From the IMG/VR virus record IMGVR_UViG_3300045988_088382: DNA of 55,782 nt. One strand, 5' to 3'. The stretch comes from a virus. The notes beneath the pieces are model-generated. The model did no database searches and had not been told where the DNA came from. It saw only the letters and a program-made list of their open reading frames with translations. The position numbers and the translations under genes are program-made. Positions within the stretch are counted from its first letter, which is position 1, and every line of letters starts with the position of its first letter. Positions 1-55,782 of the stretch are shown in pieces.

Positions 1-55
1 TGCCGTCGTCGGAGAGCTGCACCGCGTTGTCAAGGGTGCGGTAAACGGTCGTGTA
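1..55. repeat. terminal direct repeat copy 1 (identical to 55728..55782)
   Basis: The first 55 nt (tgccgtcgtcggagagctgc...aaacggtcgtgta) recur exactly as the last 55 nt. This is typical of a fixed-k assembly overlap of a circular molecule. Confidence 0.95.
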
Positions 56-217
56 GCCGCTGAAATCGCCGAGCCGGGTCACGCCGTCCATGCGCCACGT
101 CGTAAAGCCTGTTGTTGGAGCGTCGGCGATACCGTCAAGCTCAATAACATGATCGTTAATGCGCGCAAAACCTGCTTCCAGGAATTCATCTGCGCCATTA
201 GATTTTATTTTAATCAT
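1..217 (-). CDS. tail-fibre-module hypothetical protein, N-terminal part of the junction-spanning ORF
   Basis: ATG at 217 (MIKIKSNGADEFLEAGFARIND...). The frame stays open to position 1 and continues in frame through the overlap into 55591..55727. The combined ORF is 117 aa. Confidence 0.6.
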   Translation of the reverse strand, partial: MIKIKSNGADEFLEAGFARINDHVIELDGIADAPTTGFTTWRMDGVTRLGDFSGYTTVYRTLDNAVQLSDDG

Positions 218-229
218 ACATTACCCCAC

Positions 230-1198
230 TTATAGAGCCTTCCAAGCGACTTGTTTATTGCCATTTATTTGCACGCCCGAATATGCTGTGCCATCAGAAG
301 CAACGCCCAAATAGTAGGTATCGCTGACAAAACTTCCCGGCCAACTGCTTCCGGTAATACGGATAAACCCACCATAGTCAGCAGGCATTGTATTCCCCTT
401 ATTTTTTTCGGTGTAAAAACCTCCTTGTTTCAATGATGTAATGTCGTTCTTAATTGTTTTAACAGCGTCCGCCCCAGCTACTTTATTCGTTAGATCGGTG
501 CTTGCAAGAATTTCTTCTAGCGTGAGCACATCAGATTGATTCGTTTTAGCATTAACATCGCTCTTTAGCCGACCAAGCTCTTCTCCGACCTTTTGCGCGT
601 CGGCGGCTTTTCCCATTTCGGTCAGCGTTGCGTCCGTGCCGGAGAGTGCTCCAACGTCCGCCGCCGTCGGCATCCAGTCGTCAGCACGCGCCCCAACGTC
701 CGCCGCTGTCAGCTCGACTTTTCCCGCGCTGTCCGGGGTCTTGCCGTTGATCGTCAGGCTCCCGATGCTGCCCGTGTCGCCGCGCGGGATCGTCAGCTCG
801 ATCACCGGCGCTTCCGCCGTGCCGGTCTGCTTGACGCTCGCCGCCGTTCCCGGCTCGCCGGTCTTTACCTGCACCGTGATCTGAGGCGTTGCGCCTGTGC
901 TGCCACGCGGGATCGTCAATGCGATTACCGGCGCTTCTGCGGTACCGCTCTGTATGACACTGGCCTCTGTTCCCGGTTCACCCGTTTCCACCTGTACCGT
1001 CATTTGCGGCGTTTTACCAGTAAGACCTTGAGGACCCCGAAGTTGTTCGATTTGCGCCTCAGTCAAGTCTTCAAAGCGCATGCTTCCATCCTTGCCGGGA
1101 GGCCCCGGGGGGCCTTGATAGCGGTCATTAAGTTTTGCGGTCACCCGAACGGAAGTATTTAGAATCTCAGCCGCCGCTACTCGTTTTTCGTCGCTCAT
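230..1198 (-). CDS. collagen-like repeat tail fibre protein
   Basis: 322 aa. G-X-Y run GPPGPPGKDG. Two tandem modules TGEPGT.ASV.Q.GTAEAPVI.LTIPRG.TG are also present in 53402..55066. ATGA overlap with the upstream ORF. Confidence 0.75.
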   Translation of the reverse strand: MSDEKRVAAAEILNTSVRVTAKLNDRYQGPPGPPGKDGSMRFEDLTEAQIEQLRGPQGLTGKTPQMTVQVETGEPGTEASVIQSGTAEAPVIALTIPRGSTGATPQITVQVKTGEPGTAASVKQTGTAEAPVIELTIPRGDTGSIGSLTINGKTPDSAGKVELTAADVGARADDWMPTAADVGALSGTDATLTEMGKAADAQKVGEELGRLKSDVNAKTNQSDVLTLEEILASTDLTNKVAGADAVKTIKNDITSLKQGGFYTEKNKGNTMPADYGGFIRITGSSWPGSFVSDTYYLGVASDGTAYSGVQINGNKQVAWKAL

Positions 1199-1530
1199 TC
1201 TTGGCTCACCGCCTTTGCTACCTTAAAATCTCCGGGTTCCAGAATCCGATGCTCGTCTGCGAGCACGAACTCTACTTGCCATTTATAGGTTCCGTCAGGG
1301 TATTCCACAGTGTCCGCGTGTAAAAACGACCACAGAAAGCGATTGTTTTCTAAGTCTGCGGTTTCAATAGCTTGCGCCAGCAGATCTCCGCGACTGCCTG
1401 ACTGCGAAATTTTCCTGATGGATAGTATTGCGTAGTCACCTTCAAGGAGCTTGATATCCGCCATATCGACGACCAGAACGCCGTCGTCGCCAGAAATCAA
1501 GCTGATGTTCAATCCGTCAATCTTAAACAT
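1195..1530 (-). CDS. hypothetical protein (tail module)
   Basis: 111 aa; ATG preceded by GAGGTG; tightly packed in the tail operon. Confidence 0.6.
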   Translation of the reverse strand: MFKIDGLNISLISGDDGVLVVDMADIKLLEGDYAILSIRKISQSGSRGDLLAQAIETADLENNRFLWSFLHADTVEYPDGTYKWQVEFVLADEHRILEPGDFKVAKAVSQE

Positions 1531-1536
1531 CTCAGA

Positions 1537-1737
1537 TCACCTCGCAAACAGCCGCATGTAGGTTTGTATATCCATTTGATTTTCCTTAACCGCGTCTACG
1601 GCTTTATTACGTACCAACCGTCTATACCCCGTCGGAATGTCACAGAACGGCTTGCGTCCTTCTAGCACATCGTTAAACCATGCGTCAGTTACGCCGGCAT
1701 TAGGGGTGTTTTCGGTAGTCGGAATCCTAATCTTCAA
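1537..1737 (-). CDS. hypothetical protein (tail module)
   Basis: 66 aa; TTG start 9 nt after AGGAGTGG. Confidence 0.5.
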   Translation of the reverse strand: MKIRIPTTENTPNAGVTDAWFNDVLEGRKPFCDIPTGYRRLVRNKAVDAVKENQMDIQTYMRLFAR

Positions 1738-1757
1738 TTTGATCCACTCCTATCGCG

Positions 1758-2024
1758 TCACGCGGGCTTTTCAAGCTTCACTAACACGCTACCGTTTTTG
1801 TTGCGCTGGATGATTGTGAGTTCAGTAAATCCTTCGTAGACTTCGGTTACGCCGGGTTTTGCCTTGTCTGTCTTTTCGATTTTGCCGTTGCCCTCAAAGT
1901 CAGCGGCAATTTCCGACAGCAGCCGATTATCGGGGATCTCGATCATCAGGCTTCCCGATGCGCTTGTCGGGCCGAATGCCCAATTTACATCAAGCGTCTT
2001 GCCCTTGCTCGTCGCGATTTTCAT
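1758..2024 (-). CDS. hypothetical protein (tail module)
   Basis: I chose the internal ATG at 2024 (MKIATSKGKTLDV...) because it is preceded by GGGAGGAAAG. The upstream part of the track ORF lacks an RBS. Confidence 0.55.
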   Translation of the reverse strand: MKIATSKGKTLDVNWAFGPTSASGSLMIEIPDNRLLSEIAADFEGNGKIEKTDKAKPGVTEVYEGFTELTIIQRNKNGSVLVKLEKPA

Positions 2025-2175
2025 TTTCACTTTCCTCCCTCTGAACCTTTTCGATTGCATCAACACAATTATTGATTGAACGCATCGCGCCCGCAAGCAA
2101 TTCAGCGTCAGCGCCGAGCACATGGACGCGGGCAAGCGCTGCGTTCACATTGCGCAGAAGTATGTTGATCTTCAT
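1990..2175 (-). CDS. hypothetical protein (tail module)
   Basis: 61 aa; ATG at 2175 preceded by TAAGGAGGAA; 35-nt overlap with the next ORF. Confidence 0.55.
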   Translation of the reverse strand: MKINILLRNVNAALARVHVLGADAELLAGAMRSINNCVDAIEKVQREESENENRDEQGQDA

Positions 2176-2185
2176 AATTTCCTCC

Positions 2186-3031
2186 TTATGCTATCAAAAG
2201 AGTGAACGTGTCAGTGCTTACGCTGGCGCACTCGTAAAACTCCATGTTCGTCGTGCCTGACGGAGCCATTGCATACCGTTTTTTTCTGGTCACGCCGGTC
2301 ACGACCGTCACGCTTTCCCAGCGCGCCTGTTTCCCGCCGATATTGATACTGCTAATCTCCGCATAGTTGGCGCTCAAAGATTTAGTATTCAAGGCTGCTG
2401 TTGTCACGTATGAGCTGTCGGTGATTTTGATTTCCGCAATTTCCGCGTTAAATTTGGACATCGTTACATATCCATCCAGTGTGATCTTGTCCGCCTTCAA
2501 CTCGATTTCGCTGTTCAGACCGTCAATCTTGACCTCTGCGGACTTGATATCCCCTTCTGCTGTTTCGACGCGCCCGACAAGGCCGATCTGCCCGTCTGCG
2601 CCGTTCAGCGTGATCTCCGCTGACGAGATGCGTCCTTCCACCCCATCGACACGCCCGGTAATAAGCTGTATCTGGGCTTTATCCTCGTCAATATCGATTT
2701 CCGCGTAGGACAGGCGGTCTTCCATAGTCTTTTGTTTTTGCCCAAATCCGCGCATCTGTCCGCCGACGGCCTGTCGATAGCCGTATTCGTCGCGCTCTTG
2801 TTTAGGCAAAACCTCACGCGACTTATTGCCGCTGGCAGACAGCGTAGTTCTGGCCGAGCCGTTCCAGCTCATTTGCTGGCTAAACACGGGCAACAGCTCT
2901 TCTCCGCTATCCGTCTGGATTTTTAAGATATCTCCGGGATCAAGGGAGAAATCGCCGAATGTGTTTGCATAGCTAGGCTTATAGCTCGGCATGCTTTTCA
3001 TCCGATCCAAAAGATCATCCGTGTATGCCAC
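2186..3031 (-). CDS. tail/baseplate-associated protein with short-repeat region
   Basis: GTG at 3031, 7 nt after GGGAGGTG; 281 aa. Repeated segments GRVDGVEGRISSAEITLNGADGQIGLVGRVETAEGDIKSAEVKIDGLNSEIELKADKITLDG. Confidence 0.6.
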   Translation of the reverse strand: MAYTDDLLDRMKSMPSYKPSYANTFGDFSLDPGDILKIQTDSGEELLPVFSQQMSWNGSARTTLSASGNKSREVLPKQERDEYGYRQAVGGQMRGFGQKQKTMEDRLSYAEIDIDEDKAQIQLITGRVDGVEGRISSAEITLNGADGQIGLVGRVETAEGDIKSAEVKIDGLNSEIELKADKITLDGYVTMSKFNAEIAEIKITDSSYVTTAALNTKSLSANYAEISSINIGGKQARWESVTVVTGVTRKKRYAMAPSGTTNMEFYECASVSTDTFTLLIA

Positions 3032-3047
3032 GATTTCGCACCTCCCA

Positions 3048-4217
3048 TCAAGTGATAACCGTAGCAATCGGGTTATCGACGATGTACAGGGAGTTCACGC
3101 CAGACCCGGCAATCACGTCATCTCCCGCGCTGTCACGGATGATAAGTTTGTCCACGCCTGCCCTTGTATAATACCCGACATCGTATTCGCTGTAGTCATG
3201 CGCCGTCAGCGAATACCCGGCGTCACTGAACCATTTTAATTCAAGCGCACCGTCTCGGTTAATGTGGGCAAAGCAACCGCCAATCTCCGCGCACCAGCCC
3301 AGAATATCCCGATACGTAGCTTTGGCAAAGGCTTCCGGCGCAGACGAAACCGTTCTTTCGCCGTTCACCATTTGCGTAGAACCAAGGGTAACGCCTACGG
3401 CCTTACACACTTGGCCTACAAGGTTTTGAAGGGTCGTAGGAAAAGCGATAGACCCCTCTTTGTACTGGGTATCGAACAGGCTCATTGCGTCATAGGCGTC
3501 AATAGACAGCGTTTTTCGCGAGTTAAACACCGGCTTTTCTGCGTAAAACACGCCGAGCGGAACCATTTCGTAGATATCGGTGCTCGTCGGAGTGAAAACC
3601 ATAAGATTGTTTTCATCTTTGACGCCCGTGCCGCGTGTGCCCTTATGCCCGAAGCATACGCCGTAGTTCATCGTCTTCCACGCGATAGCCGCTTTTTGAA
3701 TCGGCGGCTCGTAAAACGCGAAATCTCCGGCTGTGAGTTCGCCGTTTCTGAATGTAAACTTCTGTGTTTGATTTTTCGTAAACACCAAGAGTTTATCATC
3801 GAGAAGCGCAAGCGCTTCTACCCGCTCGGTCACACCGCTTACAGCGGCATCGTTGAGCGTGAGAAACGGAGCTTTATCATTTCCGCGAATCCGAAAACTC
3901 CCGGTGTCGATTCTACACACGCAGTTAGGTGATTCGTAAATGACGTTCGTCCGAACCCCAAGATACGCCTTGAAAGCGCCGAAATCATATCCCGTCCATG
4001 TATTGTCATCGTTCAGGAGGTCAAAGGACAGCATCGCCGCCGAGCACCCGCCCGGTGCAAAATCCTCACCCTCATTAACGCTCGCCTGATAGCCGATGCC
4101 GCCGGAAGATATATTGATATCTCGTGGTGTTACAACCGCCTCGTCAAACAGAAGGAGGGGCAGTTGAAGCTCATCTTCTCGGATCGCTTCATGGAACGCC
4201 TCACTTACCGCGTACAT
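3048..4217 (-). CDS. tail-tip (Tal-position) structural protein
   Basis: ATG at 4217 preceded by AGGAGGGG; 390 aa. It is the second gene after the tape measure. Confidence 0.6.
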   Translation of the reverse strand: MYAVSEAFHEAIREDELQLPLLLFDEAVVTPRDINISSGGIGYQASVNEGEDFAPGGCSAAMLSFDLLNDDNTWTGYDFGAFKAYLGVRTNVIYESPNCVCRIDTGSFRIRGNDKAPFLTLNDAAVSGVTERVEALALLDDKLLVFTKNQTQKFTFRNGELTAGDFAFYEPPIQKAAIAWKTMNYGVCFGHKGTRGTGVKDENNLMVFTPTSTDIYEMVPLGVFYAEKPVFNSRKTLSIDAYDAMSLFDTQYKEGSIAFPTTLQNLVGQVCKAVGVTLGSTQMVNGERTVSSAPEAFAKATYRDILGWCAEIGGCFAHINRDGALELKWFSDAGYSLTAHDYSEYDVGYYTRAGVDKLIIRDSAGDDVIAGSGVNSLYIVDNPIATVIT

Positions 4218-4227
4218 CCTACCCCTC

Positions 4228-4602
4228 CTAAATTTCGATGATGTTGACCTTGAAATCGCCGATCCAGCGTTCTCTATTTGCGTCAACGCACTTCTTGGCT
4301 TCCCAATTTCGGTCGCCACAGTACGCGATAATCGTCTGCGCGCCCTCAATAGGGTCTGGATAGGTAAACTGAAATCGGTCGCCCTTATTCATAAGCCCGC
4401 CCATTTCCTTCATGGTCTCCCAGAAAATGCCGTTCCATTCCAGATTGACGTGACACTTCATCGCCACTTTGTTACGGCGAATGTCACCGCTGGCGTCACG
4501 CTCGCCAAGCGTGTCCAAGTCGCTTTGAGCGCCCTTGAAGGAAGAGGGATCAGGGATGGGAACACCGTTAATGGAGAACCCCATTTTGTAGTTGATAGCC
4601 AT
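4228..4602 (-). CDS. small tail component (Dit position)
   Basis: 124 aa; starts 4 nt after the tape-measure stop. Confidence 0.55.
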   Translation of the reverse strand: MAINYKMGFSINGVPIPDPSSFKGAQSDLDTLGERDASGDIRRNKVAMKCHVNLEWNGIFWETMKEMGGLMNKGDRFQFTYPDPIEGAQTIIAYCGDRNWEAKKCVDANRERWIGDFKVNIIEI

Positions 4603-4605
4603 CCC

Positions 4606-7600
4606 TTAACCCCCTGTCGTTCTTGCGTACAGTCTCGCGCTCTGGCTCTGCATGCGCCCCCATGCGGCGCTGGGCTCGGCTCTGGCGACAAATTCCTTGC
4701 TGGCCAGTCTACGCATAGCCTCGGTTTGCTGCTGCTGTGCGGAAACCATGCGTTCAATGGCACGGCTCACGGCGCGCTCGATACCAGCTTCGATCTGGTC
4801 ATTGTTCGCGACGGCGGTATGCCCGTTGATCGTTCCGACCAATTCAGGACCCGCCTCGCGCGCGAGGAACATCTGACCAGCGTCCGGGAAACCGCCGGAT
4901 GCAAAAGACCGGCCAGCCGGATTACCAAAGTTTTTGAAAATCCCGGATATCTTGTTCGCAGTCTTTGTAGACCACGATTTCAACCCGTTTCGGGAGCCGC
5001 CCGATGTGTCAATATTCACACCCGGAATAAGGTTTGCAATCGCCGTCGTGACCGACGTATACCCCTCTGCAATCGCGCCTGTGATGCCGCTGATAACGCC
5101 CTGACCAATGGCGCTACCGAGTGTCTGCGCCGCCGTAATAACCGGGTTATCCGATTTATTAAGCCAGTCTTTGAGCCATACCAAGGGGCTATCTACGCTC
5201 GTAGTAAGCCACGTAAACAGGTCACTGAGGATTTTGCCAAGCGTACCAATCGGATCATTGCCAAAGGTTTCCCAGTCAATGCCGTTTTCCGCAAAGTACG
5301 CTTTGATTTCATTAACGCGGTCTTTAATCCACGTAATTACGGGTCCGAAGATGGAAACGAGCGCGTTTCTACCCTCCGCCATGATCGTGGCAATCGGCCT
5401 GAAACCGAAGGCATCCTCAAAAGCATCATCAAACGGCTGTACGATATTGGTGTCCAGCCAAACACGGATGTCGTTAAAAACCGTGCTGTTTACGATTCCG
5501 TCATACACGCCTTGAATGATGTTGCCGCCCGCGCCGTCAATATACGGCTTAAAGTACGCGACAAGATCAGACCACATCTGCGAAAGAAACGGTGTAAACA
5601 TTTGCGTCGCGGCAACTGCCGCTTCACCCAGCGTGTTAAAGATGCCCGATACAATCTCACGGGCATTCGTCGCGTTAATCAAGCCTGAAAGCTCGGTTTT
5701 GAGGTCTTCCCCGATTTTCGCCCAGTCGGTTTCCTTAAACCAGTTATTAAAGCTGTTCAATGCGCCAGTCACGGTACCGTTGATCGCCCTTCCGATGCTC
5801 GCGCCCCATCCCGGCGTATTGATGAACCCAATGAACGTATCAAAGAGAAGCGTCACTTTTCGCGAGATGATCTCGCCGAGCGCATGGAAATTGATCTGGT
5901 TCAGCCCATTAGTGACGAGCGTCGAGATCTTTTCACCGATTTTTCTGGCATCGAGCTTGTTGAGAAAAGCCGCCAGGGTCTCAATGCCCGCGCTGAGTTT
6001 CTTGCCAAGATTGTTACCTATTTCAAAGGCGTTGACTTTCTCGATAATGCCGTTGACCTTAGCGGCCAGCAGGCTTCCAAGTCCCGCCCAATCTTGAGCG
6101 TTAATCGCGTCGCGAATCTGCTTGGTGAACGCGAGGATATCAGAATCAATACTGGATTCCTCGAACATCCCACTAATAGCCCCGCTACTACCGCCTCCGC
6201 CCCCGCTGTTTTTACTGGCGATGACGTTCAGCTCATCAAAGTCGGCCAATGCACCTTTTGCGGCTTTTCCTGCGCCGGACGCTGCCGCGCCAAACGCGGT
6301 CGCTTGATTCTTGGCTTTAATAAACACGCCGGAGCCGCCGAGCGCTGCAAACAGTTGATTGATTGCGTTGAGGAACTGGACAATTACGTTAGTCGCCGCC
6401 TGAATATAAGGGACGAACATGTTAATCAGCGGAGCCGCTGCCGCGCCAATGCTGTTGCGGATCAGTTGCAGCGCTGTAGACATGCTGTTTAGGCTGCTGA
6501 CAATCTGCTTGGAAAACGCCGATCCGCTAGCCTTAGCAAAGTTATAAAGGTTTGTGATGCCTTCCTTGAGCCCCTTATTGATTTGCGTTACCATTTGTCG
6601 GAACGTGCGCGTCACCGCCAAACGGCCAAGCCGCTTGAAGAACTTTCCAATCGCCGAGTAGGCGTTCATAACAGTCGTTGCAAAACTCTTAAAGGGGTAT
6701 ATCAGCGCTTGACCGACGACTTGCCCGATTTTCAGCACGCTGCTTCCTACGCTGCTAAGGATTTTGCTCACGCCCGAGACAATGCTGCTAAAGGCGCTCT
6801 TAATCACAGAAACCGCGCTGAGGAAGACGCTCTTTAGCGCGCCCGCGACTTTTCCAGCTATGGGTATCACCGCGTTCCCGATTTTACCGAGAACGTTTAT
6901 AACCCCTGAAAAAGCGCTACCTACAGTCTTGACAGCGGACATTGCCTTGCCGCCAAAGCTGTTTTCAAACTCCAAGCGCTTGACCTTTTCCCGCAGTTTA
7001 GGAAGCGTCTCTAGGAGCTTAACCTTTTCGCGCAGATTAGCCAATTCCTGATCCACTTCTGCGGATTGAGAGTACGCGCCGGAGCGGATTGCCTCTTCCT
7101 TGGCCTGCAATTTTTGAAGCGTCAGGTTTTCGGCAATGTATTCACGCATGACTTTAAGCTCCATGCGCCATTCCTCGCCCTTGTCCTGACCGGCAAAGCC
7201 CCATTCCTTTTCTTTTTGGAGCTTCGGAAGCGTTACGTACTCGCGCTTCAAATCCTGGATGGCCTTGATCTGCTCTCGAATCGCTTTAGCATGCTCTTGA
7301 GCGGCCTTTGCGGCTTTCATCTCTTTATCGTAGGCCGCCATGTATGCCGACGGACTGCCCGATTCCATCTGCCGGCCGTACAAGCCCTTGCCGTCATCCC
7401 GGAAAGAAAAATCCTTGATCCCGGACACTCGACGGCTTTTCTGATACGACCGCGCTATGATGTCAGCGATTTCTTCGTCCGACTGCCGCTTAAAGCTAGT
7501 CCTTGCTTCCTCCTGAGCCTGCAACCCGGCGAGCCGTTCTTCGTCCTTGGCAAGCCGAAGCCTGGCTTTTTCTCTCCGCACTTCTGCCGTGCGTTCGCGA

Positions 7601-8010
7601 ATGGCCGCAAGCTCCGGGTCTGCCGGCTTTCTCGACCGCCCTGAACCGCCTGTCGCGCCGCTGACCGTAGCCTTGGCGGCTTTCACGGATTCCTTGAGGT
7701 TTGCGGTAAAACGGGATACATCCTGATTGTTCAGCTTGCTCATGCTGGCCGTCAAGTCATTGACGGCGGCTCCAAGCTGCTCAACAAGCCGGATGGTGTT
7801 CTGCATCCCCTTACCGTTGCTGGATTTATCAATGGCGCTCAAGCCCTTTGCAAGCTCTTTCATAGAGCCTACAAAGCCGGAAACGCCGAAAGACTTCGTG
7901 ATCTGGGAGATTCTGCTGATCGTCTGTTCAAGGCTTTTAATTTTGGTTTCGGCCTCCGCAATTTCAGCAGTAATGCGTATGCTTACGTCATTTACCTGCT
8001 CGTCAGCCAT
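4606..8010 (-). CDS. tail tape measure protein
   Basis: 1134 aa and the largest ORF. Coiled-coil Ala/Glu/Lys-rich N-terminal third and a long Gly/Ala/Ser/Ile-rich central region. It lies directly downstream of the chaperone pair. Confidence 0.9.
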
Positions 8011-8392
8011 TGGCCATCTCCCCTTTCTTTTTTAGATTCTTGTTGATCGGCTTCATAAACATCGCCATGAACATTTCGCAGCTTTCGTCAACCTTTGCTT
8101 CAAGCTCCTGCTCGTTTTCGGTATCCCGCCTCGGCCGGAGGTCAAACGGCTTTTCCAAGTAAGGATCCGCTTTCGGATTACGGCTCCCGAAGGCCAGCAT
8201 CGGCGCGATACACCCCATCGCCTGATAAAAATACGCGCCTAGCAGCCAAGCGTCGGTATTGGCTCTCTCCTGCCTAATCTCATCCGCTTTCCTGTAGGCG
8301 CGTACTAACATGCCGTCCTGATTCCAATATTGGTCATAGGTCATGCCTATGCTCAAATAATAGGGAAACCATTCTTCAAAGCATTCACTCAT
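8003..8392 (-). CDS. tail assembly chaperone, T-frame segment (probably made as a G-T fusion)
   Basis: 129 aa in the -1 frame relative to 8425..8763. The frame is open back to the slippery GGGAAAC. It overlaps the tape-measure start by 8 nt. Confidence 0.7.
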
Positions 8393-8424
8393 TCGAGGTG
8401 ACTTTTTGGGTGTGGCCGCCGCGT

Positions 8425-8763
8425 TTACTCCATCACCCAGCCGAAGTTTCCCTCGTCTTCGTCTTCATCTTCGCCATCTTCGCCAAACATGGCCTTAAAC
8501 GGTTCCAAATACAATTCAGTCAGGGCATGCAGGAGCTTTGTCTTGCCCTTCTGCGCGTCGAAAATCTCATTGACCAGCTCCTGCTTTACCCGGCTATGGT
8601 GCATCAGGAATGCGCCGGAAAACAGCTTAGGGAGCATTGTCATGGGCATAGAATCCATCTCGTCGATGCGAAAGCCCGCCTCTTCCATTGCCTGAACGGT
8701 CTTACGGCTGTATTCAAGGGTATACTTTACGCCGTCATACTCAATCTTGATTCTCTTAGCCAT
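8425..8763 (-). CDS. tail assembly chaperone (G frame)
   Basis: ATG at 8763 (MAKRIKIEYDGVKYTLEYSR...); acidic C-terminus EDGEDEDEDEG; lies between the major tail and tape measure genes. Confidence 0.75.
   Translation of the reverse strand: MAKRIKIEYDGVKYTLEYSRKTVQAMEEAGFRIDEMDSMPMTMLPKLFSGAFLMHHSRVKQELVNEIFDAQKGKTKLLHALTELYLEPFKAMFGEDGEDEDEDEGNFGWVME
8446..8452 (-). promoter_or_regulatory. -1 programmed ribosomal frameshift slippery heptamer G_GGA_AAC
   Basis: The minus-strand codons GAG GGA AAC place GGGAAAC in X_XXY_YYZ phase, 6 codons before the G-frame stop. The -1 frame is open from here into 8003..8392. Confidence 0.7.
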
Positions 8764-8810
8764 GTCCTTCTTCGTCCTCTCTTTCACAGTCGCAGTCTTA
8801 CACAGAATAC

Positions 8811-9245
8811 TTAGGCAATCGGCTCAATCGGCGTAGACGGCGTGACGATGACGTTCATCTGAACGCGCTCGTTGACGCCACCGCCGGAAATCTGCGGGCG
8901 GATATAACCCTTGAAACCGAACTTACCCTTGCTACCGTCCGGGACAGCCGCAGTGCCCTTGCCCGTCGCGCCAAAAAATAGGGCGAGATCATGCTCCGCA
9001 CCGTCGTTCAACGTCTGAACGGAATCGTAGTCTTCCTTGGTATAATTGCTCTCAAAGGTCATGTTGTCATTACCCTCAATGCCGGGTATGAAGGTCTGCA
9101 TGTGATCTGAAAGCGTAGTCGTATCAATCGTCTCCGGAGCCTGACCCAGATCAGGGAAGGAGATAATGTCGATCAGCTTTTCGTAAGTCTCACCCGATTT
9201 CTTAATCATCAGGTAAGTCTGATAGGTGCTAATAGCCTTCGCCAT
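8811..9245 (-). CDS. major tail protein
   Basis: 144 aa from the second ATG, 8 nt after AAGGGGGAA. The size and the position just upstream of the chaperone pair are typical of siphovirus major tail proteins. Confidence 0.7.
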   Translation of the reverse strand: MAKAISTYQTYLMIKKSGETYEKLIDIISFPDLGQAPETIDTTTLSDHMQTFIPGIEGNDNMTFESNYTKEDYDSVQTLNDGAEHDLALFFGATGKGTAAVPDGSKGKFGFKGYIRPQISGGGVNERVQMNVIVTPSTPIEPIA

Positions 9246-9262
9246 AAGCATTTCCCCCTTTA

Positions 9263-9676
9263 TTAACGTCTATAGATAACGCCGTCTGCGTCCACAGCAC
9301 ATCGGTATCGAAGCGTCATCTGGTAAATGGAGTTGTAATTTCGATTTCGCGTAACGCTCGTTGACGAGCGGATAAAACCCAAAGCAATGAATGCCTTGTC
9401 CACCGCATCGGCGATCCTTCTGCACTCTTGCTTCTTTCCGGCCAGACTGTCTGTGAACACGTCAACCTCATAAAGCAAGTTCGCGAAGCACTCCGAATCG
9501 GAGCTGTCCTGAAAGCGCTTGTTCGTAGCGTTGCCGGTTTCGACAATGCTTACAAACGGCAACTGCGGAGGATGCGGGTTATAGGCCGACGCGAAGGTTA
9601 TGTCCTTCGCAAACTCGTTTTCAGCCATTACGCGATCTACAACGGCGCTGTAGACAGCCGCTTCTACGTCAATCAC
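9263..9676 (-). CDS. tail completion / head-tail joining protein
   Basis: 137 aa; GTG start 7 nt after GAGGTGG; position between the connector genes and the major tail gene. Confidence 0.5.
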   Translation of the reverse strand: MIDVEAAVYSAVVDRVMAENEFAKDITFASAYNPHPPQLPFVSIVETGNATNKRFQDSSDSECFANLLYEVDVFTDSLAGKKQECRRIADAVDKAFIALGFIRSSTSVTRNRNYNSIYQMTLRYRCAVDADGVIYRR

Positions 9677-10178
9677 TTAACGTCCACCTCGCTACATCCG
9701 TAATGACTTCACGTCCATACTCAGCCGCGTTGTACATTGGCGCGGCAATCGGTGTGCCGTGCGTAAAGCGCTTCTCACCGTCTCCGTCGATATATACCCA
9801 TGTGTCTCTTGCGCCCTTTCCTTGGCCATACGTGCCAATGGCACTCATGCCCATAGATTCAGCCCACGGATGCGGATAGGAGCCGACCGCGCCTGCACCG
9901 CCGTTGTAAAACTGGCCTGCGCCAAACTCGATCCACGGAACGCTTTCACCTCTGGCTACTACGCGCGCGGCGTCCCCGTCTTCCTCGACGGCTACGTGAA
10001 CGTCTTTTTCCTGCTCGTAAACAGCGCTGTCAAAGTTTTCCTGCGCTTTGTCGCGGATGGCTTCTGCCGTATTCTGGACAATCTGGCGCTTTTTTTCCTT
10101 GAGTTCGTCAAGATAAGCTCCAAGGATCGCGCTCAGGTCATCCAAATGAAACAGATCGACCGTAATTTCTCGGCTCAT
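9669..10178 (-). CDS. head-tail joining protein (HK97 gp10-like position)
   Basis: ATG at 10178 (MSREITVDLFHLDD...), just after the upstream stop; 169 aa. Confidence 0.5.
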   Translation of the reverse strand: MSREITVDLFHLDDLSAILGAYLDELKEKKRQIVQNTAEAIRDKAQENFDSAVYEQEKDVHVAVEEDGDAARVVARGESVPWIEFGAGQFYNGGAGAVGSYPHPWAESMGMSAIGTYGQGKGARDTWVYIDGDGEKRFTHGTPIAAPMYNAAEYGREVITDVARWTLSD

Positions 10179-10182
10179 ATGC

Positions 10183-10593
10183 TCACCGCCCCCGCTGTAC
10201 GCGCGCAACCTGGCAGGCGCGCCAGTTCAGGCTTCCGGCGATACGGTAGATCACATGGTCATAAGGCGTGTCCGTAGTCCCGTCTTCTTTGAGTACAGGC
10301 TTCGTATCGACCCAAAACACACTCATCTCGTCAATCCGACAGTCAGGCGGTAGCGGGTTCAGCGTCATAACATACATGTTCTGCTGTCCGTAGGGCTGGT
10401 ATTCAACCTTACCGGACAGGTTGTTGTTGGTCAGGCCGGATGTTCCCGATATATTGACCCGCATAGCCCGCACCTTCCCGTAGACAGGCAGGCGTTCGCC
10501 GGTTTTGTTTCCGTCGGAATCCACAATCTCGGTCGTTCCCTCATACAACGCATACCACACCGTGCGCTTGTTGCGCTCTGCACCGTTTCGCAT
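10183..10593 (-). CDS. head closure / head-tail adaptor protein
   Basis: 136 aa; the start overlaps the upstream stop (TAATG). Confidence 0.5.
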   Translation of the reverse strand: MRNGAERNKRTVWYALYEGTTEIVDSDGNKTGERLPVYGKVRAMRVNISGTSGLTNNNLSGKVEYQPYGQQNMYVMTLNPLPPDCRIDEMSVFWVDTKPVLKEDGTTDTPYDHVIYRIAGSLNWRACQVARVQRGR

Positions 10594-10943
10594 TACACGA
10601 CACGCCCCTTTGGCGTGATCTGTTGCAGAAACTCGGCCGGAAGATCCATGTAGCCCCCGAATGAACGACTGATGCCGTTTTCGGAATGCAGGGATTCGCC
10701 TTCCATTCCTCGCTTGCCCCAGAGAAACACCGCGATTTCCATTTGTAAATTGAGATAACAGTCTTCAATGACTGCATTCTTCGGTATGCCGAACGGATAT
10801 TGCCTGTTCAGAATCCGCAAGGCCGCCTGATCAAGGTAGTACGGCAACAGCCTGACCAATTTCGCTTCTTCTTCATCCTGCTCGTTAATGCCGACAAGCA
10901 TTTTCATCAGGTCAACCTGATCCTCAGTTACGTAGCTGTCCAC
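10593..10943 (-). CDS. head-tail connector (gp6-like position)
   Basis: GTG at 10943, 10 nt after GAGGAGG; 116 aa. Confidence 0.5.
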   Translation of the reverse strand: MDSYVTEDQVDLMKMLVGINEQDEEEAKLVRLLPYYLDQAALRILNRQYPFGIPKNAVIEDCYLNLQMEIAVFLWGKRGMEGESLHSENGISRSFGGYMDLPAEFLQQITPKGRVV

Positions 10944-10960
10944 TGTTGCCGTACCTCCTC

Positions 10961-11143
10961 TCAAACGTCAGTCTTGCGACTTCTGGGCGCTCGTGTTCTC
11001 TTAGGCGCCTCTTCCGCGCCGTCGCTCACGATCTCACCAAATTCGTTAAGGCTTTCCGCGTCAGCGGGATCAATCGTCACCGATTGACCCGCAGAATGGT
11101 ACTCACCCCCATACCAAACCCAGCAGTTTGGAATGAGCCTCAT
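10961..11143 (-). CDS. hypothetical protein
   Basis: 60 aa; ATGA overlap with the capsid gene stop. Confidence 0.5.
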   Translation of the reverse strand: MRLIPNCWVWYGGEYHSAGQSVTIDPADAESLNEFGEIVSDGAEEAPKRTRAPRSRKTDV

Positions 11144-12207
11144 GCAATCACCTTCAAAACCGCAATCTCATCCATGCGCTCAAAGCTCGGCAGGACGATT
11201 TCGGAAGCAATCGTGTTGATGTTGACCGGGTGCTCCTCAATGATGCGCGTGACCGCAACGCCGGTGTTCACAATGGACACCTCAGCCTTACCGCTGCCCA
11301 TCAGGTCGGCCTCTTCCGGGGTCGTGCCGTACCACGTATAACCCAGGTTGCCATCCGGGATGAGGCACACATAGCCGTCCGGGACGAAAGACTTACTCAC
11401 GCCGTTCTCGTCCTTGAACATCTTGTCGTACACGATGAAGTCAATGCCGACCATATCACGGAACACGTTGGCGATGTCCGCACGGGTCAGGTAGCTGTAG
11501 GATTTGCCGGTAGCCGTCAGGAAACGGTTCTTCACAGCGTCAATCTTCGTCAGCATGTTGAAGGTCGTGTTATTCATAATCGCCGTGGTCAGCTTCGCGC
11601 CGGTAGCCGCAGCGACGGCGTTCTGTGCCTTCTGGATGTCTTCAAACGGATCGGCAGTCGCGGTAGCAGACCACAGCTTCGTGGTGGTCAGGCCGAAGTA
11701 GTTCTTGCTCTTCCAAGCGCCCTCGGGGTCGTAGTCGTAGGCGTACTTCACACCATTAGCCGAGATGTCGATCTTCGCCTCGCCGCCCTCCGGGAACAGC
11801 AGGCTCATAATCATGCGCTCCGGAACGACGTTCGCGCCGTCGATCAGCTCACCCGCGTCGTCGAACACGCGGTCGATGGTCGCACGCGCATACGGATCAC
11901 TGGAATCCTGAACGCGCAGAAGCTCCTGACGGTCATGCTCCTTGATCTTGAAACCCTCGCGGAAGAACGGCATCTCCGTTTCGATCTTCTCAAAGCCGAT
12001 TCGGTCACGGAAAGTCGCCTTCGCGTCAAACGCAGACGGCTTGAGCATGACCGGCAGACCCTTGCTACCCTTGAGCCATTTCAGGTCAAGTCCGGCGCGC
12101 TTCTTGGCCGGGAACAGGCCGGCGCCGAGGTACGGGATCTTGTTGCTCGCAGTCTCCGTCCAGCGGGCGGCGATAACGTCAGGGGTGAAAAAATCAATAA
12201 TGTTCAT
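11140..12207 (-). CDS. major capsid protein (protein-E-like)
   Basis: 355 aa; MNIIDFFTPDVIAARWTE...PYLGAGLFPAKK. Size and position after the scaffold and decoration genes. RBS GGAGGT. Confidence 0.85.
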   Translation of the reverse strand: MNIIDFFTPDVIAARWTETASNKIPYLGAGLFPAKKRAGLDLKWLKGSKGLPVMLKPSAFDAKATFRDRIGFEKIETEMPFFREGFKIKEHDRQELLRVQDSSDPYARATIDRVFDDAGELIDGANVVPERMIMSLLFPEGGEAKIDISANGVKYAYDYDPEGAWKSKNYFGLTTTKLWSATATADPFEDIQKAQNAVAAATGAKLTTAIMNNTTFNMLTKIDAVKNRFLTATGKSYSYLTRADIANVFRDMVGIDFIVYDKMFKDENGVSKSFVPDGYVCLIPDGNLGYTWYGTTPEEADLMGSGKAEVSIVNTGVAVTRIIEEHPVNINTIASEIVLPSFERMDEIAVLKVIA

Positions 12208-12219
12208 GGCTTACCTCCA

Positions 12220-12543
12220 TCAAATGTTTTCGCGGCAGACGATACCCGGAAGCACGGTCAGAAGGTCGCTGGCGGTATAGCTCACGCCGCTGTGCGTGGT
12301 CGCCTTGGTCAGGTTGATAACGCCCTGCACCAGCATTGCGCCGTTCGGGTTACTGGTCGGATCGACGTCATAGAGCAGAATGCCCTGTGCATCGGTCGCC
12401 GCAGAAAGCACGGTTCCGTCAGCCTTGACAGGCGTACCCGCTTTCACAACAGTGCTGCCCTTCACGCTGACCGGGAAGGCGACGAAATCATCAGCGGCCA
12501 GAATCTCAATCGTGCCGCCATACTGCGTCTTTTCATACTTCAT
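12220..12543 (-). CDS. head decoration-like protein (DUF2190-like)
   Basis: 107 aa beta-rich protein between the scaffold and capsid genes; RBS AAAGGAG. Confidence 0.5.
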   Translation of the reverse strand: MKYEKTQYGGTIEILAADDFVAFPVSVKGSTVVKAGTPVKADGTVLSAATDAQGILLYDVDPTSNPNGAMLVQGVINLTKATTHSGVSYTASDLLTVLPGIVCRENI

Positions 12544-12558
12544 ACGGTTTGTTCTCCT

Positions 12559-13104
12559 TTACTTGATCCTGTACGCATCCACAACCGTAGCCGTTGCCTT
12601 GGCAGAAGCCGCCGCCTCGCGGCCCATCTCCTTGGCAAGCGTTACGTTCGCGGATTCCGTCTTTTCCGTACCGCCGCCGGTCGGCGCGTTCATGCGCTTC
12701 ATAGCCTCGGCGCGGATAGACTTCTCACGACTGGCGTTGAACGCCGTTTGAAGCTCGAACACCGTTTTCAGATCGCCCTCCGCAAGCGCTTTCGCCGCAG
12801 CCGCCGCCTGTGTATTGTCGTAGCCCATGGCGATATACTGCGCGGTATGCTGGGAAATAAGGATTTGCTGGCTCAGCTCTGCGTTCCTGTCCTGCAACTC
12901 CTTCAAAGCCGCCGCTGTCTTCTCTTCGGCGCTCATTTTCTCTCGCGCGTCACGCTTTGCCGCCGCAAGCTCAGACGCGGTTTTGTCAAACGTCGCCTTG
13001 GCAATCCAGCCCGTCATGTCCAGCTCGTACCCTTCGAGCGCGGCAACCTTTTCCTCCGGGGTCATCTTTTCATAACCTTCGATATTTTTAGTGTTCAGCT
13101 TCAT
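12559..13104 (-). CDS. capsid scaffolding protein
   Basis: ATG at 13104 after GCAGGAGGAG; 181 aa. Ala/Glu/Lys-rich helical protein between the portal and capsid genes. Confidence 0.7.
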   Translation of the reverse strand: MKLNTKNIEGYEKMTPEEKVAALEGYELDMTGWIAKATFDKTASELAAAKRDAREKMSAEEKTAAALKELQDRNAELSQQILISQHTAQYIAMGYDNTQAAAAAKALAEGDLKTVFELQTAFNASREKSIRAEAMKRMNAPTGGGTEKTESANVTLAKEMGREAAASAKATATVVDAYRIK

Positions 13105-13118
13105 ATGTCTCCTCCTGC

Positions 13119-13165
13119 GTTTTAACGTCTTCTCTGACTTAATGTGTTTTAACGTCTTCTCTGAC
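13119..13165 (-). repeat. 2 x 20-nt direct repeat gttttaacgtcttctctgac (27-nt period) upstream of the scaffold gene
   Basis: Exact copies at 13119..13138 and 13146..13165, between the portal-distal terminator and the scaffold RBS. Confidence 0.8.
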
Positions 13166-13211
13166 AAAAACAAAAGGGGCTATAACGAGAACGTTACTCG
13201 CTATAGCCCCT
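13164..13211 (-). terminator. intrinsic terminator-like hairpin (copy A of a repeated two-hairpin element)
   Basis: Minus strand: GGGGCTATAGCGAG..CTCGTTATAGCCCC followed by TTTTGTTTTTG. Confidence 0.6.
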
Positions 13212-13223
13212 GTTGGCTGTTTC

Positions 13224-13243
13224 CTGCCGCCCGGTTGCGGCAG
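13224..13243 (-). other. 7-bp GC hairpin (first hairpin of element copy A)
   Basis: ctgccgc-ccggtt-gcggcag. Confidence 0.6.
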
Positions 13244-13329
13244 TCAGTTATTCAATTTCGCTCTTATCCCGCAGCTTCCGCGTGATCCTGACCACAACGA
13301 CGCTGCCCTTTTCGACCTTGAGCTCTACG

Positions 13330-14778
13330 TTATTCCCCGCCGTCAGTTCGGCGTTCACCGCTTCCAGTGTCTCCGGCATCCTCGACACGTCCACCCGCAC
13401 CGCTCGTCATCTCCTTTACGGTCTTCTTCTCCATTTCCCAATACCAATCCAAGCCCTGAATCACGGCTTCCTCCGGGTCGGGGAACAGGCCGCAAACCTG
13501 ATAGGCTTGTTTCGGATTCACCTTATCGCACCCCAGCAGCATGGTCAGCACGTTTGCCCGCGTGGAGATGTCCTCATAGTTGCGCCGCGTGAAGCGCTCT
13601 GTGATGTCGTCCTCGCGCAGATCGAAGCCGTCCTTCACCAGCGCACGGGCGATGCTCAGCGCGGCTTCTACGAACCGCTTATCGCTTCTCGCCCACAGGG
13701 TCTCCGTTTCCTTCGCCCTCGCCTCAGCATGCTGCCAGCCGTTGCGGACGATGGTAGAGCCGTTATTCGAGCTGTCAGACGTGTTTCCGTCGCCCGTAGA
13801 GGGCATGCCGACAATCGTCAGAATCTTCTTGTACAGGTCGTTTGTAAGCACCTGCTGGTCGGCCTGCTGCAAGTCCACCATGACGCTTTTGATGTTCGGC
13901 GTAGCGCCGCCCTTCACGGTTTTAGTGAAGATGAAAGCGCTTGGCTTGTTCTGCAACGCCTTGACCTGGTCATCGTCCAGCGCGATATCGTTAAACCACA
14001 TCAGGCTTTGGACGTTCTGCGCTGTCGCCTCAATGCGGTTGCTTTCGAGGATGTTCATGTCATCCAGCAAGTCGATGACCGGCTCGAATGCGCCAAGCCT
14101 GAACTCGTTATGCACATACTCGACAATCGGGATCACGCCCATCGGGTTAGGCTCTTCTTCGATAGTCGCGTCCGTCATCCGAAAATGCGATTCCGGGGTA
14201 TACACGTCGTACACCCGGCCAACACCCGTCTTATTCACATACGTCGCGGCGAACACAGGCTCAGAGTTCTTCGCAGAGCTGTTCCTATACGCCACAAACG
14301 TTGTCATCGGGTTTAGCGTCGTGATGATGAACGGGCTGTTATCCCCGTTATATGCGCTGTTCGGGTATATCATGCGATAACCCAACCCGCATATATGCAG
14401 ATCGTCGGCCAGCTCTTTATCCGTCGCGTTCTTGCCGCTCAGGTGCATGAAGTCGTTAAACTTCTCCACCAGCGTGGACACGCCTGCGCCGTCTTTGCGG
14501 CTGACGTATGTGATCGGCGAGCTGAGAAGATAGCTGCTCTTGAACGACACGATCTCGTTTGCGTGGTTCACGACCGTGTTGTACTGGATATCCGGCCTGA
14601 TCTCTTTGACGCGATCATAGATCGGCTGAATACCGCGCATATAGCCAAACAGGAAATTCTCTTCGGCGGAGTTCATGTCATGCTGCCCCAGCACGCCCGA
14701 GACGGCATTTCGGACATTAGCCGCCGTGACGCGCTCAAAATCCGTAACGACTTTTCGCCGCCCGGTGTACTTCCGCAT
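13330..14778 (-). CDS. portal protein (SPP1 gp6-like)
   Basis: 482 aa; immediately downstream of terL; RBS GGGAGGAGGG. Confidence 0.9.
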   Translation of the reverse strand: MRKYTGRRKVVTDFERVTAANVRNAVSGVLGQHDMNSAEENFLFGYMRGIQPIYDRVKEIRPDIQYNTVVNHANEIVSFKSSYLLSSPITYVSRKDGAGVSTLVEKFNDFMHLSGKNATDKELADDLHICGLGYRMIYPNSAYNGDNSPFIITTLNPMTTFVAYRNSSAKNSEPVFAATYVNKTGVGRVYDVYTPESHFRMTDATIEEEPNPMGVIPIVEYVHNEFRLGAFEPVIDLLDDMNILESNRIEATAQNVQSLMWFNDIALDDDQVKALQNKPSAFIFTKTVKGGATPNIKSVMVDLQQADQQVLTNDLYKKILTIVGMPSTGDGNTSDSSNNGSTIVRNGWQHAEARAKETETLWARSDKRFVEAALSIARALVKDGFDLREDDITERFTRRNYEDISTRANVLTMLLGCDKVNPKQAYQVCGLFPDPEEAVIQGLDWYWEMEKKTVKEMTSGAGGRVEDAGDTGSGERRTDGGE

Positions 14779-14878
14779 GGACTAGCCCTCCTCCCGATTT
14801 TAGTCTCTCCCTAGCTACCATATACAACATATTGTGGTTAATGTCAATAGATACCACAATATTTAGGCAAAAAAGTTT

Positions 14879-16510
14879 TTAGAACAGGCGCTGCATCACT
14901 CTTGGCCTATAAGACGTTTCCTCGTCCATACACACCGCCATGCACAGGCTGTCCGGCGCGTCGTCATTCTTGTTTTTGCCGACGATTTTGAAGCTGTACA
15001 CGTTCTGCATAAAAAGCTGATACGGCTTGCTCCGCTTCCCGTCATCCAAAAAGACCATTCGCTCCCGGATGTCCGGCGCTTTATCGAAAATGCGCTGCGT
15101 TTTGCCGCCGGTCGTCCTCTGCGCAACCCTCGTCGTCAGGTTGATCCGCTTTTTGCGCTTGCGCAGAATCTCGTCTACGCCCTCCGCGTAGTCCTCCGTC
15201 ATCTTCGTCGCTTCCACCTGTAACGCGCCAACGCCGTGCTCAATCACCTTATCCGCCACGAGCGCTTGTGTCACACGCTTATCTCCGTTATCGTACACAA
15301 CATCGTGCACATACAGCTCATTCCCGTACTTGAAGATGACCGGCATCGCGCAGAAGTCGCCGCCGCCCCAGCTCGGGTCAAGCGCCGCGAAGATGCGATC
15401 CGGCTCCCCTTCGGGCAGTACGCCGTTGTAATACCTGAAATCGCCAGGGCTGAACACCGCGCCGTCGCGCTCAATCGGCTCGCCCTGATACTGCGCGTTC
15501 CAGCTCGCCATGTCGTTATTCCGCTCAAACGACGCTCTGCGCTGCTGGTAGTACGACGTGTCAAAGCCTACGCCGTACTTGTAGTGGAAATTGCTCTCGT
15601 CCTTCTCGTTCAAGGCCGGAATGTTGATAATCTTTATCCGCCGCCGCGCAAACTTCGGGTTGTTCAGCACCGTGTCAATGCGCTGGCCAATGGGATCTGT
15701 CAGGCTCCACCGCGTTCCGCACCAGAGAATCTTACACCCGCTCTTTGCGCGCGTCAGAAGGTTATTATCCACCTTGCTCCACGCGGCGGTGAGCCGATCT
15801 TTGCTCATGGCTTCCTCAATGCCGCTGATCAGGTCGTCGCTCATCAGGATGCCGTTGACGTCCACAGCGCCGTTCAGCGTGGAATACAGCGATCTGCACG
15901 TCAGAGACGCATACCGCTTCCTGCGGTCGATGTTCAGCGTCTCGTCCTTGCTGTTCGTCGCCACAAGCTCCGCGCCGGGGAATATCTCATGCCATGTGTA
16001 CGTTACCGGGTCGTTGATAATCTCAAGCACGCCGTTGTAGAACGCGGATGTGATGACGTCGGAGTACGCGCAGTACAGGTTCGCCTGCTCGCTGTTCCGG
16101 CCTATCGTCCACGTCATATAGAACATCAGCAGCGACGTTTTGCCTACTCGCGGCGGACAGCTCAAAAACAATTCGTCCAGCTCGTCATCCGCGAGCGCTT
16201 GCAGGCTCTCGACAAACGGTTTAATCACTCGCCGCCGGGGCAGATAAAACCGCTCCTCCGGCTTTCTGTTCCATTCCAGATAGACCAGATAGCTGTCAAA
16301 GTCCTTAGGTGCCGCCCACAGGTATGTTTGCTTCACCAGCTCATACGCCGCCTCGTCGCCCCGCGTGGCGAGCCGCTGCGCGTAGCTTCGCGCTTTCAGG
16401 CACAGCGCCAGATCGTCGGTGTTCCGCGCCATGTCAAACAGCATGCTTATATTCTTGAGATTTGACAGGTTCGATTTCAAAAGCCTGTCGATGATTCGCG
16501 CGTCTTCCAT
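14879..16510 (-). CDS. terL: terminase large subunit
   Basis: ATG at 16510, 7 nt after GGAGGAGG; 543 aa. Walker-A-like CPPRVGKTS. Followed by the portal gene. Confidence 0.9.
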   Translation of the reverse strand: MEDARIIDRLLKSNLSNLKNISMLFDMARNTDDLALCLKARSYAQRLATRGDEAAYELVKQTYLWAAPKDFDSYLVYLEWNRKPEERFYLPRRRVIKPFVESLQALADDELDELFLSCPPRVGKTSLLMFYMTWTIGRNSEQANLYCAYSDVITSAFYNGVLEIINDPVTYTWHEIFPGAELVATNSKDETLNIDRRKRYASLTCRSLYSTLNGAVDVNGILMSDDLISGIEEAMSKDRLTAAWSKVDNNLLTRAKSGCKILWCGTRWSLTDPIGQRIDTVLNNPKFARRRIKIINIPALNEKDESNFHYKYGVGFDTSYYQQRRASFERNNDMASWNAQYQGEPIERDGAVFSPGDFRYYNGVLPEGEPDRIFAALDPSWGGGDFCAMPVIFKYGNELYVHDVVYDNGDKRVTQALVADKVIEHGVGALQVEATKMTEDYAEGVDEILRKRKKRINLTTRVAQRTTGGKTQRIFDKAPDIRERMVFLDDGKRSKPYQLFMQNVYSFKIVGKNKNDDAPDSLCMAVCMDEETSYRPRVMQRLF

Positions 16511-16533
16511 GCCCTGACCTCCTCCGTCGGCAT

Positions 16534-16566
16534 ACAAAAACAGGGGCTATGCTTTCATAGCCCCTG
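16534..16566 (-). terminator. intrinsic terminator (copy B of the two-hairpin element) between the recombinase and terL
   Basis: Minus strand: CAGGGGCTATGaaagCATAGCCCCTG followed by TTTTTGT. About 70 percent identical to copy A, including the flank atagcccctgttggctgt. Confidence 0.7.
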
Positions 16567-16577
16567 TTGGCTGTATC

Positions 16578-16597
16578 CCTCTGCCCGGTCGCGGAGG
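16578..16597 (-). other. GC hairpin (first hairpin of element copy B)
   Basis: cctctgc-ccggtc-gcggagg, in the same relative position as 13224..13243. Confidence 0.5.
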
Positions 16598-16609
16598 TCT
16601 TTTTTGTGC

Positions 16610-17368
16610 TTAATCCCTCGGCAGAATCGCTTCCTGCTGGCCTTCAACCCATTCGCTGTTCTTGCCGTAACGGTAATACCCCTGATAGGTTTTCTTGTTG
16701 TTGAGGATTCCAGCAACTGTCGCGAGCATGAACGGCTTTCCGCTTCTCGTCGGCCAGCCTTCCTCGTTCAGCTTGGCCACCACATCGCGCATCGTCAATC
16801 CCTGATCCCTAAGCTCGAAGGCGCGAATCACGGACGGTGCTTCGTTCGGGTTGACCACCAAATGCCCGTTGGAAACCGAGTAGCCCATTGGCGCCTTTCC
16901 ACCAGAATACCCGCCCTGCTCGGCTTTCTGAATCCGGCCGGCGCTGGTGCGCTTCATAATGTTCTCGCGCTCCATCTCTGCCACGCAGAGCGTGAACGCC
17001 TCTAGCATGTTCGCAAACACGCCAAACTGCCCGAAATCCTCCGCGATTGAGATCAGCTCAATGCCCTTCATCTTGAGCTGCATTTTGTAATAATAATATA
17101 CATTGATGTCTCGGGCGATGCGGTCTGACTTGGCTACGATCACCGCTTCAATCGGCGGGTTCTGCACGTCGCCGTACACAATCCGGTCAAACTCCGGTCT
17201 GTCCATCTTCGCGCCGCTCTTCGCCTCGTCCTTGTACTCGTGAACGAGCTGCATGTCGTTCCTGCGGCAGTATTCCGCAATCTGCGCGCGCTGCGCGTCG
17301 ATGCCGAACTTGTCCTCTCCAACCTGTCCTTCGGTGGATACCCGGATATAGCTCACTACGTTTTTCAC
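16610..17368 (-). CDS. serine recombinase, short form (resolvase catalytic domain plus recombinase domain, no zinc-ribbon/coiled-coil)
   Basis: 252 aa; GTG start 8 nt after GGGAGGG. Catalytic motif YIRVSTEGQ at residues 7-15; VAKSDRIARD. Recombinase-domain-like GGKAPMGYSV and ILNNKKTYQGYY. Confidence 0.9.
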   Translation of the reverse strand: MKNVVSYIRVSTEGQVGEDKFGIDAQRAQIAEYCRRNDMQLVHEYKDEAKSGAKMDRPEFDRIVYGDVQNPPIEAVIVAKSDRIARDINVYYYYKMQLKMKGIELISIAEDFGQFGVFANMLEAFTLCVAEMERENIMKRTSAGRIQKAEQGGYSGGKAPMGYSVSNGHLVVNPNEAPSVIRAFELRDQGLTMRDVVAKLNEEGWPTRSGKPFMLATVAGILNNKKTYQGYYRYGKNSEWVEGQQEAILPRD

Positions 17369-17414
17369 GGCTGTCGCCCTCCCCCAGTGATGGCTTGTGT
17401 CTGTTTATGGCATC

Positions 17415-17443
17415 AGTATAGCACGGCGTTCGTGTATTGTCAA
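17415..17443 (-). promoter_or_regulatory. consensus sigma-70-type promoter for the recombinase (and downstream terL operon)
   Basis: Minus strand TTGACA-17 nt-TATACT. The operator box GTCTGCATA lies 4 nt upstream of the -35. Confidence 0.75.
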
Positions 17444-17447
17444 GTAG

Positions 17448-17456
17448 TATGCAGAC
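17448..17456. promoter_or_regulatory. operator box TATGCAGAC (copy 1 of 4)
   Basis: The same 9-mer or its complement occurs at 17638..17646, 17669..17677 and 17692..17700. Confidence 0.6.
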
Positions 17457-17637
17457 GTTTTTATTTTTTGCGGGTATTCGGGGGATTACCCCCGCGCCTT
17501 TCGGCCTGCCCCCTTAATACCCCCGCCCCGGGATGCATCCAGGCGCGCCGACCCCACCAGGCCGGACGGATCGTATGCCCCGCGCAAGTGGCCGCCGCCG
17601 TGAAAAGTGGGCGCGATCCGCCGCCGCGTCAAAAAGT

Positions 17638-17646
17638 GTCTGCATA
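17638..17646. promoter_or_regulatory. operator box GTCTGCATA (copy 2 of 4)
   Basis: Exact complement of 17448..17456, about 190 nt away across the GC-rich spacer. Confidence 0.6.
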
Positions 17647-17661
17647 ATCTTAATAATACTA

Positions 17662-17690
17662 TTGACACGTCTGCATAACCGTAGTATACT
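17662..17690 (+). promoter_or_regulatory. consensus sigma-70-type promoter for the plus-strand operon 17743..19217
   Basis: TTGACA-17 nt-TATACT, the same hexamers as the divergent promoter. Confidence 0.8.
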
Positions 17691-17700
17691 ATATGCAGAC
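17669..17700. promoter_or_regulatory. perfect 9-bp inverted repeat operator GTCTGCATA-N14-TATGCAGAC bracketing the -10 element
   Basis: Read directly from the sequence; the palindrome is centred on TATACT. Confidence 0.7.
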
Positions 17701-17742
17701 AAAGGAAAAACACAAGACAGACAATCGAAAGGGGATCATTAT

Positions 17743-17979
17743 ATGACCACTTGCCGCAAACCCGCCCACCGCGCTTATTATGTGCGGTATCCCCGCGACT
17801 TTGCCAACGAGTACAGCCTCCGCTATACCGTTGGCGGCGCTGAACTGTCCACCGATGACGGTTGGGAGCGCATCACCCGGCGCGAGGCCGAGCGACTGGC
17901 GCGCGCTGAACGTGAGCGCCGCCGCTGGGAGCCAGAGCGCAGCGGATACGCTGACGCGGATATATACTCCGCCGATTAA
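17743..17979 (+). CDS. hypothetical Arg/Glu-rich protein (78 aa)
   Basis: ATG at 17743 after GAAAGGGGA. MTTCRKPAHRAYYVRYPRDF...RREAERLARAERERRRWE. First gene after the consensus promoter. Confidence 0.65.
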   Translation: MTTCRKPAHRAYYVRYPRDFANEYSLRYTVGGAELSTDDGWERITRREAERLARAERERRRWEPERSGYADADIYSAD

Positions 17980-18022
17980 CAACAACAACAACAAAGACGA
18001 AATAGAAAGAGAGGATTGCACC

Positions 18023-18739
18023 ATGAAAGCGTATACAGAAATCTTGAAGGATATCGCCACCGCCCGCGCGGGCATAGTTGACACCACGAAGGCCGAAAAA
18101 GACTTTACGCGGAAAGCGATGATTACTGCGCGGAAATCCGGAACTGATGCGGAATTTGACGCGGCCGAGGCCGCGTACAAGGCCGCGGAAGAAAAGTATG
18201 TAGCCGAGTGTAAGCACAACGAAGACCTGCAAATAGCGCTTGAAATCCTGAAAGATAACGCCGCACAAGCGTTTTTCGCGGAAAATATCGGCGTCATCTG
18301 CGATATTTGGAACAAATACGCGGGAAAGCCCCACGGGGAAAAGACCTCTGACAAAATCCGCAAAGAATTGTTTGCGGCTTTGGGTGTCCGGGTTTGGATC
18401 GGCAACAAATACAATGACGCGAGCGTTACCTGCTATTTCGACGCGCCCGCCCCATTCCGTGGCCTTGAATTTTGCGCAACCCGCTCCAACGGGGAAAACG
18501 TCCCCGCGTTGATCGGTAACAAAATCCAGTCACTATGCCCGGAGGTTTTCCGCGTCTACAACTGTGGCGCGTATGTGGACGACGTGCCCGCCCACGTGCA
18601 GGCCATCCGAGAGGCGTACGACAAAGCCCGAGCGGCTGAAGCCGCTTTTGCGGCTGCCGTGTCGGATTATAACGCTTTGACGCGCGGCAACATTGCCCAG
18701 GCGTCCACCCGTGAGGGCGTGAAACGCTGGTTTCTTTAA
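18023..18739 (+). CDS. hypothetical protein (238 aa)
   Basis: ATG at 18023 after AGAGAGGA; MKAYTEILKDIATARAG...; no family recognised. Confidence 0.7.
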   Translation: MKAYTEILKDIATARAGIVDTTKAEKDFTRKAMITARKSGTDAEFDAAEAAYKAAEEKYVAECKHNEDLQIALEILKDNAAQAFFAENIGVICDIWNKYAGKPHGEKTSDKIRKELFAALGVRVWIGNKYNDASVTCYFDAPAPFRGLEFCATRSNGENVPALIGNKIQSLCPEVFRVYNCGAYVDDVPAHVQAIREAYDKARAAEAAFAAAVSDYNALTRGNIAQASTREGVKRWFL

Positions 18740-18760
18740 TTTTTGATGGGGGGTTATATC

Positions 18761-19039
18761 ATGCCCAAATCATACACCCCGACGCGCGAGCAGCGCGCGG
18801 AGCTGGAAAGCCTCGCCTATTGGATAGCGGATCGAGCTTGGAGCCGCGAGCGTGGCGAGCTGGACGAGCACGAGGATCAACGCACGAATAACACGATCCG
18901 CGCCATCTTTGACGCGCTGGATCGGCTGCGCGTCCCGTATTGGGCGCAAAACGCCGTGATCTGCTGGGCGGGGGATTGGCGGCGCACGATGTGCGAGGAT
19001 CTGCGGGACGCGATGCGCGCCCGGTCAATAATCTTGTAA
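18761..19039 (+). CDS. hypothetical protein (92 aa)
   Basis: ATG at 18761 after GGGGGG; MPKSYTPTREQRAELESLAYW... Confidence 0.6.
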   Translation: MPKSYTPTREQRAELESLAYWIADRAWSRERGELDEHEDQRTNNTIRAIFDALDRLRVPYWAQNAVICWAGDWRRTMCEDLRDAMRARSIIL

Positions 19040-19061
19040 TTTTCAGATAGGGGGCATTGCG

Positions 19062-19217
19062 ATGAAATTTGAGCGATTCCCAAAACGCTGCTATTTATGC
19101 GGTAAACCATTTTCACAAGCCGCCAAGGCTATCCCTGTAATAGGCGGGAAATGCGCGCCCGGTTATATTTGCCCCGCCTGCTATGCCAAACTATTTAAGA
19201 CGCCCGAAAGGCTATAA
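19062..19217 (+). CDS. small zinc-ribbon protein (51 aa)
   Basis: MKFERFPKRCYLCGKPF...GYICPACYAKLF with two CxxC pairs. ATG after GGGGCA. Not in the ORF track (under 60 aa). Confidence 0.5.
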   Translation: MKFERFPKRCYLCGKPFSQAAKAIPVIGGKCAPGYICPACYAKLFKTPERL

Positions 19218-19254
19218 GAAGGGGAAAAATGAAATCCTCGTATTCCAAAATTGA

Positions 19255-19277
19255 GGGGTATTGATACCCCTTTTTTT
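19255..19277 (+). terminator. intrinsic terminator of the plus-strand operon
   Basis: ggggta-ttga-tacccc followed by ttttttt. Confidence 0.8.
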
Positions 19278-19302
19278 ATGCCCTCGTTATTCGCCGCCTA
19301 TT

Positions 19303-19380
19303 TGCCCGTGTAGCGGTCTTGCGCGTCCCGATGGTATCTTGGTACCACCCCGACACGCAAGGCCGCTACACGGGCATTTT
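19303..19380 (+). terminator. very long hairpin (25-bp arms, 2 mismatches) followed by TTTT
   Basis: tgcccgtgtagcggtcttgcgcgtc ...24 nt... gacacgcaaggccgctacacgggca tttt. The loop contains a KpnI-like mini-palindrome. Confidence 0.6.
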
Positions 19381-19408
19381 AGACCGTTTCACGGCGTGCC
19401 CCTGACCG

Positions 19409-19665
19409 GCAGCAGGGCTTCACCAGCTCCAGCAGCTCCAGCAGCGCCCGGAACGTCGGCAGGGGCTTCACCAGCTCCAGCAGCGCCCGGATCGTCGGCA
19501 GTGGCTCCACCAGCTCCACCAGCGCCCGGATCGTCGGCAGGGGCTCCACCAGCTCCACCAGCGCCCGGATCGTCGGCAGGGGCTACCAGGACGGCAGGGG
19601 CTTCACCAGCTCCACCAGCTCCACCGGCGCCCGGATCGTCGGCAGCGGCTTCCAGGGCGGCAGGG
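19409..19665. repeat. about 6 tandem copies of a GC-rich 39-nt unit (ggcaggggctccaccagctccaccagcgcccggatcgtc)
   Basis: Read directly. Both strands are open across it only because of the repeat. Confidence 0.85.
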
Positions 19666-19830
19666 GCTACCCGACAACGGCGCGCAACCACAGCCGCGCG
19701 GGCGCAATCGAGCACCGCCCCACGCGCGCATCTGCGCAGCTACGCGGGCACACATAGCTGTGCGAACGCATACGCGCGCAGCCGCACAAGCGATCTCACG
19801 TACAGCCGCGCTGGAGGTGTACGCGCGCAA

Positions 19831-19902
19831 CCACACAGCCGTTCGGGCGCATAGCCACGCGGCCGTTCGGGCACATAGCCACACAGCCGTTCGGACGTAT
19901 AG
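19831..19902. repeat. 3 x 24-nt tandem repeat ccacacagccgttcgggcgcatag
   Basis: Units at 19831, 19855 and 19879 with 2-4 substitutions each. Confidence 0.85.
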
Positions 19903-20113
19903 CCGCTTGATTTTTACGCCTGTCTGTAAACACCTTCGGCAGCATCGCGCGGCGCTTTCCCGGAAAGCAAGCGATAAGACCAAGCGATGGCGTGAAAACA
20001 AGCGATGACGCGATCCCCGCGCCCTCACAGGCTGTTGGTTCACTGCTCAGACAGTTTCCTGCCCGTTCTAGGCGTTTTCCTGCGCCGCGTGATATTCTTT
20101 ATCATCCTACGCG

Positions 20114-20139
20114 GCTAAACGCTCAGACGGGCGTTTAGC
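20114..20139. other. 9-bp perfect hairpin gctaaacgc-tcagacgg-gcgtttagc
   Basis: Read directly. Confidence 0.6.
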
Positions 20140-20153
20140 TACTCTCACGCGCT

Positions 20154-20297
20154 CACGCCGTGGGATTTTGAAAACCATACGCCCACGCCGTGGGATTTTG
20201 AAAATCGCGCATGCCGTGGGCTTTTGAAAACTGTACGCTCACGCCGTGGGATTTTGAAAAGCCCATCAGGCAAAATCATCCTGTGGGCTTTTGATTT
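20154..20297. repeat. 5 direct copies of CGTGGG(A/C)TTTTGA boxes (4 as cacgccgtgggattttgaaaa), 26-39-nt spacing, abutting the terS stop
   Basis: Copies start at 20154, 20184, 20210, 20240 and 20279. The last forms part of the terS terminator. Confidence 0.85.
20251..20290 (-). terminator. intrinsic terminator after terS
   Basis: Minus strand: AGCCCACAGG-atgattttg-CCTGATGGGCT followed by TTTTCAAAAT. Confidence 0.7.
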
Positions 20298-20943
20298 ATT
20301 CAATTGTGTAGTCTGTGTCAACGTCCATCTGCATAAACTCGTCTGGCTCTGGCAAATTCTTTGCGATTTCCTCCGGCGTAAGCGGTTCATTGCTGTCATC
20401 CGCGCTTGCCGAAACAACGATTTCCTGACGGTCACTCATGCCGTAATAGTTCTTAGAACGGAAGATATATGTCACCGGATTCATCTTGCCGGATTCGGTC
20501 AAAACTGCGTCTGTGGCGTGTATCATCTCTAAAGCTTTTTTAGCGATGAGTTTTGTACTTATACCCGGTAAAGGCTCATCACGGAATCCCTTATTCATTC
20601 CACTCCGCCAAGCCCTGAGCGTTTCGGACGTATACCCGCAATACAAACCAAGTTCCTCAACCGTTGGAGGGATGGCGCGATTTTGAATTTGATTGAAATA
20701 GTCATCAAGACGCTCTAGCAGCTCGGCGTTGCTCTGTACAGGCTTCATCAAAAATGCCTTCCGCAGATGGCCTATCGTATCGCCGAGAAGGTTCTTTGTC
20801 TCCGGCTTATCCAGATCCGCATAGCCTTGAGGGGCTAAGGATTCACGGGGCTTAAATTCAAACTCCGTCACCGCGTCTGGGCTTTTCAGAAAATTGCTTC
20901 CCCGATTGCTTACGCGGTTAGAGTTGTCACGCTTCGTCGCCAC
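20296..20943 (-). CDS. terS: terminase small subunit (gp3-type DNA packaging protein)
   Basis: 215 aa; GTG 7 nt after GAAGGAGGTG. Pattern PPTVEELGLYCGYTSETLRAWRSG ... NPVTYIFRSKNYYGMSD resembles the HTH plus IF.LKN..GW.D signature of small terminases. Confidence 0.7.
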   Translation of the reverse strand: MATKRDNSNRVSNRGSNFLKSPDAVTEFEFKPRESLAPQGYADLDKPETKNLLGDTIGHLRKAFLMKPVQSNAELLERLDDYFNQIQNRAIPPTVEELGLYCGYTSETLRAWRSGMNKGFRDEPLPGISTKLIAKKALEMIHATDAVLTESGKMNPVTYIFRSKNYYGMSDRQEIVVSASADDSNEPLTPEEIAKNLPEPDEFMQMDVDTDYTIE

Positions 20944-20958
20944 GTCGCGTCACCTCCT

Positions 20959-21321
20959 TCACACATAGAAAAAATGCAGCCCCTTGATCGCTTTACGTCC
21001 GTAACTTTGGAGCGACTTGTTGATATCACCGGGAGCGATCCCGAAAGCCTTTGAAGCCTCGGACACGCTATCGTATGTCGTATTGTTTTCCCAGCAATGC
21101 ACGGGCTTACGTCTTCCGTCTTGTCTTGGGAGGCTCTTTCGTTCCTCAAGCAGCAAATACCTTCTTTCCCGCAAATATTTTTCAAATAAATTTTCCGGGG
21201 TCATTTTGCAAACCGCCTTTCTCTTCATTTTCCGGGCGCGGCAATCCAATCCGCATCGTGTCCCGAAATGGCCGTTTTCGGGCACTTTCGAGCCTGAAAT
21301 TTTAGTTATGTTTCTATCCAT
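20959..21321 (-). CDS. NUMOD1-like HTH DNA-binding protein (start uncertain: 21321, 21228 or 21204)
   Basis: C-terminal HCWENNTTYDSVSEASKAFGIAPGDINKSLQS...GLHFFYV resembles the DNA-binding module of homing endonucleases. First gene of the terS operon. Confidence 0.5.
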   Translation of the reverse strand: MDRNITKISGSKVPENGHFGTRCGLDCRARKMKRKAVCKMTPENLFEKYLRERRYLLLEERKSLPRQDGRRKPVHCWENNTTYDSVSEASKAFGIAPGDINKSLQSYGRKAIKGLHFFYV

Positions 21322-21348
21322 ACTTTGACCAAGGCTGAAACGGGGTCT

Positions 21349-21804
21349 GGTGTAGGGTGGTGTAGGGTTTACCCAAGGGGCCCTAACGCGGGGCTAGGGG
21401 CAGATGTAATTAGCTTTTAGGGTGTGCAGACCCTACACCGCCTACACCAACTTCACGCCGCTCCGTAAAAAGTTCTGTGCAGACCCTACACCGCCTACAT
21501 TTTTAGTGCATCTTACACAAAGGATTGTCTACCCGGATTGTGCATCTGGTTTTTCAAATTAACAACTGCTCCCGTGACTACCCTACACCGCCTACACCGC
21601 TACCCTACACCTTGCCTACACCTTGCCTACACCACCCTACACCACCCTACATCTTATAACAAGTGGCCTCAATCAAAAGTTTGTGCAAATGCCTACACAC
21701 CCTACACCAGCGCATATTCGCACGAAAAAGTTTGTGCAAATGCCTACACTGCCTACACCCGTTTTATCTGTAACGCATGTCATTTGGTGTAGGGTGGTGT
21801 AGGC
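21349..21804. repeat. array L1: 19 CCTACAC(C)-type boxes (15 forward, 4 inverted at the two edges) plus two aaaagtttgtgcaaatgcctacac units
   Basis: Counted by eye. The 24-nt left edge ggtgtagggtggtgtagggtttac equals the reverse complement of 44960..44983. ORF-free 540-bp gap. Confidence 0.9.
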
Positions 21805-21861
21805 AAATTTTCCCGAAAAACCGCCCCTCAAACAGGGTCAAAACTCGTTTTATCGGGCTAG

Positions 21862-22068
21862 TTATTTATCCTCGGAATTACTTATCGTTTCATTCTCTTT
21901 TTTCTGGCATTCCCGCGCCTGTTTGATTAGGGAAATCGTCTCCTCGAAGAAGCTGTTTGACATAAACACGAGCGCCTTAACCGCCCGGCGTTGACCGACG
22001 GCTCTACCCGCCATGAACCCGGCCAGCAAAAGGCCGATGTCCGTAATCACCCAAAGCATCAGATTCAT
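21862..22068 (-). CDS. small membrane protein
   Basis: ATG at 22068 (ATGA overlap with the upstream stop). N-terminal hydrophobic helix LMLWVITDIGLLLAGFMAG. Confidence 0.55.
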   Translation of the reverse strand: MNLMLWVITDIGLLLAGFMAGRAVGQRRAVKALVFMSNSFFEETISLIKQARECQKKENETISNSEDK

Positions 22069-22322
22069 GCGCAATCACTCTCCACTTTCAGTCTCTTAAA
22101 CTCCTTAAAGGCGTAGGCTTGGCTTGACGTCGTGAGAAGCCATTTATCGCCCTTCCAGACGTGCCAGAGCGGCAGGCGACCTAACGGGTTATCCGTTCTG
22201 GCGGCGCTGTAGAACAGCCTTAAATCCTTGTAAACCTCCACTCGCGCCAGCCCAGGCTTTCCGTCTGTCCGACTGAGATCTCCGTTAAACGTCGCCGCCC
22301 ATCTTTCAAGCATCTTTCCCAT
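22065..22322 (-). CDS. hypothetical protein (85 aa)
   Basis: ATG 4 nt after the SPFH stop; RBS GAGGG. Confidence 0.55.
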   Translation of the reverse strand: MGKMLERWAATFNGDLSRTDGKPGLARVEVYKDLRLFYSAARTDNPLGRLPLWHVWKGDKWLLTTSSQAYAFKEFKRLKVESDCA

Positions 22323-22323
22323 G

Positions 22324-23199
22324 TCAGCCCTCGGGGTTAATCAAATCGCCCATGTCCACAATCGGCGTCGCGCCAGATCCGCTGATAATAGGAAGCTGAC
22401 CGTTCCACTTTTTAATGTACTCCTTCTGGATCACTTTATCGGTAATGCTCTTTGCTTCCATTTCGAGGCGGTAACTTTCTGCATCGGCCTGAATCCTGAC
22501 GGCTTCCGCGTCCGCTTCCGCAGCGATTTTCTTCATCTCAGCATCAGCCTGAGCCTTGATCTTTTCGCGCTTGGCCTCGGCCTCCGCGATGATGGTCTGC
22601 TGCTCCTGTTCAGTCTGCGTTTGCAGTTTCTTCTGAGTGGCCACTTGCTTGGCCTCCACCGCGTCGGTGAAAGCATCGCTAAAGTCGATATCCGTGATCG
22701 CCACGTCTTGGATTTTTACATCGTAGATTTCCATTTTAGAGTAGACCGCTTCGTAGACTTCGGTGGAAATGCCGTCACGTTCGGAAATCAGCTCTTCTGC
22801 CGTATATTTTGAGAATACGGCTTTAACCGCATCCAGAATACACGGCTCCATGATCTTGCTCCCGTAATCAGTGCCGACCTGTGAATAGATACGCCTCGCG
22901 CCGTCTTCGGACAGCTTGTAATTGCAGGTCATCTTGATATCGACCTGTTGGATATCCTTGCTAAATGCCGAGCAGGCGACCTCGTACTTCTGCCAGCGGC
23001 AATCCATTTTAATAACGGATTTCCACGGCGGCGTGAGGTAAAATCCGGGTTTCAGGATATCCGGCTCGGCTTTGCCAAAGGTCAGTACGATGCCGACAAA
23101 GCCCTCTTTGATCGTGGTTGCCGAGGCTTGGCGCACAGTAACGCAGGCGCCGACAGCAAGGGCCGCAATCAGAAAAACCAAAGCGATAATCTTTTTCAT
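22324..23199 (-). CDS. SPFH / band-7 (prohibitin-HflC-like) membrane protein
   Basis: 291 aa. N-terminal signal/anchor MKKIIALVFLIAALAVGAC. SPFH-like core (EGFVGIVLTFGK...) followed by a long Ala/Glu/Lys coiled coil. RBS GGAGGAA. Confidence 0.8.
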   Translation of the reverse strand: MKKIIALVFLIAALAVGACVTVRQASATTIKEGFVGIVLTFGKAEPDILKPGFYLTPPWKSVIKMDCRWQKYEVACSAFSKDIQQVDIKMTCNYKLSEDGARRIYSQVGTDYGSKIMEPCILDAVKAVFSKYTAEELISERDGISTEVYEAVYSKMEIYDVKIQDVAITDIDFSDAFTDAVEAKQVATQKKLQTQTEQEQQTIIAEAEAKREKIKAQADAEMKKIAAEADAEAVRIQADAESYRLEMEAKSITDKVIQKEYIKKWNGQLPIISGSGATPIVDMGDLINPEG

Positions 23200-23212
23200 A
23201 AATATTCCTCCA

Positions 23213-23626
23213 TTAAATTTTTCGTTTTTGTTGTTCCTCCCAATACGGAAGGCTCATTTTGTTATACCACTCATTCCATTTTTCGTATTCATCGTCATAT
23301 CTCGGCTTGAATCGGTCTAAATGCGCGCTTTGCATACATTCTTCGCACCGCGTATGCTTTGTCAGCGAATTGTGCGTATGGTATTTGCACATACTGCAGG
23401 TTTTGTATGGATTACATACCCATAGCTGACTTATCCAGATACATTCTTCCAGCGTTAATCTGGGTGTTGTCCATCCGCAGAATTTCCATCCGTTCAGCTC
23501 AACTTCATATGCACATTTGCTGCACCGATCTTTTTCCCAAGAGTTCCGCAACACGCCAAATTCATTCTTTGGGCATAAGGGTTCTTCGCTTGCTATCCGA
23601 TTCGACCGAACAATTCTTGCCGCCAC
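23213..23626 (-). CDS. Cys-rich protein (137 aa)
   Basis: GTG at 23626, 7 nt after GGGAGGA. Multiple CxxC/CxxH pairs (CSKCAYE, CSMCKYH, CEECMQSAH). Confidence 0.5.
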   Translation of the reverse strand: MAARIVRSNRIASEEPLCPKNEFGVLRNSWEKDRCSKCAYEVELNGWKFCGWTTPRLTLEECIWISQLWVCNPYKTCSMCKYHTHNSLTKHTRCEECMQSAHLDRFKPRYDDEYEKWNEWYNKMSLPYWEEQQKRKI

Positions 23627-24087
23627 GGGTGTTCCTCCCTGTTGATATGTTTTCTGGCGTTCGCTATGCTTTTTTGAGCAATCAGCAGGTGCTTTTCGCA
23701 CAGCTTTTTTCCTTCCGCGTGTGGCTCTGTGCAGTACAGGCATTCTCCCGGCGGCTTCCATTCCGCATGTTTATGATTTCTAGCGTCTTTGAACAAGTGA
23801 AATTGACAGCGCACTTTTCCCGGCACGGCCGGCCTAGCACACGCTATGCACTGACCTTTTTCCTTTCTGATCGCCACCCTGCGCGCGTTGGCTTGTTTTT
23901 TCGAGGCTTTGTAACCTTTTCTTTCACGATAACGCCCTTGGCGTTTCCTTTCTTTTTCAAGGCAATCAAAGCATCTGACGCGACCCAGCATTGCGTCTTC
24001 GCGGCCGCAAGTAACGCAGATCCCGTGAGCCTTGTACCACGCATACCTTTCAGCGCTTTTCGCGTGCTGACGTTCCTCGGCAATCAC
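23593..24087 (-). CDS. triple zinc-ribbon-like protein (164 aa)
   Basis: GTG at 24087, 6 nt after GAGGTG. Three repeats of CxxC...CxxC/H (CVTCG..CFDC, CIAC..CQFH, CLYC..CEKH). Confidence 0.55.
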   Translation of the reverse strand: MIAEERQHAKSAERYAWYKAHGICVTCGREDAMLGRVRCFDCLEKERKRQGRYRERKGYKASKKQANARRVAIRKEKGQCIACARPAVPGKVRCQFHLFKDARNHKHAEWKPPGECLYCTEPHAEGKKLCEKHLLIAQKSIANARKHINREEHPWRQELFGRIG

Positions 24088-24097
24088 GGTATTCACC

Positions 24098-24271
24098 TCA
24101 CATCCGCATTCCCAGCGCGGCGCAAAGTCCATACACCATGTAATATACGCAGACGCAAAGCGTATATTTGAAGAGCTCATTGACTTTGTCATGCGCGATT
24201 GCAAAATCATAGATTACAAAGAACACGCAGGTGCAAATCGCCGGAATTATAGGGAACTCAAGCGTAATCAC
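24098..24271 (-). CDS. small membrane protein (57 aa)
   Basis: GTG at 24271, 7 nt after GGAGGAG; hydrophobic IIPAICTCVFFVIYDFAI and LCVCVYYMVYGLCAAL. Confidence 0.5.
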   Translation of the reverse strand: MITLEFPIIPAICTCVFFVIYDFAIAHDKVNELFKYTLCVCVYYMVYGLCAALGMRM

Positions 24272-24405
24272 GGCTTTTTCTCCTCCGTTTCCCACGCATC
24301 AATACAAGCTCGCGGAAGTTTCGCAACGAAGCTTCGACCGCACTTCGCGCAAACGTAAGTAAAAAAGTAATACTCTTCATCGTGCCTCGTTTTGGTCTGT
24401 ACCAT
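24268..24405 (-). CDS. possible small protein (45 aa)
   Basis: MVQTKTRHDEEYYFFTYVCAKCGRSF...; no clear RBS. Confidence 0.35.
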   Translation of the reverse strand: MVQTKTRHDEEYYFFTYVCAKCGRSFVAKLPRACIDAWETEEKKP

Positions 24406-24446
24406 CGCGAAGCGATGTCGGCATAGCTTCTGCCGGATTCACGTCA

Positions 24447-24875
24447 TCAGCTTTCCCACGGTGTCGCCTCCATCTCTTCCTTGGTTGGCTTGCGCAGCCA
24501 GCAGCGCCAGTTTTCCCCATAGGCCGGTTCAAAAAATTGGCTATTCACCAAACGCTTTACCGTTGTCGTGCGGTCGAAAGCAAGCTCCGGAAGGTCAATC
24601 GCCATCCATCGACTTACGCTGCTACGAACCTTGTCTTCATACCACAGCGGCGCAGCATCAGCGCCCTCTGTGCAATATGCTTTCAACTCTTCTAGCGTTA
24701 GCACGCGATTCTTCGGCTCGACGCGGCGCATCGCCATTCGGAACGCCGATTCAGGATCAACGCCGACTGGCGAATCCCAGCCGCATTTCGTGCAGACGTA
24801 GCAAAATGCGTCTTTACACAAATGCATCAACTCCATGTCAGCCCCGCATCCGGGGCATTTGGGCGTTTCACTCAT
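24447..24875 (-). CDS. protein with N-terminal Lar-like zinc ribbon (142 aa)
   Basis: ATG at 24875 after GAGGGAAAG; MSETPKCPGCGADMEL...CYVCTKCGWDSP. Confidence 0.55.
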   Translation of the reverse strand: MSETPKCPGCGADMELMHLCKDAFCYVCTKCGWDSPVGVDPESAFRMAMRRVEPKNRVLTLEELKAYCTEGADAAPLWYEDKVRSSVSRWMAIDLPELAFDRTTTVKRLVNSQFFEPAYGENWRCWLRKPTKEEMEATPWES

Positions 24876-25041
24876 CGCTCTTTCCCTCTCTTTCCTCTTC
24901 AAGCTGCTTGATGTAGGCGAGCGCGTCAGCATTCAGCGCGGACATACATCCCGTCTCGCTCTCGCAATACGGGCAATCCGTGCATCTCTCACACAAAAGG
25001 CACAAACTCACGGCTTTCTTGATCTCATCAGGCGTTTTCAT
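24868..25041 (-). CDS. small Cys-rich protein (57 aa)
   Basis: ATG at 25041 after AAAGGAGGAAG; CLLCERCTDCPYCESETGC. Confidence 0.55.
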   Translation of the reverse strand: MKTPDEIKKAVSLCLLCERCTDCPYCESETGCMSALNADALAYIKQLEEEREGKSDE

Positions 25042-25295
25042 CGTTCTTCCTCCTTTTCCGCTCCTTCTCGATCTCCGCATCTCCCGGATTTAAGTTGCAA
25101 AACCAGGCTTACAAGCTCCTTATTCGTAACATTCTCCTTGCCAAATAAGGATTTTTTAAGTTGACGGCAAGTTTCAATCGCCGAAATCGCCGTTTGTTGT
25201 CGCTCAATCCACTCGTCATAGGTGGCGGTTTGATTGGCGTTAAAGTCAATGTTGTCATTTAGCCATTTAAGCGTACGCTCCTCGGTGGTGCTCAT
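25038..25295 (-). CDS. hypothetical protein (85 aa)
   Basis: ATGA overlap with the upstream stop. Confidence 0.55.
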   Translation of the reverse strand: MSTTEERTLKWLNDNIDFNANQTATYDEWIERQQTAISAIETCRQLKKSLFGKENVTNKELVSLVLQLKSGRCGDREGAEKEEER

Positions 25296-25819
25296 TGCTT
25301 TTCCTCCTTCGGCGGTTCGGGCAGCGGCATCCAGTGGGTGATCTTATAGTCAGCCGAAAAATATTGCCACGGTTCATTCCAGCCAACGATATCAAACCCA
25401 TACTTATGGTTCGTGTAACTTGTAATCGCAATAGCCGTCTGTCCTTCAAATCCATATTTCGGAAGCCCGACACCATAGACCAACACATTCTGATTAAATT
25501 CGGGCAGACGTTCCTCAACGCTGATCCACTCCGGCTTCTTCGCGTCCTTCTCCGCCGCCAGCTTTTCCAGCATGTCAGCGGCTTGCCGCTTTAAGATACT
25601 TCCGCAGCCGGAAAACTCATAAAGCGTGCAAGCGGGACAACCCTCGGTACTGCAGATCCTCAGTGTCTTTACCAGCTCTTCCACGCTCAGCTGTGGTGCT
25701 TCCTCCCCATACTTGCACACCTCCGGGTGCTCGATCATCGGGCACCAAGCGCCGCGATACGGGCACTTGTTATTGGTGCAGACCCTCTCAAACTCGGTGT
25801 AGTACCATTTACATTTCAT
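25292..25819 (-). CDS. DUF551-like protein with Cys-rich N-terminal half
   Basis: C-terminal WISVEERLPE...ITHWMPLPEPP is the DUF551 signature. The N-terminal part has several Cys clusters. RBS GGAGGG. Confidence 0.65.
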   Translation of the reverse strand: MKCKWYYTEFERVCTNNKCPYRGAWCPMIEHPEVCKYGEEAPQLSVEELVKTLRICSTEGCPACTLYEFSGCGSILKRQAADMLEKLAAEKDAKKPEWISVEERLPEFNQNVLVYGVGLPKYGFEGQTAIAITSYTNHKYGFDIVGWNEPWQYFSADYKITHWMPLPEPPKEEKQ

Positions 25820-25822
25820 CGG

Positions 25823-26743
25823 TCATCCCTCCGTTTCATCAAAAATCCCAAGCTGCAACTCGTCTTTGCTCTCTCCGCCTTTTCCGATCCACCAGCGCAA
25901 GACCGATTCGCCGTCCGTCCAATGCCTATTGATGGGTTTTCCCGCTTTTCGCCGTGCGTCCAGCATCTCGTCAAAGGTGCGAATATAAAATGACTTGAAT
26001 TGTGGGAAAAACTCAAGCTCTCTTTGCATGCTCGCAGAGCCGCCCAGCGGGCAGGCCACGCAGCCAAGCCGTTTGAATCCGAAATCGTATAGCTCGCAAT
26101 ACGGTACGTTGTAGAGCCGTATGAACTCCCACACGTCTTCGTCCGTCCAGTCAATAATCGGATTGACAAGCGTTTCGTGTGTCCGATAGCACATCTCAAC
26201 CATTCTGCGGCTCTCGTCGTTATCGGTATTGAGTATCAGCCCGTTTTTGCTCGTTCGATTCGGCTCTGCACCGCTCAAATCCGCTACGTTGTGTAGGCTT
26301 TTGGGCACTTTTGGAATCGTCACAATCCCTTGGTTGTTTTTTCTGTTCCTGCTTTCTGCCCATCTTACGCCCGTAACCACGACGTGCCCGATTCCCTTTG
26401 GTTCTTTTAGTTCGGCGCAACAATAGCGTTGTGTCCTCAGTGGCGGGAATTGCTTTTTGACGATCAGCTCTCGCATGGTATATTCAGGCTTTTCGATTTC
26501 TGTTTTGGGGTGATTCTTCCGGATGAAGCGTACAAGCTGTGGCGGGTCAACTGTCGTCGCGTTGTAGTGAGCGTCAAACCTAACCCCTGCCATCTCGCAG
26601 AGCTTGACGACACATGAGCTGTCTTTCCCGCCGCTGTCTGCGACATAGTACCCCTCTTCCGGCTCAAACGCCCGCAGCCGGTCTATTGCCGTCTGCACCT
26701 TGTCCCGCTTTTGCCCGAAAAGGTCGTACTCAACTAACGCCAT
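25823..26743 (-). CDS. phosphoadenosine phosphosulfate (PAPS) reductase family protein
   Basis: 306 aa. PP-loop-like YYVADSGGKDSS near the N-terminus. RBS GGAGGGG. Confidence 0.75.
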   Translation of the reverse strand: MALVEYDLFGQKRDKVQTAIDRLRAFEPEEGYYVADSGGKDSSCVVKLCEMAGVRFDAHYNATTVDPPQLVRFIRKNHPKTEIEKPEYTMRELIVKKQFPPLRTQRYCCAELKEPKGIGHVVVTGVRWAESRNRKNNQGIVTIPKVPKSLHNVADLSGAEPNRTSKNGLILNTDNDESRRMVEMCYRTHETLVNPIIDWTDEDVWEFIRLYNVPYCELYDFGFKRLGCVACPLGGSASMQRELEFFPQFKSFYIRTFDEMLDARRKAGKPINRHWTDGESVLRWWIGKGGESKDELQLGIFDETEG

Positions 26744-28187
26744 CCGCTATCCCCTCCATCACATACAGTACACATGGTAAAGCCATGCCGTTACCCCACA
26801 TCTCGTATCTCGCGCTGTCGCTTCCCGACACGCCGTCCTCCCACCAATCGGGGAAGCCTTGCAGCCGGCAGCACTCAAGCGGCGTAAGCCGGCGGACAAA
26901 GTAGCGCCGCGCCTTTTTCAGCCAACAGGCGATGTCGGGCACCGTGTTGCTTCCGCTTGGAGCGGCTTTGAGCGTCGGCGATACCGTTTCCGAGTAGCCG
27001 ATTCCCCCGGCCTTTGCGCCCTGTCCGCCCATAAATGCGCAGATCATCTGTTGATCGTGTGCGCATGTCAGCGTTCCCGCCGTATCGGTCATGTAAATCT
27101 GGTTGAGCTGGCCGTTTCCGACGGCCAATGCCGTGTAGTCTGTAATACGGTTCTCGTGGTCGCCGGTCAGCGTCGGCACGATTTTTCCGTCTCCGTTGCC
27201 TCGCGCGTCATAAACGACGGGATTCTGGTAGTTCAGGCTATACCCGCCGTTTTCTTTGGCTTGCAGCGTCCCGCTGATTTCTTCGCCCAACCGCATGTTT
27301 CGGCAATCAACTGAGTAAGCTACCACGTTCCCGCCTTGATTGCACTCCGGCGAACCGGTGAACGTGTCGAGCGTCCGCGCCACATTGCGCTCGCGGAAAC
27401 AGCTATCCGGCGTTCGGCTTTTCATGCTGTTGCTTGTCGCTCCCGTTATGTCAAAAACTCGATAGTCTCTACCAGCGCTTCCCACAGCATCAGCGGTAGC
27501 TTCTTTCCCCGCTTCTCGGCTCTGCGCAAAATTCCCTCGCAAGCCCTCGCGCTTAAAAAGTATTTCTCCGGCGCGTCCACCTCTAAGATCGCAGACAAGG
27601 AAGATTCGGCGGCGTCTTTGGGGGACTCCCCAGTATTGGGCGTCCAGCACTCGCCAGGCAATCGAATAGCCCCCTCCCACGATGTAGCCGGCGTTTCGCC
27701 AAGCAAGTCGGTCTGTTCTGCCTTTTCTCGCAGGTTCAGGAACATTATCTCCGTCGCCACCGGCGGCTTCGACGAACGCACGCAGGACGGCGAGGAAGTC
27801 TCGTCCCTGATTGCTTGATAGCGCGCCCGGCACGTTTTCCCAGACGCCGTATCTTGGGTATTTTCCATGTGTAGCCTCCCGCATTTCCATGATGATCCGG
27901 ATCGCTTCAAAGAAAAGGCTGCTCCGTTTTCCGGCAATCAAGCCTTTTTGCGTTCCGGCGACGCTCAAATCCTGACAAGGCGAGCCGAATGTAACGATAT
28001 CCACCGGCTCGATCTCCGCGCCGTTGATCTTCGTGATGTCACCGAGATGTTTCATTTCGGGGAAGTTATTTTTCGTCACCCGGATGGGGTACGGCTCGAT
28101 CTCGCTTGCCCAGACGGGCGTAATGCCGCACATCGTTGCCGCCAGCGGGCAAGTGCCAGAGCCGTCAAACAGGCTGCCCAGCGTCAT
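26730..28187 (-). CDS. dcm: DNA (cytosine-5)-methyltransferase
   Basis: 485 aa; motif I LFDGSG, motif IV GSPCQDLS, motif VI ENVPG. Confidence 0.9.
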   Translation of the reverse strand: MTLGSLFDGSGTCPLAATMCGITPVWASEIEPYPIRVTKNNFPEMKHLGDITKINGAEIEPVDIVTFGSPCQDLSVAGTQKGLIAGKRSSLFFEAIRIIMEMREATHGKYPRYGVWENVPGALSSNQGRDFLAVLRAFVEAAGGDGDNVPEPARKGRTDRLAWRNAGYIVGGGYSIAWRVLDAQYWGVPQRRRRIFLVCDLRGGRAGEILFKREGLRGNFAQSREAGKEATADAVGSAGRDYRVFDITGATSNSMKSRTPDSCFRERNVARTLDTFTGSPECNQGGNVVAYSVDCRNMRLGEEISGTLQAKENGGYSLNYQNPVVYDARGNGDGKIVPTLTGDHENRITDYTALAVGNGQLNQIYMTDTAGTLTCAHDQQMICAFMGGQGAKAGGIGYSETVSPTLKAAPSGSNTVPDIACWLKKARRYFVRRLTPLECCRLQGFPDWWEDGVSGSDSARYEMWGNGMALPCVLYVMEGIADGVS

Positions 28188-28385
28188 TTAGTTATCCTCC
28201 ATCGCGTCCAAATCATCCACCAACTCTAGAAGATGCGCTCTAACCTGTTTCACGCCGCGCTTGATAGCCTCCTTGGAGTGGGTTTTTCGCCCATAGCATC
28301 CCCATCCCGGTTTATAGTGTTCAACGGCTTCAGACAACTCTTGCACTTCCAGCGCAATCATGCGTATTCTTTCTTTTGCTGTCAT
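28188..28385 (-). CDS. hypothetical protein (65 aa)
   Basis: ATG at 28385 in ATGA overlap with the MazG stop; RBS GGAGG. Confidence 0.5.
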   Translation of the reverse strand: MTAKERIRMIALEVQELSEAVEHYKPGWGCYGRKTHSKEAIKRGVKQVRAHLLELVDDLDAMEDN

Positions 28386-28687
28386 TTCCCATGCCTCCAT
28401 TCACGCCCTCGGTTGATCTCCATCTTTGCCCGCACCGCCTTGTCAATGTCGATGCCCAGATACCCAGCGGCAGATAGCGCCGTGATGATAACGTCCGCAA
28501 GTTCCTCGGTGTAATGTTCCGGCTCGTGCACAGCCTTGATGGTTTCCGTCAATTCGTCGCTGATGAGCCGCGAACAGTAAAGCCTTTTTATTACATCGCC
28601 CGCTTCGCCGATTTCAAGGCAATTCCACAGCCCATGTTTCACCGCGTCATCGTAGATTTCGTTGCGCAATTCGTTCAAATCGTTCAT
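28382..28687 (-). CDS. mazG: MazG-like nucleotide pyrophosphohydrolase
   Basis: 101 aa; ELADVIITALSAAGYLGIDIDKAVRAKMEINRGR is typical of the small phage MazG family. Confidence 0.75.
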   Translation of the reverse strand: MNDLNELRNEIYDDAVKHGLWNCLEIGEAGDVIKRLYCSRLISDELTETIKAVHEPEHYTEELADVIITALSAAGYLGIDIDKAVRAKMEINRGREWRHGK

Positions 28688-29112
28688 TTCGTGCCTCCTC
28701 TAAAAATAACCACCATCGACGGAAAAGGCGCGGACGCTTTCGCGTTGCCAAACTTGATCCGCCCTTTCAAAAACCTAATTTCCGCCTGATGATAAATGTA
28801 GTCGTGAAAGGCTCGGGTGTCTGTTCTCGCAGGAATGAGCATCACCACCAGCGCACCTTCCTCAGCCTCGTCATGCGCTTTCTTGATCCACTTCGGGAGT
28901 TCTCGCCCGTAGGGCGGATTGCAAAACACCCTTTTACCCCCCCAATTTTGGGAAAGGCCATTCTCCGCCTTGGTGAAGTGTTCCGCGCATTTCGCGTTCT
29001 CGTGTGTGCAGCACGGGTCAAGGTTGAAATGGAACTCCGCGTCCAGCTCGTCAAAAAGAGCCTGCGGCGTTGCCCACTCGACGGTTGCGCTTGAAAATAA
29101 ACAGCTATTCAT
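28684..29112 (-). CDS. dam: DNA N6-adenine methyltransferase (phage Dam family)
   Basis: 142 aa; VEWATPQALFDELD, FNLDPC, catalytic NPPY, then PARTDT and GRIKF. Confidence 0.85.
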   Translation of the reverse strand: MNSCLFSSATVEWATPQALFDELDAEFHFNLDPCCTHENAKCAEHFTKAENGLSQNWGGKRVFCNPPYGRELPKWIKKAHDEAEEGALVVMLIPARTDTRAFHDYIYHQAEIRFLKGRIKFGNAKASAPFPSMVVIFRGGTK

Positions 29113-29127
29113 GTTTAATCCTCAAAA

Positions 29128-31611
29128 TTACGGGTTTTCGTTTCCAAACGTCGGGTCAATAACCTCTACGCCCTTGAGCATAACGCCCTTCTTTTCCCGA
29201 CAATATTCAAAGCCCTTCTCCTGCATTTTCTTCTTAAATTCCCGGTCACCGCCATACCACTTCATGCCGGATTCCTGCATCCAGCGCGTAAACGTCTGGA
29301 AAACAAGCCCGGTCGGCGTTCGTGCATCGGCGTTATCCAGCGAACAACACTCGTTTACAAATCGCGTGATCACGTCTTCGTTGTCCAAATACTCCTTTGT
29401 CGCTTCCAATACGACCTTCGGTTTTTTGAGCTTCATGTGCTGCGCGTAAAACTTCATCGCGCCCTCGATCATCCATGCGAGAATAGCGGGGCCTTCTTTT
29501 TCCACCAGTACGCCCGCGAAGTCCATGATCTTTTCTTCGGGCTTCAAGCTCATGTTAAACGGGGCTACCGCGATACGCCGCGCAGTACCGCCGTCAACGC
29601 TTTTAAGGCGTGGCAGATGGTTTGTATGCAGGATTAGCGTATGGCTCGGCGTAAACGTAATAGGCTCGTGGAATTTAACGTTTGCGCTGATCGGGTCTTG
29701 AGAGGTTAGCCGCTTGAGCATAGATGACTGCATGGCTTGGTTCGCTTCAAGCTCACTTGTCAGCACAAGGCGCTTGCCACGGAGTAAGTTCTGACCGGCA
29801 ACCTCGCTTCCGTTCCGGCTGCCCGTCAGCACCTCATTTCGAACCGTCGCCGCATAACCGCCTAATAGCGTATGCCAAACGGAGAATAACGTAGACTTAC
29901 CGTTTCCGCCATTGCCGTACACCAGCAGCAAGCCTTCCTCGTACACCTTGCCTACCAGCGCCATCCCGGCTACCGTCTGAATGTATTCGGCAAAGTCCGT
30001 GTCATCGCCGGTCACTTGACGCATGAACTTGTCCCATAGCGGTCTTTGAGCCGTGAAATCGGGCGATAGCCGCGTCATCATCGTGCACATATATTCAGCC
30101 CTATGCGGCTTTTCCTCGCCTGTACGGAGGTCTATAACGCTGTCAGACGTATTCAGCAGCCACGGATCGTTGTCAAATTCATCCGCGTCGCGCACACTCA
30201 TCAAAGACTGAGCGGCTTGAAGCGTATGTGCCATGACGTTATAAGATCGGCTTGCAGTAGCCCACTTGACCGCCGCCACAGCATCCTTGTAATCCTCCGG
30301 CCAATCGTCACGCTTGCAGCCTTTTTCGGGCTTAGGCGCGAGCTGAAATTTGCGGTCAGCCTCGTCCTTCATGCGGTCGTTCAGGCACATAACCAGCATG
30401 ATCGCGTCTGTCTTGGCGTACTGTTGCCAAACAGCGCCGTCCCATACGCACCAGTCCAGCGCGCCACTGTATCGCATGACGTTAAAATTTGAATCCTTTA
30501 GCCTAATAGCATTGCCGGATTCTGTGTAATCGCGGTCGTCGCGACGAAGAATGTCAGCATCCCCGCCGTCAGCGAAATCACGGCTGGCGTTGATCTGGAT
30601 CATGTCTTCCAACTTGTGCCGCACTTCGCTGTCGGACGAGATTAGACTTTTCATTTTTTCAAATGATCGTCCTTCATCGCTGTCCGGGTAAAGGTGGAGG
30701 CGTACAAGGTCAAAGGCATTGCACGTTCGCCCGTGACAAGGATCGCTCTCATGGTGAGAGTATGCAAACAGCCCGTCGTCATAGACTACCAATCCCGCCG
30801 TGGTAGACGCGCCGATGAACGTATATCGGTTCGGCATGCCCTCACAAGGCGAATACACTTTTCCCAGGAACTTCGAAATCGCCTGATGCACGTCGTAGAC
30901 CGAGCAGAACGCGCCAACAATGCCATTCTTACTGCGCGGGTCTTGCTGCTTGTCCTTGATCTCGTGTGCTTGTGTGCGCGTCGTGCGCGAAGATATAGGC
31001 CATGAAGCACGATTTTTATAATCGGCATACATGCCCAGCACTTCATCGACATCAACGAAAGCCCCGTCACGCTGTTTGACGATGAACTCACCGTCCCGGC
31101 AAGTGCTCGGCCAGAACATCAGGCGTGATGCCTGATATGTCGTGTCGTCGAACAGCTCAATGTCGATCAGCGATGCGACCATTCGACCTACGGCCTCGTA
31201 CTCGATTTTGTCCACGTCGCGTGACAGCGGCATATACAGCCTGTAACGCGGCTTCTCCCGCGTATGACTGTGCGTGGTGTGCATCAGGCATGTCCAGTCG
31301 TAAAGGTCACACAACCCGTCTACAACGTCCCAAGTGTCGGGCTTGCCATAGTCGATGTCCAAAGAGAGAATCTGACGGGACAAAAGATTCGACCCCCGAC
31401 GGATTCCGTCTTTGAACTCGCCGCCGACAAATCCGCCAACGTCTTTAATGCGGCCTTTTGATTCGCGATCCATGGCCGCGTACTCGACCTCGGTCTCATT
31501 TGTCATGCGCGTATGGGACAGCCGCTCGCAAAGCTCAGGCCATGTCAGGTGTACGGGTCTCCATGACGTAGCGTTTTTGCTCAACCCTTCACTAATCGTC
31601 AGCGTTTGCAT
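29128..31611 (-). CDS. bifunctional primase-polymerase / D5-P4-type helicase
   Basis: ATG at 31611 after GAAGGGAG; 827 aa. AEP-like LSLDIDYG and HTTHSHT..PRYRLYMPL in the N-terminal part. Walker A GNGGNGKST in the C-terminal part. Confidence 0.85.
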   Translation of the reverse strand: MQTLTISEGLSKNATSWRPVHLTWPELCERLSHTRMTNETEVEYAAMDRESKGRIKDVGGFVGGEFKDGIRRGSNLLSRQILSLDIDYGKPDTWDVVDGLCDLYDWTCLMHTTHSHTREKPRYRLYMPLSRDVDKIEYEAVGRMVASLIDIELFDDTTYQASRLMFWPSTCRDGEFIVKQRDGAFVDVDEVLGMYADYKNRASWPISSRTTRTQAHEIKDKQQDPRSKNGIVGAFCSVYDVHQAISKFLGKVYSPCEGMPNRYTFIGASTTAGLVVYDDGLFAYSHHESDPCHGRTCNAFDLVRLHLYPDSDEGRSFEKMKSLISSDSEVRHKLEDMIQINASRDFADGGDADILRRDDRDYTESGNAIRLKDSNFNVMRYSGALDWCVWDGAVWQQYAKTDAIMLVMCLNDRMKDEADRKFQLAPKPEKGCKRDDWPEDYKDAVAAVKWATASRSYNVMAHTLQAAQSLMSVRDADEFDNDPWLLNTSDSVIDLRTGEEKPHRAEYMCTMMTRLSPDFTAQRPLWDKFMRQVTGDDTDFAEYIQTVAGMALVGKVYEEGLLLVYGNGGNGKSTLFSVWHTLLGGYAATVRNEVLTGSRNGSEVAGQNLLRGKRLVLTSELEANQAMQSSMLKRLTSQDPISANVKFHEPITFTPSHTLILHTNHLPRLKSVDGGTARRIAVAPFNMSLKPEEKIMDFAGVLVEKEGPAILAWMIEGAMKFYAQHMKLKKPKVVLEATKEYLDNEDVITRFVNECCSLDNADARTPTGLVFQTFTRWMQESGMKWYGGDREFKKKMQEKGFEYCREKKGVMLKGVEVIDPTFGNENP

Positions 31612-31808
31612 TTCCCGGCTCCCTTCGGTTCTCGCATGCCTCTGCACTCCATGAACGGGTAAGTCGTTGTATAGATGCGCTTGAACCTGTCCATAGCGTC
31701 AAAGGCGTTATCGCCGTGAACGGCGAACAGCAGCGGTTTTTCGCCACGCCGTCGTTTCGCGGCGATGATAAACTCAGGTTTAATCTTCCTGCTGTTCGTC
31801 GGTCTCAT
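31599..31808 (-). CDS. hypothetical protein (69 aa)
   Basis: ORF with ATG 31808; overlaps both neighbours. Confidence 0.4.
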   Translation of the reverse strand: MRPTNSRKIKPEFIIAAKRRRGEKPLLFAVHGDNAFDAMDRFKRIYTTTYPFMECRGMREPKGAGKCKR

Positions 31809-32061
31809 TCGGTTTTACCTTCTTAGCCCTTGCGGGTCTCTGTAGTAGCTTAACAACAATGCGCAGCGAGCCCTTGTTCCGGGAAGTCTGCGTGTGTACC
31901 GCGATGTTCTGACCTTCCCACTTGGTCACTCGACTGTACATGTTCTTTTCCTGCCCGTACTTTTTCCCCAAGCAGACCATCCGAAGCGCATAGTAGAGCG
32001 CTAAGTGATCGGGGATTCCGTCATCAATGCGTAAAATGATGTGTCGCCTGTCATCCCTCAT
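31780..32061 (-). CDS. hypothetical protein (93 aa)
   Basis: ATG at 32061, 5 nt after GGGAGGA. Confidence 0.55.
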   Translation of the reverse strand: MRDDRRHIILRIDDGIPDHLALYYALRMVCLGKKYGQEKNMYSRVTKWEGQNIAVHTQTSRNKGSLRIVVKLLQRPARAKKVKPNETDEQQED

Positions 32062-33412
32062 TGCTATCCTCCCTAAGTATGGCTTTTACCGCTTCCATCA
32101 GCGCATCTTGTCGCAAGTCCTTCTGAGCTAAAATCCGCATAACACGCTCGTCTACCGTGCCTTTGGCCACGATGTGGTGAATGACTACCGCGTTTTTTTG
32201 ACCCTGCCGGTGCAATCTTGCATTGGCTTGCTGGTATTTTTCCAGCGACCACGTTAAACTGTACCAGACAAGGATGTGCCCGCCCGTTTGAAGGTTCAGG
32301 CCGTGGCCGGCGCTGTCCGGGTGACACAGGAGTAGCGGTATCTTTCCGGCGTTCCAGTCTCTCACGTCATTTTCGCCTTTGCCTATCATCCGAGCTTGCG
32401 GGAACTCTTGCATGATTCGCGTGGCTTCATGCCGGAAACCGTAATAGCACAGTACAGGGTTGCCGTTAGCGGCCTCTATAACGTCGTGTAGCGCATCCAA
32501 TTTCTCGCGGTGGATTTCATGGTAAACGCCGTTCTCGTCGTACACAGAGCCGCCAGAAAGCTGTAAGAGCTTGTTACACACGGATGCCGCGTTAAATGCT
32601 GTAATCTCAGTGTCCTTGAGCGGCAGTACCATTTCGCGTTCCATTTGCCGATATGCGTTTTTTGCATCCGACGGAAGCTCTACGCTAATCACATTGTCGA
32701 TTCGTTCCGGCATTTTTAGGTAGTCTCTGGTTTTCATGCTGACAACCAGACCGGCAAGCCGCTTATAAATCGCGTCTTCCGCTCCGGGAAGCAGTTTCCA
32801 TTCAAAAATCACGTTCCCGTTACGCTTTCCCGGCTTAAAATACGTGTCGCGGTAGACTGATAAGGTCTTGCCCAAGGCAGTCCCCTGATCCATCAGGTAC
32901 ATCTGCGGCCACAGGTCAAGCAGACCATTAGGTGCCGGCGTTCCCGTTAAGCCTACAATGCGCTCAATGCAAGGCCGAACTTTTTTCAGCGCCTTAAAAC
33001 GTTCCGCGGATCGGCTTTTGAAGCTGGATAACTCGTCGATCACGACCATATCAAAAGGCCACCGCTTCCCGCACTCTGTCACTAGCCAAGGTATGTTTTC
33101 TCGGTTGATAACGTATACGTCCGCATCAGCCAGCAGCGCACCCCTGCGCTGCTTAGCCGTGCCGAGGATTTTAGAGAATCGGAGGAATTGAGTGTGATCC
33201 CACTTCTCCGCTTCCGCATCCCATACCGTTTGTGCTACCCTTAATGGGGCAATCACCAGCACCTTTGATATATCAAAGCCGATCATATCCGAGATCGCAG
33301 TCAATGTGACGGATGTTTTGCCCAAGCCCATTTCCAGAAAAAGCGCTATCTGCGGCGTTTGCTTGATCGCCTCGATGCAGAATTGCTGATAATCGTGGGG
33401 CTTATACTGCAA
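32051..33412 (-). CDS. SNF2-family helicase
   Basis: 453 aa; TTG start 7 nt after GAGGTG. Motif I LEMGLGKT, motif II DELS, C-terminal helicase motifs (HRQGQ). Confidence 0.85.
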   Translation of the reverse strand: MQYKPHDYQQFCIEAIKQTPQIALFLEMGLGKTSVTLTAISDMIGFDISKVLVIAPLRVAQTVWDAEAEKWDHTQFLRFSKILGTAKQRRGALLADADVYVINRENIPWLVTECGKRWPFDMVVIDELSSFKSRSAERFKALKKVRPCIERIVGLTGTPAPNGLLDLWPQMYLMDQGTALGKTLSVYRDTYFKPGKRNGNVIFEWKLLPGAEDAIYKRLAGLVVSMKTRDYLKMPERIDNVISVELPSDAKNAYRQMEREMVLPLKDTEITAFNAASVCNKLLQLSGGSVYDENGVYHEIHREKLDALHDVIEAANGNPVLCYYGFRHEATRIMQEFPQARMIGKGENDVRDWNAGKIPLLLCHPDSAGHGLNLQTGGHILVWYSLTWSLEKYQQANARLHRQGQKNAVVIHHIVAKGTVDERVMRILAQKDLRQDALMEAVKAILREDSNEG

Positions 33413-33418
33413 GTTTCG

Positions 33419-33799
33419 TCACCTCTTCGACCGCCGTTTAATCTCACGTTCCAGATACCACTTGGCTTTCTCGAGGTCTTCCAGCGGCTTACTTTTATAG
33501 TCTGCCCTCGCGACGTACTTCACCACGTTACCAAGATTAAAGCCCAGTTTCCACGCCTCGATGGCGTCAATGACCTCGATATCACCAACGTTATAGTGTT
33601 TCGGATGGTCAACAGCGCTTCTTTCCGGCTCATCTTTTGAAATCAGGTCATAGGCGCGGTTTACGTCTTCATCTGATGCCGATACAAAGCCTTTTCCCAG
33701 GGACAAGCCATAGCAAAGGCTGCCGAGAGGGCATGTGGCACAAATGTTTTGCGTTTCGCAATACGCATTAATCGTTTTAATCTTGTCCTCGCGTGTCAT
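33419..33799 (-). CDS. DUF3310 family protein
   Basis: ATG at 33799 (ATGA overlap). HPKHYN..IEVIDAIEAW.LGFNLGNVVKYVARA is the DUF3310 signature. Confidence 0.75.
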   Translation of the reverse strand: MTREDKIKTINAYCETQNICATCPLGSLCYGLSLGKGFVSASDEDVNRAYDLISKDEPERSAVDHPKHYNVGDIEVIDAIEAWKLGFNLGNVVKYVARADYKSKPLEDLEKAKWYLEREIKRRSKR

Positions 33800-34170
33800 C
33801 CGCGATCCCCCCAGTTCCTTTTTTCTTCTGTCCATTCTTCAATACCAAAGCCCTCTTTATTGCTTCGGCTTCTTTCGACATACGTAGCAAATACCTCATT
33901 GAGTACCCTTCGCGCTCCTTCTCGCCCGTAAGCGACACGAACCGTCGCGCCCGCTTTTTTCAAGCGCGCGATCTGGATCTCTTGAAGTTTACTCAGCGTT
34001 CCGTGCTCCTGTTTCAGCTCGACAAAGATTGTTTTGCCGTCATGCACGATGATTCTGTCGGGTACACCGACATTTCCCGGGGACGTGAATTTGTAGTACA
34101 GTCCTCCGCGTTTCTGAACCTCTGTTCGAAGGTAGGCTTCCGTCTTACTTTCCAGCTCAGTCTTTGGCAT
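33796..34170 (-). CDS. VRR-NUC domain nuclease
   Basis: ATG at 34170 after GGAGGAA. GVPDRIIVHDGKTIFVELKQ matches the PD-(D/E)xK VRR-NUC core. Confidence 0.75.
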   Translation of the reverse strand: MPKTELESKTEAYLRTEVQKRGGLYYKFTSPGNVGVPDRIIVHDGKTIFVELKQEHGTLSKLQEIQIARLKKAGATVRVAYGREGARRVLNEVFATYVERSRSNKEGFGIEEWTEEKRNWGDRG

Positions 34171-34366
34171 TGTCCGATTCCTCCGACGGCCACCGAGTGT
34201 TCCAGATTTCCGCAGCGCTCTGTAAGAGCTTACAGTGAACCGTACATGGCCGGGCTTTGCAAAAGATTTCGCCGCATGTGATGTATTTAAGGCCAGCGGC
34301 AGTCGATCCGACAACAGCCTTGCCCCCGCAGAAGGGACAGCGTTTAAGCTCGCTAATCTTCATCAT
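34157..34366 (-). CDS. Lar-family restriction alleviation-like zinc ribbon protein
   Basis: ATG at 34366 after GGAGG; MMKISELKRCPFCGGKAV...AAEIWNTRW. Confidence 0.65.
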   Translation of the reverse strand: MMKISELKRCPFCGGKAVVGSTAAGLKYITCGEIFCKARPCTVHCKLLQSAAEIWNTRWPSEESDNAKD

Positions 34367-34379
34367 TAACGCCTCCATA

Positions 34380-35117
34380 TCAGTTTTCAACTTCAAGCAA
34401 AAACTGGCGCGTGATTTGCGGCTGGTATTCCTCAAGCAGCTCGGCAATCGTTTCACACAGCTCAATCACTTCGGGGTTCGCGCCGCTCCCGTCTCTGCGC
34501 ATTTTGTAAACGTGTGCGAACTCCGCAAGATTGCACTTGAAAATGAACCTTGAGGGAATGCATTCCCGATACAGTCCACGCTTTACATCCCGATTCCCGG
34601 CCATATCTTCCCGCACATAACCACCCGGCGAGCGTACATACTCAACGCCGTCGAAACTCGCTTTTTGCGGGATCTCAAGCCCGAGCATCCTGAATACCTG
34701 TTCGGTGGTCAGGATTTTCCCTTTGTAGTAGTCGCTCATTTCGCTTTCATCGAAATCTGCAAGGCGCGTACTCTCGCGGATGATGCGATTGTCAAACCGC
34801 TTTGCGTGGCTGTCCCAGTCATCCTGCCCCGCGCGATGCAGGCCGTCAACGGTTACGCTGATGTCGATAAACTTCAACAGTGTGATGTGCTTTTTGCCGA
34901 TTCGCAGCACCTTTTCCAGACCTTCATCAAACTGCGCGATGGAAGACAAGCAGTGCTCCGGGTCTTTGATGGATACGCGCTTGCCTCGGCCATTGGTGTA
35001 CCGCTGAACGAGGAATGTATTGTGCATCTGCCGTCCGGAATCCCAATGGCGCTTACTCATCAGCAGCGCTGTCATCGCGTCATCCATGCCCGTAATGCTG
35101 TTCAGGTAAACTTCCAA
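34380..35117 (-). CDS. ThyX-like (FAD-dependent thymidylate synthase fold) protein, divergent motif
   Basis: 245 aa; TTG start 8 nt after GGAGGGGG. KHITLLKFIDISVTVDGLHRAGQDDWDSH aligns to the ThyX gH..lE...f.i.G.SR....l.RHR region, but RHR is replaced by DSH. Confidence 0.4.
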   Translation of the reverse strand: MEVYLNSITGMDDAMTALLMSKRHWDSGRQMHNTFLVQRYTNGRGKRVSIKDPEHCLSSIAQFDEGLEKVLRIGKKHITLLKFIDISVTVDGLHRAGQDDWDSHAKRFDNRIIRESTRLADFDESEMSDYYKGKILTTEQVFRMLGLEIPQKASFDGVEYVRSPGGYVREDMAGNRDVKRGLYRECIPSRFIFKCNLAEFAHVYKMRRDGSGANPEVIELCETIAELLEEYQPQITRQFLLEVEN

Positions 35118-35135
35118 TCCGGTTGCCCCCTCCTT

Positions 35136-37097
35136 TTAGTCCTTCATGTAATATGGCGTAATGTAGCCCGCGCCCTTGAGCGGCAGCCCCGGTGCCCATT
35201 CAATCGGTTCCGACATGCAGGCATACATATATTGCAAGGCTTCCTCAGCCTCGTTCTCGGGAACTTCCACGACCATTTCATCGTGGATGTGCATCACGAT
35301 ATCCGGGTATTTCTCCGCCACACGCAACATTGAAACGATGAGACAGTCTCTAGCCACGGCCTGAACCACGTTCTCAAACAGCTTGCCGCCCCACGTTTCC
35401 GTGAGCTGCTCGGTGCGCTTATAAAAGGAACTGTAGCCGACCGATTCTTTACCAAAGCGGTTCGTCGTCATGCACGGCTTGTAATAACGGATACACCGCC
35501 CGGACGGTAGCCGAATATGCAGTAGCCGTCCAGTTCTGAACACCTCCAGCCCATATGGCAGAAAGCCTTGTTCCCGATTGACTACTGAATCCCGGACAAC
35601 TTCTTCGAGCTTATACCAGTAGTTCACGATATGCGGGTTAGCTTCACGCCACGATTTCACGATTTGCGGAAGTTCATCTTCCTTCAAGCCCATCTTCAAG
35701 GCGCCCATTTTCAGCATAGCCCCTTCGGTGCCGCCATAGCCGAGCGCGAGAACAGCGATTTTACCCTTCTGTCTCAGCTCGGCGTTCGGGCCATGCTTTC
35801 CGACGGGTACGCCAAACATCTGACTCGCCGTCTCACAGTAAATATCCTTGCCCTGCTTGAAGGAATCAACCACCCAGTCTTCACCGGCCAACCATGCGGA
35901 CACTCGCGCCTCGATTGCGGAAAAGTCCGCAACGGCGAATACGTGTCCGGGTTTGGCGATAAACGCCGTCCTGACGAGCTGAGACAGCGTGTCCGTTACG
36001 TCGCCATACATGGCTTCTACCACGTCTCTATCGCCCGTCAACACCGCGTTTCGCGCCGTGTCAAGGTCTTCAAAATGGTTCTTCGTAAGGTTCTGTAACT
36101 GTACGCCGCGCCCGGCAAAGCGCCCCGTGCGTCCTGCGCCGTAAAACTGGAACAGCCCCCGGCAGCGGTTATCCCTGCACATGTACCGCTCCATCGCGTC
36201 ATACTTAGCTACCGAGCTTTTGCCAAGCTCTTTACGGATTTTCAGTACTTCCAGTCTGTCACCCGTTTCGGTTGACAGCATCTCTTTGACAACTTCTTTG
36301 TCAAGAGAGCCGGTCACGCCGAACCATGACTTTAACTGCGCCATGCTGTTCGGGTTCGCAAGCCCCGTCAGCGCTTTCATTTTGGCTGTCAGCAGCTTTG
36401 AATGTTCCTCGGCAATCGAGATCGACGCCTCGGCCAGCGGTCTGTCACAGAGTACGCCGCGTCGGTTGATTCGGTAGTCCAGACACCACGCCTCATGCTC
36501 GTTGGCATCTGGCTCATAGGCTTCAAGCCTTTTGCGGATTGCACGCTCTGTCACAACGTCCTGCCGGTTGTACTCGATAAACGTAGCCCATTTATCTGGC
36601 GCATCGCTCGGCATGTTCCGCGTTCTGCCGCCATTAGACTGTGTAGGCTTACACGGCACACAGAAGTACCGAATAAGCTCTTTACCGCGCCTGTCCTTTT
36701 GTGCGTCCTGCGGTAAGTCCAGCGCTTTTCCTGCGCCGCCCAACGACATCGGCAGTCCACAAGTCGCCGCCGTAATCATCGTGTCCGACCACTGTTCCGG
36801 GATCATCTCTTGACCTAGCCAGTGTGTAAAACAGGTCATCTCAAAAGCGGCATTCCACGCCGTCTTTTTAATCGTCGCGTCGAGCAGCCATTCCGTGAAC
36901 TGCCGCTTAATCTGAGCGATATCCGTTACCGGGTCTGTCAGGTCAATGACTTCCACAGGGTCATCATCAAACGCATACCCGATCAGCAGATTCTCAAAAG
37001 AGCTGTCCTCCGCGTATCTGTCAACACCGCATTTGCCGATATCGACCTCGCTATAGGTTTCAAGGTCGATTGAGAGACAACGGGTCATTTCATTCAC
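35136..37097 (-). CDS. family A DNA polymerase with 3'-5' exonuclease domain
   Basis: 653 aa. Exo I motif SIDLETYS. Polymerase motifs including DFSAIEARV and HDE in the C-terminal half. Confidence 0.9.
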   Translation of the reverse strand: MNEMTRCLSIDLETYSEVDIGKCGVDRYAEDSSFENLLIGYAFDDDPVEVIDLTDPVTDIAQIKRQFTEWLLDATIKKTAWNAAFEMTCFTHWLGQEMIPEQWSDTMITAATCGLPMSLGGAGKALDLPQDAQKDRRGKELIRYFCVPCKPTQSNGGRTRNMPSDAPDKWATFIEYNRQDVVTERAIRKRLEAYEPDANEHEAWCLDYRINRRGVLCDRPLAEASISIAEEHSKLLTAKMKALTGLANPNSMAQLKSWFGVTGSLDKEVVKEMLSTETGDRLEVLKIRKELGKSSVAKYDAMERYMCRDNRCRGLFQFYGAGRTGRFAGRGVQLQNLTKNHFEDLDTARNAVLTGDRDVVEAMYGDVTDTLSQLVRTAFIAKPGHVFAVADFSAIEARVSAWLAGEDWVVDSFKQGKDIYCETASQMFGVPVGKHGPNAELRQKGKIAVLALGYGGTEGAMLKMGALKMGLKEDELPQIVKSWREANPHIVNYWYKLEEVVRDSVVNREQGFLPYGLEVFRTGRLLHIRLPSGRCIRYYKPCMTTNRFGKESVGYSSFYKRTEQLTETWGGKLFENVVQAVARDCLIVSMLRVAEKYPDIVMHIHDEMVVEVPENEAEEALQYMYACMSEPIEWAPGLPLKGAGYITPYYMKD

Positions 37098-37147
37098 TCA
37101 TTTCTCAGGCATAGAGCGACGGGATGTGCAGTCCCGCATCGGCTCAA

Positions 37148-37714
37148 TTACAGCTCAAACTCTTCGTCTGCCGCGTCATCGGAGAAACCGTCATCAAAGT
37201 CGCCGGCCGAGCAGCCACCGCCAATCGCCTGGCCATAGCCAAAGGTCTGAACACCGTTAAGCCCGCAGGCAATGCCCTTATTGCCGGAAACGTTATAGAC
37301 GTACAGGCCGACGTTTACGCGGCCATAGCAGCCCGGATAAACGGACAGCTCGTCGGTTACGGGGTTTCGCTGACCGTCCACAACAATCGGCTTGTTCTTG
37401 CTGGACATGTTCAGCACGATGCAGCCCTTGCACTCGTCGCCATAAGCGCCGCCCTTTGGCTTGCGCCCGTCGCCGTCATGGAATGGCTTCTGCACCTCGT
37501 CATAGTTCAGATTGTAGAACGCCTGACCCTTGCCCTTGTTCTCTTCGTAGATTTCCTTGCAGGCCGCAGACAGCTTGTCGAGGGTCGCTTTGTCGCTCTT
37601 CGGGAGAAGCGCGGTCATCGAATACTTAGGCTCCGCGCCTTCGGCGGAAGCGCGCGGCTTAAAAACATTGGGGTACGAGAACCGAACTTTGCCGGTGTTG
37701 AACTTGGTAGCCAT
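37148..37714 (-). CDS. DUF2815 ssDNA-binding-like protein
   Basis: 188 aa; GKVRFSYPNVFKP; acidic tail DDGFSDDAADEEFEL; RBS AAGGAGGA. Confidence 0.75.
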   Translation of the reverse strand: MATKFNTGKVRFSYPNVFKPRASAEGAEPKYSMTALLPKSDKATLDKLSAACKEIYEENKGKGQAFYNLNYDEVQKPFHDGDGRKPKGGAYGDECKGCIVLNMSSKNKPIVVDGQRNPVTDELSVYPGCYGRVNVGLYVYNVSGNKGIACGLNGVQTFGYGQAIGGGCSAGDFDDGFSDDAADEEFEL

Positions 37715-37728
37715 GATAGTTATCCTCC

Positions 37729-38862
37729 TTAGTCGTTAAACATTGTTTCTGCTACGCTTACGGCTTGCCGCTTATCGTCAGCCATAACCAGCGTGAGCTT
37801 TCCTTCCGGCTTGACGATCAGATCGCCCAGCCGTTCCGCGAGCTGTTTTTTGCCCACGATGTCTTCAAGATCAGTCAGGCTTTTCAGTCTGTAGATCGAA
37901 GTACCATAATCCTCTTCCAGCAGCGCTTCTGCCTTTGTTTCGTCCGCGATCTTCCGAATCGACCGCCCACGTACCAGCTTCATACCGGGGTATTCATACC
38001 CGCTGATCGCTCTGCGTGTCATAAAGTCTTTCACGTCATTGACCCAGTTTGTCAGGCGCTCCGCTTTCGGGTAGATGTCCGCAAGCTGCGCATCGGTCAG
38101 CAATTCGGGTTCCTTGAACTCGTACTGCATCAGCTCCGTTGCATACCGCATCCGTTCCGGGCACTGGAAGCGCGCCTTACAATACCGGCACTGTTTTTCG
38201 CCCGGTACGGCCTCGCCAGCGCCCTTTAGCGCCATCTCAGCGCGTGGCTTGACATATTCCTCAGCCCAGCGCAAAAGCGTGTCTATGGTCAAATCCTCGC
38301 TCGTGATACCGTCTGCTCGTGGCTGGATGATGTACAGGTGCAGATTCTTAAACGTGTACAGCGCGCTGAACGCCTCATACACACCGAGCGCGTACAGTCT
38401 GAGCTGCGGGTTGTCTAGCGCTTCAACTACGTGTCGGCCATACTTAAAGTCGATCACATAACATTCACCGTCTGCGATAATCACGGTGTCCGTTGTGCCG
38501 TGCCCGCCGGGAACCCAGCGGTCATAGCTGACGCTCATTTCAGACGCAAGCATCGCGTCCGGGCAAGCGCGCCGCGCGGTTGCCAACAGCTCTTCCACTG
38601 TGTCACAGTAGCTATCTGTGTGATCTTCCATCGCCTTGTTATAAAGCGGGTCTTTCTTCTGAGCGGCGGTAGCCATTCCTCTACGCTTTCCGGCAATGAT
38701 CCGATTCAGCTTAACCTCGACAAGCGCATGCGCCAAGGTGCCTTCTTCGGCATTGACGGAAGTTTCGTCGGGAAGGTCCGCCTCGCGCATGACCGAAGGC
38801 GTACACAATAGCCAGCGATGCGCGCTTGAGGGGCCAAGGTTTGAATGTTTCTTAGGTGGCAT
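37729..38862 (-). CDS. DUF2800 PD-(D/E)xK (Cas4-like) nuclease
   Basis: 377 aa; LGPSSAHRWLLCTPS; C-terminal Cys cluster CRYCKARFQC. Confidence 0.75.
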   Translation of the reverse strand: MPPKKHSNLGPSSAHRWLLCTPSVMREADLPDETSVNAEEGTLAHALVEVKLNRIIAGKRRGMATAAQKKDPLYNKAMEDHTDSYCDTVEELLATARRACPDAMLASEMSVSYDRWVPGGHGTTDTVIIADGECYVIDFKYGRHVVEALDNPQLRLYALGVYEAFSALYTFKNLHLYIIQPRADGITSEDLTIDTLLRWAEEYVKPRAEMALKGAGEAVPGEKQCRYCKARFQCPERMRYATELMQYEFKEPELLTDAQLADIYPKAERLTNWVNDVKDFMTRRAISGYEYPGMKLVRGRSIRKIADETKAEALLEEDYGTSIYRLKSLTDLEDIVGKKQLAERLGDLIVKPEGKLTLVMADDKRQAVSVAETMFND

Positions 38863-39313
38863 TTGCGCCCTCCAGCATCTCGTTTACCCGGCGCATGACC
38901 TCCGGGTATTGGTCTTCGGGAATATCCTGGAACTTGTTCACGCCGAAATCCCGGACGATCTCAAGCATCTTCGCCTTGCCCAGCGACGGCGTTTTAACGA
39001 TTTTCAGGAGCGCCGCGCGAACCTCGTCCGGCTTATACTCCGTTTCGGTCTTCGGTGCTGGGGCGGCGGTCGGCACGTCAGGCGCTTTAGGTGCGTCAGG
39101 CGCTTTGGGTGCGTCGGGCGCTTTGGGTGCTTTGGGTGCGTCAGGTGCTTTGGGCGCTTCAACCGGCTTCTTCGCTTCCTGCGGGCTTTCAGGTTTTTTC
39201 GGGGTTTCCGCAACGGGCATTCGGGCAAAGGCTTCATTCAGGCAAGCGCTGAGTTCAACCGCGTCCCTTAAAAACAGATCCAGCGTTTCCGCTTCGATGC
39301 TCAAACGAATCAT
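38852..39313 (-). CDS. hypothetical protein with APKAPD proline-rich linker
   Basis: 153 aa; RBS AAAGGAG. The central PKAPDAPKAPKAPDAPKAPDAPKAPD is encoded by short tandem DNA repeats at about 39060..39165. Confidence 0.65.
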   Translation of the reverse strand: MIRLSIEAETLDLFLRDAVELSACLNEAFARMPVAETPKKPESPQEAKKPVEAPKAPDAPKAPKAPDAPKAPDAPKAPDVPTAAPAPKTETEYKPDEVRAALLKIVKTPSLGKAKMLEIVRDFGVNKFQDIPEDQYPEVMRRVNEMLEGANAT

Positions 39314-39411
39314 ATTTCTTCTCCTTTTTCTTAAACCATATTTTGTACGCTTGGCTCATATACAAAATGCGTCCTTTCGCATTTGCCGTACACACCAGCT
39401 CTCCTGGCCGC

Positions 39412-39573
39412 TTATCCCTGCTGCTCATCAAGCAATCCATCCACGACAGACGGCACGCCGATCATCAGTACAACGCCTGCGGCGATCTTCGCCAGCTCAA
39501 GCATTTCGCCCGGCAGGCAGAGCGCCGCCGTGTACAGGCTTACGAGCACCCCGAGAATCGCAAGTGCTTTCAT
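39412..39573 (-). CDS. small membrane protein (53 aa)
   Basis: MKALAILGVLVSLYTAALCLPG...AAGVVLMIGVPSVV; ATGA overlap with the upstream stop. Not in the ORF track. Confidence 0.5.
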   Translation of the reverse strand: MKALAILGVLVSLYTAALCLPGEMLELAKIAAGVVLMIGVPSVVDGLLDEQQG

Positions 39574-39809
39574 ACTCGTTTCACCGATCCTTTCTCCACG
39601 CGAACCCGATGGTTTGTGACTGCCGGTTCGTCGATATACCGGGCAACGCTACGAACGTCAATGCGCTTACCGCCGCAGGCTCTTGATATCTTCCCGCGTC
39701 TGAGCAGTGCATACATCGAATTTCGGCTCATGCCGATGATTCTTGCGGCATCCGCTACGGTAACGGTTTCCCCGTACAGACACCGCAGGTCTTCCATGCG
39801 ACTTTCCAC
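39570..39809 (-). CDS. excisionase/MerR-like HTH DNA-binding protein
   Basis: GTG at 39809, 6 nt after AAGGAGGA; TVADAARIIGMSRNSMYALLRRGKI. Confidence 0.6.
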   Translation of the reverse strand: MESRMEDLRCLYGETVTVADAARIIGMSRNSMYALLRRGKISRACGGKRIDVRSVARYIDEPAVTNHRVRVEKGSVKRV

Positions 39810-39819
39810 TGTAATTCCT

Positions 39820-39927
39820 CCTTAAAGGAGCGGCTGGCGGGCTGGTAGCAGGCAGGCGACCTTATTCTTCGTGATGGCGGCTCCTCGTCCCACTTGGGCG
39901 GAATACCCACCCTATCCCGCCAGCCGC
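39820..39927 (-). other. 12-bp perfect inverted repeat enclosing 84 nt (structured leader candidate)
   Basis: gcggctggcggg at 39820..39831 pairs with cccgccagccgc at 39916..39927, in the untranslated gap upstream of 39570..39809. Confidence 0.5.
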
Positions 39928-39937
39928 CGTTCTAAGC

Positions 39938-40096
39938 TCAGAGGGAGGCGTATTTACGCCAGTTCTGCGCGAAGAAGCTGGGCAGTTTACCGAAATCTCC
40001 CGTTCGCGGGCCAATACCGACCCGCCGCTTATTTATGTAGGCGATACCCACCGCCTTCATCGCCGCACGAGCGATGCTACGCTTGAGACTACGCAT
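39938..40096 (-). CDS. small basic protein (52 aa)
   Basis: MRSLKRSIARAAMKAVGIAYINKRR...; ATG 7 nt after AAAGGAGGA. Not in the ORF track. Confidence 0.5.
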   Translation of the reverse strand: MRSLKRSIARAAMKAVGIAYINKRRVGIGPRTGDFGKLPSFFAQNWRKYASL

Positions 40097-40224
40097 GACT
40101 TAATCCTCCTTTGATCGTTTCTTCGGCTTTCATGGTTGCTTTTCCACCCTTTCTGTGGTACAATAACCACGTCATTTTTGTTTTGTCTCTCTGGCCGTTC
40201 CGCGCTGCAACGCGGGACGGCTTT

Positions 40225-40848
40225 TTATTTCACCTGTTCCCATGTGAAGCGCCCGTTCTGCCCGTTGCGCCACTGACCAAGCCCCTTGAACGAACCATAG
40301 TTCAGCGCTTCTTCGACGACGTTCCACGTCAGCGCGGCGCTTTTTGCTGTCCGCTCGTTGTCGATCAGCGTCAGCGTGAACTCGATCTCCCAGTCCGGGC
40401 GGATGATCTCGCTTGCCGATACGCTGACGCGCGGGCCCTGCATGGTCATTGCCCGCAGAGGTCTTTCAAAGATTTCGTCCGCCTCCATTACCGGCTTGCC
40501 GCCGCGCGTGAAGTGGATGTAGTCCGGCTCAACCAGAATCAAGTTGTCTACCTTCGAGGCCGGACTGCCGATCTTTACTTGGCTCTTGAGCACGCCAAGC
40601 GCCTCCTTGAGGAAGCCCTTGACGACGTAATCCGCCAGGCAGAGCACACCGTCGTCCCTCAGAAAGACCGTCAAGCCCTTGGTTTCAAGGTTTTCCTCCG
40701 GCAGCATAGCCGTCTGTTCCTCGCCCTTTGCCAGCTTTGCGGCCTTCGCCGCGATGAACTCACTGTGTACCTTCGGGTTCGCCGCCTGCGCACCAAGGAT
40801 GCGCGTCATGCCGTGCAGACGATACGTCCGCTTTTCCATTCCGATCAT
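40225..40848 (-). CDS. hypothetical protein (207 aa) with C-terminal Gly-rich loop
   Basis: ATG at 40848 after AAGGGTG. Ends ...NYGSFKGLGQWRNGQNGRFTWEQVK. First gene after the 27-nt array. Confidence 0.65.
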   Translation of the reverse strand: MIGMEKRTYRLHGMTRILGAQAANPKVHSEFIAAKAAKLAKGEEQTAMLPEENLETKGLTVFLRDDGVLCLADYVVKGFLKEALGVLKSQVKIGSPASKVDNLILVEPDYIHFTRGGKPVMEADEIFERPLRAMTMQGPRVSVSASEIIRPDWEIEFTLTLIDNERTAKSAALTWNVVEEALNYGSFKGLGQWRNGQNGRFTWEQVK

Positions 40849-40879
40849 TGATTTCACCCTTTCTACTTTTTTCGGTTGC

Positions 40880-41340
40880 TTTGCCGCTGCCCTGCGGCGC
40901 CATGCAATGCCACAACCTCGCTGAGCTAAACTCTGCAATGCCCTCGCAAAGCCGGGCTGCACCGTGCCGTCGCCGTGCATGACTAAACTGTACTTCGCCG
41001 TTGCAGTGCTTAGATGGGCTATACGATGCCCGCGTATTACTGTGCATTGCCCTTACTTTGTGTAGCAGCACTTTGCCCTTGCTGAGCTAAACTCTGCGTT
41101 GCCCTTGCAATACAAAGATGCGCTAGGCCATGCCCTTGCCGAGCTATGCAGTGCAGCGCCCTTGCATGGCTATGCTCTGCAATGCCCTTGCTGAGCTAAA
41201 CTCTGCGTTGCCGTCGCAGAACGTGTCATCGCCATGCCTTTACTACGCATTGTTAGGCAATGCAATGCCCGAGCAACGCGGTGCTTTACCTCTGCTTAGC
41301 TGTGCAGTGCTTTGCCGTAGCAGAGCTTGACTTTTGCGAG
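40880..41340. repeat. degenerate tandem array with about a 27-nt period, core TGCCCTTGC
   Basis: Three near-identical copies of gctgagctaaactctgc at 40920, 41081 and 41190 (spacings 161 and 109 nt, that is 6 x and 4 x about 27). Many weaker units lie between them. No ORF covers the array. Confidence 0.8.
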
Positions 41341-41410
41341 ACGGGGCTCCGCCCTCGCGTCGGAACGCCGTCGCGTTACTTCGCTGCGCCGTCACTCTGC
41401 CGGGCAGGGA

Positions 41411-42163
41411 TCAGGTTTCCATGCCCTCAATCAGTTCCGCAATACGCTGTTTCCCGGCTTCGTTATAACGGAAGCACGGAACCTGCTTATCGGAGTTCCG
41501 GCCTCTATCCAGCACCGTGATTCCGTATTGCTCCGTTTTCAAGCCGTGCTCTTTGGCAATCCTGCCGATCATGTTGGCTGATACGCCGAACATCTGCCCC
41601 AACTCCGTCGCCGTATACGTCTTCTCGACCGGCGGCCTGTACCCGGTCTTCACCCCGGCGTATTCCTCAATCATCGTGATGCCCAGCGTTTCCAGCGCGA
41701 CCGGCGACAGGTTGAAGTTCGATACCGCCTTACTCGCCGCCGCCAGCATCCGTGATTTCGCGTTTAACAGCATCGCCTTTGCCCGAACGTCTGCCGCTGT
41801 CTCCGCTTGCGGAACACTGTAGCTCCCGGTCTTGCGGATGCTCGGGATCACCTCATGCGTGATCCAGCGCTTGAAGGCTTTCGCTTCGGGCTTGCGGGAG
41901 CCGAGGACGAGCGTGTACAGGCCAGGTTCGTTGGTAACGGTCATATTTTGCATTCCGCCAGGGGTGTCGGTTGAAACTACACCCTTTTCATCGTCATCCA
42001 GCCTTGCTATTGCGTCTCGGGAATTGATGATACTCAACGCCCTGCACACATCCGACGCGACGAACCAAGGTTCGCCATTACATTCGACCACGCGAACGGC
42101 GCCAAACCGCTCGTTTTGAAAGGTCTTGACTAAATCGTGGGTTTCGTGATATACTTTATCCAT
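41411..42163 (-). CDS. antirepressor (BRO-N domain plus C-terminal Ant/KilAC-like domain)
   Basis: 250 aa. FGAVRVVECNGEPWFVASDVCRALS...RKPEAKAFKRWITHEVIPSIRKTG is the BRO-N signature. Confidence 0.8.
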   Translation of the reverse strand: MDKVYHETHDLVKTFQNERFGAVRVVECNGEPWFVASDVCRALSIINSRDAIARLDDDEKGVVSTDTPGGMQNMTVTNEPGLYTLVLGSRKPEAKAFKRWITHEVIPSIRKTGSYSVPQAETAADVRAKAMLLNAKSRMLAAASKAVSNFNLSPVALETLGITMIEEYAGVKTGYRPPVEKTYTATELGQMFGVSANMIGRIAKEHGLKTEQYGITVLDRGRNSDKQVPCFRYNEAGKQRIAELIEGMET

Positions 42164-42186
42164 AGAGACCCCCAGTCTTGTGTCTC

Positions 42187-42222
42187 CGCCCGGTGAAGTC
42201 TTGCGCCGGGCGGTCTTTTTTT
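42187..42222. other. GC hairpin ccgcccgg-N12-ccgggcgg with a T7 run on the plus strand
   Basis: Read directly. It sits between the HTH remnant and the antirepressor start. Confidence 0.5.
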
Positions 42223-42340
42223 ATTCCGTGGTTGCGAAAAGATAATCGAAACCGCAAGAAAACATCTCGCACAGCTTTCTACACTCGTTGATCGTAAAAT
42301 GACCGGTTTTGAGTTTGTTTTCATATCCGCGTCGAGCCAA
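42221..42340 (-). pseudogene. possible remnant of a Cro/DUF739-like HTH gene (C-terminal half only)
   Basis: The frame encodes ...YENKLKTGHFTINECRKLCEMFSCGFDYLFATTE, like the C-terminal half of small phage HTH regulators. Only a TTG start is available and there is no RBS. The track ORF 42130..42324 is in a different frame. Confidence 0.3.
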
Positions 42341-42383
42341 ACTGGCTATTCACGAACGTTGACTGGAACGGGAGGGTCTTGTT

Positions 42384-42539
42384 TTAGCTCTCCTTCTTTT
42401 TCTCGGGGCTGTCCATGCTAGTCTTCAACTGGCCAAACAACACGCCCGCCGCAAAAGCGTTCTGAATGGCTTCGGGGAAACTGACGAAAGTCTTGAGAAT
42501 ATCGACTTTCTCGTTTGCGACAACAGTATTTGCCTCCAC
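42384..42539 (-). CDS. small protein (51 aa), first gene of the leftward early operon
   Basis: GTG at 42539, 8 nt after GGAGGTG and 39 nt downstream of a consensus promoter. Not in the ORF track. Confidence 0.5.
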   Translation of the reverse strand: MEANTVVANEKVDILKTFVSFPEAIQNAFAAGVLFGQLKTSMDSPEKKKES

Positions 42540-42577
42540 AGTTGCGTCACCTCCGTTCTTTTTGCGCCTGTGAGTGC

Positions 42578-42606
42578 ATTATAGCTTCCTTTTCTGCGAT
42601 TGTCAA
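42578..42606 (-). promoter_or_regulatory. consensus promoter (leftward early)
   Basis: Minus strand TTGACA-17 nt-TATAAT. Confidence 0.8.
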
Positions 42607-42649
42607 TACATTCGGTTTAAATTTTTGCATTTACAAGTGCATATCACGA

Positions 42650-42678
42650 TTTACATTTTTACAAGTCAGTGATATAAT
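42650..42678 (+). promoter_or_regulatory. promoter of XRE regulator 1 (rightward)
   Basis: TTTACA-17 nt-TATAAT with an extended -10 TG. TTACAAGT-type repeats lie around it. Confidence 0.75.
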
Positions 42679-42709
42679 GGATTCGGAAACACAAAAGGAG
42701 GTGACCATA

Positions 42710-43096
42710 ATGACAATAGGCGAGCGAATCAGACAAGTACGCAAAGAGGCTGGCAGAAAAATAAGTCAAGCAGATTTTGCAGCTTCGCTCGGGCTGACAC
42801 GCCCACAGCTCATGACATATGAGACTGGACGAGTTGTTCCCCAGCGCAGCGTGCTGATGCTGATCAGCCAGCAATACAGCATCCGGATCGAGTGGCTGGA
42901 AACCGGCGAAGAGCCAATGCGACTTCCTCCGAGCGAGGATGACGAGATCGTTGACGAGGTTCTGGCGGGCTCAAACGAGTTTGTTAAAGCCGTCATACGC
43001 GGCATCGCCAAGACCCCCGGCGGCTGGGAGATGATGCGTGAGGTTTTTAACGCCATACAAGCCGAGCTGGACAAGCAAAAGAAGCCGAGCGATTAA
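42710..43096 (+). CDS. XRE-family HTH regulator 1 (candidate CI-like repressor)
   Basis: ATG at 42710 after AAAGGAGGTG; 128 aa; IGERIRQVRKEAGRKISQADFAASLGLTRPQLMTYETG. Confidence 0.8.
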   Translation: MTIGERIRQVRKEAGRKISQADFAASLGLTRPQLMTYETGRVVPQRSVLMLISQQYSIRIEWLETGEEPMRLPPSEDDEIVDEVLAGSNEFVKAVIRGIAKTPGGWEMMREVFNAIQAELDKQKKPSD

Positions 43097-43121
43097 TCGC
43101 CCGGCTTTCCTTTTGCATTTT

Positions 43122-43262
43122 TTAAGTATATTGCCTCTTTTCCGTCTGCGCCGAATATGCGCGTTCAAGGATTTTCCAGACGCGCTGAATAACAGCGTCG
43201 TCCTCCACTTTATCCAGCAGGCTCAAAATACAATGGATCATAACTTCACGCGGATATTTCAT
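43122..43262 (-). CDS. small hypothetical protein (46 aa)
   Basis: MKYPREVMIHCILSLLDKVEDDAVIQRVWKILERAY...; ATG 9 nt after GAGGAGG. Not in the ORF track. Confidence 0.45.
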   Translation of the reverse strand: MKYPREVMIHCILSLLDKVEDDAVIQRVWKILERAYSAQTEKRQYT

Positions 43263-43433
43263 GCAATACCGCCTCCTCTGCTACTATGATACCCACATCG
43301 CAGACAAGATATACAGAAAAATAACGTCGAATCAAGAAAATCGTTCGCTGTATTTCTCAGTTTTGCTCTTCACACTTCGCTGATTCGTCAACTAGTTTTG
43401 GGAAATAAAATTCGCATTTTGCTAATTTCCCCG

Positions 43434-43462
43434 TTGATTTCGCGACTAATCAATGGTATCAT
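43434..43462 (+). promoter_or_regulatory. promoter of XRE regulator 2
   Basis: TTGATT-17 nt-TATCAT with an extended -10 TG. Confidence 0.65.
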
Positions 43463-43488
43463 ATGGGTAGAGAAAAGAGGTGATCTTT

Positions 43489-43857
43489 ATGACATTCGGT
43501 GAACGGCTTATCGAACGAAGAGGCGAAAAAGGCTTTAATCAAAAGGAATTTGCGGCGGCTTTGGGGGTAACTCCGACTAGGCTAAACTATTGGGAAAAGA
43601 ATAAGAGAGAACCCGATGTTGAAATGCTAAAGAAGATAGCATCTATCCTTGAAGTAAGCACCGACGAGCTGATCGGCTTGCCAAGCCGGGACGCAGATCC
43701 CCAAACCAAAGAAGAACTGAAAGAAGAATTTGCGGAGATGGCCTTAAAGTTCCGCAAAGCTGGCGTAAGCAAAAAAAAGTTCATCCTGCAAATCATAGAA
43801 ATGCCGGATGAACTGTTCGATGAATTAGCCGCTTATTTTCAAGGCGGTCTCAAGTGA
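43489..43857 (+). CDS. XRE-family HTH regulator 2
   Basis: ATG at 43489; 122 aa; FGERLIERRGEKGFNQKEFAAALGVTPTRLNYWEKNK. Confidence 0.8.
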   Translation: MTFGERLIERRGEKGFNQKEFAAALGVTPTRLNYWEKNKREPDVEMLKKIASILEVSTDELIGLPSRDADPQTKEELKEEFAEMALKFRKAGVSKKKFILQIIEMPDELFDELAAYFQGGLK

Positions 43858-44050
43858 CATTGGCGTGCCTGTGGGTCTCTGCTTCGTAAAGAAGCATCGC
43901 CTGTGCAGCGCCAAGCAGGCAGTAAATGTTTTCTCCGTCGATTAGCATTTCGGCAATCGCGGAGATTTCCTTTCTTTCCCGATCGAATTCAACGGGAATG
44001 GTTTTCCGTTCCGGGTACATGGGTTTGTCTTTTAAGAAGTTCTCTTTCAT
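43850..44050 (-). CDS. hypothetical protein (66 aa), convergent with regulator 2 and divergent from regulator 3
   Basis: ATG at 44050 after TAAAGGAGAG. 8-nt tail-to-tail overlap with 43489..43857. Confidence 0.55.
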   Translation of the reverse strand: MKENFLKDKPMYPERKTIPVEFDRERKEISAIAEMLIDGENIYCLLGAAQAMLLYEAETHRHANVT

Positions 44051-44096
44051 AGCCAATCTCTCCTTTATCTTAGTATAGTATAGATACACGGCAGGC

Positions 44097-44105
44097 ATTT
44101 TAGCA
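44097..44105 (-). promoter_or_regulatory. extended -10 element TGcTAAAAT (leftward)
   Basis: The reverse complement of attttagca; 47 nt upstream of the ATG at 44050. Confidence 0.4.
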
Positions 44106-44115
44106 CCTACTTTTG

Positions 44116-44124
44116 TGTTAAAAT
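44116..44124 (+). promoter_or_regulatory. extended -10 element TGtTAAAAT (rightward, for regulator 3)
   Basis: Read directly; 31 nt upstream of the ATG at 44155. Confidence 0.45.
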
Positions 44125-44154
44125 GTGTTCAGAAATACAAAGGAGGTATTACAT

Positions 44155-44544
44155 ATGGCCGATATCGGAACGAACATCGCGAACGCAAGGAAAAAAGCAG
44201 GGATGACTCAAGAAGATTTGGCCTTAAAGGTTGGGTATAAAACAAGGTCATCTATCAATAAAATCGAAATGGGAAAACGCGACCTGCCGCAAAGGAAAAT
44301 CGCGGAGATCGCCTACGCTCTTGGCGTGTCCCCTGCGTCCCTTTTAGAAAGTCCCGATGCTGAACAGCAAGAAGCCCCCGCTTCGAGTAAAGCGGAGGCG
44401 CTTGATTCATTCGAGTCGGTCAAGGCCGCACTCATGCGGGTCATCGACGAGCGGACAGGCGGAAGGCCGCTGACCGTTCAGGAGCGAACGGTCATTGAGT
44501 CTGCGTTCAAGCTGCTGTCCACTATGTTCGACGATCCAGAGTGA
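44155..44544 (+). CDS. XRE-family HTH regulator 3
   Basis: ATG at 44155 after AAAGGAGGT; 129 aa; IGTNIANARKKAGMTQEDLALKVGYKTRSSINKIEMGK. Confidence 0.8.
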   Translation: MADIGTNIANARKKAGMTQEDLALKVGYKTRSSINKIEMGKRDLPQRKIAEIAYALGVSPASLLESPDAEQQEAPASSKAEALDSFESVKAALMRVIDERTGGRPLTVQERTVIESAFKLLSTMFDDPE

Positions 44545-44885
44545 TACTTTCACGCCGTGCCGGGTACGCCTGATAAGTTCATCCAGCCAAGTTTGATCCT
44601 CGTGCGTCATCCTAATCGCTCCTTTCAACGGGTTCTATGCGGCCATACGCCGCTTGAATCGAATCGGTGGATGCCTTTGACATCCGCGCCCGTAGAACGC
44701 GCTACAGGGCGAATATCAAAGCCATCGCTTCTTTGTCCAAGTATACCGCTAAACGAGCCGAATATGCGCGCTTCGACAAAGACATTCACAAACCCGTATG
44801 AAAATATAAAAATCGCCAAACACCCCGGATTGTTATGACATATAGCAATCGGCCTGACTCTAAAATCCTATCGTTTTGATTGGTT

Positions 44886-45123
44886 GGTGTAGGGTGTGTA
44901 GGGTTTACACTATAATACTCTAAGGTGCGCGTGGGGGCGCGGGTGTAGGGATTAATTATGTAAACCCTACACCACCCTACACCAGAGGCTAAAATCGCCG
45001 ATTTTCACCGCGTAAAAAGTTCGTGCAGACCCTACACCGCCTACACCCGTAAAAAGTTTGTGCAAATGCCTACACTCCCTACACCCGTAAAAAGTTTGTG
45101 CAAATGCCTACACTCCCTACACC
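44886..45123. repeat. array L2: 11 CCTACAC(C)-type boxes (3 inverted, 8 forward), a 24-bp inverted repeat and a 2 x 37-nt tandem repeat, abutting int
   Basis: The inverted repeat 44886..44909 / 44959..44983 flanks 49 nt. The tandem cgtaaaaagtttgtgcaaatgcctacactccctacac lies at 45048..45084 and 45085..45121. Paralogous to L1 at 21349..21804. Confidence 0.9.
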
Positions 45124-45175
45124 AGCGCGCTTCGTCACGTCGGTTTGGGGTGCGATTTTAAGGAGGATTGAGCGT

Positions 45176-46348
45176 ATGCCCGAGAGGAAAAAGATGTCTG
45201 AAAAGACCGATAAGCGGTATCGCGCGAAGGTCACTGTCCCCGGCATTGACAAGCCCGTTTACATCAGCGCGAAGACCCGCCGGGAGCTCGAGCAAAAGAA
45301 AAAGGACGTACTGGATGAATACGTCCACGGTGTTAAGGTGCAGGATAAGCCGTTTGTCGATATGATCATCGAGTGGTTCACCGTGGTTAAAAAGCCTAAG
45401 ATCAAGCGCAACTCGACGCTTAATAGCTGGCGCTCTACGATCAACTGCCACGTTCTGCCCTGCTTCTCTGACCGCAAGCTGACCAGCGCTGTCACGCGCC
45501 AAGATCTCCAAGCCTGCCTTGACAAGCTCGCGGGTTTCTCGGCGTCCATAATTACCGCAGCCTATTCCGCGCTAAAACAGACCTGTCAATACGCAATCGC
45601 CGAAGGTATTATCCTCCGCGATCCCTCTATTCTGCTGTCTAAACCCTCCACGCCTGCGGCCAAGTCGAGGGACTATCTGACGCAGGATCAGGAACGCGCG
45701 CTCCTGAAAGAAGCGGAATCCTCGGAATACGGCCTGCTGATCTATCTGCTCTACTACACCGGCTGTCGAAGAGGCGAAGCGCTCGGCTTGATGTGGAAGG
45801 ACGTCAACTGGGAGAAGAAGACAATCCGCATTTGTCGGGCGCTGGATGCGACGCTACCAAAGGATTCGCCTGATCGGCTTGCGCATCAGAAGAATAAGGC
45901 CGCTGACCGTGTTGTGCCCGTTCCTGACGCGCTCCTGGCCGTTCTGCGCGCCGAGCGCGGCCTACCTGACCATTATGTGCTGTCCAATGCCAGCGCGCCT
46001 GTAAGCGCCTCCAGCGCCATCACGCGCTGGAATGCGATGATGCTTGACTGCGGCTACGCCCGGAAGCGTGCTGATAACACGCCGAAGGACGGAATCAGAA
46101 CGCACGTGGATGTCGATATTACGCCGCACTGGCTGCGCCACCACTATATAACATCCTGCGTCATGGCAGGCTTGCGCCCGGAGGTTACGATGAATATTGT
46201 AGGTCATTCCGAGTATCAAACGACGCTGGGCATTTATACGCACCTCATGCATAATGACGGCTGGAATCCGACGCTCCTTAGCGACGCGATTAAAAACGAG
46301 GTTGCCGAAAGGTTGCCAGATTCCGCAAAGTTCAAGCTGATTTTCTAA
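45176..46348 (+). CDS. int: tyrosine integrase
   Basis: ATG at 45176 after AGGAGGA; 390 aa. C-terminal catalytic region with RRGEAL..., HWLRHHY and GHSEYQTTLGIYTH (R..HxxR..Y). The N-terminal KRYRAKVTVPG... resembles an arm-binding domain. Confidence 0.9.
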   Translation: MPERKKMSEKTDKRYRAKVTVPGIDKPVYISAKTRRELEQKKKDVLDEYVHGVKVQDKPFVDMIIEWFTVVKKPKIKRNSTLNSWRSTINCHVLPCFSDRKLTSAVTRQDLQACLDKLAGFSASIITAAYSALKQTCQYAIAEGIILRDPSILLSKPSTPAAKSRDYLTQDQERALLKEAESSEYGLLIYLLYYTGCRRGEALGLMWKDVNWEKKTIRICRALDATLPKDSPDRLAHQKNKAADRVVPVPDALLAVLRAERGLPDHYVLSNASAPVSASSAITRWNAMMLDCGYARKRADNTPKDGIRTHVDVDITPHWLRHHYITSCVMAGLRPEVTMNIVGHSEYQTTLGIYTHLMHNDGWNPTLLSDAIKNEVAERLPDSAKFKLIF

Positions 46349-46528
46349 TAATATCTAGAAAAATTGCGATGCGGATGTCTATCTAGAACAAATACGAACA
46401 GGGTTACACCCTGTTACAGCGTTGTGCAGTTTTTCCTTGTAATGCCTAGAAAAAAGTGTCATAGAGTGTAATCTTCTGAATCCTGTTTTAGTTGCCAAAA
46501 AGTTGCCGAAGGTTGCCAAAAGGTTGCC
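46301..46528. repeat. six GTTGCC boxes in two helically phased clusters (candidate Int/accessory sites, attP region)
   Basis: GTTGCC at 46301 and 46312 (inside the int 3' end), and at 46491, 46502, 46512 and 46523 (spacings 11, 10, 11). CTAGAA x3 and the small hairpin cagggt-tac-accctg lie between them. Confidence 0.6.
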
Positions 46529-46530
46529 GG

Positions 46531-46570
46531 GAAAAAGGGCATTGCGCGTATGCAATGCCCTTGAATTTTT
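46531..46570 (-). terminator. bidirectional intrinsic terminator between int and the accessory cassette
   Basis: gggcattgc-gcgtat-gcaatgccc flanked by gaaaaa (a T-run on the minus strand) and ttgaattttt. Confidence 0.75.
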
Positions 46571-46572
46571 AT

Positions 46573-47148
46573 TCAGTTGTGCTTCACAATGTACTCGTAG
46601 TACGCCTGAACTTTGTCCGGGTTCGCGTCCTTATCGTGGATAAATGCCTTAGCCATCTCCGCAAAGAAGCCCGGATCGGTTACGCCGTAACGCTTTGCCA
46701 CTTCGGAGTAATCCGAGTACATAGCGTTCATCATGGCGTAAAACTCGGCAAACTGCTTGCCCGTGGTCTGAATGCCGTATTTCTTGGCAAACGGCCTCAC
46801 GTCATCGGGCTTCCATTTACCACCCCTGCCTACTGCCGGGTCTTCGTTCACCATGCTGGCAACCCATTCCTCGGCAGTCTGCTCTGTAAAAGGCTGGTCG
46901 TCGTCTTCGTACCGTCTGCTCTTTCGATCCCGGTCAGCGTAGCCGCCGTAATACCCGCTATGCCGGCCGTAGTCTTCATAGCGACGACGGTCATAGTCCG
47001 TATAGGGGCGACGGTCATAATCGTCGTAATCGCGATAACGCCCGTAGTCTTCGCGGTCATCATTCCGATCACGGCGAGGGTACTTTTCGGGCATGTCGCT
47101 CTTCGGCTCTCTGCGCATCATAGCCATTTGGAGTGTTTTACTCTTCAT
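46573..47148 (-). CDS. Arg/Asp/Tyr-rich protein with conserved-looking C-terminal domain (191 aa)
   Basis: ATG at 47148, 6 nt after GAGGAGGTG. N-terminal YPRRDRNDDREDYGRYRDYDDYDRRPYTDYDRRRYEDYGR. C-terminal ...FYAMMNAMYSDYSEVAKRYGV...DKDANPDKVQAYYEYIVKHN. Confidence 0.7.
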   Translation of the reverse strand: MKSKTLQMAMMRREPKSDMPEKYPRRDRNDDREDYGRYRDYDDYDRRPYTDYDRRRYEDYGRHSGYYGGYADRDRKSRRYEDDDQPFTEQTAEEWVASMVNEDPAVGRGGKWKPDDVRPFAKKYGIQTTGKQFAEFYAMMNAMYSDYSEVAKRYGVTDPGFFAEMAKAFIHDKDANPDKVQAYYEYIVKHN

Positions 47149-47161
47149 CGCCTTCACCTCC

Positions 47162-47551
47162 TCACGCCTGCACGGGAGCGGTGCCGTTAATAGCGCTCAA
47201 GGCGTTATTCGGCGCACAGCACGGGTCGCCCATTAGTCGGAACGCTCCGCCTGTCGCGGTCGTAACAACTCTTGTGCTGTACCTCGTTCGGGTACGGATC
47301 ATGGCCGCCGTTACCTGTGCGCAGTTACGCTTCGTCAGCGGATAGGTAGCCGTGCCTGTCCCGATGGTAATGACGACGGGCGCGTTGATGATAGTCGCGT
47401 CGGGTATCGCTTGTGCGATGACAAGACAATACTTCTCGCCGTTCTCATAGCTGCCCGCCGGAATATTGACCGTCAGCACGCCGTTAGCATATGTCACGGC
47501 CTGGCTGATCACAAACCGAGGGCATACGCTGCAAATCGGTTTACATGCCAT
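47162..47551 (-). CDS. Cys-capped hypothetical protein (129 aa)
   Basis: RBS TAAGGAGGA. N-terminal MACKPICSVCPRF and C-terminal GDPCCAPNN flank a beta-rich core. Confidence 0.7.
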   Translation of the reverse strand: MACKPICSVCPRFVISQAVTYANGVLTVNIPAGSYENGEKYCLVIAQAIPDATIINAPVVITIGTGTATYPLTKRNCAQVTAAMIRTRTRYSTRVVTTATGGAFRLMGDPCCAPNNALSAINGTAPVQA

Positions 47552-47570
47552 AATAAGTCCTCCTTACTCA

Positions 47571-47600
47571 GGAAGGGTCTCAGCTTCCCGAGACCCTTCC
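47571..47600. other. perfect 11-bp stem-loop in the intergenic gap
   Basis: ggaagggtctc-agcttccc-gagacccttcc; no adjacent U-run on either strand. Confidence 0.7.
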
Positions 47601-47609
47601 GAAAATCAA

Positions 47610-48446
47610 TCAGGCACAACCGCAGCTGTTGCCCGTCGGCGTGCAAACGTTCGGGTTGGGAACGATGTAGGCCGGATACGGGCACGGGCTGAGTTTGTCG
47701 ATGATCGCCTGCGTCTGCGCCGCCTGAGAAGCGGTGATGTAGGCGTTCTGCGCCTGCTGAGAGGCCGCGAATTTCAGATCGCTGTTCTGCGCGGTCAGCG
47801 TGGCAATCTTATCCTGTAGCGCTTCTACGCGGTTCTGCGTCAGCGCATCGAGGATAGCGCGGGTGCCCGCCGACTGATTGTCCGTGATGTTCCGCGCGGC
47901 ATCGGCGATAGCGCGCTGGGTAGCGCAAGTATCGGTTGCCATCGTATACTTCACGTCAGCGATCATCTGCCGGTTCTCGCAGCAGCAATTCGCAAGCTGG
48001 TTAGCAAGCGCCGTCTGCCCGTTAGAGAGCTGCCAAGTGCTGTTCTGGACGGCGTTCTCCAACCCGTTAATCAACTGCGCATTCTGGTAGCCAAGCGTAC
48101 ACACAGCGTTGTTTACGCTGGCAAAACCAGCGGCCAAGTTGCTGTTTACACCGTTGACCTGATCCAACTGGTTATAGCCCAAGTTGCACAGGCCACTGTT
48201 AATGCCGTCCATTTTGCGTTCAAGCGTCGCAAAGTCGGTCGCAAGATTGAAACCTTCCACAGAAGCAGCGCCGCTTCCGCCGCCAAAGCCGCCCCGACCA
48301 AAGCCGTTACCGCCCCAGCCAAACAGCAGGGCAAACACAACGATGATCCAAATCCAAGAGTTGCCACCCCAGCCGTCCATACAGCCGTTGTTATTGTTAC
48401 CCTCATTCTGACCGGCAACGTACCCAGTCATAAAATCGTCACTCAT
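47610..48446 (-). CDS. membrane-anchored Asn/Gln/Ala-rich protein with Cys motifs (278 aa)
   Basis: RBS AGAAGGGAG. N-terminal Gly-rich/TM segment GWGGNSWIWIIVVFALLFGWGGNGFGRGGFGGGSG, a long N/Q/A-rich helical region, the CCCENR motif, and a C-terminal CPYPAYIVPNPNVCTPTGNSCGCA. Confidence 0.75.
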   Translation of the reverse strand: MSDDFMTGYVAGQNEGNNNNGCMDGWGGNSWIWIIVVFALLFGWGGNGFGRGGFGGGSGAASVEGFNLATDFATLERKMDGINSGLCNLGYNQLDQVNGVNSNLAAGFASVNNAVCTLGYQNAQLINGLENAVQNSTWQLSNGQTALANQLANCCCENRQMIADVKYTMATDTCATQRAIADAARNITDNQSAGTRAILDALTQNRVEALQDKIATLTAQNSDLKFAASQQAQNAYITASQAAQTQAIIDKLSPCPYPAYIVPNPNVCTPTGNSCGCA

Positions 48447-48498
48447 AGATTTTTCTCCCTTCTTTATTTGCTAAACGGGCCGTCCGCTCCCGTTCGCA

Positions 48499-48744
48499 TC
48501 ATCTAAGCCCCATTTGCCTAATGAGGTCTTCCGGGTTAATTCCGCGTTCCCGGCACATATTGCGCGCATACTTCTCAATTCCCTGCGGCCCTTGCCTCAT
48601 CATAATGTCAAGGCCAAGTCGCATTTGCGGGTTAGACTGCGCCATCTGGCTGACGATCTGCATCGGGTTTCCCCCGCCTTGCATTGCGCGAGCCATTTGC
48701 CCCAGAGGGGTTGTGCTCAGTAACAGGTTCAGTGGGTTCGTCAT
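48499..48744 (-). CDS. Met/Gln-rich small protein (81 aa)
   Basis: ATG at 48744; NPMQIVSQMAQSNPQMRLGLDIMMRQGPQGIEKYARNMCRERGINPEDLIRQMG. The first 113 nt overlap the upstream ORF. Confidence 0.55.
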   Translation of the reverse strand: MTNPLNLLLSTTPLGQMARAMQGGGNPMQIVSQMAQSNPQMRLGLDIMMRQGPQGIEKYARNMCRERGINPEDLIRQMGLR

Positions 48745-49135
48745 ATGCCTTCAACCTTTCATTCACGTCGTTCACAAATCGGTTAAACTGAGAGACCGTC
48801 ACATACTCTTGCTGCTCAGGCTTCGCGTTCTCAAGCCGATATACGGCTAAATCAGCTTTACCCGTGTTTAGGTTAAATTGGCGGCGATAGATCACGCCAT
48901 GCGCCATATCCCATCCGAAGATCGGCGTTCCGTTGAAATCGACTTGCATTCCGTACATCTCACTAACGTCGCTTACCGCTCGCATGGCATACGACGGTAC
49001 GGATTGCTGTACAGGGGCTTGCTGAACGGGTGCCGACTGAACCGGCATTTGAGCCTGTTGTATGCCGGGCTGCACAGGCGTTTGACCGTACCACTGTTGC
49101 GCCAAATACGGATTGTAATTCGGGTAGTTGGCCAC
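48632..49135 (-). CDS. Gln/Pro-rich protein (167 aa)
   Basis: GTG at 49135, 6 nt after GAAGGAGGTG. ANYPNYNPYLAQQWYGQTPVQPGIQQAQMPVQSAPVQQAPVQQ followed by a globular part. Confidence 0.6.
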   Translation of the reverse strand: MANYPNYNPYLAQQWYGQTPVQPGIQQAQMPVQSAPVQQAPVQQSVPSYAMRAVSDVSEMYGMQVDFNGTPIFGWDMAHGVIYRRQFNLNTGKADLAVYRLENAKPEQQEYVTVSQFNRFVNDVNERLKAYDEPTEPVTEHNPSGANGSRNARRGKPDADRQPDGAV

Positions 49136-49254
49136 GATGCACACCTCCTTCATACCCTCATTTTTGCATAAAAAAAGGACGCGCACCTATCAGATGCACG
49201 TCAGATTTATATCGGTTTTTTGTCAGTCCGTGAACGGAAAGTCTTTAAGGAATT

Positions 49255-49992
49255 TCATTGATTAGGGTCGTCTGATTTGCGCCTATGCGCTGGCGTGATG
49301 GGCAGAGACAGCAGCCCCCAGCCCTTATAGTGATACAAAGATCCCTTGCACGATGGGGCACCTCGCATGCTTGTCGCGATCTTTTTGAAACCGCTTGTTA
49401 TACGTTTTGCGGCGATATCTCGCTCCTCTTCCGGAGTTTGCGGCTCAAAGAGCCGATAATTGTTGCGTGCCCAGTCGAGCAGATTGGTGCATGGTACTTG
49501 ATTCCCGCTCGGATCGACCAGCACCCAGATCTTGCTTCCTCGGTTTTGCGGCCCTCGCTGACCCTCCGGGATCGCAAGCGCCGCTTGCACGCCGCGCGGT
49601 TGCAGCTCGTCCATCTGCGCCTTAACGGAAGCATCTTCCGCGCGTCGCCTTTTCGCATCCTCTCCCCACTTGCGTGGTTTGTCATGTGCCGACTTCGCCG
49701 CGCGGAGACGACGGCAAGCGTCCGAGCACGTCACGCGATTGTCTGACCGATACGAGTCAAACAGCCTCCCGCAGATCACGCATGCTTGTGTGATCTTGCC
49801 AACCGCCTTGCACCCGCATGATGTCGTCTTGCCAGAGATCAGGTTGCTCGCGTAGTACGACTTAACGCTGCCACATCGCAGGCACTCCGCATCGCATCGG
49901 GTCTTAGACGACTCTTCCGGCAAACGCCAGAGCCGTAGGACTTTGAGATCGCCGAACACGTCGCCGACCTCCATATTGAGCTTGCGCGGCAT
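49255..49992 (-). CDS. zinc-finger protein (245 aa)
   Basis: RBS GGGAGG. N-terminal VGDVFGDLKVLRL...CDAECLRCGSVKSYYASNLISGKTTSCGC motif, common in phage DNA-binding proteins; a second Cys cluster CVICG..CSDAC. Confidence 0.65.
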   Translation of the reverse strand: MPRKLNMEVGDVFGDLKVLRLWRLPEESSKTRCDAECLRCGSVKSYYASNLISGKTTSCGCKAVGKITQACVICGRLFDSYRSDNRVTCSDACRRLRAAKSAHDKPRKWGEDAKRRRAEDASVKAQMDELQPRGVQAALAIPEGQRGPQNRGSKIWVLVDPSGNQVPCTNLLDWARNNYRLFEPQTPEEERDIAAKRITSGFKKIATSMRGAPSCKGSLYHYKGWGLLSLPITPAHRRKSDDPNQ

Positions 49993-49994
49993 AG

Positions 49995-50474
49995 TCAGCG
50001 CCTCCCAAACTCGCCGCCGACAAGGATGCGCGGAAGCCCTTTATACATAATGGCTTCTTCGCCGCGGCCATCAACCCAGCGCTGACCCCTGATCTCATCA
50101 ACGGTCATCGGTTGCTCCCCCTGCCAGTCCGCGAGGGTAAACTGCATACCCGCAGACTGGATCACGGCGATGATCCCGACAGCCGGATGATCGATGAGAT
50201 AAAATATCCCATATTCGTCGATCACTGTCTCGGACACGATCGGGAGCGCCAGCGTGCATCCAGTCTTCCAATCGTAGACGGCCAGCTTCGGCGCATCGCC
50301 GCGCAGATATGCCGTCGAAACGCCCAGCGCGTCCGCCAGCGCAGGCAGAATCTTGTTTCCGGGGTTGCGCTGGCCGCTCTCGTAGTTGTTAAGATTCTGA
50401 GCCGATATACCAAGCTTGTCCGCAAGCTCTTTCTGACTCAGGCCGCGCAGGGCGCGCAACTCTTTAATGTTCAT
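49995..50474 (-). CDS. XRE-family HTH regulator 4 with C-terminal domain (159 aa)
   Basis: RBS AAGGAG; IKELRALRGLSQKELADKLGISAQNLNNYESGQRNP. Confidence 0.8.
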   Translation of the reverse strand: MNIKELRALRGLSQKELADKLGISAQNLNNYESGQRNPGNKILPALADALGVSTAYLRGDAPKLAVYDWKTGCTLALPIVSETVIDEYGIFYLIDHPAVGIIAVIQSAGMQFTLADWQGEQPMTVDEIRGQRWVDGRGEEAIMYKGLPRILVGGEFGRR

Positions 50475-50487
50475 GCTTTTCCACTCC

Positions 50488-50516
50488 TTGACAAATATGA
50501 TTGATCGTCTTATAAT
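50488..50516 (+). promoter_or_regulatory. orphan consensus promoter on the plus strand
   Basis: TTGACA-17 nt-TATAAT, perfect hexamers. No plus-strand ORF follows. Confidence 0.75.
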
Positions 50517-50522
50517 GATGGT

Positions 50523-50629
50523 GTCGCGGGGGCGTCGCTCCCGTGTGGGGTTGAAATATTGAATTGTTTAGTAGCGTGGATGCTACAAAGGGGGAAAGCG
50601 GAAGAGTGATCTTCCGCTTTTCTTTTTTT
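50523..50629 (+). ncRNA. candidate small RNA of about 105 nt (promoter-to-terminator unit)
   Basis: Bounded by the consensus promoter at 50488..50516 and the terminator at 50596..50629. Only a 15-codon ORF that starts inside the -10. Antisense to the leader of the minus-strand XRE gene. Confidence 0.5.
50596..50629 (+). terminator. intrinsic terminator
   Basis: aaagcggaag-agtgat-cttccgcttt followed by tcttttttt. Confidence 0.8.
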
Positions 50630-50903
50630 AATCCAGGCGCTTCCACTCGTCCGGGCTTGGGTACTGCCGACCGTCATCATAGGCGGCTTTCAGCATCCGC
50701 ATCACCTCGCCGATGTGCTCGGCACTGTACTTGCTCCACCACTCCGCAGGGATGCGATCAAGCACCGCGGAGCACGTGCCGGGGTAGCGGCGCAGTCCGC
50801 TGCACTCCTTGGCTTGCTCAACCTTGAGCTGCGCGCGGCGCTCCTCGGCAGTCAGGCACTCATACGCTTCGCGGGTCATAACGTCATTCATTTTAAGTTT
50901 CAT
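50628..50903 (-). CDS. hypothetical protein (91 aa)
   Basis: ATG at 50903 after CAGGAGGAAG; MKLKMNDVMTREAYECLTAEERRAQ... Confidence 0.65.
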   Translation of the reverse strand: MKLKMNDVMTREAYECLTAEERRAQLKVEQAKECSGLRRYPGTCSAVLDRIPAEWWSKYSAEHIGEVMRMLKAAYDDGRQYPSPDEWKRLD

Positions 50904-50948
50904 GGTTTCTTCCTCCTGTCGGGTTGTTTCTTTTCTTCTTACAAGTAT

Positions 50949-50977
50949 ATTGTAAATCATATTTGAATATTTGTCAA
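50949..50977 (-). promoter_or_regulatory. strong promoter for 50628..50903 (and possibly the XRE gene)
   Basis: Minus strand TTGACA-17 nt-TACAAT. Confidence 0.75.
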
Positions 50978-51011
50978 GTGTTTTGTAAAGCATTTCTTGA
51001 TTTTTTCAAAT

Positions 51012-51038
51012 AAAAAAGCCCCTGCCATCAGGCAGGGG
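51012..51038 (-). terminator. intrinsic terminator overlapping the stop codon of 51028..51255
   Basis: Minus strand CCCCTGCC-tgat-GGCAGGGG followed by CTTTTTTATTT. The stop codon TGA lies in the loop. Confidence 0.8.
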
Positions 51039-51255
51039 TATTATCATCAGTATGTAAAGATGCAGACATTCGTCTCTTAATCTCGCGAATGCTGCGGCTG
51101 ACGGTCGCCGGAGACATGCCAAGCGTCATGCTGATCTGCACAATGCTGTAACCGCGCCAGAGCAGGTCAAAGACCTGCCCCAGCCGAACGTGAACGTCAA
51201 AGCCGCAGCGGCGGGCGATCTCCTCTTTAGTGCGCCTATCAAAATCAAGGCGCAC
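51028..51255 (-). CDS. sigma-region-4 / LuxR-like HTH protein (75 aa)
   Basis: GTG 9 nt after AAGGAGG; LLWRGYSIVQISMTLGMSPATVSRSIREIKRRM. Confidence 0.6.
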   Translation of the reverse strand: MRLDFDRRTKEEIARRCGFDVHVRLGQVFDLLWRGYSIVQISMTLGMSPATVSRSIREIKRRMSASLHTDDNTPA

Positions 51256-51271
51256 GGGAAACCGCCTCCTT

Positions 51272-51601
51272 TTACACGCTTGCCTCCTCTACCACTACGG
51301 GCGCGGTGCTCTCCAACTTTGCAATCTCAGCGTTCACAAGCTCGACAAGCTCATCTGTATCCAACTTATATCCGTGCGCGTCAAGCCGCTCCTTTACCCA
51401 CGCCAGCTTCTCTTCACCGCGCCCGGAGCCGGTGTACAACTTCTCGGCGGCGAAAACAAGGATAGACACGAGGTCGCGGATTTCACGGCGCTGGTCAAGC
51501 GTCGTCTTGGCCTTGATCCACGGGACGACATACCGCGTAATCAGCGCGGCCACGAGGACGATAAGCGCCTGAAAGATGGGGGTCAGGTCGATACTAGACA
51601 T
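51272..51601 (-). CDS. holin (LL-H-family-like)
   Basis: ATG at 51601, 6 nt after GTGAGG; 109 aa. N-terminal TM IFQALIVLVAALITRYVV followed by GSGRGEEKLAWVKERL. Confidence 0.65.
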   Translation of the reverse strand: MSSIDLTPIFQALIVLVAALITRYVVPWIKAKTTLDQRREIRDLVSILVFAAEKLYTGSGRGEEKLAWVKERLDAHGYKLDTDELVELVNAEIAKLESTAPVVVEEASV

Positions 51602-51640
51602 AAATAGCCTCACTTTCTGCCCGGTCTTTACCGGGCAACG

Positions 51641-52075
51641 TCATAAAAATTTACGCTCCTGCAAACACTTGTGATAAGCGTTTTTGATGATTTCAACGGC
51701 TTCAACCGTCTTGTGGTTTTCAAACTCTGGATGGGCTTTACAGTATATTTCGTATGATTTTACATCGTCAAAGATTTGTTCAAAGTGCTCCTTGCTGTGC
51801 TTGACGCTATTGTAACACTCGTCAGAAAACCGCTGGATTCTGGCGCGTGAGATTTTGGCAAATTCGAGGTCGTTTTTTGCCTCAATCCTGCTCATGCGCT
51901 CTTCGAGCGAGCCGACAAGCGCCTTTCGCAGTCCGCGAAACATCCATGACAGCGGATGCACCTTAGCCGGCGAAATCTCGATCAAGTTGAGCGTGATATA
52001 CACTAGCACGAGCGTCAGCGTGCTGTGCGTCGTGACAGCCGCTTGCAAGACGTCCAGCAGCTTTTGTAGAGTCAT
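51641..52075 (-). CDS. lysis-cassette membrane protein (144 aa)
   Basis: RBS GGAGGA; one TM STLTLVLVYITLNLIEI followed by a helical soluble domain. Lies between the endolysin and holin genes. Confidence 0.55.
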   Translation of the reverse strand: MTLQKLLDVLQAAVTTHSTLTLVLVYITLNLIEISPAKVHPLSWMFRGLRKALVGSLEERMSRIEAKNDLEFAKISRARIQRFSDECYNSVKHSKEHFEQIFDDVKSYEIYCKAHPEFENHKTVEAVEIIKNAYHKCLQERKFL

Positions 52076-52078
52076 CGG

Positions 52079-52849
52079 TCAATCCTCCGCAAGTGCCCAC
52101 GCGCCGCCCAGCGTGATATACACGCCGTCGCTCCTGCGCAGGGTCGTCGTGGTCTGTTCTCCCGGATCGCCCGTCTCGCCCTGATCTCCACTTTCTGGCG
52201 GCGCATCCTCGACCAGATACTCGCTCGACATATACCCGGCCTCGCCGCTTGCCAGCGCGCCGAAGACCCAGCCCGTGCCGCCCGCCTCGCGGATGATGTT
52301 CACCCGCGCGCCGTTCGCGGCTCTGGCGATGACCTTTGACTTTGTGCTTGCGCCCTCGCGGATGTTGAGATATCCGCTGGTGATGTTCACCGCCGCGTTG
52401 CCAAAAATCTTTTCCGATTCGCTCACTTCCGCCTTTCCTCCTTCCGAATAGCCCACACCGATCATCCGATGCACCCCCAGCCCGTTCCACCCCGCTTTTT
52501 CCGTCAGCGCGGTTTCGACCACACCGCCCCGGCTCTTGCTTGAGTGGATCACCGTGCCGCGCTCCGTCACCATCCCGGTGTGATTCACGTCGCCCGTGCC
52601 AACGCCCATGAACGCCAGCATCCCCGGCTTCGCGCCGGAAATGCCCGCCTGCCGCCAGATCAAATGGCGATACTTCGGCGCACTGTCAAAGCTGTTCCAA
52701 AGCTCGTTCGTCCCTGCCGTCGTGTAACGCTTGTCGCCGCCCGGCGCTGTGCGGATGACCTTCTTGATGAGGTTGATGCAGTCCAGCTCGCTGTACGCCG
52801 TCCCGATCAGCCCCCGCGCCGTGCGGATGGCCTCGCTTGTTTCAATCAT
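52079..52849 (-). CDS. endolysin: NlpC/P60 peptidase plus SH3-like wall-binding domain
   Basis: 256 aa; RBS AAAGGAGGAAAAG. Catalytic Cys context YSELDCINLI, His context VNHTGMV. C-terminal SH3-like GYLNIREGASTKSKVIARAANGARVNII. Confidence 0.85.
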   Translation of the reverse strand: MIETSEAIRTARGLIGTAYSELDCINLIKKVIRTAPGGDKRYTTAGTNELWNSFDSAPKYRHLIWRQAGISGAKPGMLAFMGVGTGDVNHTGMVTERGTVIHSSKSRGGVVETALTEKAGWNGLGVHRMIGVGYSEGGKAEVSESEKIFGNAAVNITSGYLNIREGASTKSKVIARAANGARVNIIREAGGTGWVFGALASGEAGYMSSEYLVEDAPPESGDQGETGDPGEQTTTTLRRSDGVYITLGGAWALAED

Positions 52850-52874
52850 TGGCTTTTCCTCCTTTCCGTTTTTT

Positions 52875-53048
52875 TTATCCGAGCAAATGCCCTCGCAGCC
52901 GATGAAACTGTTTCAGCGTCCGTCTGCGGGCTAAAGCATACTTTCGGATGTTCTCTTCTGTCGGTTCAATGTCTGCATAACCAAGGTACCAGACGGCCCA
53001 TTTTCTCGCCCGTTTTTTTTGCATTTCATATTCTTTTTTGCTTTTCAT
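52875..53048 (-). CDS. small basic protein (57 aa)
   Basis: ATG at 53048 in ATGA overlap with 53045..53143. Confidence 0.45.
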   Translation of the reverse strand: MKSKKEYEMQKKRARKWAVWYLGYADIEPTEENIRKYALARRRTLKQFHRLRGHLLG

Positions 53049-53143
53049 TCGTCCCACACACCTCCCGCGCGGATGAAGCAACCAACCAGACAGCCAGCCG
53101 CGAAGATGATCGCGCCGCCGACGATGAGGCCAAGAATAATCAT
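53045..53143 (-). CDS. 32-aa single-TM peptide
   Basis: MIILGLIVGGAIIFAAGCLVGCFIRAGGVWDE; ATG 6 nt after TAAGGAGGCA. Not in the ORF track. Confidence 0.5.
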   Translation of the reverse strand: MIILGLIVGGAIIFAAGCLVGCFIRAGGVWDE

Positions 53144-53155
53144 GGTTTTGCCTCC

Positions 53156-53386
53156 TTAGACGATTGAAAGGCCGTCGTCAGCCTCTCCTCTTTCTGCCGC
53201 GTCCAGCGCGTCATAATATGCCTGCGCAAGGGCTTCAACTTCCTCGATATCATCCTCTGTCAGCAGACCGCTGTCCAGATGGGTGTACGCCTTGTCCAGC
53301 CAGTACGCCACGTCGCGTCCGGCGGTGATCTCGCGCTTGATAGATCGCAGAGTCAGGTCGTGACGGGCTTTGCTTTTGATTGCCAT
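53156..53386 (-). CDS. hypothetical protein (76 aa)
   Basis: RBS AGAGGGGGAAAAG; follows the fibre gene. Confidence 0.6.
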   Translation of the reverse strand: MAIKSKARHDLTLRSIKREITAGRDVAYWLDKAYTHLDSGLLTEDDIEEVEALAQAYYDALDAAERGEADDGLSIV

Positions 53387-53401
53387 ATGCTTTTCCCCCT
53401 C

Positions 53402-55066
53402 TTAGGTAGCGGTCATGGACGCAATCGCGTCCTCAAGATTTTTGATCACGATATTCACATCACGCTGATATTCCAGCTTTACCCCTGCGCCGTCGCTCGC
53501 TTGCACCACGGTGTCGGGCGCGTAGGTAGTCAGCGCTTTGTAGGCGGCAATTTCAGCAGGGGTGAGCGGGGTTTCAATGGGGGTGGCGATCCTGTATACA
53601 ACTCGGCAGGGATTATCTGTAAAGTATTTCACCAATGCGGTTTTTCGTTCATTCACGGTGCTTGCTTCGCTTAGTCCTAAGTAGGAGTTTTCGATTATGA
53701 AATCGACAGAATTATCTTCGACAAAATTTATTGAGTTTACAGCTCTAGCCCACACATCTTTTTTCCATGGCAACACTTCACAAAATACACATTTTTCGAG
53801 TCGTACACCTCTGTCCGTTTTTTGCGGAGTTGCTAAACGTGCACTTGTGGCCGCAGTAACGTTTGTATACATGTTCGTCACAGAAATACCATTTGCATTT
53901 TTAGCATTAATCACGAAACTTGCGATTCTCTGCACCTTCACTCCTCTCTCTAAGTCAATCTCATCGCACACCCACTGCTGTCCCTGCGGGTCAGTGTAGT
54001 TGCCGCCAGAGGTGACAGGAATACCGGGTAGGCCGTTAGGGGTGGGCAGGGTGAGAGTTTGCCGCTCATCCGCCCCATCGCCGATCGTCACCGTGATTGT
54101 CCCGCCGTCTCCCGCGCTCACAATAGGCACAGGGTTGTCCGGGCTGGGCGTGCCGTCCTGCGTGCTTTTGCCGTACACGGTCAGCCCGCGCAGCGGCGCG
54201 GCAAAGGCATCATCAACGGCAATCGGGTTGCCCGTTTCCGTGCCCACAAGGATGTTCTGCCGGGCTGCATCCGCCGCCCCGATGTTCTCCCTTGCTTGCG
54301 CTTTCTGCGCCTCGCCGAGCGTCTGCTCGATGTACAGCACCGCCTCCTGCGGCGCGTCCTTTCCCGGTTCGCCCGGTTCACCCTTCGCGCCGTCCCTGCC
54401 CGGTTCGCCTCTTGGGATTTTAAAAGACAGTGTGGGATTTTCAGGAGTACCGCTTTGAGTGACACTTACTTGAGTGCCGGGTTCACCGGTCACAGCTTCC
54501 GCTTTGATTTGCGGCGTTGCGCCAGTAGCTCCGGCGGCTCCATCCTTGCCCGGCTTTCCATCGACACCGTCTATACCCGGTTCGCCCTTCAGCTCCCCGG
54601 CATCTAGCTTGCGCTTGACCTCGTCGGCAATCGTCTGTGCCGCAGCACCAGAGCGCTCAACGTCGGCCAGCGTGCCAGTTGCTTTGTCGATCCATGTTTT
54701 AACCGGATCGGGCGCTGGGGCAGTTGCGTCGCCAAGAGACTCGCCGATGCGCGTACAGGCAATCGCAGTCTTGATGACTGTGCCATCCGCGTCTTGGATT
54801 GTGATTTGGGCTTGCCCTCTTCCGGTTTTATTGCCGATATCCGCGCTCGTGATCTCCCACGTCAGGATACCGCCCTCTTGCTTCACCGTCGCCGGATACT
54901 CCGCCCGGCCAGGCGGCTTGACCGTGATCGACGCAATAGCATCCGGATATTGGCTCAATATGCTTTTTATGTCGATCAGTACCCGCGTCGCGCGATTTTC
55001 ACCGACGCGCCCAAGCAGCAGCGCTTGATCGCCAAAACGATCAAGCGTCAGAATGATATCACGCAT
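53402..55066 (-). CDS. BppU-like baseplate/tail fibre protein with collagen-like repeats
   Basis: ATG at 55066 after GAGGGGGAG; 554 aa. The N-terminal ILTLDRFGDQALLLGRVGENRATRVLIDI resembles the BppU N-domain. G-X-Y runs GEPGIDGVDGKPGKDGAAGATG and GEPGRDGAKGEPGEPGKD. Shares the TGEPGT..SV.QSGT...P.L...IPRG module with 230..1198. Confidence 0.75.
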   Translation of the reverse strand: MRDIILTLDRFGDQALLLGRVGENRATRVLIDIKSILSQYPDAIASITVKPPGRAEYPATVKQEGGILTWEITSADIGNKTGRGQAQITIQDADGTVIKTAIACTRIGESLGDATAPAPDPVKTWIDKATGTLADVERSGAAAQTIADEVKRKLDAGELKGEPGIDGVDGKPGKDGAAGATGATPQIKAEAVTGEPGTQVSVTQSGTPENPTLSFKIPRGEPGRDGAKGEPGEPGKDAPQEAVLYIEQTLGEAQKAQARENIGAADAARQNILVGTETGNPIAVDDAFAAPLRGLTVYGKSTQDGTPSPDNPVPIVSAGDGGTITVTIGDGADERQTLTLPTPNGLPGIPVTSGGNYTDPQGQQWVCDEIDLERGVKVQRIASFVINAKNANGISVTNMYTNVTAATSARLATPQKTDRGVRLEKCVFCEVLPWKKDVWARAVNSINFVEDNSVDFIIENSYLGLSEASTVNERKTALVKYFTDNPCRVVYRIATPIETPLTPAEIAAYKALTTYAPDTVVQASDGAGVKLEYQRDVNIVIKNLEDAIASMTAT

Positions 55067-55106
55067 CACGCTCTCCCCCTCGTTTAACTCAAGTTCAATT
55101 CTCCAG

Positions 55107-55376
55107 TCACAAATTCTTTTCATTCTTGAATGGATTTCCATTCATATCGAACAAAAAACGTGCTTCTTCAAATCTCATGGAGTTCCAGCTTATTGCAAGT
55201 TTTTCGAGCAATTTGCTAGGCTGTGCGTACCTGATAAACGCGGATACTTTTTTATGCCTGTGGAAGCCATAACCCTTGCAATAAGCCGTGCCTACGTTTA
55301 TGCCGTATAGATTAACATACGGCTTTTTTCCGCAGATAGGGCATGCATAGAATGCTATATCTGATGTCCTTCCCAT
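55107..55376 (-). CDS. Lar-like zinc-ribbon protein inside the tail fibre module
   Basis: 89 aa; YACPICGKKPYVN...CKGYGFHRH...AISWNSMRF, a CxxC ribbon plus the A..WN motif of Lar-family proteins. Confidence 0.5.
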   Translation of the reverse strand: MGRTSDIAFYACPICGKKPYVNLYGINVGTAYCKGYGFHRHKKVSAFIRYAQPSKLLEKLAISWNSMRFEEARFLFDMNGNPFKNEKNL

Positions 55377-55415
55377 CTCAACACCTTATTCGTAGTCAGC
55401 AATAGTTTGCTTGCG

Positions 55416-55547
55416 TCACTCCGTCACGAGGTCTTCGCAACCGCTGTCAATCAGGACTTCCTTGACCTTATCCTTGAGCAGACGTGGAACCTGCGCGTAG
55501 GTCTTCTTGCCAAGCATAATCTGCTGTGCCCATAACATAGCCATCAT
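55416..55547 (-). CDS. CD1375/XkdX-like small tail-module protein (start uncertain: 55547, 55568 or 55598)
   Basis: MMAMLWAQQIMLGKKTYAQVPRLLKDKVKEVLIDSGCEDLVTE matches the ..LI..G.KT...VP..L...V...L pattern of about 45-aa proteins next to Firmicutes phage fibres. The ATG at 55547 follows AAAGGAAG. Confidence 0.5.
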   Translation of the reverse strand: MMAMLWAQQIMLGKKTYAQVPRLLKDKVKEVLIDSGCEDLVTE

Positions 55548-55590
55548 ATCTTCTTCCTTTCCGCTCATTATAATGAGCCGTCCAAAAATG

Positions 55591-55782
55591 TTAAGCATAC
55601 ACAATCTCGCTCATTTCGAGGATGCATTGCAGCAGGGTTTCGTTCTGGTTTTCAAGCGTCTTGATGCGTTCTTCCTGCGTCGGCTTCGGTTCTCCCGGTT
55701 CCGGCACTTCCGGCTCGACGTACACGCTGCCGTCGTCGGAGAGCTGCACCGCGTTGTCAAGGGTGCGGTAAACGGTCGTGTA
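55591..55782 (-). CDS. C-terminal part of the junction-spanning ORF (same gene as 1..217)
   Basis: The frame is continuous with 1..217 once the 55-bp overlap is collapsed (354 nt in total). It ends ...TQEERIKTLENQNETLLQCILEMSEIVYA with TAA at 55591. Confidence 0.6.
   Translation of the reverse strand, partial: YTTVYRTLDNAVQLSDDGSVYVEPEVPEPGEPKPTQEERIKTLENQNETLLQCILEMSEIVYA
55728..55782. repeat. terminal direct repeat copy 2 (identical to 1..55)
   Basis: Exact 55/55 identity. Confidence 0.95.

Follow-up and report, generated by a model that had tools for sequence, protein, structure and literature searches.

Among the described systems closest to the locus analysed here are morons, reportedly defined by Hendrix and colleagues as autonomous accessory transcription units in lambdoid phages. 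Morons are bracketed by terminators and have their own promoter, occupy varied insertion sites in otherwise unrelated phages, are present or absent between near-identical phages, usually lie at the prophage end beside the attachment site, and are dispensable for lytic growth. The cassette appears to share these properties, with a promoter-like element in place of the promoter. However, classical morons consist of one or two genes of varied content, whereas the cassette is a fixed five- to six-gene set. Unlike morons, it has a conserved internal stem-loop, often its own regulator, and the same composition as the rest of the phage that carries it, and it is conserved across thousands of phages.

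Other systems resemble parts of the cassette. Lactococcal Sie2009 and Streptococcus thermophilus Ltp are membrane-anchored superinfection-exclusion proteins of Gram-positive phages. Like the cassette, in which anchoring is predicted for the third protein (P3), they are phage-encoded, membrane-anchored, non-enzymatic products, separately transcribed from an accessory position in temperate phages; but they are single small proteins of the lysogeny module without sequence similarity to the cassette, whose role in exclusion is putative. The i-spanins, such as lambda Rz, have an N-terminal anchor, coiled coils and conserved cysteines. P3 is likewise predicted to be bitopic with all three features, and commonly lies near holin and endolysin genes. 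The cassette differs from Rz/Rz1 in having neither a lipoprotein partner nor sequence similarity, in its mostly monoderm hosts, in comprising five proteins with their own transcription signals, and in occurring also away from lysis genes. The phiX174 pilot protein H and other proteins that are ejected or carried as cargo offer a further parallel: the P3 N-terminus is Gly-rich and hydrophobic, long Gln/Asn-rich helices come after it, and some cassette copies lie beside head genes. The best PDB match of the P5 profile is H itself (E = 0.047), but this is non-significant, the cassette is apparently dispensable and not confined to structural operons, and packaging of its products is putative. Finally, the majority variant of position 4 weakly matches the C-terminal domain (BclA_C, PF18573) of BclA, the Bacillus exosporium nap glycoprotein; a P3 anchor and long stalk with P4 would resemble the anchored stalk and jelly-roll knob of BclA and of C1q/TNF-type fibres. 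In contrast to BclA, the cassette has no collagen-like repeats or exosporium leader, its stalk and knob would be separate polypeptides, and its hosts include non-sporulating organisms, Butyrivibrio being a non-sporulating genus. Judged by sequence, the cassette matches no characterised system; its five genes represent an accessory unit (a multi-gene moron) that is self-contained and very widespread among gut-anaerobe tailed phages.

The window, by which we mean the whole 55,782-nt stretch analysed, is a complete, circular phage genome of 55.7 kb. The cassette occupies 46573-49135, between two terminators, and adjoins the integrase gene and a probable attP (Table 1). All five open reading frames recorded in the sequence-only reading are present, co-oriented on the minus strand, and each start has a Shine-Dalgarno match. 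The P1 and P2 frames overlap by 113 nt; 52 nt separate P2 from P3, a stem-loop fills the 58 nt between P3 and P4, and 13 nt lie between P4 and P5. These are real genes and not chance ORFs, because their homologous clusters are numerous and the gene order is kept in other phages. The region between int and the cassette is probably attP, as judged from its sequence context: it contains 3.6 copies of the 11-bp tandem repeat AGTTGCCAAAA (46490-46528), and in a prophage with an 89%-identical int, similarity stops at window position 46370 and is followed by toxin-antitoxin and HsdR genes.

Table 1. Positions of the cassette genes, their transcription signals and neighbouring features in the window.
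Feature	Position	Strand	Description
int	45098-46348	+	integrase gene; faced by the closing terminator
Probable attP region	46349-46534	.	between int and cassette
Closing terminator	46535-46562	.	bidirectional hairpin, 12 pairs; follows P5, ends cassette, faces int
P5	46573-47148	-	191 aa
P4	47162-47551	-	129 aa
Intercistronic stem-loop	47571-47600	-	11-bp stem, GGAAGGGTCTC / GAGACCCTTCC; directly 3' of P3 stop codon, no T-run
P3	47610-48446	-	278 aa; signature protein of cassette
P2	48499-48744	-	81 aa
P1	48632-49135	-	167 aa; GTG start behind GAAGGAGG
Promoter-like box	49160-49174	-	TTTTTATGCAAAAAT; T-run, then TRTG-type extended -10; no -35
Upstream terminator	49178-49202	-	intrinsic hairpin, 11 pairs, then T-run; tail CTTTTTTTAT; directly upstream of cassette
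Small HTH gene	51028-51255	-	75 aa; LuxR/GerE and sigma-70 region-4-like
Holin gene	51272-51613		
Amidase gene	52079-52849		

The signals around the cassette show it to be, as far as sequence can tell, transcriptionally insulated by an upstream terminator, its own promoter-like element and a closing terminator. The terminator facing int had been described before; the second one, upstream, means that the cassette is bracketed. Elsewhere, terminator-like hairpins are enriched at both ends: 49 of 137 non-redundant loci have one preceding P1, compared with 45 of 480 random windows, and 43 of 126 have one after the final cassette gene. The promoter-like box precedes the P1 Shine-Dalgarno sequence by ∼10 nt and the GTG start by ∼25 nt, and is the sole perfect match to its motif within the window; by consensus match, it is a candidate promoter. 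A T-run with RTGnnAnAAT precedes the cassette in 47/137 loci but in only 15/685 controls, and the complete element (terminator, T-run and RTGnnAnAAT) persists even in Dulem virus 35, where head genes surround the cassette, and in Clostridium perfringens phages, where its neighbours are early genes. The stem-loop between P3 and P4 has a folding energy of -26.2 kcal/mol in the window; a hairpin of -15 kcal/mol or lower occurs at this junction in 68% of 133 loci, compared with 23% of random windows (p = 2e-15), and may serve differential expression or transcript stabilisation.

A possible cassette-associated regulator is the small HTH gene, which matches Pfam GerE (24.5 bits, cut-off 23.5), HTH_38 and Sigma70_r4_2. 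In the window it lies 1.8 kb upstream of the cassette, with an XRE gene, an HNH-like gene and a 121-aa ORF in between, and its link to the cassette here is putative. Elsewhere, the commonest gene just upstream of P1 encodes 75-85 aa and falls into two families, one (55 loci) with a representative that matches Sigma70_r4, the other (15 loci) without a Pfam match and region-4-like by eye alone.

The five genes form one conserved unit, as a check of their co-occurrence confirmed: the order P1-P2-P3-P4-P5 is kept in nearly all of ∼165 fetched loci, none of the genes is an orphan, and recognisable proteins are present at both positions 4 and 5 in 152 of 166 loci. Carriers include Clostridia and Bacilli prophages, cultured C. 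perfringens and Butyrivibrio phages, thousands of gut phages, and Crassvirales, which have a divergent form; one locus lies within a 557-kb scaffold titled Prevotella. The cassette was never found outside a phage or prophage context. Most often the lysis genes lie on one side of it and int on the other. This corresponds to the prophage end away from int, the moron position claimed for it previously. Across loci, copies are found after the lysis genes, within head-gene blocks or in early regions, the last exemplified by C. perfringens phages, where early and recombination genes surround it. In ∼8% of loci, and in a crAss-like copy, the cassette lies between portal/MuF or terS and scaffold/capsid genes; such adjacency to scaffold and capsid genes sits less easily with the membrane-level reading preferred below.

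The cassette moves as one unit between genome positions. In four contigs, the int-cassette block is 96-97% identical, while neighbouring regions are only 82-89% identical or unalignable, and the break coincides with the upstream terminator; in the window, homology to related phages breaks at 49225-49233. Comparison of phiCP13O with vB_CpeS-17DYC, whose flanks are 96-98% identical, shows that phiCP13O lacks the antirepressor variant and everything from P1 to the 5' part of P6, and keeps the terminator and T-run joined to the 3' part of P6. The same ∼50% coverage of the cassette region is seen in phiCP34O, 9O, 39-O and 26F. Because near-identical C. perfringens phages carry this clean deletion, their genomes show that the cassette is evidently dispensable for making phage particles and for plaque-forming growth. 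Nor is it tied to lysogeny or to one envelope type, since it is present in Crassvirales and in the Butyrivibrio phage Ceridwen, which has been seen in the lytic cycle only (PMC7372960).

The cassette appears to be built around P3, a predicted membrane-anchored coiled-coil protein (phrog_16490 at 2e-46) whose family comprises more than 7,356 clusters at 90% identity or, at 50%, 3,074 representatives. Its N-terminal part comprises an acidic tail, a Trp-flanked hydrophobic core of 13-15 residues and a Gly-rich linker; hydropathy across 135 homologues shows a short core with nearly uncharged flanks, which leave the predicted topology tentative. Helices span residues 66-126 and 147-252, the latter also present in the AF2 model (pLDDT >90 for ∼200-250, mean only 56). 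Conserved residues include an invariant CCC (154-156), C87, C116, C174, a PxPAYxVPNP motif and the Cys tail. The Gly-rich hydrophobic segment, the CCCENR motif and the Cys-rich tail had all been pointed out before, as had the MACKPICSVC...PCC pattern of P4 and the R/D/Y-rich N-terminus of P5, and all are present.

This architecture raises the question of whether P3 acts at the membrane with holin and endolysin, in a spanin-like, fusion-like, pore-forming or lysis-timing capacity, modulated by the other proteins. Endolysins are the commonest upstream neighbours of the cassette, the window holin and amidase genes lie ∼2 kb upstream, P3 has the i-spanin features noted above, and its Gly-rich segment resembles fusion peptides or glycine zippers. 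We nevertheless consider a lysis accessory quite improbable: spanins are unnecessary in monoderm Clostridia, which make up most of the hosts; no lipoprotein partner is present, and neither a signal sequence nor a lipobox occurs in P1, P2, P4 or P5; holin and amidase are already present in the window phage; copies occur far from lysis genes; phages without the cassette still form plaques; and insertion at the end of the late operon explains the adjacency equally well.

P4 is the most conserved protein of the cassette, with 4,675 homologous clusters at 90% identity, none named, and 33-68% (mostly 55-68%) identity to the window protein. It is all-beta, with C-x3-C-x2-C (C3, C7, C10) at the N-terminus, PCC close to the C-terminal end and, between them, C42, which is also conserved; no Pfam or PDB entry matches it, and its AF2 model (pLDDT 48) is unusable. 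In most relatives position 4 is held by an unrelated family, six of whose 47 members match BclA_C (best 5e-7), at 30.1 bits and thus below the Pfam threshold of 38.

A stalk with a jelly-roll knob is a classic fibre design, and P3 with P4, or with its BclA-C/C1q-like alternative, could form a non-essential coiled-coil fibre with a distal knob on capsid or tail, for gut adhesion; or the products could be dispensable capsid cargo ejected with the DNA, the P3 hydrophobic segment entering the target membrane. Crassvirales P3 homologues were deposited as 'spike protein/glycoprotein' and 'viral fiber', some copies lie among head genes, the window cassette is co-oriented with the late genes, and once released, the proteins could be cross-linked through their Cys-rich ends. 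The C. perfringens deletions are compatible with such a role, because phages can usually do without their decoration proteins; cargo with a transmembrane helix is known in crAss001 (PMC10172136). We regard a virion role as unlikely, however: a promoter-like box and terminators, often with a regulator, accompany the cassette at every insertion site; in C. perfringens phages that site is surrounded by early and recombination genes; a soluble fibre would not typically have a Trp-flanked, strongly hydrophobic anchor kept in thousands of homologues; receptor-binding tips usually diversify, whereas P4 is highly conserved; the head fibres of crAss001 are small and unrelated; and PHROG gives no structural annotation.

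The BclA_C match also bears on the sequence-only reading, which saw a self-assembling coat-, exosporium- or surface-like layer remodelling the lysogen envelope or spore. Its conserved five-gene unit, moron position and unmatched proteins stand; the layer lacks support as a general function, and we consider it very improbable. The composition is indeed rich in Cys, Gly, Tyr and Gln/Asn, many hosts are Clostridia, and the cassette lies at the prophage end. Four of the five proteins have no signal peptide, which argues against a surface layer but is also typical of coat and exosporium proteins, because these are assembled in the mother-cell cytoplasm. Yet no window protein matches a coat or exosporium model, and the sole link to spore surfaces is the sub-threshold match in a P4 family other than that of the window. 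The carriers, among them phages seen in the lytic cycle only, the Butyrivibrio phage, Crassvirales and the scaffold titled Prevotella, also tell against it, as do the position among C. perfringens early genes, the restriction to phages and prophages, and an upstream box that resembles a housekeeping-sigma extended -10 and not a clear mother-cell sigma promoter.

P1 consists of a Tyr/Pro/Gln-rich low-complexity N-terminal region, a ∼55-aa beta-rich domain and a C-terminal helix with a charged tail; its homologues (155 ORFs across 167 sources, in every case upstream of P2 and P3) share the start M-x-YPNY, and it has no Pfam, PHROG or PDB match. P2 is helical and Met/Gln/Asn-rich; NP..Q.M recurs along it, and an ARN..KE.G motif is conserved. 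All 112 detected members lie between P1 and P3. It has no family or PDB match, the best PDB match being a designed protein, and a chaperone-like role would be speculation. P5 joins a disordered R/D/Y/G-rich half to a C-terminal helical DUF7841 domain (PF25223 at 7.4e-21, 75 bits, cut-off 25.2), which is the sole domain in all 115 homologous clusters at 90% identity; we found no mention of DUF7841 in the literature. Named-family matches are limited to P5 and P3, both families without known function. Searches of Pfam, NCBIfam, PHROGs, PADLOC and PDB gave no enzyme, regulator, toxin, virion or defence family, nor confident homology to a known pathway, in agreement with the first assessment.

Prion-like or R/D/Y/G-rich low-complexity regions occur in three of the five proteins, and RD(S/x)xGRY-like motifs are common to P5 and an otherwise unrelated alternative P5 family. 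With the strong conservation of P4, which suggests a conserved target, these features are consistent with an intracellular scaffold in which P1, P5 and membrane-anchored P3 form a membrane condensate. Its role would be to organise the replication or assembly of the phage or, via P4, to tie up a conserved host factor (e.g. of cell division). Membrane-anchored organisers of phage replication exist, phi29 p16.7 being one, and the small HExxH or Cys/His peptidase-like genes that are optional companions of the cassette also speak for this reading. The cassette's dispensability and its lack of any recognisable domain binding nucleic acid or host proteins make such a scaffold improbable.

We tentatively prefer, as possible though short of probable, an autonomous accessory unit whose products form a complex anchored in the membrane of the infected or lysogenic cell, perhaps to exclude other phages. 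It is conserved synteny that suggests complex formation; no fusion proteins were found among P1-P5. The products would assemble on the cytoplasmic membrane, with P3 as the coiled-coil scaffold, P2 as its small helical partner, and P1 and P5 as adaptors with low-complexity tails. P4 would be the conserved, Cys/metal-stabilised beta-sandwich working end, replaced in most relatives by the BclA-C/C1q-like domain. Because of the stem-loop after P3, P1-P3 may be made in excess over P4-P5. The most likely role would be a membrane-level accessory function favouring the resident phage. Our first choice within it, itself doubtful, is that the cassette excludes, or defends against, other phages as their DNA enters the cell; takeover of a conserved membrane-associated host target is the alternative. 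We detected no homology between any component and proteins known to act in exclusion, defence, anti-defence or lysis, and PADLOC matches are at the coiled-coil level only (PDC-M40C, 1.8e-4; ZorA tail, 6e-3). Five to six low-complexity-rich proteins with no enzymatic domain would make an unusual exclusion system.

All five open reading frames proposed from sequence alone are present on the minus strand of the window, each with a good Shine-Dalgarno sequence at its start, and every sequence feature listed for their products (P1 to P5) was found. The proposed terminator facing the integrase gene (int) is also there: a hairpin with a 12-bp stem follows P5 at 46535-46562, and int itself (45098-46348, plus strand) matches phrog_1 (E = 3.5e-56). 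P1 and P2, which are read in different frames, share 113 nt (48632-48744); the overlap in relatives is 0-41 nt, and loss of a stop codon may have produced the long, poorly conserved C-terminal tail of P1 in the window. A strong stem-loop fills the gap between P3 and P4. The same strand carries, upstream of the cassette, a tail-fibre gene, amidase and holin genes, a small HTH gene of LuxR/sigma-r4-like type, an XRE regulator gene and an HNH-like gene. The window begins and ends with an identical 55-nt sequence (1-55 and 55728-55782), which we read as an assembler overlap; the window is therefore a complete circular phage genome of ~55.7 kb.

Cassette genes and predicted signals, in window coordinates
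Feature	Position	Strand	Details
P1	48632-49135	minus	167 aa, GTG start
P2	48499-48744	minus	81 aa
P3	47610-48446	minus	278 aa
P4	47162-47551	minus	129 aa
P5	46573-47148	minus	191 aa
Terminator upstream of P1	49178-49202	minus	hairpin pattern match
Stem-loop after P3	47571-47600		-26 kcal/mol

These genes belong to large families. Homologues of P3 fill more than 7,356 clusters at 90% identity, those of P4 4,675 and those of P5 115 (every one with PF25223), and none of the three sets contains a named protein. An exhaustive profile search with P3 gave 3,074 representatives at 50% identity, all of them stand-alone proteins of ~170-340 aa. Confirmed stretches number 179 in GTDB species-representative genomes and at least 562 in IMG/VR. 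We scanned 80 loci fetched from GTDB genomes and 80 from IMG/VR with iterated HMMs, and the co-occurrence of the five genes was borne out: the order P1-P2-P3-position 4-position 5 (the last two being the slots after P3) is essentially invariant, with product sizes of ~125-185, ~70-85, ~240-290, ~130-155 and ~180-250 aa, respectively. The P1 and P2 families comprise 155 and 112 ORFs among the fetched loci. Identity to the window proteins is highest for P4 (~58%) and declines through P3 (~45%), P5 (~34%) and P2 (~29%) to P1 (~21%).

Positions 4 and 5 are each occupied by either of two families without detectable mutual similarity, and hhalign found no remote homology between the two position-4 families or between the two position-5 families. 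The window carries the minority pair (g4 with DUF7841, 30 loci), while the majority pair occurs in 106 loci and mixed pairs in 10 and 6. RD(S)xGRY-type motifs are common to the disordered regions of both position-5 families. A small sixth gene (P6) often follows, encoding an HExxH metallopeptidase-like, a Cys/His papain-like or another protein. Fusions of P3 to a partner (the Rosetta-stone criterion) were absent among the 150 top representatives and the local ORFs, except for one degenerate P3-P5 case: in an Anaerotruncus colihominis JM4-15 prophage (locus L080, 10157-10915) one ORF runs from the C-terminal third of P3 into an N-terminal portion of P5, lacks P4, and seems to be a cassette copy in decay. 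Co-variation of P3 with P4 type was discarded as evidence of contact, since the informative columns gather in the P3 N-tail and the signal is confounded by phylogeny.

According to record titles, which for MAGs can be wrong, the hosts are mostly Oscillospiraceae, Ruminococcus, Lachnospiraceae, Acutalibacteraceae and other Clostridia and Bacilli; isolate hosts include Anaerotruncus colihominis and Muriventricola aceti. One such lysogen is A. colihominis DSM 17241, whose prophage locus is at ~1.677-1.679 Mb of NZ_CP102255. The few Bacteroidota contigs include a 557-kb scaffold titled Prevotella, in which the cassette is followed ~6 kb downstream by a host glpK gene. Deposited phages with the cassette include six of Clostridium perfringens, others from lemur and rodent guts, and Butyrivibrio phage Ceridwen, which has been seen in the lytic cycle only (PMC7372960). 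For CPD1, local HMMs assign P1 to CPD1_036, P2 to _037, P3 to _039 and a window-type P4 to _040. Several Crassvirales encode a full-length, divergent P3 with the hydrophobic anchor, CCC, ASQQAQ, PxPAY and the Cys tail, labelled 'spike protein/glycoprotein' by annotation. In one of them, crAss-like phage cr116_1 (locus L168), two small HExxH-motif proteins (4159-4506 and 6739-7134) flank the 'spike' gene, a parallel to the optional metallopeptidase-like sixth gene of Firmicutes cassettes. A borderline tblastn match of CPD1 P3 (E = 1e-3, 28% identity) falls in Caudoviricetes sp. vir335 (BK063680.1/NC_134205.1, 24577-24990), whose stated host is Methanomassiliicoccales, gut methanogenic archaea; if real, it would take the P3 family past bacterial hosts.

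This distribution bears directly on the sequence-only reading, which had pictured an envelope, spore-coat or exosporium-like layer. A spore layer would restrict the cassette to sporulating hosts and its expression to the mother cell, but cassettes or P3 homologues occur in Crassvirales, Ceridwen and the Prevotella scaffold; the function therefore cannot depend on sporulation, a Gram-positive wall or lysogeny. The window proteins also gave no Pfam or NCBIfam match to BclA_C, collagen-like repeats or Cys-rich coat families. A resemblance to BclA_C is confined to the alternative P4 family, in which 6 of 47 members have sub-threshold matches (best 5e-7), and is not shared by window P4. A spore or surface layer is thus highly improbable.

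The same reading held that none of the products resembles enzymes, regulators, toxins or virion parts, and here our searches agree: no such family was matched, nor were defence families. Two proteins do fall into catalogued families, both of unknown function. Residues 80-185 of P5, in its C-terminal half, constitute Pfam DUF7841 (PF25223; 75 bits against a cut-off of 25.2, E = 7.4e-21), and P3 is phrog_16490 (E = 2.1e-46, residues 13-273 against profile positions 15-277 of 286). Profile searches against the PDB with P1, P2, P3, P4, the alternative P4 and P5 gave nothing significant, the best sub-significant matches being a designed protein for P2 and phiX174 H for P5 (E = 0.047). Foldseek comparisons of the P3 model with BFVD and of the P4 model with the PDB, both models being of low confidence, returned nothing meaningful. 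Among the defence HMMs of PADLOC-DB v2 there was no significant match: P1, P2, P4 and P5 gave nothing, and P3 only weak matches in its coiled-coil region (PDC-M40C, 1.8e-4, 19 bits; ZorA tail, 6e-3). Scans of the window for tRNAs and Rfam families were empty, and a literature search that covered DUF7841, BclA in connection with prophages, the crAss 'spike protein' and the C. perfringens phages by name gave no paper on DUF7841 or on the cassette genes.

In P3, an acidic N-tail of ~30 aa precedes a short, Trp-flanked, strongly hydrophobic core (mean Kyte-Doolittle value of 2.05 over 15 residues in 135 homologues) with Gly/Asn-rich, nearly uncharged flanks on both sides; this conserved segment is best read as a membrane anchor. 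Conserved Gly/Cys motifs follow (xxCxLGY twice, an invariant CCC, and C174), suggesting a Cys- or metal-stabilised helical region, and then a coiled coil and a Pro/Cys-rich tail. The AF2 model of P3 is poor (pLDDT 56), placing helices at 31-41, 66-126 and 147-252 with high confidence only at ~200-250. P4 is all-beta in a low-confidence AF2 model (pLDDT 48). Its conserved cysteines, which may bind a metal, comprise C42, a PCC motif and, at the N-terminus, C-x3-C-x2-C. P1 consists of a Tyr/Pro/Gln-rich head, a small beta domain and a helix, P2 is helical and Met/Gln-rich, and P5 combines an R/D/Y/G-rich disordered half with a helical domain. On inspection, P1, P2, P4 and P5 showed no N-terminal signal peptide or lipobox.

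We considered a two-component spanin, defined by an i-spanin with an N-terminal TM segment and a periplasmic coiled coil, an o-spanin lipoprotein with a lipobox, and a diderm host. P3 has the anchor and the coiled coil, but its neighbours are without signal peptide or lipobox and the hosts are mostly Clostridia and Bacilli, so this candidate was rejected. The nearest large neighbours of the cassette are mainly endolysins upstream, with integrases on either side, and a broader role as a lysis accessory seems quite unlikely.

Minor-head, scaffold or capsid genes adjoin the cassette in a minority of loci: in Dulem virus 35 it falls between the portal/minor-capsid genes and the major capsid gene, and in cr116_1 between lysis/terS genes and scaffold/MCP genes. 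Such positions, and the 'spike' label in Crassvirales, raise the question of a non-essential virion fibre or cargo, an explanation that we consider unlikely. No cassette protein matched a structural PHROG, and our literature search found no virion proteome for a cassette-carrying phage. The head fibres of crAss001 were rejected as homologues of the Crassvirales 'spike' P3, because gp21 and gp29 are ~100 aa and crAss001 has no P3 match. The occurrence of many P3 matches on 4-6 kb 'Bacteriophage sp.' records suggested a small autonomous Microviridae-like element with an H-like pilot protein; the idea was rejected, these records being unverified linear scaffolds that represent pieces of larger phages.

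HNH endonuclease genes are common beside the cassette, which suggests homing-endonuclease traffic around it. In the window, a gene for a 245-aa HNH-endonuclease-like protein (49255-49992, minus strand; weak phrog_374/1271 matches) lies immediately upstream of the cassette, and this segment has no alignment in the closest relatives (L169-L172). In CPD1, a protein with an N-terminal Cys-rich motif resembling that of the window product by eye is encoded between P2 and P3.

Pattern matches alone define the terminator and promoter calls, and these indicate that the cassette is transcriptionally insulated. Terminator-like hairpins precede the cassette in 49 of 137 loci and follow it in 43 of 126, as against 45 of 480 random windows. 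Classical sigma-70 -35/-10 promoters were not enriched upstream of P1, which led us to a different motif: after the upstream hairpin comes a T-run and then RTGnnAnAAT, e.g., TTTTTTTATGCAAAAAT, which we take, from knowledge of Bacillus promoters, to be a Gram-positive TRTG-type extended -10 without a -35 box. It occurs upstream of 47 of 137 cassettes and in 15 of 685 controls. The window has a perfect copy at 49160-49174, ~10 nt before the P1 Shine-Dalgarno sequence and ~25 nt before the start codon. The same layout of T-run and TRTG extended -10 is seen in CTTTTGTGTTAAAAT (44110-44124, plus strand), which precedes an XRE repressor-like gene (44125-44544); both boxes may represent housekeeping-sigma promoters with activity in the lysogen. 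Within the cassette, a stable stem-loop past the P3 stop codon is present in 68% of 133 loci compared with 23% of controls (p = 2e-15). Together with the terminator/extended -10 element, it provides a usable signature for cassette annotation.

A candidate regulator gene also often accompanies the cassette. The commonest gene directly upstream encodes a 75-85-aa protein of one of two families: a representative of the larger (55 loci) matches Sigma70_r4 at 26.7 bits (cut-off 24.1), while the smaller (15 loci) has no Pfam match. The window counterpart of this upstream gene is at 51028-51255.

The unit is mobile. The block from int to the cassette (~44106-49233) is 96-97% identical in four IMG/VR contigs, whereas the regions beside it align at 82-89% or not at all, and the homology break falls at the upstream terminator of the cassette. 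In a prophage whose int is 89% identical, similarity ends 22 nt past the int stop codon and gives way to toxin-antitoxin and HsdR genes, which places the putative attachment site (attP) in 46349-46534. This region contains 3.6 copies of an 11-bp unit, AGTTGCCAAAA, at 46490-46528, between the int stop codon and the cassette terminator; the repeats are probably arm-type sites of attP. GGCAAC-type copies are also seen near the 3' end of int. With attP so placed, the integrated cassette sits at the prophage end opposite int.

The cassette is also dispensable. It is present in vB_CpeS-17DYC, CPD1 and relatives, and phiCP13O represents a clean deletion: the sequences flanking the cassette on either side are 96-98% identical between 17DYC and phiCP13O, and in phiCP13O the terminator and T-run are joined straight to the 3' part of P6, unrelated sequence taking the place of the antirepressor variant and of everything from P1 to the 5' part of P6. 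The coverage pattern of phiCP34O, phiCP9O, phiCP39-O and phiCP26F is that of phiCP13O (PMC10353432). Because these cassette-lacking phages were isolated and form plaques, the cassette is not needed for particle production or lytic growth.

A conserved, co-inherited, mobile and dispensable unit resembles a phage moron: it has its own flanking terminators, is present or absent between close relatives (17DYC and CPD1 versus phiCP13O), and is inserted at varied sites (after lysis genes, within head genes, among early genes, the last including the early and recombination genes of the C. perfringens phages), its boundary elements accompanying it wherever it is located. The composition, however, matches no characterised system, and we rate the cassette as new in kind. 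Its autonomy, its position at the prophage end, its associated candidate regulator and its presence in both lytic-only phages and prophages fit an accessory function in the infected or lysogenic cell. This is our tentative preference, held at somewhat short of an even chance overall, with exclusion of or defence against competing phages as the first candidate and takeover of a conserved host target as the second. The products would act jointly at the cytoplasmic membrane, with P3 as the scaffold, P4 as the conserved working end, and P1, P2 and P5 as adaptors or chaperones; the stem-loop after P3 would raise P1-P3 over P4-P5. An intracellular organising scaffold is, like a virion fibre or cargo, unlikely.

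A more specific possibility, somewhat unlikely as a whole, is that the cassette encodes an unrecognised phage-built supramolecular structure, a membrane-anchored self-assembling array amounting to a 'split' TNF/BclA-type fibre layer. P3 coiled-coil stalks would be capped by a jelly-roll/beta-sandwich head (P4 or the C1q/BclA-like alternative), the low-complexity adaptors P1 and P5 would hold the array together, and small dedicated peptidases would trim it. The layer would be made in the infected or lysogenic cell under its own small sigma-region-4-like regulator, and would be common to thousands of gut phages of Firmicutes and Bacteroidota.

Whether the role is exclusion, host takeover or a new structure, the cassette is one of the larger conserved dark-matter blocks in gut phage genomes: a fixed five- to six-gene unit with its own predicted transcription signals, in which nothing resembles a characterised protein. 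Its range takes in Crassvirales, cultured phages of C. perfringens and Butyrivibrio, and prophages from the dominant Clostridia of the gut. Numerous phage lineages keep it under strong selection, whatever its function, and it would therefore influence how gut phages interact with one another and with their hosts. Since C. perfringens phages that can be cultivated include natural carriers and non-carriers, the function is open to direct testing, which gives the cassette high practical value.

Two further features of the window were noted. Over the plus-strand genes of the lysogeny module (42000-45000) the GC content is 0.46-0.49 and the GC skew approximately zero, compared with ~0.53 and a negative skew elsewhere. 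At the 5' edge of the int ORF, a 38-bp unit is repeated in 3.1 tandem copies (45006-45123, 91% matches), which may be regulatory or recombinase-binding.
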